From: Octopus bimaculoides
Lineage: Eukaryota
Direction: 5' to 3'
DNA: 64,000 nt
Assembly (NCBI RefSeq): GCF_001194135.2
Contig: NC_069003.1
Location: 28,149,916-28,213,915, forward strand
Part shown: piece by piece, positions 1 to 64,000 of the stretch
How the letters are laid out: every line of letters begins with the position of its first letter
Numbering within the stretch: the first letter of the stretch is position 1
Position numbers and translations under genes: made by a program
The notes under the pieces: generated by a model
Databases searched by the model: none
What the model was told of the DNA's origin: nothing
Seen by the model: the letters and a program-made list of their open reading frames with translations, nothing else

Positions 1-392
1 ATCAACTTGCAAAATCTCTCATTTCTCAAACAAAGACATTTTAATCCCTATTTGTTTAGACTGGTGAAGGAAAATTCACATTAAGACTGCAGAAATTCAC
101 TTTCAATTTTGAGCAAATTTTCTTTGATATAACATGTTGTTTAATATATATCACTTTGGTATTTTAGCAGAAAAAGAATGCTACCTTTCTAAACATTATT
201 TGGATATTTCTTATGCAGTATTTTTCAATATTTAAAATATATTTATTAGATTTGAATATTTAAAATATAGTATATAATTTTTAGACTATGGAATATTTCA
301 GTATTTAAAATTTATTAATTTAGCAATGATTGTAAAATACCTTTTTCATAACTTTTAATAAAAGACAGGAAATAAAGAGCAAAAAAACTTAC

Positions 393-419
393 CAGTTGTT
401 GTAGGTGTTGTAGTTGGTA
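393..419 (-). CDS. 27-nt microexon, (V)PTTTPTTT, mucin-like
   Basis: Acceptor ttctttacag, donor G|GTAAGT, phase 1-1. Confidence 0.8.
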
Positions 420-1092
420 CTGTAAAGAAAATGATAAGAAAAAATTAGTTTCAGAAGTTTATGATTGCCAATAATTGCTTCAGTAATTATTTTACAGTGA
501 AAAAAGGCAAAATTAATCATAATTTGAATGGATACATTATTATTACAGAAGAATGTCTCTTTGGAATTGCTTATGCAACATTCTTGATAATATAATCTAT
601 TAATTTCCTACCAAGCTGTCTTTTTGATGTCTAACTTCACTATGAAGTGAGGCTAGAAGTTTTTTTTTGAATATGTATGTATGGGGAAGAATTATAAGTG
701 ACAGGTGCTAATAAAATAAATTGTCAGTGAGACAAACGTTTACTGAGAGTTTATGAAGTTTCAATCAATAGATAAACTCATGGAGGGTGTCAGTGATACC
801 CACCTAGCAAATTAATGATGTGGTATTTGTACTAGGAGAACTTAAATCATTGTCTTACATAATTTTGTACAAAATCAGTTCCATTTGTATAGTAGTCAAA
901 TTCACAGTAATATTTTGAGATATAAAATTATTAACTTTGATTAACTAAATGATTAATATTAGTGCAGTATATTAAACAGAAAGTAATTACCAGGATATAA
1001 TATATGTTTTATAATGGCTTTCTAAAAGTGTCCAAAAACATGACTGCTGTGGTGCAAATTGTAAAGTTAGTTTGAAACTAGACAAAACTTAC

Positions 1093-1122
1093 CAGTAGGC
1101 TCAGTTGGAGGTTCAGTTGTAG
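1093..1122 (-). CDS. 30-nt microexon, (A)TTEPPTEPT
   Basis: Acceptor ttttgcaatag, donor G|GTAAGT, phase 1-1. Confidence 0.8.
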
Positions 1123-1649
1123 CTATTGCAAAATAAAAGTATTATTTCCATTATGAAGTGATGAAAACTTTTGTAATTGTTATAATTTATACAAATTAAT
1201 TTAGAAATCCATTAAATGTACTGTTATTTTCTATTTGCTATATATTGAGATTCTATATTCACTGACATTCAATCAGACCATAAATGGAAATTTATGATTG
1301 AATGAATATATTCTTACACTAAAGTATAGAAAGTCATACACAAACATTTCACAATTAAGTTTATGATAAACTTTATAAGCACAAAATATAACAAGTTTAT
1401 TGCTGTTACAGAAATTCTAAAGTAAAAACTCTTTGCATACATAACTACTTTTTGCAGTCAAATTACATTAATTTTAAAATCCAATAAAAGTAATGAAAAT
1501 TTGCATAAATAGATTAAATTCATTTCTGAATATGAATTGCCATTTTAAACAAAATTGAAAGGTGCAAATATAGGAGAGAATTTTTGTGTCATATAATAAA
1601 TATGTTTTAACTCTTACTATTGTGTTTTTTTTTGTTGTTGTTGGTTTGG

Positions 1650-2580
1650 TCTGAGAGAAGTGGTTGAGCCCATGACCACTAGAGGATGTCCGAGACCAAT
1701 GAGATAAGCATAAATAAAGTTTCTTTCAAACAGCTACATGGAGAACAATGAGCATGTTTTGGGAAGGTAGGATTAAGAGAAGTGGTTATTGTGAGCCTGA
1801 GACAATGGCAGACCTAGGTTTAAAAAATAAATATTGGTGATCTTTAAAGAGAGATTGAAGATATTGGAAAAGGTAGCTGTTAATGACTGACTCTCACATT
1901 TTTTAGATGTAGGATGTAAGAATGATATGATGGTAGAAGAGTTGCCTACATGGGAAGAAGACACGCATAGTGCATGTTTACAAATAATTGGATGGATCTC
2001 TGGAATGTCAGTAATAATGAAGAACTTGATGAGCATAGATGCTAGTTCTACAGTACATTCTTTGAGGATAATGGAAGGACATTAACAAAAGTCAGTGATC
2101 ATGTTAATTTGATATGACCAAAGCTGTTTTTATATTTTAAGTGTGTGTGCACTTGCTGATGAGATTTGTGGTGTGGAGAGGAAATATCTTCGATGAAATT
2201 TACTTAATATGTGCAGTGTGGGCTGGGGTAGATCAATAAATGAGGAGGATTTCTGTGGGGGTATATTGCAAACTGTCATAGTTGAGAAGTGAAGAGAAGA
2301 AGAACTCCATAAAAGTTTGTAGAGATAAATCTGGCAGGAGACCAAAATGATTTGCAGCGCTGCAGGAAGTGGAAGTGTTTCCAGGTTCTCTGATGCATGG
2401 AGGTACGCATCATGTTTCAGATGTAGACGTATCAAAGGGTAAAAGCTATTCAGTTTGTAAGTGTGGGCAATTTTCTTGAAGCATTGTAGGCCACAATCTT
2501 TGCTCACACAACTACAGTATAGCTATTAGTGGATGACTCAGTATATTAGGAGTAATGAATTTTGGTTTTGTATAGGATGG
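1650..2580 (-). mobile_element. Highly degenerate retroelement remnant, family uncertain
   Basis: Coding-like composition with broken minus-strand frames, and patchy similarity to 15720-16260. Confidence 0.35.
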
Positions 2581-3448
2581 GAAAAGACATAATTAAGATT
2601 TCAATAACCTGTTTAATCTTCTTTTATCATTAACTTGAGATTCACATTGCCAATTATTCAAATAACTGAATATTTGGTAATGTGATTCAAAATATTAACA
2701 TCAATTTGGGTGTGTGTTTGTGTGCATGCATGCGTGTGTGTGTGTGCATGCATGCGCATATGTGTGTGTGTTTTCTCTGCAATTCTTTGCTGTATAATGT
2801 TTATTCTCTCATATATTTACATTTACCACAATTTTTTACTTTGTTTGAAAAGCAACTACAAACAATTTTTATATAATTTGGGATGTATTTGAAATTTCAC
2901 AATCATTTTCGTTTTGCAAAATAAAACTATGACAACGCTAGCAGTAACTAAAACCGGCAAAATTCAATATTCTTGGACAAGATTTTGTAAGTGTTGTATA
3001 AAATTAACAGTAAATAATTTACATAACACAATGTGGAAGAATACAGTACATTTGGAAAGTAGTTTATACATTTGATGAGCATTATCATTTTAATTGCATG
3101 CAATGTGGAAAGGTAGAAAATAACATTGAATTTATCTCTATGGTTCAAGCTTGGAATTGTGTCAAGCTGACAGTGAGATTAAGAAGTGATCTACTAATGT
3201 GAAAATTAATGTGATCATGATAATTTAAGCAGGAAAGTTATCAAAAAAACTTTCTATCTATGACTTGCAAAATTAACAGAAATCTCAAGAATAAATGTGC
3301 ATTAAATATTAATCAGCAATGAAATGTGTATAACTCAGAAACAAAGACAATACCTGTAAATATCTTTTATGATAACAGCAATTATTATATCATTTCGTTG
3401 CTGTCATAGTAGAGACACCAGAAGTTACATGATCATTTAATTTGTTGC

Positions 3449-3837
3449 GGTGGAGGCGCAATGGCCCAGTGGTTAGGGCAGCGGACTCGCGGTCATAGGA
3501 TCGTGGTTTCGATTCCCAGACTGGGCGTTGTGAGTGTTTATTGAGTGAAAACACTTAAAGTTCCACGAGGCTCCGGCAGGGGATGGTGGCGAACCCTGCT
3601 GTACTCTTCCACCACAACTTTCTCTCACTCTTTCTTCCTGTTTCTGTTGTGCCTGTAATTCCAAAGGGCCAGCCTTGTCACACTGTGTCACGCTGAATAT
3701 CCCCGAGAACTACGTTAAGGGTACACGTGTCAGTGGAGTGCTCAGCCACTTGCACGTTAATTTCACAAGCAGGCTGTTCCGTTGATTGGATCAACTGGAA
3801 CCCTCGACGTTGCAAGCGACGGAGTGCCAACAACAAC
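3449..3837 (+). mobile_element. Full-length tRNA-derived SINE
   Basis: A box TGGCCCAGTGG, B box GGTTTCGATTCC, (CAA)n tail, and candidate TSD aatttgtYgc at 3439-3448 / 3838-3847. Related copies lie at about 58 kb and 28 kb. Confidence 0.85.
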
Positions 3838-5040
3838 AATTTGTCGCAACTACTTTCAAACAAAAGTGCAATGTATGGAGTACATTATCTTATATCTTTT
3901 GTTGTTAACAATTTTGTGAAACTGGTCATCTCATTAGAATTTTCAAGTAAAAGATTCATTATTAAATGTTATGTGATCGTTAAATTACTGAATTATTTCC
4001 AAATTGGCTGAGATTTTAATTTTTCTATGATTTCCTTGAATGATATATCCATTTTTTAAGCAAAATATAAGAAAAAGAAAATTATCTTACCATGAGTTTT
4101 GCCCTGATTTGACATTGTAGAAAATTTTTCCAACATGATTCAAATATGAAGGTATACCAAGCTGTCTTAGAAAAAATATTTTTCTACCAATGTAAATCAA
4201 TTCTTAAATTTCTAGTAAAGGTTAATGTAGTTTTAAAATTATGGCACCTCATGCAACGCTATAAAAACATTAAATAAAGGGTTTGGATGATCTAGAATGT
4301 TGAGCAATAATTTATATTTAGTGCTACTTTGAAATTGACAGCAAATGAAGAATAAAATGCATTTACGATGATACGAACAATTCTAAGTGAAAAGTTTGGC
4401 CATGTACTTAGAATTAGAATGGCAAAAATTTTTGGATTTGAATGAGTAGTTATGATATTTTTGCATGATATTTTTGATTCTTGGCAAAAGTTTATGATAT
4501 GTCGGGGAAAATTTTTTAAATATGTATAATTAAGACCTTTGGAAACTATATCAACAAATGGAGCAGCTTAGCCACTAGTACATATAGTTGTAAAGAGGTG
4601 AGAGAGATTAAAGCTACTATTACATGCCTGGGTGTTGAGAAAACAGTATAGGTGGACTAAGACTTTTAATTGCCATAAAGTTTCTTTGCAATAATATAAG
4701 TGAGTGAACGAATGGGTGAGTGATGAGACAATGATAAATAACATTCTTCATAATAAGTGATTCAGTGTGACTAAATGATACTAATAGCATTTGGTGTTAA
4801 AATTATGCATATGAGCAACAATTATGCAATGTTATATACCAATACAATGGAATGTTATGATCAGTTTATACTACATGAAAAGAAGTTTGAAATATTTGCA
4901 ATAAATTACTGTGAAACTATTGTGTGCTTAAACTATTTGTGATTTTTAATTGTCATAATTTTACCATTAGAGTGCAGTGTTTCCCTAAGCATCCACATAA
5001 AACTAACTTTTCTACGTGTTCCTATTTTAAACGTTCTTAC

Positions 5041-5610
5041 CTGGAGCTATTTTCTCAAGAATTTTATCCTTAAGAAATTCTATCTCATCAAGACTTTCCA
5101 CAGTGAAAGCATTTTCTTTGGCAGGAGAGGAACAAATTTGAATCAACTCTCTTGTGTCATATAATTTAAAGCCGATGGCATAAACATGAATGTTAGCTGC
5201 ATGAGTCAATCTAGCTTGAGGAACTGTCTGATAGTGTTCAATATTAGAAATACCATCTGTAATGACGATCGCAATATTTCGTGCATCAGGTCTATCTCCA
5301 TTCTCAGGTGTAAACATTTTATTACGCAAAGTGCGAAACATATGAGCAGCATTTGTGCTGCCATATCTATAACGGATATTATCAATTGCATCCAGCATTT
5401 CACTCTTGGAAAGGAAGTCATTGAGATAAAATTGAATATACACTCTTGTACTGTATAATGCCAAACCAATACGAACACTGCCATAATCAATGTCAGCTTC
5501 TGATACAAAACTTTTTATGTAGTCAATAAATTTTTGGAAATTCCTTTGTCCGACACTTGTTGAAGAATCAACCAGGAAAATTAAGTCAGTAGGTATAGTC
5601 TTCTGAACAC
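5041..5610 (-). CDS. VWA domain exon (570 nt) with complete MIDAS
   Basis: Acceptor tttttaatag, donor G|GTAAGA. Translates GVQKTIPTDLIFLVDSSTSVG...VRIGLALYS...GSTNAA...VITDG...VYAIG...KIAP. It extends the ORF-track ORF 5027..5464 upstream. Confidence 0.93.
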
Positions 5611-6234
5611 CTATTAAAAAGTTTAAAGAAACAGCTACATTTCTATTACATGTACATACAAGTCTTTAAATTATTTTAAAACTATTCAAGATTTCTATAT
5701 AGAATGCTAATTCAGAGAACAGGTGTTTAATAAAGATGAAAACAGAACTAATAATAATGGTCTTTTACATTAGACCCAAAGCTTTGATGGAACATACATT
5801 CATAATGAAGATGGGTGAAACTTTTAGCCATTTAACCCAGTTTGTTACAATCCATATCTAATATCCATATCTATTCAGTAACTTTAAGAGAACTGTTTGT
5901 GATATAAAAATGTTCTGTCAATTAGTGGAACTAAATAAAATCTACTTCAGTCTTTCAATTTGACAATATTCATTCAAAATGTACAAACCGCTTTAGCTTG
6001 CTTGCCTTAATGATAATTTCTTTTAAGACAAAATGTCAATGTTTGAATGTTATGAGCATAACAGATTCATTATAGTAGAAATATTTAACTGCTGAATAAT
6101 GAAGGACAAATTTGTCTTTGGAGAGATTTGAATTCTGAGACAAGAGAGAAGTACTACAAAGAATTTTGTCTGATACTCTAACAATTCTGTCACATAACGA
6201 CGATTATGATGATGATAATTTCTGACTTATGCAC

Positions 6235-6430
6235 AAAGCCAACAATTTTGAGGGGAGGAATTAGTCGATACCAGTGACATCAGTACTAGACTGGACTGGT
6301 GCTTTATTAATACTGCAGGGATGGAAAGCAGAGTTGACCTTGGCAGGAATTGGACATAGGAAGTAAAGGAGTCAGAAGAAATACTGATAAGCATGTTGCC
6401 TGATGCTTTAAAAAATTTGCCAATCCATTA
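6235..6430 (-). mobile_element. Degenerate SINE, same family
   Basis: actggtgctttatt...ggatggaaagcagagttgaccttggcag. Confidence 0.6.
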
Positions 6431-6622
6431 TATAAATGATGAAATGTTTTCAAATGCTCAAAGGAAAGTAAAATTCTATACTAAAAGTTGGAGTTTAAAT
6501 AGACTGAGGTAATTCAGAAGAGTTTTATATTGTTATAACAAAGTTAACTGATTTGTAGGTAGCTGGTTCTAAGTTTAAACATATTGAAATATTATTTTGT
6601 AAAACAGAAATATACATCTTAC

Positions 6623-6649
6623 CTTGAGGAGGAGCTTCAGGAATAATCA
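6623..6649 (-). CDS. 27-nt linker microexon, (V)IIPEAPPQ
   Basis: Acceptor tattttgacag, donor G|GTAAGA, phase 1-1, between two VWA exons. Confidence 0.8.
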
Positions 6650-7727
6650 CTGTCAAAATAAAGAAGGTAATATTGTTCCCATTCCATATTAGTTATACAT
6701 GAAAATAACATGAAAAATGCAGATATTAAGATATAAAGGTAATGGTGTAATGTTCATATACTTAGAAATTTCTCAAGAAATTAAATAATTTATTTTCTGA
6801 ATTATGCAATGCACCACAAGCAGTATATTACTATATACATGGGCATTCATTTATAAATAAATGCATTAATCTTTATTTTTATACAAGGTTACCTTTTTTG
6901 AATTCTAGAATCAAAGATAGATTTTTTTCTGTGCTCAATTTCGAACAGTATTGCTTTAAAAACTAGATTTTTCTTTTTCTTTGGATGTGTCATACTATTT
7001 TCTCTGTATAACGACCACATTTTTATAGCTTCATATTTAAATTACATGTCTAGTAGACAAATAGAGCTATGCTATCAATATCTACTACAAAGTAAAAACA
7101 TCTAAAGAAAAGTTGATATATATTTGCTTACTTCCATAAACTGTGATGTTAGTTGTAAGGTATTCTGAAGAGTTTCTAAGTATTTTTTTGAAAATGCCAT
7201 GAATACTTTCATGTTATCTATTTTATTTTTGAATTCTTTTGAAATTCATAATAAATGCGAAACAAAGAAAATTAAAGAATGAAAAAATAACAGAGTATTC
7301 TCAATTCTCTTTTAAAATAACTATAATGTAAATACAGAGGCATATATCAACTTTCTATCCAGTTTTTGAGCTAGAAGTATATACAGAGCTTTCAAATAGT
7401 AGCACTTGCATCTGCAAGTTGTTTGCAAAAAAATATTCTGTTAAATAAATACTGTATCGTAGACAGAAGAGTGATTTTATCAAAGTACTATATCTGAATA
7501 AATAACCTAATAAAAATAAATAGTAGATGCTAAGAAATGCAATTCAATGCAATACTGTAATTACATAATTTTCTAACATTTTTGTAAAACATCTAAAATA
7601 GTATTGCAACAAAAGTTAATAAGGAGTTCTCTTATTATTATTATTATTATTTGGTGGATAGTATACATATTTAGGAAACAATTTTAAAATAGTCTAATAA
7701 GTGTAACTTATAGCATGACAAACTTAC

Positions 7728-8297
7728 CTGGACAAAGGTTTTTTAGTAATGTAGATTTAATATCCAAGAGTTGACCAAACTTTGGTACAGTAATTCTGTT
7801 CTTGAGAATTGGATGAGTAGCAATTAGATCCAATTCACGAGTGTCAGTCAGACCAATTCCAATTGCATACATTTTTATTTCCTTATTTTTGGCATTCCTG
7901 ACAGCATTTGGTAATCTGTAGGAATTCAGGTTTGATAGACCATCAGTGATGATAACAGCAATATTAGCAACATTTTCTCTATCCCCATTTCGGCCATGAA
8001 ACATATCTTCATGCATAATACGTATAGCTTCTGCCAGGTTAGCACTACCATGCCTAAAAGGGATGCTGTCAATGGCGGCTAACAATTCTTCTTTGTTGTT
8101 GTAATCATTTAAACGAAAATGAATTCGGACATCATTGCTAAAAGAGAGGATACCAACTTGTACCCCTTCATTGTTAATAGGAACATCAGACAGAAGGGAT
8201 TTCACAAATGAAAGTAAAATTCTGAAATTTGCTCTTCCAACACTGGTTGACGAATCCAAAACAAAGACAAGGTCAAGTTGGGCATCGCTACAGTCTC
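7728..8297 (-). CDS. VWA domain exon (570 nt)
   Basis: Acceptor catctctgtag, donor G|GTAAGT. GDCSDAQLDLVFVLDSSTSVG...IITDG...MYAIGIG...KNLCP, inside ORF 7708..8385. Confidence 0.93.
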
Positions 8298-9242
8298 CTA
8301 CAGAGATGTTTAATAAAGGCACACAATATAATAATACATTCATATAGACAATATTTACAAAAAAAAACAACACATGTAAATACAAATAAAACTAATAAAA
8401 ATATATCAGAAAGTTTCTATTTCTACATGAAGTCTTTGTAATAATTTGTTTCTTTGTTGATGACTTTAGACAACATTACTAAAATCACTAATAAATATCT
8501 TGCTTATACACACTCGCACATATGTGATTTTGATTTAGTTTGATTTAGGCATCCTTTTGTGCTCTTTAGAAAAATACAGTACTCTAATGTATAAAGATAT
8601 TAAAGACACAACCCCAGTATACAATATGGCAGCTGGTCTTAGGAAGAACAGCAATGACATAGTTACTGTAAGGACACTTAGTTACTGTAAGGATGCTTAG
8701 TTACTTCAAAATGTGTACATTGATGAAAAGGAGTATTACACCTACCAACATGAATAAATTGATTTTCCCAAGAAAAAAAGAACTTGTGGTAAGAAATGAT
8801 AGTTTAATGGACTGAGTGTAATACTTTGCTATGTTTAAGTTGATTACTGAGATAATGTATATAAGGGAAGGAAAGGTGACGGAACTGAAACACATAAATT
8901 CTGAACTTCTGAATTAAAAACTGAAAAACAGATTCTAGTTCCACCCTTTCTTAGCCAATTCAGAATTATACACATAAAAACATATATACACACTATCTTA
9001 CACACATTATGAAACTTGAGGATATTTATAAATATATACACAATCAGTCAGACTTCCAAAGAAAAATTTACTTTTGCACTGTGAAAATTCCCCTATGCCA
9101 TTATTATTAACAACATTACTGTTATCTATATCAATTATTATAACAATTATTAAGAATAATAACAATAACAACAACAATAATAATAATGAGGTTGCTGTTG
9201 CTGTTGTTATAACTGTGGTATTCACTTTCCTGCATGACTTAC

Positions 9243-9284
9243 CAAACTTTTGAAAAGCATATTTTGGGGCTGTATGTGTTGGTT
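9243..9284 (-). CDS. 42-nt linker exon, (E)PTHTAPKYAFQKF
   Basis: Acceptor ctttttcttcag, donor G|GTAAGT, phase 1-1. Confidence 0.7.
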
Positions 9285-9495
9285 CTGAAGAAAAAGATAT
9301 TTTCATATTATTTTTTATTTAAATATAGCTTATTTAAATACAAGCCTGAAACAAAATTATATTGCTAACAATTCTCAAAAAATAATCATGAATAAATTCA
9401 TTTTTGAAATACTGATTTAATATCATCTGTACAATATGAATAATCCACCCACCAACAAATAATTGCATGTGTCTGTGTTTGTGTATACATATATA

Positions 9496-9497
<2 letters not shown>

Positions 9498-9537
<40 letters not shown>
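9498..9537. repeat. (TA)n microsatellite
   Basis: Direct reading. Confidence 0.95.
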
Positions 9538-9543
<6 letters not shown>

Positions 9544-9981
9544 CACATATATAAAATCATTATGTGTGTGCATGTAACACACATTAAAAGACATTGCTAT
9601 ATGAATTTCTCCAATACTTTCTAAATATTGTACAAAAATCTGCATGTGTAGTTCCCTTCTTTCAATGTAGTTGATGAATATCTCTAATTCTCTCATCCCC
9701 TCTCTCCCTACACACACACACACACACGCACCTTTTCTTTGGCTGATGACTAAGTTCCATTCTGACTGATAGGTTGTAAGCCAATCTGGTCATATGCCAG
9801 ATTAATTTTCATTCAAATGCAACTAATGATCGAAAGCAACGGAGTGAGAGACAGTGGCAAGCAGTGGATACCTGCATTGCCAGATGCTGCCATAGTTATA
9901 TAATGCACAGCTGTCCAATGTCCAAAAATCAATTTTTTATTTCCTTATCTTTTGTTGTGGTAAGTGCAGAAGGTCATAAAG

Positions 9982-9992
<11 letters not shown>

Positions 9993-10034
<42 letters not shown>

Positions 10035-10072
10035 NNNNNNNNNNATATATATTTATATATATATATATATAT
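9993..10072. repeat. (TA)n microsatellite with N gap
   Basis: Direct reading. Confidence 0.9.
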
Positions 10073-11870
10073 TCACTGTGCAACGATGAAATTCAATTGT
10101 TAGATTAACTGAATTACCTGTTCCTAAATGAATGTGAAAGTGACTGAACATTCCACAGATATATGTGCCCTAAATGTAATTTCAGGCAGTACCAACATGA
10201 CCCAGTATGTGACAAGGCTGTACCTTTTTTAACAATAGATACAATGAACCTATAGTCTTCTACACAGTTTCCATGTACCAAGTTTCACTCACAAACTTAG
10301 GGATGGATGCTATAGAAATTGACATTTGCCCAAAATGCTATGTAAAGGATCGAATTGGAACCTCATAAGCGTGAAGCAAACTTCTTAACCATTCAGTCAA
10401 TACACACATACTTAGATATATTCATCAGAAGCAAGAATAATTGAAAAAGGAAACTAAATGTACAGATTTTTACCTCTGCATTATTTAGAAATAGTTAGAT
10501 AAATAGATATAGTAATGGCTTTAATATATCTTTAAAGGGAATAATGGTAATTAAAATAGTTATGTTTAATATGTGTCTAATAATAAAAAAAATTAATAAG
10601 TTTTGTTTTTTTGTTAATTTAGGTAATCTAATTAGATAACTTAAAAGATTAACAAAAGGAGAAACTAATTACAATTAATATTAGATTGATGTATAATTGA
10701 AAAATTACATTAAAAATAACTGATAAGAAAAGTTGGGATAACTACAGTTTTTTTATTTATTTTGTATTCATAATATATTTAAATATAATATCTAACAGTT
10801 TCATGAAAATTCTTATCATAATGATATCACTATTTAGTTAAATTTGTTTAGGATACTTCTTAATTAACTTGATAACATTATATTTTGAAAATGCAACAAT
10901 ATAAATTAGAATTCAATAATTAAAAAAAAAATTCCACTTATCACTTTTGGATATTTTTTTATCAAAATGAATTACAGAATAAAGTAAGATACTTTAATGT
11001 TTCTCCTTATAAATCAACAAGCCATTTTTTAATTAAATGAACATCACATTACATGAATAGATAAGGCATTTTTTCACATCACCATTAAGCTAGAACATAG
11101 TTTTTGCCTACCCTATTAAAAATAAGAAAATAAAATGTACTTTTTAATAAAACACATTTATAAAAATGTGTAATGTGCACCCATAATATTTTATATATAA
11201 AACAATTTCTATTTATTACAAACTAAGGAAACCATCAGAAAAAATGCAAAACATCATTGAAAATATTGATGAATAAAATGATGCTTTAATAATCAACAGG
11301 AGAAAGTTTTGTTAGTGAAGTTGTATGGCTTTCACTTTAGTTAAAGTTATTTAAGATAGAATATCTAAATTTAAATATTTGCTACAGGTATGTGAATTAG
11401 AAAATATATAATTTATGTTAAAAAATTTGCTAAAAACGAATAAAATATTTAGTTCTTAATTATATTTTTGTTGTCTAGTTTGATATATATCATTCAACAC
11501 AAGAAATACATGTTATCTATCTTACACTGAACGGAAAGAAGCATTAACAAGAATTCAAGTTTCAATCAGAAAATGCTAGTGAACAGAAACACAAAAATAC
11601 AAAGAAAACCAGTATTCGTATAAAATATTACAAGGAATATTTACTTTCTCAACAGAGGCCTACATCAAAATCATCCCACAAAAATCTGATTAATGAAGAA
11701 ATTAATGTTATGAATTCGTTTATATCCAATACAATCTCACAGTATAATTTTAGAATGAAATGCTCAATGAACTATATGCAAATGAGAAACATCAATAAAT
11801 TAAATGAGCATTGCATTCTATTCAGATGGTTTGAGGAAAACATCTTTTAAACATTTTAGGTTTGACTCAC

Positions 11871-12317
11871 CAATGTCAAAGGCAAAGATGTGAATTCCTT
11901 CTTTCTGAGCAAGATCAAATTCTACATCAATCACATCTGAATTAGTTGAGTGGGACTGATTATTGAGTAGTAAAAGAGCAAAATTAGGGGCATCAGCTCG
12001 ATCACCAAATCTTTCAGAGAAAACCTGATTTCGCATAATTTTCAAACTCTCTGCTAAGTTTGATCTGCCCTGTTTATATGATGTAACTTCAAGAGCATCA
12101 AGAACCTCATGCTTTGTACTAAATTGGTTCAGATAGAACCTAACATAATTCTTCTGATTAGATATAATCAACCCAACTCGAACATCCCCATGGTCAATAT
12201 TGGCATCAGAAACATAGTCTTTAATAAATGCAAGAGTTTTTCTAAATTTCTTTTTATTACTAATACTGGCAGAATCCACCAAGAAGACAACATCTGACTT
12301 TCCATTATTGTTGATGC
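11871..12317 (-). CDS. Divergent, C-terminally truncated VWA exon (447 nt if the GTGAGT donor is used)
   Basis: Acceptor ctatttctcgtag. GINNNGKSDVVFLVDSASIS...VRVGLI...IFAFDI followed by G|GTGAGT. Without splicing, the frame reads on to TAG at 11818-11820. Confidence 0.8.
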
Positions 12318-13399
12318 CTACGAGAAATAGTGCAGATAAAATTTTATTACAAATCAAAATACAAACATACATTTTGAAAAGAATCCCTACATTGTAAACC
12401 TAAAAGTTTAAATAAGAAAAAATTAAACACAAGCAATATAAGGAATGGTTAAAAAGTTAAAAGTAGATGTAACCATGAGGAATAGAGAATAAAGAACTAA
12501 AATTAAATAAAATCAGCCTTAAAACTGGCTGTTTATTTGTTTAATAGTTTCTTCCTAAAAGATTAATCCTTCCACTAAGCTGATCCAGTACCTAATACAG
12601 TGGTTCTCATAGCCATTCAATGTTTAAAAAATCCTACTATATTTTTATAGTTAAATATTATTAGGAATTGTATGCAAAAAATTGTCAAAATATTTCGAGG
12701 ATTGCACAGAAGTTTTAACAACAAAATTTTATATGAAGCCCCTCCTGCAAGGGTCACATGGACCCCAGTTGGGAACCATTGATCTAATAAAAATTTTGAC
12801 CATTTTGACCATTTTGACCCTTCATATAAATTTATTGTAACTAAAAAATTATTCATACTAGTACAAAGTAGTAATTAAGTTTTTAATAGATAGGAGTAAG
12901 TAGATAAGACTTAAGAGGGACTACAATATAGTTTAAGTATAAGTTCTTAATATAAGAAAATCATGAGCTTGTCCTTCATTGGCATTGCATCTTTACAAAA
13001 TGTGTGCCAATGATGTAATGTCTGGTAAGGCATTTTGAATTTCTAAACTGTTTTACAGATGGTCTTTTTGAAAATCAAACAATATTTTGTTTGATAAAAC
13101 AGTTTTCTAATAATTCAGCACCCTTAGTACTCAAAATCATTTCTATAGGGTCAATTCTGACACCTAACTTAGTCTCTATAGATGCAAAAGATTCTACACT
13201 ATTTTATAGTTACATATGAGGTCTGTAGAAACTGGATATTCAAAATGGGGCTTGAGCCAGTGCCTCAAGCTCATGATTACAGTGGGGTATATGGTAACCT
13301 TGATATTTAGTCTAATATTAGTTACATCATGCCCCACAGTTAATCATTAAATTACATATACTTGACAGTTTAATGTACTTGGTGATTTGTTGGCAAGTT

Positions 13400-13763
13400 A
13401 AGCACTAAAGGATGTCAGCATTTCAAATAGCTCACATGTCACCACTCCTTAACTCCAAAGCATGAGACAATTCTCATCCCATCAACCATTTAATCTCTGG
13501 ATTTGGTACCTGAAGACTTATTTCTGTTTCTAAAGTTGAAATCAATGCTGAAAAGTAGCAGATTTCAAATGTCAGAAGAGATTGAAGAAATTTGCTATGA
13601 GTACCATGCACTGTCCCTGAAATTGGATTCCAAAATTTTTTTTCAAAATTGGATAAAGATGCTGGGATTGAGACAACAACTGGATGGAACTATTATATTA
13701 GGTAAGTAAAGCAATAGCATGGATTTTTTTTAAAGTCTGGATTATTTTTGGACAGACTTTATA
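13400..13763 (+). mobile_element. Mariner 3' fragment
   Basis: SLDLVPEDLFLFLKLKSMLKSSRF resembles the SPDLAPxDFFLFPKLK motif. Confidence 0.65.
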
Positions 13764-15580
13764 GAATGAAAAAATATGTTTGAAAATTAACCTGGTAAGT
13801 TATATTCACAATCTTCCTCCACAAATTAAAAATATTTTGAAGTGATTTTGATTAAAAACAAATTATCAGCAAATATGTTAATTTAAAAACTAATTGCTTT
13901 TTTCCTATATTATTTTAAAAGGCATATCCCAGAAAATTTCTTTGAAATATATATGAAATGAAATACAAAGTTTCTGCATATTATCCAACTGAATGACAAT
14001 AACTATGAAGAACCATACAGAGAATTTAAGGGACTGGTTTTAGATTAAATATAAGAATATACTATACAGATGAGATTGAAACAAGAAAATTATTATAAAT
14101 TCTTAATATTAAGAGTGGCTATATTTAGTGCATTTATGTTCTATGTCTTATAATGTTGAAGTTTCATAATGAAAAATTAACATTTAATCAAAATGTTAAA
14201 TTTAAAAGAAAAAAAATTCTAGTTTAAATTTTAGTTTACTCAAGTAAAGTAAATTCACCAAGAACATGTATTTTCAAACAGTATGATTTTGTGAAACTAT
14301 ATAAAGTAAATAAGTTGTATCATGTTGATTATATAAAGATAATGGATGAAATAAATGCTTAACCAATAACATAATTTTTTCAAATTAACTAAAAATTTCT
14401 ATTTGTCAATAATATTTGAAATAAGATGATAATATTTTGTTAATTTATAAAAATAACTCATTCTTTTACTGTAAAATGGTATTTTATAAATGTTTAACTG
14501 ATGAGATATTTGTAGTTAATTTGAGTTCCATAAAATGAAAATAAAAGAAATTTTGAAATATCAATAACTGACAAAATTTAAAATTGATTTAAAAGTGGTT
14601 TTTCTTACTGCATAAATATATGTTGTAACATTTAAATAACAAAAAGAAAATCATATACTTACAAATGGTTGTGTGTAAAAATAGAATTAATGTAAATATC
14701 ATGATAAATTTATACAGTTAATAATGAAAACCATGGAATGATAAACAAAATGAAATTTTGCATCGTTCATACTTAGAAAAATCATTTAAATAACATTTAA
14801 ATAACAGAGTCAAGTACAAAATATGACATTTGTTTAAAAGTTATGTAAGAAATGTTAAATTTAAATAACTCTGAAATAATATTTTTGAGAAACCAATTAG
14901 CTGTAAAAAAGGAAATTAATGATAAAAGAAATGCATAAGTTCAGGAAATATTAACATTGTCTGTAAAAGGAAATGAACTTTTACTATTAGTACAGCTTCA
15001 ATATTTCATAATATTATCAGCAGGGTTGGCTTCAGGATTATCAGAATAATCATTTTCTCAACATGTGTATTTTGGAGGAAAAAAAATTACATTCAAAGAT
15101 AAATTGTTAATCTTCAATTCACTTGAGCTTGAAATTGTATTAGTTTTATTTATGATTTAAAACATTGTGTGAGATTATTTCGATACCTTCTACAAACCCT
15201 CCCACTAAAAAAACGCATGTTTAATTTCTGTCATGTTTAAACCAATCCTGCTTAACAACATACAAAGAAACACTTCAAAGATTAATAGATGTACACAAAG
15301 TTTGAAGGTAAAATGTAAAAGTAACATTTGCAAAAGATGAAACAATAGAATTCATTTAAAACATAGACAATGAAAACAAAATATCAATTACATATGGCAC
15401 TTAAATAATAGTAAATATAATTTGGTCAATTTAAATATTAAACAATAATATTTTAATAAGATATTGTAAAATTTAATTATAAATACACCTTATTACTTAT
15501 AATTACACACTTTAATTATTTCAAGATAAGTGTTTTAATTTCAGTTTTAATTATGCAAAAAATTGTAATTATCAACATAC

Positions 15581-15595
15581 CTGGTGGTGTGCGAA
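15581..15595 (-). CDS. 15-nt microexon, (V)RTPP
   Basis: Acceptor tttttttcag, donor G|GTATGT, phase 1-1, GC-rich island in an AT-rich intron. Confidence 0.65.
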
Positions 15596-15719
15596 CTGAA
15601 AAAAATTTATAGAAAGAAAAGAAATAAGTATATTCCTTATAAGAATATTTAAAACTTAATATTTTGTCATTAAATTTTATAAATAGCTGAAACAAAAATT
15701 ATTTTATTGTTTAATTCCA

Positions 15720-16260
15720 TCAGTAGACTGGCAAGCCAGGTTAACAAACCTTTTGAAATTCTTGGTTAGTTTGATATAGTCTGAAAGAGAAACACGGTCC
15801 ATTGTTCCTTTAGATGCTTCTTCTGTTTTGAAGAATGTTGATAAGAGAATGAAGTTAAATTGACTGACTTTTAATTAGAACTGCTAAAATTTAGGAAGTT
15901 ATATTAGAAGTGTGATGAGGTACTGGGACAAATATTAAACATGGTCTCCATAGTGGTGAAATGAGACACTAGAAATAGAGATGTGAATGATCCAAACATG
16001 TTTATGTGAGGGTTATAGAATGATTAGATTCTGTGGGGATATATGAAATTGGAAAGAAATGAGCTGCTGGATGTGTAATGTCAGCATGTAATGAACAACA
16101 AAGTACAAGTATGCTGAAAAACAAAATTGGCATCATGCTTCATGTCAAATCAGATGAATGCGAATAGACAAAGTTGTTATCTATGGATAATTTTTAATTG
16201 CAATGGATTATAAAGGTGAATGATCTTGTTTTCTAAGACAGAATTTTTATCTGTGTTGGT
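15720..16260 (-). mobile_element. Degenerate remnant possibly related to 1650-2580
   Basis: Short shared words (ttctgtggggRtatat, gactgact) in the same order. Confidence 0.3.
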
Positions 16261-16384
16261 TATCTAGTCAAAGCTAGATAACAAGCATGCATAAACATTA
16301 CATCACAAATAAATTACAATGATTAGACAATACATGTGTACTATCTCAATTATACTTCTAATATCCTTTATAATTATTTTTTCA

Positions 16385-16590
16385 TTGCCCATAGAGGGCT
16401 AAATATAGAGGGGACAAACAAGGAGAGACAAAAGGATTAAGTCAATTACATCGACCCCACTGCATAACTGGTACTTATTTAATCGACCCTGAAAGGATGA
16501 AAGGCAAAATCGACCTCAGTGGAATTTTCACTCAGGATGTAATGGCAGACAAAATACTGCTAAGCATTTCACCCAGCTCACCGCTAATAT
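16385..16590 (-). mobile_element. SINE, same family
   Basis: tcgaccctgaaaggatgaaaggcaaaatcgacctc core. Confidence 0.75.
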
Positions 16591-17349
16591 CCCTTATAAT
16601 GGATAACAGAGCTCATGCTTATATTATAACAGATAAAGGAGATATTTTTTCCCTATCTACACTATTTATATTACTTAAAATACTATAATATTTACTATAC
16701 AGTGTTGATATTCTATGAGATTAATAAACAATTTCATTTTTAACTAAATAATTGAGTTCAAAGTGAGGTTGTTTTGTGTCCCACCAAGGCTGATTTGGCC
16801 TTCCAAATGTATACAAATTCTTGGAAAGGCCAGGAAAATTATGTAACTGACAAAATAGTATATACTTGAAAAACATCTGAGACAAAAGAACTGAGACACA
16901 GTAGTGTATATGAAAGAGAAAGCAAACTTTTGGACAAAAGACAACTGTGATGTGTTACTCAGGTTTGATACCAAATCAGAACTTTGATAATATTGGCACT
17001 GATAATATTGGACATTGTTGGGAGTATTATAACTTTTCCTTTCATTAGATAATATACCTAAAACACCATGTATATCTAACAATGATAACTAAATCAATAT
17101 GAAATCTGATGAAGTATGTAGAAAAAAGACCAATGAAACTACAAGTAAATATATATTATAACATAATTATGCCCTATTTTACAAATATGCACATACAAAT
17201 GGTTCATATTTTATGTCAGTCATAAGAGAAAAACTTGTAGTTATTAGACCCAAGCAAAAATGATTTAAAAATCAAACTTTGAAGGTTTTAAATGTAACAT
17301 ATTCAAGTGTCAGATAATCAGCTCCATATTTTTCAAATATTTATCTTAC

Positions 17350-17388
17350 CAGTTATAACATCCACAGGTATTATAGCTGGAGGTGCAG
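17350..17388 (-). CDS. A-type repeat exon with mutated acceptor (GG); possible 27-nt use 17350-17376, (A)IIPVDVIT
   Basis: Aligns to the 39-nt A exons and the donor is intact. The acceptor reads tttttgatgg. An internal in-frame ctccag lies 12 nt downstream. Confidence 0.45.
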
Positions 17389-17645
17389 CCATCAAAAACA
17401 TATTGTCTTATATATGAGATGAATAAACAAATATATTCTTAACAAAAATAAATTTCAGGAAATATATTGGGGGAGAGAGAGAGAGAGAGATACTTTTTAC
17501 AGCTAACAACTCAACAGAAAGTGAATTATGATTGCAATCTATTTACACTTTGGAAAGTAGTTCAAAATGATAAGTAAGGGTTTATATACAAATTATTTTA
17601 AGCACATCATTTATAGTTCAAGTGACTTTATGTATGTACTATTTA

Positions 17646-17650
<5 letters not shown>

Positions 17651-17685
<35 letters not shown>
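17651..17685. repeat. (TA)n microsatellite
   Basis: Direct reading. Confidence 0.95.
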
Positions 17686-17690
<5 letters not shown>

Positions 17691-17780
17691 TCATGGAAAA
17701 TTAATAATAATAAAAGTGACATTTTTTTTATTATGGAGGAAAAAAGTTTGTATATTTAAGTATTTCTAACTATGCTTTTA

Positions 17781-17981
17781 GTTTGTATTGACTCCAGTAC
17801 TTATTTTTTTAAAGCCTGGTACTCATTCTGTTGGTTTCTATTGCTGAACCTCAAAGTTATAGGAACATAAATACACCAACACCGGTTGTCAAGTGCTGGT
17901 ATAGGGACAAACACAGATACAAAGACACACACACATAAATGTATATATACTGGATAGGCTTCTTACAGATTCCGTCTATGA
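17781..17981. repeat. 201-bp exact duplicate of 21958-22158
   Basis: Identical base by base on inspection. Confidence 0.85.
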
Positions 17982-20900
17982 TGCATCTCTAAATACATTA
18001 TGAGTTCTCAGAATAAATCACATTGCTGCAGTTGCGTGAGGTACTGTAGGTGAAAGATGATTGTATTAAAATTTGTAGCTCCTTAAAATGAAGCATCCAA
18101 GAATGACAATCACTTAACTTCAACACTAGGAACTGGTAATTATTATAATTTGTCATATTCATCTACTACTCTTTACTTTTATAACATTTGTATCTCAATT
18201 TACTTTTACATTAATTATGGCCTTAATAGAATGCCCGAGAGTAATAATAATATATATGCTTTCAGACTACATGACACTCATATCTACCCTGTCATGAATC
18301 TCCGACAGTTTTACTGGAAGGTAAGTTCTTCTAATAAAACTAAATGCTCAATTTGTTAAATAAAAAACAAAAGGATAGTCAAATACAATATATTTCATAA
18401 TACAACTATAAAATCCCATGACGATGGTCATGGGTATAAAGTAATTTACTACCGTTACTTGAATGAACAAAATATAAAGAAAACAAATTCACTGAAATAG
18501 TTAATGTGACCATCATAATCTCACTAGTTTATATCAGTATTGTTAAATGTTTGAAAAACAATAAACTGCTTTTCATAATCTCTTATCAGCCAATGCTTTA
18601 TCAATTTCCATTTACAATTTCTTAAATAAACATGATAGAAACATAAAACAAATTCAAAACTATAACATACAATGTAACATTCACAAACCAAACAAAACAA
18701 ATGACAACAACATGATAATCTCCAATTCTTCAATATGAGTTTTTAACAAAGCTGAACAAAAAATTAATCATAAAAAGATCATATCATTTGTTAGAATAAC
18801 AGAACTATTTATTGTTAAACTTTGTTATATTTGGAGTCTAGATATTTATGAGTATATATTTTTATATCATGCATAGCTGTCTGTAATTAACACAATAATC
18901 AAACATTAAAATTCCTATGAACATTTTTTTAAACATGCCTTATATAATATTTTGAAATTAAAATTATTTGTTGTCATAGAATACTTCAATATCATGTTTA
19001 CAAATCTTCATTTAAGTCACTATACTATCTGCTGAACAATACCTGTCAGGAGAAAAGTAATTTCATCATTTTATTTAGAGCTGTGCACCCTGTCAGTTAT
19101 CACACTAATCTTGACTTTGTTCAGAGCTAAATGAAACAAATCATGAAACCATGATTTAATGAGGCATGATATTGCACAAAAGTATCAAAACAGCTGATGC
19201 CATGAAGCCTGAATGTAGATACCATCTGAATAACATATTGGCATACAGCCTCATTACAACTCAGTTTGAACAAAAACTAGAGCCTGCTTTATCAAATAAA
19301 AGAAAGCAATCACTGACACTTTTAAGACAATCTGAGTGTTCTAAAAATGTCACTCCTGGCTATTTCATCAATTTTATAATAAGCTAGTATCATTTTTTCA
19401 TTCTTTTTTTTTTTTTTGCACTAAAGACAGTGTAAATATCATTTCATTTGAAACTTGTTCTTATGAAATCTACAGTATGAATTGTAAGTGAAATTGGAAT
19501 GATTTTCAAAGAATACACAAAAGACCAAGGAGAATATTTGCATTCACAAGAATTGCACCACACCCAGAGATGGATTATTACTAAGTGATCAAATATTGTC
19601 ATATTAATAACTGAGAAAGTATTACAGTACAAGGTAATAGTGTCTTAATAATACAGGTTTGAAGGACACACACTCAACCATATACTACTTGAAAGAAAAA
19701 TATATCAAAAGAAAAATACCTCTTGAAAACAATGGCATTCTAAAAATTCAGAGTAAAGGTGCAAGTGCACTGCTGGAAATACAATATTTGAAATTCATGA
19801 TATTCTAGCAACTTTCTAACATTGACTCTTTAAAAAAGACAAGAGGAATTTTTCACTTTCAGGAAATCATTGTTCTTGCTGAGAGTGATCAGCAAGCCAG
19901 TCAAGAAACACTTACAAAAATCAAAAGTATTTAGAAATTCTTGACAATTAGGAGACTGTTGCTCTTCTTCTGTTGGATGGGAAGACATTTTCAGAAGTAT
20001 TACTCCAAAAATTATTTGTGAGAAAGATACTTCACAAAACACTAAAAATATCTTCTACCTATACCAATTGTAAGAAAGTTTCAATGAACAGAATCCATAG
20101 ACCCTAAAACAAACATTAAAAAACTGTTAACTGTACTAATTTATACTAATACCTGGGCTAAAGTACATGCACTGCTACTCTTTTAAGCATCTATAGATTT
20201 TTATGTAATAATTAGAATAAAACTAAAGACGGAAGTCTAGTTTACATGGCTTTATGGTTCATTGTTGGGAAATGCTACAAAATTTCTCTCCAATTCTATT
20301 CTATATGTTCTCAGTCTTCTTACATTTTATTTTTTCAGATACACACACAAACATAGACAGGTAATGTGTCCTGAATCCATAAGAAATTATCGTTTCTACA
20401 GTGCTTATTCAAGAGAGATGCAGCATTGACTATTTCTAAGGATGAACTCTTATTTTATTTTATTTTATTATTTTATTCCTTATGTATACAATCTGACCAA
20501 AATATTATATTACACACCATTGTTTACTGAATATCAACTGCTGCCATAAGCTTCTTTGCATCCTCAAAAGCAGGAATTTACAGAATTCTTGATATCAATT
20601 TACATTTATCACCTGTAAAACCATAGCCTTACAGGGAAAATCTTTACAGAACAGCAGTTTGCTTTTTTGTGGTGGTGTGTGGGGAGAAATAACAACATGC
20701 AAAACCATGCAAAACCCCACCAGTTATTTTTAAAGTTTTGTATTCATTCTTAAATAATATATAAGCCATAAAAAATAATGATAACTTCAATATTTATTTA
20801 TTTATATATTCTCCAGTATTTTGTTTGCAACAAAATATTAAAGTATATCTCATAAAGAAGTTCTCAAACAATAACAGTACATTAACAGTAACAATAAGCA

Positions 20901-21066
20901 CAAACAAACACTTACTTATAACAGTAACAATAAAACAATTAGAAAAAAACATAAACATACAGATTAAGACAAAATGATTAAACATTCAACATGTAAGATT
21001 TAAAATATGAAATATCATTTTTGTGTTAGACATATTAGCTATTTTTATCAGGTTCTAATTTCTTAC

Positions 21067-21105
21067 CAGACAAAATTTCCACAGGCTCTATAGGAGGAGG
21101 TACAA
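21067..21105 (-). CDS. 39-nt A-type exon, (V)VPPPIEPVEILS
   Basis: ttttaacag / G|GTAAGA, phase 1-1. Confidence 0.8.
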
Positions 21106-21884
21106 CTGTTAAAATATACATATATTCTTTTGTGAGGAAGAGAAAATATCTTTTGGTGAAGGATATATTTCAAAATAGAGTGAGCCCTATATATGAATGA
21201 TTATTCTTTATGTTATAAAAATGCAATATAAATTAAGTGTAAAGCAATGCAACATGTTGGTATTTTGCCAAAGAAGACAGATGATCATAAATTGATTTTA
21301 CTTTTAAATCTATGAGTTAAAAAAAACTCTTTACATTATCAATAAAAAATCGTGATTTGCAGTAATTGTTGGTCTTTAGCCCCATGTCATCTTTGAATAG
21401 GCAGGCCAGCAGTAATTTTTCCCAGCTTTTACTTTGTTTTAAGAATTTCTGTAAATGAGAGAGCCTGATATAATCACTTGATCTGCTAGAAATAACAGCT
21501 GAATTACTTTCAAGTTACACCTCATTACTATGATTTGCAAGAATTTTGTTTTGGTGCAAAAGGTCATTTTTGATGTAATACCAATAATATGATAATTACA
21601 TATTTGACCTAAAAGGAATGAAACTAACTCTGCCAACTTTTTTTTTTCTATGTATGAAATGAGCCTTTATAATACCAGTGATATTAATTATCCAAGTAAA
21701 AAGAGGGGATTTACTATTTAAGGACTTGCAGATCAAATTCACTACTTCTCAGTGCCTGGTATCAAACCAGTTTGTATTCTAGGTGATATAAAAATATAAT
21801 ACTGTATTCTATTAGTAATACTATACCCTGCTCTATCTATGAGTGCCTGTGTTTCTCTGACTCAGGGACTTTTAGACAACTATA

Positions 21885-22282
21885 TCTTTCATCTTACACT
21901 TGTTTCAGTCATTAAACTGTGGCCATGTTGAGGTACTACCTTGAAGAATTTTTAGTCGTTTGTATTGACTCCAGTACTTATTTTTTTAAAGCCTGGTACT
22001 CATTCTGTTGGTTTCTATTGCTGAACCTCAAAGTTATAGGAACATAAATACACCAACACCGGTTGTCAAGTGCTGGTATAGGGACAAACACAGATACAAA
22101 GACACACACACATAAATGTATATATACTGGATAGGCTTCTTACAGATTCCGTCTATGAAATCCACCCACAAGACTTGACTTGGCCTGAGGCTATAGTAGA
22201 AGAGATGTACTACGCAGTGGAACTGAACCCAGAACCACATGGTTGGGAATCAAACTTCTTACTATACAACCATGCCTGCACC
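21885..22282 (-). mobile_element. SINE of a third family (internal CA/TA tract)
   Basis: cttgtttcagtcatt...ggccatg at one end and a tRNA-like head (ggaactgaacccagaaccacatggttggg) at the other. Confidence 0.8.
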
Positions 22283-22429
22283 TAACTATATATATATGTG
22301 TGTGTGTTAACATTTTAGGTAAGATATATCGAATTACATTCACTGCTGACAACAATAAAATAATTATAACAAAATATTTGACTGAAACATAATATTTCTT
22401 TACAAAGGAGATAACAGTCTTAAAATAAT

Positions 22430-22636
22430 TTTTTTTTTCTACTCTAGGCACAAGGCCCGAAATTTTTTGGGAGGGAGCCAATCGATAAGATCGACCCCAG
22501 TACACAACTGGCACTTAATTTATCGACCCCAAAAGGATGAAATCCAAAGCTGACATCGGCAGAACTTGGACTCAGAATGTAAAGACAGACAAAATACCTC
22601 TAAGTATTTTGCCCAGTGTGCTAATGTTTCTGCCAG
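22430..22636 (-). mobile_element. SINE, same family as 35987
   Basis: Shared ctactctaggcacaaggc...gaccccaaaaggatgaaa...gaactcagaa sequence. Confidence 0.85.
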
Positions 22637-23536
22637 AGTTATGAATGTATAGCTCAATCTTCAAAACTTTGTAACATCAAATGACTAGCAAGTTCATCAT
22701 TAAGATACAGAAACCAATATTTGGAACATGGGTATGTCATTTTAACTACATAATACATTCAAGTAGTTAAAATGATGATGACACAGTCTTATGCCTTATT
22801 AGATCCTGTCAAGCTGTTCAACCAGTGCCTGCATGGAAAATGAATGCTAAATTAAGGTGAATGGTATTATATGCAGTCTTAAGATTTTTGTCTTTCTAAA
22901 TAATATTTTTACTAAAGATATAAGTTATATGCATAAAGGGACTACTTATTTACCTGAACCAATTTCATTATCACAAAAAGATGACGAAGCACTGAAATAC
23001 CTGGCGCTGTGCTGTACTCAAAAAGACTCATCCTAAACAGTAGCAGTGTTAAGGGTGCTTCTCTTGGTGAGGAGGATTGGCCTGAAAGAGTCCAGTGCCA
23101 GTGCCACATTAAAAGCACCCAGTACACACTGTAAAGTGGTAGGCATTAGGAAGGGCATCCAACCATAGAAACCAAGCCAAATAAGACTGATACAGCTCTC
23201 CAGTTCCAGTCAAAGTGTCCAACCCAAGCCAGCATGGAAAACAGACGTTAAAGGATGACTATGGTGATGATTTTATATATATATAATATATAGGTATTGG
23301 TGTGCCTGTAGAGTTAAGAAGTTTGCCTCACAATCACATGCTACTCTGTAGATCTATGAGTGCAAAATTAACTTCATTAACTATTTGCCATGTCTGCACT
23401 GATTTAAGATACACACCTATAACTGATAATAATACAAAGATATTCCGTCAGCATTATGCATCTCTATGACTAGTGATCATATAAATTCTAAGGAAATTGA
23501 CAAACTGAATTTGTATTTCTTATGCACACGCACACG

Positions 23537-23539
<3 letters not shown>

Positions 23540-23574
<35 letters not shown>
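23540..23574. repeat. (CA)n microsatellite
   Basis: Direct reading. Confidence 0.95.
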
Positions 23575-23577
<3 letters not shown>

Positions 23578-23812
23578 ATAGTGATTTCACACTAAAAGAG
23601 AGAATTTACATTCACTATTAAGAACAAGAATAACTGCAAAAGTATTAAAAAATAATTGTTTAAATGTTAATAATAATATTTTAAATACATATAATGAATT
23701 AAATATATTGTTATTAGGCTATGACTTTTTTTTATCAAATATTGTACTGCAAAGTTAAATAGTGATCATGGTTAGAATTATTGGCTATATGCTTGTTGAT
23801 TACTAATCTTAC

Positions 23813-23840
23813 CAGTTTCAATTTCCAGTTTTAATTACAG
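23813..23840 (-). pseudogene. Decayed A-type exon
   Basis: The donor and its flanking intron block are retained. The exon body is truncated after cagtttcaatttcca, with no nearby acceptor. Confidence 0.55.
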
Positions 23841-24022
23841 AATATAAAGAATGAAAAATTTTCAACATGATATATATTTGAATAAGTGAAAAGAGAAATA
23901 TGTTAATGTATGATTATATCAGGATTGAGTCGTAAAAAAAAATGTCAATTCAGAAGAATGATTTTAAATCATATTAATGAGAGATGTTAGACTAACTTCA
24001 AAATACAGTAGCAGCCATAATA

Positions 24023-25276
24023 TAAGGGTCGGTAAAAACAAGTGTATTGAAATAGTTATTATAGAAGATTAAAAACACATTGAGACTAAATATTTTACAC
24101 ATGTTTAGTTATATCTAATATTCATCCTTCGTGAAAATTTCAAGTGAATGGAGTAAATATTCCGTATGTTATGAGGAAATACAAACAATCTTCCAAATTG
24201 CAGCGGCCTAAAGTTAAGGGTCACATAGAAAAAATGAATTACTAACCGAGGTATTTTTTGTTTAGAAGAATGTTAATGGGCTAACAGTTAGTTCTTATGA
24301 TCTTACATTATTGGCACCTTCAACTGTCAACATGGCAGCTTGTAAGAGACGACCGGTATCCTGTAATGAAAAACAAGGGATTGTGTGCCTTCACCAAGAG
24401 AACAAGTCAAATTCTGTGATAGCAACTACTGTAGGAAGGTCTAGAAGTGTTGTGCAATGAATTATAATTCATTTTAAGTCATTAGGATTGACAATTGCTA
24501 AATCCAAAACTGGTAGACCTCATAAAACTTCACCAAGACAGGATTGTATTATGGTTAGAATGTCACTGAAGGACAGGTTTAAGAGAGCTGCTGAAATATC
24601 CCACAAGTTTAGCTCCACTTCTGATGTCAACATATTTCACAAAACAGTTTTTTGGAGGTTACAAGGTTCTGGGTTGCTTGCTCAGGCACTGGCAAAGCAG
24701 ATTTTTAGACAACATACCCTTCCACATCTCTGATACTTGTCAGTTCAACCTCCTATCTTCATGCAGGACTGCTCCTTGTCACACTGCGAAGAGAGTCAAA
24801 CAAAGATTTTTTGAGTGATGAAGAGGCTGATCTCATGGATTGGCTACCTCAATCTCAACCCTATAGAAAACTTTTAGAAGATTATTGGATTACTGGAAAT
24901 GGGGCACAAAGGAGAAATCCAAAGAACCAAGATGAACTCTGGGGAATTATTGAAAAATGAATGGAACAATAATACTCCATCATTTTGTGAGAAATTAATT
25001 CAGTGATAACAGATGTCAGGAAGTCATAGATAGTAAAGGGATGTTCACAAAATATTAATAGTAATGGATTCTTTTTTGTTCTTGTTCCATTTTTCATTGT
25101 TTTTCTAAGTGACACTTAACTTTTGGCCATTTTACAAAATATTTATTCCATTCACTTGAAATTTTCACGAAAGATGGATATTAGATATATCTAAATATGT
25201 GTAAAATATCTAGCGTCAACATTTTGTTAATCTTCTACAATAAATATTTCAATAAACTTGTTCCTATTGACCCTTA
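24023..25276 (+). mobile_element. Internally deleted Tc1-like DNA transposon
   Basis: Roughly 200-bp TIRs (taagggtc... / ...gaccctta). A broken transposase runs from ATG 24332, with an HTH-like N-terminus and GRPHKTSPRQD, and a WLPQS-LNPIEN remnant near 24840. Confidence 0.85.
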
Positions 25277-25278
25277 TG

Positions 25279-25511
25279 CAGGGTTGGCCAAAAGTCACCC
25301 AACAGCAAATCAAAATTCCAGAAACATCTCTACTTCTGTAATAATAACTTGAATGGAAAAATATGTCGCTCAAGAAGGACTTCAGTTTGAACAATTTTCA
25401 TGATGTTTCAGACTTGGATACTTTTATTAAATTCATTCACTTGTTAAACATAAATAAATCTTGGAATTAAATAGTTTTGATTTACCGTCAGGTGACTTTT
25501 GGCCAACACTG
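25279..25511. mobile_element. Tc1/mariner-type MITE (233 bp)
   Basis: TIRs cagggttggccaaaagtcacc / ggtgacttttggccaacactg, with TA on the right flank. Confidence 0.8.
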
Positions 25512-26346
25512 TATTATGGTCACTACTGTACTTTGATGAAATAACTTTTTGATACATTATCAATTTTTAAGTCAGTAAAAGGTTCATTATCAAATAATTG
25601 TATTACACATTTGTAACACAAAGTTTTTAACAAAAAAAAGAAAAAACCTCCATAACATAAAATACTGAAACATTATCAAGAATACACACACAATGTTGAA
25701 TGTATGTATTTCTGACTTCAATCTATTATTATGAGTTATAAAAAAAAACATCGATTATGATTTTTTTATCATCCATGTATAACATGCAAAACAGTAGTGT
25801 CCTATAAAAATAATTTGATATTTAATGTTGACATCCCAAAATATTGCTAATGTTTATAATGCTGATATCTAATAATACTGATAGCACATGATTTAATGAG
25901 GAAACTGTTGATTTTCTAGGGTAAATAGAGAAAAATAGCCATGTCTAAATGTATGACTATTGTTACAAACATACACAAAAACACATATATAAACGAAGAA
26001 ATAATGAATATTTTTGCCCTAAATTGGATGTAATATAGTGAAAATAAACTTAGTGCTATATATCAATAAAATGGCATGAAATAATGGATCTTTTAAGTAT
26101 ATTTAAATTCTTTTAATTCATTCTACTAAAACAGATATCAATAATTCCAAATAATTAATGCATGAAAATAATCACATAGTATGATCAGTATTAATTTTGA
26201 TTTTATTTCACACTATCATCCAGAGATTTTGTCCCAAACATTTGTTAGAACACTACACTGATGTAATAATCTCAATAAGTATGCAATTTCTTCATAGCAT
26301 TAATGGGAAAGGTTTAAATTTAAGAAATCTACAAAATATTATACAT

Positions 26347-26749
26347 AGGTGTAGGAGTAACTGTGTGCCAAGAAGTTTGTTTCCCAACTACAGTTTAAGG
26401 TCCAACTCTATTGCATGGCATCTTGGGCAAGAGTCTTCCACTGCAACTCCTCCAAGGTTGACCAAAAACTTGTGTGTGGATCTGGTAGATGGAAGCTGAA
26501 AGAAGCTTACTATGCATGTGCGTGTTACTGTTTCCTTGCCTTGACATTGCATAATAGTTGTAAATGCAAGTGGTGTCCTTCATTTCTAATCTACCATGAA
26601 ACCATGTTTGGTCATGAGGAATATGACTTACTTGGAAATAGATGAAGGTTGGAAACAGTAACGGCATACAGCCATAGAAAATCTACCTAAACAAATTTCA
26701 TCTGGCCCATGCAAGCATGGAAAAGTGGACATCAAAATAATGATGATGA
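26347..26749 (+). mobile_element. SINE with related head and (ATG)n-type tail
   Basis: tRNA-like head, ggcatcttgggcaag box, 3' gcatggaaaagtggac...atgatgatga. Confidence 0.7.
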
Positions 26750-27010
26750 ATTTCTCATACTCTCTTATATGATAACATACATGACTGACAATTTAGACAT
26801 GAAGGATGGCTACACATACATACACACACACACACACATACACACAATTTTGGTGAGAGTGAAGTTATGAATATTAGATTTTCTTTCACAGGTAAAAGTT
26901 GGCATGATAATATATTAGAATATAACATACACATGAAAATACTGTCAAGTTAAATAGAGTTCAAGGTTAGAATTATTAGCTATGTATTTTTCAAATGCTT
27001 ATTTTCTTAC

Positions 27011-27043
27011 CAGTTGCAATTTCCGCAGGTATGACAGGGGGAG
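27011..27043 (-). CDS. 33-nt A-type exon, (A)PPVIPAEIAT
   Basis: tttttaacag / G|GTAAGA; in-frame 6-nt deletion relative to the 39-nt copies. Confidence 0.8.
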
Positions 27044-52632: not shown

Positions 52633-54624
52633 CTAAGAAAATGATATGAAATTCGACAGTTAACTGATATAACATCATATTACCAAAGAATAATTGGGCA
52701 CTGAGTATAACATATATTACTACATAATTAATACATTCCTTATTATATATGGTATCAATAATCATAGATCATAAATTCTTATTATTTATAGACAATTGAA
52801 AATGAAAATATTTAAAAATATTCTGTCAGGTTATGTCTAAATATGTTATCAAATTTTAAGCACAATTTATCAAACCATCTCGAGTGATTTTAATTATGAT
52901 AAACACAAAGTTAAAGATGGTTTATGTATTAAACGATTTCGGTTTATTTATATCCTGAAGGGCTGAATATTTAGATATGCCATAAAAGTTATAAATATAC
53001 AATGTATTGTAACATATATCTTATGCTGAATTTGCTTGCTGATTTCTTACCTGTTAATACTTAAACATGTTTAACAAGTAAAAGAGAAGTTGGGAATATT
53101 ATGTTATCTAGTTTGTCAAACTAATCACATTAGCTTAGTATAATTTGATAAAGTGAATTATCATTTATTACATGAATTATGACATTTTATCATATCACTG
53201 GAGATTCAATATTCTCTAATTATAGACGAGAATAAATCTTTTTTCACATATAAATAATTAAAACATAGTTATTGACTACTAAGAAAGTAAATGATGTGAT
53301 GAAGAATATGAATAAGGATTATCTAAATAAGAAATCTGGTGATTAACACTGATAAAGGCAATCTATATTACATCAAACTAAAAGATAAATACCAGCTCTA
53401 TCCAGATCATATGTAATGTCATAATCTTATTATGGTTCTGACTGGGAATTAGGTAGATGCATATTATAAGACAATATGTAAGCATACATCATGTAGCATT
53501 CAATACTGAACCACTGCGTTTCTATAGAATTCATCTGAAACAATACTGATATTTTGAAACATGAATATATAACTATGAAATAACATTTTAAGTGTATTAT
53601 TTATTTTTAGTGTACCATGCTAAAATTTGAAGAACTCAGTTAGAATAATTAGTGATCAATATTCAACATTGATATCCTCCATAGAGAGAATTTTGTTGTG
53701 GCAGTCAAACAGTTTTGCAATATAATAACTAGAATTACTAGGTGAGGAGAATCATTAGGCAAGAATAAATTACCTGTATTAATAGGTACAGCTACAATTG
53801 ATCTAATGAAAACAATTTTGAACTGAATTTTCCTTCACTACTGGAATTATAATAAATGTTTCTAAATGTGAGGATATATGTCATATGATAAACTCTGTGA
53901 AACAATCTTACCAGGGACAAACTCATGCCAAAATGTTGATGAACATTAGGAGTTATTAAACGATCTATCTTAATTAGCTATAAGATGTATATATATTTTT
54001 TATGTGTCAGTCATTAGTTTGAGCCTTGAAACTGAATTTGCAGGCCTACTAATGGAAATTATGTCTGATTACATAAACATAAATCAGCTCAGGCAAAAAT
54101 TTCTGTTTTTACTTTTTGAAATGGAAAACTCAAAGCCAAGAGCTCCCAAATCATTTTTAACTTTATAAGGCTTTCACTAATGATATAGTGAATTATCCCA
54201 CACTAAGTACTTTGGCCACAATAGTGCTAATAATGTAATTTGAAGTCCAAATCATCCATTTGCTTCACTACTAAAATATAAACTTTCAGCATCTTAAATA
54301 ACACAACATTGTTTAGATAATGTGTGTTAGTAAAATTATTAGTATGATATAATAAAAACTAATTTATTGCTTTATATTATTGTTAACAATATAATTCATA
54401 GTTATGTTTGAATTAGAAAATTTTGAGTACATATTTCTTTACAACAATGTATTAAAAGAACTCTATTATGTGGGCTGACTATGGTCTACTTTATTTATTA
54501 TATATTAGGGAAAATGTTAGAAATAATAAAATAAGTATTTCAGAGAAAATTTGGAATTAATTTATCAGGCCATGGGTTTGTAGCAGTAAATTATCATTGC
54601 ACTAAATTTGGCAGTATTTCTCAA

Positions 54625-54808
54625 GGCCACCAAGTTTGGGGGNNNNNNNNNNCCCCCCCCCAGTGTTCAACTCATACTTATTTTATTGACTCTGGAAGGT
54701 TCAAAGACAAAGTCGACCTCAGTAAATTTGAACTCAGAATGTATAGAGAAATGAAATGCAACTAAGCACTTTGCTTGGTATGCTCATGATTCTACCAGCT
54801 GCTGCCTT
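54625..54808 (-). mobile_element. SINE, same family, with 12-bp TSD
   Basis: TSD agtatttctcaa at 54613-54624 and 54809-54820; contains a 10-N gap. Confidence 0.75.
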
Positions 54809-55225
54809 AGTATTTCTCAAAATATTAGAAATATGTTGATGACTTAATAAATATATTTTAAATTAAATAGCTTAAAACAGAGATTAAAGCATTATAATAT
54901 ATGAATATGAATATGGACACATAAAACATATTTTATTGCATTTGAAATGATATGTATGCTATAGTATGTACATCTTTTTGTTACATATTCTTCATTACAA
55001 TTACTGAAATGCATTTCAGCAGAGACTATTTATTTTTCACAAATATAAATTATACCAGTTATTTAATTATTAATAGCTATGTTTTAATTATAATATTAAG
55101 AATATACTTGTGGTTATAAGAATATAACATTCATTTTAAATATTTTCATGAAAGTACAGTTAAGTTAAATAATGTTCATAGTCATTAATATTAGTTCAGT
55201 TTTTGTTAGGTACTAATTTTCTTAC

Positions 55226-55264
55226 CAGCTTTAATTTCCATGGGTATAACAGGGGGAAATGCAA
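55226..55264 (-). CDS. 39-nt A exon, (V)AFPPVIPMEIKA
   Basis: tttttaacag / G|GTAAGA. Confidence 0.8.
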
Positions 55265-55790
55265 CTGTTAAAAATATATCATCTTATATGTGAGATAAAA
55301 AGGGAATGTATTTTCAAATACTTCAAAGAGATATTGTATCACATTTTGTTTATGAATTCGTTGGGTGAAATTTGTATTCCTTACAAAATGTAAAAGTTAA
55401 TATTTAAAGGAAAAATTTTTAACTATCAATATATGATCTGAAACACACATTTAAGTTTCATAAAATATTATCATGAATTCAGGCTAACATATCTAGCATT
55501 ATACAAAATATGTTGTTCTTCAATGTTGTAAAAGAATTTTAAAAATCAAATTAATAATTTTTTTTGATCACTTTTTGATAATTATTTCAAAATAATTATA
55601 TGTATATTATAGGCCATCATAGTATAATATAGTAAGTAATTTGATTATGCACAATTTAATTAGATCTATGTAGGGTATCATTAAGATGACAGAGGATTTA
55701 TAATTTCTAGTATAAATAGTATATGGGATGCAACATATAAAATTTAATGTTATTTTTAGTTCCTATTTAATTTAAACTCTGAACTCTCAC

Positions 55791-55829
55791 CAGCTGATAA
55801 TTCTACAAATTTAACTGGAACTACAGGAG
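55791..55829 (-). CDS. 39-nt B exon, (A)PVVPVKFVELSA
   Basis: attttatag / G|GTGAGA. Confidence 0.8.
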
Positions 55830-56679
55830 CTATAAAATATGAAATTTGACAATTCACTGACATAATAGCATCATATTACCATAGAATAATTAGAGACTGA
55901 GGATAACATATGTTTTTATATAATTAATACATTCCTTATCATACATAGTATCAATTAGAATAGCAAAAAACTGCCTCATTATTTACAAAAAAAAAAAAAA
56001 AGATGAAAAACAAAGAAGAATACTATGGCTCTGAAGATAGTATCATTTTTTAAGGTCATTTAATTTTTCTCAATTGATCAATGGACCAATTGAGTAAACC
56101 AATCAAAGAATGAACCTATACTCTCAAAAACAGCTGTAAGTGGAATTTACTATAATAAAGGAATATGTAATGATCATTATTTATAACTTGTCTTGTATAT
56201 CACTGTGTGTATAAAACCAGTTTACCTAGGAATACAACCTTGGGTTTACAAAGAAGAATAGTGATGAGCCTCAGACCCTCTCAGAAGCATACACAGCGTC
56301 CTTTACTAATCTAAAAAAATTTGTTAGCCTGGTGTATTTGTATTAACAGAGAGCTTATAAAGTATTTTGCCAGGATTGATGAGCCCTCGTTAATAACTCT
56401 TTGTTATACATATATATTTGGTATGAATGTAATTATTCAATGCTTGCTATTTGATGATTATACATCATTTAAAAGGTAATAGTGAGACCATGACTATTAT
56501 ACTATTATCAACAATCTTAACCTGTATATTATTCACTAAAATAGTTGTGGAAAATGAATATCTTTTTATCAATAAGTTTCATGAATTATAACATTGTATT
56601 ATATCATTGGTGAATTAATGAAGCCTGGTCATATATTAGAATAAAACTTCCCATGTAAATATGTAAAACAGGTGGATTT

Positions 56680-57248
56680 ACAGGTGGTTTTGTAACTGTT
56701 GGTATTGTTGTTGTTGCTGTTGCAACTGCACCATGCAAGCCAACAAGTCTTCCATGTTAATGATATTTTCTTTGGTTTCATATCAAAAAGAAGGATTTAA
56801 ACATCTGACGCAGGCTTCGAACATCTTGTTGCCACTTTTATATCCTTGACACATGTTGGATATATAATTAATGAAGTGGAGGTTAAATCAATGTATTCGC
56901 GTGACATACTTTGCAAGACTACCAGCCTCAATTCTTCATAAGAGTTTGGCTAGTTCATTCTTCCAATCCCCCAGGGTTGTCAATGACTCTCACGACAACA
57001 ATAGAGAACAGGAAGAGAAGGAAAAAAGAGCAGGCGATGTAAATATTGAAGCAGATTGACTAGTTCAGAGAAGCAGAGATTCTTGTAGCTAGGGTAGAAG
57101 AACTAGCAAATATGTAAGCTTGTGACTGTAGAGAAAAGCTAGCTAAATATTTTCCAATCAATGGACTGGCCATTCTTTTAGATAAGATCTCAGATTTTAA
57201 TGTGTGCAGCAACAGTACCATTTCTTGTATGTTAGCAGTGATCTAACA
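56680..57248 (-). mobile_element. Possible decayed LTR retrotransposon 5' end (LTR, PBS, gag start)
   Basis: The minus strand begins tgttag and has ccaaca at 56854, a PBS-like tggcaacaag, then MEDLLACMVQLQQQQQQYQQLQNHL*. Confidence 0.35.
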
Positions 57249-58045
57249 TGAGGCTTACTTTAATAGACATAGGAGAGAAAATGATTTAGAAGAATAGAAA
57301 CTACTTGGAAAATATGAATAGTTCAAGTGATGTAAATGGTAAATAGCAGAAACAAAATTTCTTTACAGAAGTATGATCTTAAATCTATTTCAAAATGGTA
57401 CAAAATATTTGCCACAACTTTTAGCAATTACCAGATATACAACAGGCATATTTTGATAACATGTAATGTATTAACTTTATAATAATGACACACAAAGTTT
57501 ACAAGATTTTAAAACAGGTTGATGTTACTCATGTGTTATATAGAGAGTAAAATCTTTCCCTTGAAAAATGACAAGTTTCTCAGGTAATTTTTCTTCCAGG
57601 AAAAGTCATAGTCAGCAATGCAAGTTAACCCCTTCTGATGTGATCTGTGTTTGCAGTATTATATTATACTATCTTAATAAAGGCTTTCTTACACATACAA
57701 CTTGAGACTAATGACAGTTACAAACTGCTAACTTTCAATTACACTTTTCTTATACATTATTTAAATACAAATTAAAGGTTCTCTAGATAGCTTATTATGC
57801 TTTTAGTTTTGTTACAAGCAATCAATCATTCTCTCCTGTGACTTTTACATTCTCACTATGCATTTCACAAATGGTTAATTCATATTTTTACAACATATGC
57901 CAGTCATTTGTTTTTCTGCAGCAATAAATAACATAATCTTATTAAAACATCATCACTATATCTGACATTTTCTACAAAATGCACGTTAAGATAACCCAAA
58001 GACTTCTTCATGTATGTAGAAATAATGTATCAAGTAATAAAAATG

Positions 58046-58412
58046 TGGCACTCTGTTGGTTACGACGACGAGGCTTCCAGCTGATCTGATCAATGGAACA
58101 GCCTGCTCTTGAAATTAACGTTGAAGTGGCTGAGCACTCCACAGACACGTGTACCCTTGACGTAGTTCTTGGGGAGAGTCAGCGTGACACAGTGTGTGAC
58201 AAGGCTGGCCCTTTGAAATGCAGGTACAAAAGAAACAGTGAGAAAAAGTTGTGGCGAAAGAGTACAGCAGGGTTTGCCACCACCCCCTGCTAGAGCCTTG
58301 TGGAGCTTCAGGTGTTTTCGCTCAATAAACACAATGCCTGTTCTGGGAATCGAAACAGTGATGCTACAACCACGAGTCCACTGCCCTAACCACTCAGCCA
58401 TTGTGCCTCCAC
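58046..58412 (-). mobile_element. SINE, same family as 3449-3837
   Basis: The reverse complement aligns along the length, including head and 3' region. Confidence 0.85.
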
Positions 58413-58906
58413 ATAAGATTATAGGTTCATACCAAACAAATTATGAAATTACATTTTATAACTTTGGCGAAACTATCAGATATATATATATATATATATA
58501 CATATATTATACATATTATGCAGCAATATATTAATTTACAAAACAAATATGAAAGAGGACATACATGACAATATAAACATGAAATGCTGATTTAGAAAAC
58601 TGATATTATGAAGAGTCAGCTGTAATAGTCACTTATACATCATGCTTCCTTATATCCCAAAAATTGTGTTATGTGTATATTTTTTCAACATACCCATCAT
58701 TATATGAATTAACAAATTATATTTCAACAGAGATTATTTTATTAAAACCATATATATTTAATTATAAATAACGATATGCTTTAATGAAAATATTAGGAAT
58801 ATATCTCTGGTTATTAGTATATAAAATGCACAGGAAAGTAGTTAAGTTAAATTATATTCATAGTTAAAATTAACAGCTATATTTTTGTCAAATAGTAATT
58901 TATTGC

Positions 58907-59175
58907 CAGTTATGAATTAAAGAAGTATAAAACTAAATATGTAAATAGGAATTTCACTAAAGAATGAGCTTTTAATTAGATTTTGCTAGAAATTTATTAA
59001 GATACTAAAATAATTCAAAAAAAAAATTTTTTATATGATAAACTATTATGTAAATTTTACAATATCATATGTAATGATAATTTGGTTACTGATAGCATAC
59101 AAAGCAAATATCTTAATTAATATTTATTCATATTAAATTAATCTATCAATTATTCTCAGCTTTATATAGAGGAGC
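58907..59175 (-). pseudogene. Decayed A/B exon doublet
   Basis: The A-donor flank is recognisable, but the donor reads GC and the body is 26 nt and unalignable. The B remnant gaggagctatggaaa near 59170 keeps the acceptor side only. Confidence 0.45.
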
Positions 59176-60843
59176 TATGGAAATTATATCTTTGCTTATG
59201 ATTTGATCAGCAATTCGACGATCTCATTTTAACATAATTAAGGAATTTTTACAATATTGACTTTACATTGATAAATCACGTTCTCATTAGAAAACCAAAT
59301 GGCATGGCAGTATATATATTTATACTACCTAAGTAAATAATTTTCTATAATTTTATTTCCATTAATTTTTGATAAATTAATATTATCTAATAATTCAGTT
59401 TCAGTGGTAATTAGGTACATTTTTAAACAGGACTCTGGAAATATAAATCTATTTATATTTATAACTATAATCTAATAATTTTCTGAGCCTATATGTAATA
59501 AAATAATTGAGATAACATGAGTAATTTCTAATTGACATTTTAACCTAGAGAAAAATACAGCATTCTGAACTGATGTATTATGTCACTGTAAATTCAACAA
59601 CACCAATATATAGGGTGAAAAATAAATGGAAGTTATTTTATCATTATAAAGAATTATAATTGTAATTAAACATGCATTATTAATTTTCATGTGTCACCAT
59701 CTATGATTAGAAGTGTCAAGTTAAATTAATAGAAATCTGCATGAGATGTTGAAACCACATATGTTGTACCTTGGATGAGGATAAGTTTTAATATAGCTAA
59801 TACTGAGACTCTGACAGAAGATAATTTATGCAGATAATTAACAGACATTGATAAATCTTTAAATCAATAACTCTTTTTAGTGTTTTTCTTTGTAATGTTA
59901 AGTCAGGAGGAAGGGGTATTAACTATGGCCCTCTGAAACTGACAAGTCTGATGCTGTTTATGTTCCACTTAAATGTGGAAATTCAACAACTGCAGGAAAA
60001 TATAATTAGGAAAAGAATTTCAGAATACCAACATTCTTAAACAGAAGAGTTGTTATAGAAAGTCTCAGTATCTGCACCTGTAAGTCTCTCTCCAAGGTGT
60101 AAACCTGAGCTGGTGTGTTTGTGTGTGTGAGAGAGAGACTATAGTGTCTAAGTGAAAAGTACATTCAACATAACTTTACACCTGTGTCATTGCAGAAATT
60201 GCTGTCAGAATACAAAGAACCAGAATGATACTGCAAGATATCCTATTCAACAAACTTACAGTTAATCCAATCCATCACCTTATGTACAATTTGTAGATGA
60301 GTATCAATTCTTTGCTTATGCATATTAAAAATGCATAGAAATTAATGACTAACATGAGGTGAAAACAATGTTTTTTCCTTTATGATACAAAAATAACACT
60401 GAAATATATGAATGTATGTTCTGCTGGTGATTGGCGATTTCAAAACTGTCACAAACAATGAATATATACATATACACTCATGCCTTATATTATCTTTATG
60501 CCATAATCATGCTAACTCCAGCAATTGTAAATATGCTTTGTCTATAAGTACAGTCGATTTTCTAAATATTAATACAACTCATGATTATGAATTAGTTGAT
60601 CAACTACTGAATTTGTCAGCGATTATATCAGGCACAATGTAGGAAGAAATTTTGAAGTGAATTCATAAATTTTTTTAGATAATATACAGCTTATGTTTGA
60701 TAAAAATCATAAGCTACAATAACTAATACCTAGGACGAAAGATAAGTATATTTCTTAAAATATTTAGTAAATAATAATAGTGTTAGCATTAATTGATGAG
60801 TACACGTTTTAATTTTATAAATAGTTAATTACTAAATTCTTAC

Positions 60844-60876
60844 CAGTTGATACTTCCACAGGTGGTGCTGGTGGCC
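60844..60876 (-). CDS. 33-nt B-related exon, xPPAPPVEVST (most 5' exon found)
   Basis: ttttctcag / G|GTAAGA, phase 1-1. Confidence 0.8.
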
Positions 60877-63254
60877 CTGAGAAAATTATATTATCTAATA
60901 TATTAATAAATATGCATAATAACATGGTATCATTTGTACATAATTTTTTCCAACTTTAACAGCACCTAAGCTACCATATAGAATAAAACATATCTTTTAT
61001 CATCTTGCTGTTGTATTTATGAATATCAGTATTATTACAGACAATTCATTGGCAAACAAAATTATTCAACACAATACATTTCAATGTGATATCATAATTA
61101 TGTCAACAATTTACTTTATAATATATGTTGTTTTTTACTGCTTCTTATTACTGTGATAGAATCTTGTAATGTCCAAATGAATAAAGCACTCATTCGAAGA
61201 TATTCAAACTAAAGCAGAAAAGATTCTTTTCAACACTAGTAAATATGTTTTAGCCAATGACTGGGATCAAACCTGCTGTAATAATAATTAGCTCAAATAA
61301 AGATGGCCAAAATAATTATCTGATGGGACAATAACATTTCATCTTCTAGACTAAGAATTTAGACTGGCTTGTGTTACATTAACATAGCTTTCGTTAAAGA
61401 CACTTCTAAACTTTACTTTAAATATTGCCAGGCATCATTGGATATAAAGTTATTTTCATATCATGAAAATGTTAAAAGTGAAGTGACAATTATATTATCT
61501 AATTAAGCATAGTAACTAAGTAAATTCCAAGGCATATTGCTAAAATCAATTCTTCTTATTAGAGTAAAAATAAAATTTAATTTCTAAAATCAGAATAAAA
61601 ATTTGAAGTGAACTTGCATGTATTATCATATATTTGTTAGACAGGTTTAGTGTGATATGTAATAAACAAGGTTTGAGTCAATATAATAATAATCAAAGAA
61701 TAAGTAACAACTGCCAGGTGAGTAAAAAACAAACAAACATTATCTTCATTTAGTTTTTAGTGGTGGCTGTTACATTTCACTTAAACTTTTAATGTATCTG
61801 GACAAATAATAAATTGTCCATATATTGATTTCAGTCTGTTATTTTAGAATTGGAAAATAGATGTGAATAAATAATTTCAGTGTGTAACATGCTGGAACTG
61901 GAAGTGACCAGTTAATATAATTAGTGACTTACATTAAAGATAATATCCCTATAATCTATAATAACCTAATTTAACAATAAACAATTAATTGTTAACAGTT
62001 GATGATATCTGTGGAGTTTTCCTAAAAGTTTTCTTAAAATTGTTGCTAATTACACCATATTTTGTTAAATAACAAAATAAATTTAGCATAATATATTAAT
62101 AAGCTAAAATACTTTTTTCACAGATTAACAATGTATAACTGCAAATCTATTGTAAACCATATTGAATAGATAGACAACAATATTTTAACTTTTTATCTTT
62201 TTATTTTATGATATATTTAAATAAACAATTAGGCAATTTATAATAGAAATAGTAGAAGAATATAACTTTATGGGAGGATATAGTCAATAACATGGTATGA
62301 TAACAAGGATGATATGATTAGAGCACCGATACAACTAAATGGAATACAACTAGATGCATCAAAATATTTGCTCCAACACTCAGCAGAGCAGAACACTCAA
62401 CCATTTTACATCATAAAAATAATCCTAACATAAGTACAAGGCTTAGTTTTGCAGAGCAGCATATTTAGTCAGTTATATTGTTCATGCCTCTATCCAGTAC
62501 TTGACTGGTACTTTATTTTATCACCTCTGGAATAAGGGAAGTTAAATTGATACTAACAACAGTGATAGCTATCTCCTTTCAGGTTATCAAATATACATGT
62601 TGGTTTTAAGAATTAAATGAACTTGTTGCTTACAGTACCAGCACACAAATGTACCCAAATAGAGAGTTTGCTCTTCAGTTATGAGATCTCAGTTCTATTC
62701 CTACAACATCCCACCCTAAGAAAGCATCTAGACTGAAGGTAATCTAAGTTTTGTTAGTGAAATTGTGTAGATGAAAACTGTCTGGAAGCCCGGAAAGGGT
62801 CAACTCTGTCATGCAGATTCTCCCAAAATTTTACATTAAGAATACCTGTAAAATACTCAACCATTTACATGTTAATGAGTAGGCTGTTTCATTGATCGAA
62901 CAATCAGAACACAATTGGAACATGATAGAGATTCATTTGAATTATATTACACATAGAAAAGAAAGTATGATGAAAAATTATAGAGCTATTTTTAATATTT
63001 CCAATACCTTCATCTTTTACAATAAAACTACAACCTTTAATCTATAAAACTTCTTTCTAGCAAAGTATCCAAGTAATATACACTGAATTCAGAGAATAAG
63101 ATGTTAATCATTGCAAGTACCATGCATATATAATATGATATGAATTAGAAAACTTACAACTCTATTCCTTATTTAATGTAGCTTTCACAATATTGGCAAC
63201 AAAATAACCTTATTAATAGCCTTTCTATTATAGGCACAGTGCCTGAAATTTGTA

Positions 63255-63432
63255 TTTTTGTTGGAGCAGGGGACAGTCAATTACACTGACCCCAGTGCTG
63301 GACTGGTACTTATTTTATCAATCCAGAAAGGACGAAAGGCAAAGTTGACCACAATGAAATTTGAACTCAGAATAATGATGAAGGAAATTTTGCTAAGTAT
63401 TTTGTTTGGTCTGCTAATGATCCTCCCAGTTC
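63255..63432 (-). mobile_element. Degenerate SINE, same family
   Basis: actggtacttatttt...aaaggacgaaaggcaaagttgacc...gaactcagaa. Confidence 0.7.
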
Positions 63433-64000
63433 ATCACCTTAATAACCTAACAAATATCAATACTTTGATTTGATATTCAGTCCCATTTAGTGTGTATGTG
63501 TAGAAACACACACACACACATATTCTGTCTTTTCTATTCAACTTGTACCTTAACCTCACAACTCATTTCCCAGATAAGGAAGCTATTTATTCACATCTTC
63601 AGCAATATATCTGTACCTATCTCTTTATCATATTTTCATATCCCTCAATGACATATCCTAGTCAGTTAAGGGGTCTTGTCTTGCAGGTACTTGGTGACCT
63701 CTAAGTGTTGATGCTTCATAAAAGAACCCATAAAAGAACTCTGTGAAGTGGTTGGTGTTAGGAAGGGCATCCCAGCTGTAGCAATCATACTTAAACAGAC
63801 GCTGGAGCTTGGTGCAACCCCTCTGGACCATCAGTGCATGCTGACTGATCCAACTTAGGCCAGAACGGAAAAGAGGGATAAGGAGTAAGAGATGTGGAGA
63901 GAGGAGATTAGAGATAGGCAACAACTGTAAATATTGGGTAGGGCTGAAGGGTATTCTCTTTTATTCTCTTTTACTTGTTTCAGTCTTTTGACTGTGGCCA

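What the first reader, a model, noticed from the sequence alone, without database searches (positions are those of the whole stretch)
15581..60876. Microexon array encoding a PEVK-like repeat stalk, one 13-aa repeat per exon, upstream of VWA domains
Seen: at least 24 exons of 15-39 nt lie over 45 kb, invisible to the ORF track. All are phase 1-1 and stop-free, and the only length variants preserve frame (33, 27 and 15 nt). The splice sites survive while the introns are diverged and interrupted by transposons. The consensus doublet APPAPVKPVELTT-AAPPPVIPVEKTT is 16/26 Pro/Glu/Val/Lys, and about 290 aa results if all exons are included. Established: titin's elastic PEVK segment is likewise encoded by many short exons and length-tuned by alternative splicing, and VWA arrays occur in collagen VI, matrilins and molluscan matrix/adhesive proteins. 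Inference: this may be a convergent, splice-tunable disordered or O-glycosylated spacer on an extracellular VWA protein, since any subset of exons can be skipped in frame.
Basis: partly seen in the sequence, partly recalled or inferred. Interest (0 to 1): 0.85.

Follow-up and report, generated by a model that had tools for sequence, protein, structure and literature searches.

The report
Spliced micro-exon array, proline-rich repeat

Summary
On the minus strand, 15581-60876 carries 24 candidate micro-exons: twenty of 39 nt, two of 33, one of 27 and one of 15. All are phase 1-1 and stop-free. 23 of 24 have AG...GT; the 17388 copy has GG. They form nine A/B doublets (APPAPVKPVELTT / AAPPPVIPVEKTT) that duplicated as two-exon units.

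Similarity between copies peaks at the exon and its 20-nt flanks and falls towards background beyond 100 nt. Exons have no indels, while the flanks have many. pN/pS is about 1.

RNA reads join exons at the predicted sites: 60876 to an A exon (skipping four predicted exons), B to A, 27043 to 21105, and 15595 to VWA1.

The libraries that express the array (X24, X43, X44) have essentially no reads on VWA2/VWA3, and X24 has none on VWA1. The library that expresses VWA2/VWA3 at depth 224 (X27) has no array contigs.

So this is a real, probably disordered repeat array, but "stalk of the VWA protein" is not supported and splice tuning is untested. All assembly gaps lie in intronic microsatellites. 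No protein, Pfam or PDB match exists. I rate it a new variant of a known kind (titin PEVK, elastin, schistosome MEGs).

The parts
60844..60876 (-). 33-nt micro-exon, GPPAPPVEVST. First array exon in the window.
   Evidence: cag|...|gtaag, phase 1-1. Six X43 RNA reads join its 3' end directly to an A-type exon identical to 50606/47817.
55791..55829 (-). A-type 39-nt exon candidate, APVVPVKFVELSA. Divergent copy.
   Evidence: tag|...|gtgag. Skipped in the X43 junction reads. Not itself sampled in RNA.
55226..55264 (-). B-type 39-nt exon candidate, VAFPPVIPMEIKA. Divergent copy.
   Evidence: Skipped in the X43 junction reads.
52594..52632 (-). A-type 39-nt exon candidate, APAAPVKIVELST.
   Evidence: Zero reads in X24/X43/X44 at 95% likeness.
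52022..52060 (-). B-type 39-nt exon candidate, DALPLIIPVEIKT.
   Evidence: Zero reads in X24/X43/X44.
50568..50606 (-). A-type 39-nt exon, APPAPVKPVELTT. Identical in sequence to 47817-47779.
   Evidence: X43 reads at 99% or better. Six reads show exon 60876 spliced onto its 5' end.
50204..50242 (-). B-type 39-nt exon, AVPPTVIPEEKAT.
   Evidence: One partial X43 read.
47779..47817 (-). A-type 39-nt exon, APPAPVKPVELTT.
   Evidence: Same reads as 50606, which fit both places.
47368..47406 (-). B-type 39-nt exon, AAPSPVIPEEKAT.
43129..43167 (-). A-type 39-nt exon, ALPAPVKPVELTT.
   Evidence: Used as a proxy unit. Three X24 reads join a B-exon 3' end (42769) to the A-exon 5' start (43167).
42769..42807 (-). 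B-type 39-nt exon, AAPPPVIPVEKTT. Matches the B consensus.
   Evidence: depth 5-6 in X24 and the B-to-A junction. Four reads run unspliced past its donor.
38877..38903 (-). 27-nt exon candidate, VLSSKPVSA.
   Evidence: cag|...|gtaag, phase 1-1, no stop. No RNA test.
38548..38586 (-). A-type 39-nt exon, APAAPIKPVELTT.
38240..38278 (-). B-type 39-nt exon, AAPPLVIPEEKTT.
35513..35551 (-). A-type 39-nt exon, APAAPVTPVELTT. Weak aaAG acceptor; an in-frame CAG at 35543 would give a 30-nt form.
35134..35172 (-). B-type 39-nt exon, AVPPPVIPEEKTT.
33264..33302 (-). A-type 39-nt exon, APPAPVKPVELTT.
   Evidence: The gap 33114-33159 lies in its A-to-B intron, inside (AT)n. Both intron ends align with paralogous introns.
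32788..32826 (-). B-type 39-nt exon, AAPPPVIPVEKIT.
29011..29049 (-). A-type 39-nt exon, APPAPVKPVELAT.
28430..28468 (-). B-type 39-nt exon, AAPSPVIPVEIKT.
27011..27043 (-). 33-nt B-derived exon, APPVIPAEIAT.
   Evidence: Four X44 reads show ...TG | this exon | exon 21105.
21067..21105 (-). Divergent B-type 39-nt exon, VVPPPIEPVEILS. Last array exon with RNA support.
   Evidence: 12 reads in X43/X44/X24. Coverage is confined to the exon and is zero in both flanks.
17350..17388 (-). Decayed B-type copy, AAPPAIIPVDVIT, with GG in place of the AG acceptor.
   Evidence: Zero RNA depth over 17128-17378 in X24-X27.
15581..15595 (-). 15-nt micro-exon, VRTPP.
   Evidence: An X27 RNA contig joins it to the VWA1 exon at 12317. 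It is conserved with cag/gtatg in a related species' contig, L001.
11871..12317 (-). VWA1 exon, 447 nt, phase 1-1. A neighbour, not shown to be joined to the array.
   Evidence: Pfam PF00092, E=2.9e-23. Contig junctions at 12317 and 11871. Depth about 15 in X27, 0 in X24.
7728..8297 (-). VWA2 exon, 570 nt, phase 1-1. A neighbour.
   Evidence: Pfam PF00092, E=2.7e-42. X27 contig depth 224; essentially no reads (at most one or two partial) in X24/X43/X44.
6623..6649 (-). 27-nt linker micro-exon, VIIPEAPPQ, between VWA2 and VWA3.
   Evidence: Both junctions lie in one 920-nt X27 contig.
5041..5610 (-). VWA3 exon, 570 nt, phase 1-1. A neighbour.
   Evidence: Pfam PF00092. Junction 5610/6623 in X27. 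tblastn.

Best explanation
The region holds a real, transcribed tandem array of symmetric (phase 1-1) micro-exons on the minus strand.

Origin. It arose by repeated duplication of a two-exon unit, an A exon and a B exon about 270-540 nt apart, with units 2-4.6 kb apart.

How the frame is kept. Each 39-nt exon encodes one 13-residue repeat. Every exon ends in G, and the next exon supplies the last two bases of the split codon. Any exon-to-exon join is therefore in frame, and the junction residue (Ala, Val, Asp or Gly) is set by the downstream exon.

Product (inferred). About 28% Pro, 16% Ala, 14% Val, 12% Thr, 10% Glu, 6% Lys, with no Cys or aromatic residues. The most likely reading is an unfolded, extended spacer rich in polyproline-II. 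The TT pair that ends each repeat is a candidate O-glycosylation site. Selection appears to act on splicing, exon length and composition, not on individual residues.

Transcript context. In the RNA available, the array is spliced exon to exon but is not joined to the neighbouring VWA exons, which are expressed in other libraries. The array therefore most likely belongs to its own transcript, either a separate gene or a VWA-less isoform. Its 5' and 3' ends lie outside what I could sample.

Shown: exon boundaries, splicing, skipping of four predicted exons, and lack of co-expression with the VWA exons. Inferred: translation, disorder, glycosylation and spacer function.
For: Anatomy:
- 24 candidates, all phase 1-1; 23 have AG...GT.

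Constraint:
- Identity among copies peaks at the exon and its 20-nt flanks (0.81-0.88). It falls to 0.5-0.6 beyond 100 nt, against 0.41-0.44 for random pairs.
- The exons have 0 gapped columns, against 13-41 in the 60-nt flanks.
- Donor GT is kept in all copies. AG is kept in all nine A-type and ten of eleven B-type copies.

Duplication history:
- The A and B similarity matrices are correlated: Mantel r=0.67, 26 of 5000 permutations.

Splicing:
- Six X43 reads join exon 60876 to an A exon.
- Three X24 reads join a B 3' end to an A 5' start.
- Four X44 reads join 27043 to 21105.
- 12 reads in three runs cover only exon 21105, with zero depth in its flanks.

Separation from the VWA exons:
- X24/X43/X44 have essentially no reads on VWA2, the 27-nt linker or VWA3. 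About 19 reads would be expected on VWA2 at the array's depth.
- X24 has none on VWA1.
- X27 has VWA2/VWA3 at depth 224 and no contig on array exons.

No fold family: Pfam, NCBIfam and PDB give nothing even at E<=10.
Against: - pN/pS is about 1 (0.95 for A, 1.22 for B), and variation is even across codon positions. There is no sequence-level proof of translation.
- The stop-free state is only marginally unlikely under neutrality (P=0.08).
- RNA support is thin: 3-6 reads per junction, from about 6% of each run.
- Only about six distinct exons are directly seen in RNA.
- Several X24 reads are unspliced at the B donor, and carry variants not found in any window copy.
- The exon that follows 21105 and the exon that precedes 60876 were not identified, so no start, stop or signal peptide is known.
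- Absence of array contigs in X25-X27 is weak evidence, because k=31 contigs collapse on repeated 39-nt exons.
- Same strand, collinearity, shared phase, and P/T-rich micro-exons around and after the VWA exons all fit a single large gene.
Confidence: 0.6

Rival explanations
1. The array is the N-terminal stalk of the VWA protein. Array exons and VWA1-3 are in one mRNA in some tissue, and stalk length is tuned by exon skipping.
For: - Same strand and collinear order. Every exon is phase 1-1, including VWA1 (447 nt), VWA2 (570 nt), VWA3 (570 nt) and the 27-nt linker.
- The P-rich 15-nt exon 15595 is spliced to VWA1.
- The exon upstream of it in that RNA (...PVPT) is absent from the contiguous sequence above 15595. 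The 5' exons of the VWA1 isoform must therefore lie further upstream, in a gap or beyond the array, which would put array exons inside its pre-mRNA.
- PT-rich micro-exon candidates after VWA3 (1122-1093, 419-393) share the ACTG|gtaag exon end.
Against: - Libraries with array reads at depth 3-6 have essentially no VWA2/VWA3 reads, and X24 has no VWA1 reads.
- The library with VWA2/VWA3 at depth 224 has no contig on the unique-sequence exons 21105 and 27043.
- The VWA1 contig continues upstream into a non-array exon.
Confidence: 0.2
2. The array is transcribed and spliced but has no protein function. It would be a decaying or noisy set of duplicated cassettes, for example part of a non-coding or nonsense-prone transcript.
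For: - pN/pS is about 1, with no third-position excess of variation.
- The stop-free state has P=0.08 under neutrality.
- Expression is low and some reads are unspliced.
- One copy is dead and four are unused.
- No homologous protein was found among 5.8 billion sequences.
Against: - No indel occurs in the 20 exons of 39 nt, although the flanks are full of them.
- Conservation peaks on the exons.
- The claimed frame is open in all 20 copies of 39 nt. The other two frames carry stops in 8 of 9 A copies, and in 3 and 5 of 11 B copies.
- A pN/pS near 1 is the usual behaviour of disordered low-complexity repeats.
Confidence: 0.12
3. The array is the PEVK-type spring segment of a giant muscle protein (titin/sallimus-like). 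Its other exons would lie outside the window, with the VWA gene sitting next to it or nested in it.
For: - The P/E/V/K fraction is 0.54-0.69 in 17 of 24 exons. That is about the 0.54 compositional threshold used to annotate titin PEVK exons (PMC6469411).
- The architecture is many short symmetric exons.
Against: - No Pfam match at E<=10, so the PPAK motif family is not matched either.
- The repeat is 13 residues, not about 28.
- The repeat is Thr-rich and net acidic (net charge -9 over 217 aa).
- No Ig or Fn3 exon was noticed in the window; only VWA was searched for explicitly.
Confidence: 0.05

Closest known systems
Titin PEVK segment (vertebrate TTN; about 113 annotated human PEVK exons, PMC6469411)
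   Same: Many short, symmetric, tandemly duplicated exons. Each encodes one unit of a Pro/Glu/Val/Lys-rich unfolded repeat. Duplication proceeds in multi-exon blocks. Annotation pipelines miss the exons. Exon skipping changes segment length.
   Different: Exons here are 39 nt (13 aa), not about 75-84 nt (the roughly 28-aa PPAK unit). There is no sequence or profile match. The repeat is Thr-rich and net acidic. No Ig/Fn3 context is present. Regulated splicing has not been shown.
Schistosome micro-exon genes (MEGs; PMC10526429)
   Same: The coding sequence is built from very short symmetric exons (3-81 bp in MEGs), separated by introns of up to several kb. Products are disordered, variable, and diversified by exon skipping.
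   Different: MEG exons are not copies of one another. MEGs are small genes with a signal-peptide exon and a terminal exon, neither of which was found here. There is no sequence similarity. MEGs are described from parasitic trematodes, whereas this window is probably molluscan, judged only from the best VWA hits.
Elastin and other phase 1-1 cassette genes (established knowledge; exon-phase symmetry and disorder, PMC3632108)
   Same: All exons split the codon after its first base, which is a G. Any cassette can therefore be skipped without a frame shift. The modules are disordered and encoded by symmetric exons.
   Different: There is no alternation of hydrophobic and Lys-Ala cross-linking domains. 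The repeats are far shorter and more uniform.
Collagen VI alpha-3 / matrilin-type VWA proteins (for the neighbouring exons)
   Same: One VWA domain per phase 1-1 exon of about 570 nt, with short linker exons. The best hits are molluscan proteins named 'collagen alpha-3(VI)' and 'cartilage matrix protein-like', at 40-55% identity.
   Different: No collagen triple-helix exon was seen in the window. The link to the micro-exon array is not supported by RNA.

Membership tests
Titin PEVK / PPAK repeats | Exons with a P+E+V+K fraction of about 0.54 or more (PEVK_Finder criterion, PMC6469411). | tested here: met
   17 of 24 exons have 7/13 to 9/13 (0.54-0.69). The consensus doublet is 16/26.
Titin PEVK / PPAK repeats | Sequence match to the PPAK motif or repeat profile (about 28 residues). 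| tested here: not met
   Pfam-A scan of the 217-aa spliced peptide gives 0 families at E<=10. The period is 13 (or 26) residues.
Titin PEVK / PPAK repeats | Embedded in a giant muscle gene between Ig/Fn3 exons. | tested here: inconclusive
   The only domain exons found in the window are VWA. Ig/Fn3 exons were not searched with profiles, and the gene's ends lie outside the sampled sequence.
Micro-exon genes (MEG-like architecture) | Most of the coding sequence lies in symmetric micro-exons whose lengths are multiples of three, separated by long introns. | tested here: met
   Exon lengths are 15, 27, 33 and 39 nt, all phase 1-1. Introns are 269-4200 nt.
Micro-exon genes (MEG-like architecture) | A 5' exon with a signal peptide and a conventional 3' exon. 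| tested here: inconclusive
   No ATG, hydrophobic, phase-1 donor exon was found in 60877-64000. Reads carry a median of 78 nt upstream of the A exon, so about 45 nt lie beyond exon 60876; only 30 nt are shown, and all of them fall within exon 60876. The exon downstream of 21067 was not recovered.
Micro-exon genes (MEG-like architecture) | Protein variation produced by alternative exon inclusion. | tested here: inconclusive
   Six reads skip four predicted exons. No library shows those exons included, so alternative use is unproven.
VWA-domain matrix protein carrying the array as a stalk | VWA domains are present and expressed. | tested here: met
   PF00092 on three exons. A spliced X27 contig at depth 224.
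VWA-domain matrix protein carrying the array as a stalk | Array exons and VWA exons lie in the same mRNA. | tested here: not met
   Array-positive runs have essentially no VWA2/VWA3 reads, and X24 has no VWA1 reads. The VWA-positive run has no array contigs. Only exon 15595 joins VWA1.
Mucin-type O-glycosylated spacer | Ser/Thr-Pro-rich tandem repeats that are O-glycosylated on a secreted protein. | not testable with these tools
   Composition fits: 12% Thr, 28% Pro, and a TT pair ending each repeat. No signal peptide is known and no glycosylation data are available.

The most novel reading that the evidence does not exclude
The array may be the core of a mollusc micro-exon gene. In this reading, a secreted or surface protein is built almost entirely from more than 20 interchangeable 13-residue cassettes, and its length and composition are varied combinatorially by exon choice. 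That would parallel schistosome MEGs and titin PEVK. It might share a transcription unit with a VWA gene, so that one locus yields mutually exclusive 'repeat-only' and 'VWA-only' products.
Probability: 0.2. Interest if true: 0.75.

Novelty: new variant of a known kind. Interest (0 to 1): 0.5.

Why it matters
Arrays of 39-nt exons are invisible to ORF-based and most homology-based annotation. Searches of 5.8 billion predicted proteins found no protein carrying this repeat, and found neither VWA1 nor VWA2 as part of a gene model from this organism. This is therefore probably an unannotated product.

It is a clean natural example of how duplication of symmetric micro-exons builds a disordered repeat. 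Selection can be seen on splicing signals and exon length, but not on residues.

If exon choice proves to be regulated, the locus would be an invertebrate counterpart of titin-PEVK or MEG-type length and variant tuning. It would also be a useful test case for micro-exon-aware alignment and annotation.

Tried and rejected
- (42100-54600) was swamped by repeats at 42185-42330 and 47630-47700.
- RNA contigs of X25-X27 never laid on array exons. This is uninformative for the repeated exons, because k=31 contigs collapse on them.
- A protein search with the 269-aa concatenated repeat found nothing.
- The VWA1 search found only a genomic ORF from a relative. The VWA2 search found only homologues at 55% identity or less. 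No gene model of this organism could be consulted.
- The look-up of encoding contigs on window ORFs returned 'not on record', so I could not walk beyond the window or across gaps.
- Pfam, NCBIfam, PDB and Rfam gave no hits.
- The exon ending ACCAGTACCCACAG was searched with mismatches, and as every suffix followed by GT. It was absent from the window and from L001.
- A scan of 60877-64000 for a signal-peptide first exon found none.
- The transposon claim has only weak support: Tc3/HTH hits at E of about 0.005-0.02, below the Pfam thresholds.
- Literature searches found no description of such an array in cephalopods or molluscs.
- I rejected loose ends at 15643, 12731 and 10208 as exon evidence. 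Their continuations are not in the window and behave as dispersed repeats.

Full report
**The window and the observation**

The window is AT-rich eukaryotic DNA (about 29% GC) with six N-gaps. The finding lies on the minus strand. Six-frame motif searches, an AG...GT phase scan and nhmmer profiles built from the exons recover 24 candidate micro-exons between 60876 and 15581.
- Twenty are 39 nt, two are 33 nt (60876-60844 and 27043-27011), one is 27 nt (38903-38877) and one is 15 nt (15595-15581).
- They fall into two alternating types, A (consensus APPAPVKPVELTT) and B (AAPPPVIPVEKTT).
- There are nine A/B doublets. Introns are 269-542 nt from A to B, and 1.4-4.2 kb from B to the next A.
- Every exon ends in G and is open in phase 1-1. 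23 of 24 have AG...GT; the 17388 copy has GG.
- Together they encode 296 aa. The consensus doublet is 16/26 P/E/V/K.

**The gaps**

All five gaps inside the finding lie in intronic simple repeats: (AC)n at 30688, (AT)n at 33114, CA/TA-rich tracts at 39946 and 41151, and a G/C run at 54643.
- No gap touches an exon.
- Each exon is a closed phase 1-1 cassette, so the gaps cannot affect the frame.
- For the 33114 gap, both ends of the interrupted A-to-B intron align with the paralogous introns, which supports order and orientation.
- Hidden extra copies remain possible. X24 reads carry a B-type variant (42795 G>A, 42803 T>G) that matches no copy in the window.
- I had no read-laying runs left to test DNA continuity across the gaps.

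**Is it more than chance?**

The copies are plainly homologous, so the real question is whether they are under constraint as exons.
- Identity among copies is 0.88 (A) and 0.81 (B) in the exon, and 0.80-0.86 in the adjacent 20 nt. It falls to 0.5-0.6 beyond 100 nt, against 0.41-0.44 for random window pairs.
- The exons have no gapped alignment column. The 60-nt flanks have 13-41.
- GT is invariant across copies. AG is lost only in the 17388 copy.
- pN/pS is 0.95 (A) and 1.22 (B), and variation is even across codon positions.
- The absence of stops has P=0.08 under neutral substitution.
- The A and B similarity matrices are correlated (Mantel r=0.67, 26 of 5000 permutations), so the doublet duplicated as a unit.

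The constraint is therefore on splicing, length and frame, not on individual residues. That is what one expects of a low-complexity spacer. On its own it does not prove translation.

**RNA evidence for the array**

Raw RNA reads of the same species (X24, X43, X44, about 6% of each run read) and RNA contigs (X25-X29) were laid on selected stretches.
- Six X43 reads carry exon 60876 fused exactly to the 5' end of an A exon identical to 50606/47817. They therefore skip the predicted exons 55829, 55264, 52632 and 52060. Of those four, 52632 and 52060 lay in the sampled stretch, and both have zero depth there.
- One A/B unit was used as a proxy for all copies. On it, three X24 reads join a B 3' end (42769) to an A 5' start (43167). 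Four reads run unspliced past the B donor.
- Exon 21105-21067 is covered by 12 reads in three runs, with zero depth in both flanks. Four X44 reads show ...TG | 27043-27011 | 21105.
- The 17388 copy with the GG acceptor has no coverage.

The array is transcribed and spliced at the predicted boundaries. Not all predicted exons are used.

**Relation to the VWA exons**

Three VWA exons follow on the same strand: 12317-11871, 8297-7728 and 5610-5041 (Pfam PF00092). All are phase 1-1.

In X27:
- One 920-nt contig at depth 224 joins VWA2, a 27-nt linker exon (6649-6623) and VWA3.
- VWA2 is preceded by an exon ending at 9243.
- VWA1 reaches a depth of only about 15. One contig joins it to the 15-nt exon 15595, and then to 14 nt (ACCAGTACCCACAG, encoding ..PVPT). 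That sequence occurs nowhere in the window or in the related contig L001.

In the array-positive runs:
- X24, X43 and X44 show essentially no reads on VWA2, the linker or VWA3. About 19 reads would be expected on VWA2 at the array's depth.
- X24 shows none on VWA1.

X27 has no contig on the unique-sequence exons 21105 and 27043.

In the sampled RNA, array exons and VWA exons are therefore mutually exclusive.

**What it most likely is and how it works**

The best-supported reading is a micro-exon array that encodes an unfolded proline-rich repeat.
- The composition is 28% P, 16% A, 14% V, 12% T, 10% E and 6% K, with a net charge of -9 over 217 aa.
- Because the split codon always starts with G, any subset of exons joins in frame.
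- No fold family matches: Pfam, NCBIfam and PDB give nothing at E<=10.
- An extended polyproline-II-like conformation, O-glycosylation of the TT pairs and a spacer role are inferences from composition.
- The array most likely belongs to its own transcript or to a VWA-less isoform.
- Same strand, collinearity, shared phase, and the fact that the upstream exon of the VWA1 isoform is missing from the contiguous sequence keep the single-gene model alive at about 0.2.

**Comparison with known systems**

In architecture it works like titin's PEVK exons (PMC6469411), elastin-type phase 1-1 cassettes (see also PMC3632108) and schistosome micro-exon genes (PMC10526429).
- It is not a member of the PEVK/PPAK family by sequence.
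- It lacks demonstrated MEG hallmarks such as a signal-peptide exon.
- No protein with this repeat exists among 5.8 billion predicted proteins.
- No paper describing it was found.

I classify it as a new variant of a known kind, of moderate interest. The claimed VWA stalk and splice tuning remain unproven.

Noticed in passing
window 10469-10513: One X26 RNA contig differs from the genome by five T>C changes within 45 nt. On the minus-strand transcript these are A>G, a pattern like clustered A-to-I editing.
   Followed up: no
window 6623-6649 (minus): A 27-nt phase 1-1 linker micro-exon (VIIPEAPPQ) lies between VWA2 and VWA3. Both junctions are confirmed in a depth-224 X27 contig.
   Followed up: partly
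window 9243-9284 (minus): The exon spliced onto VWA2 ends at 9243, with 30 nt verified in RNA. A cag acceptor at 9285-9287 would make it a 42-nt phase 1-1 exon (EPTHTAPKYAFQKF). An in-frame ATG just upstream is the alternative reading.
   Followed up: partly
window 1093-1122 and 393-419 (minus): Two further phase 1-1 micro-exon candidates lie downstream of VWA3 (ATTEPPTEPT, VPTTTPTTT). They have the same ACTG|gtaag exon end as the array and would encode a mucin-like PT linker.
   Followed up: no
upstream of window 15595 (not in window): The X27 transcript has an exon ending ACCAGTACCCACAG (..PVPT) directly before the 15-nt exon. It is absent from the window and from L001, so it lies in a gap, beyond 64000, or in unassembled sequence.
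   Followed up: partly
A-type exons, e.g. window 50597/50598, 47808/47809, 35542/35543: All A-type exons except 55829 carry an in-frame internal acceptor (CAG|CTCCAG) 9 nt into the exon. It would give a 30-nt form lacking APP. In 35551 the outer acceptor is the weak aaAG.
   Followed up: no
window 42795 and 42803: X24 RNA reads on the B exon carry G>A and T>G relative to the window. No copy in the window has this combination, which suggests another copy in a gap or elsewhere, or an allele.
   Followed up: no
window 11871-12317 versus 5041-8297: In X27, VWA1 has about 15-fold lower contig depth than VWA2/VWA3. Some contigs run unspliced into the intron above 12317. VWA1 is either a rarely included cassette or belongs to a minor isoform with a far-upstream start.
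   Followed up: partly
window 42185-42330, 47630-47700, 16375-16625; ORFs 44675-44923 and 24488-24733: Dispersed repeats with very high RNA depth, in the thousands, sit in the introns. Two ORFs give weak Tc1/mariner-type HTH hits (E of 0.005-0.02, below Pfam thresholds).
   Followed up: partly
L001 947-961 (related species, Logan contig SRR11869391_325128): The 15-nt exon is conserved as TTCACACACCACCAG (Arg to His), with intact cag/gtatg. The surrounding genomic sequence is 84-92% identical to the window.
   Followed up: partly
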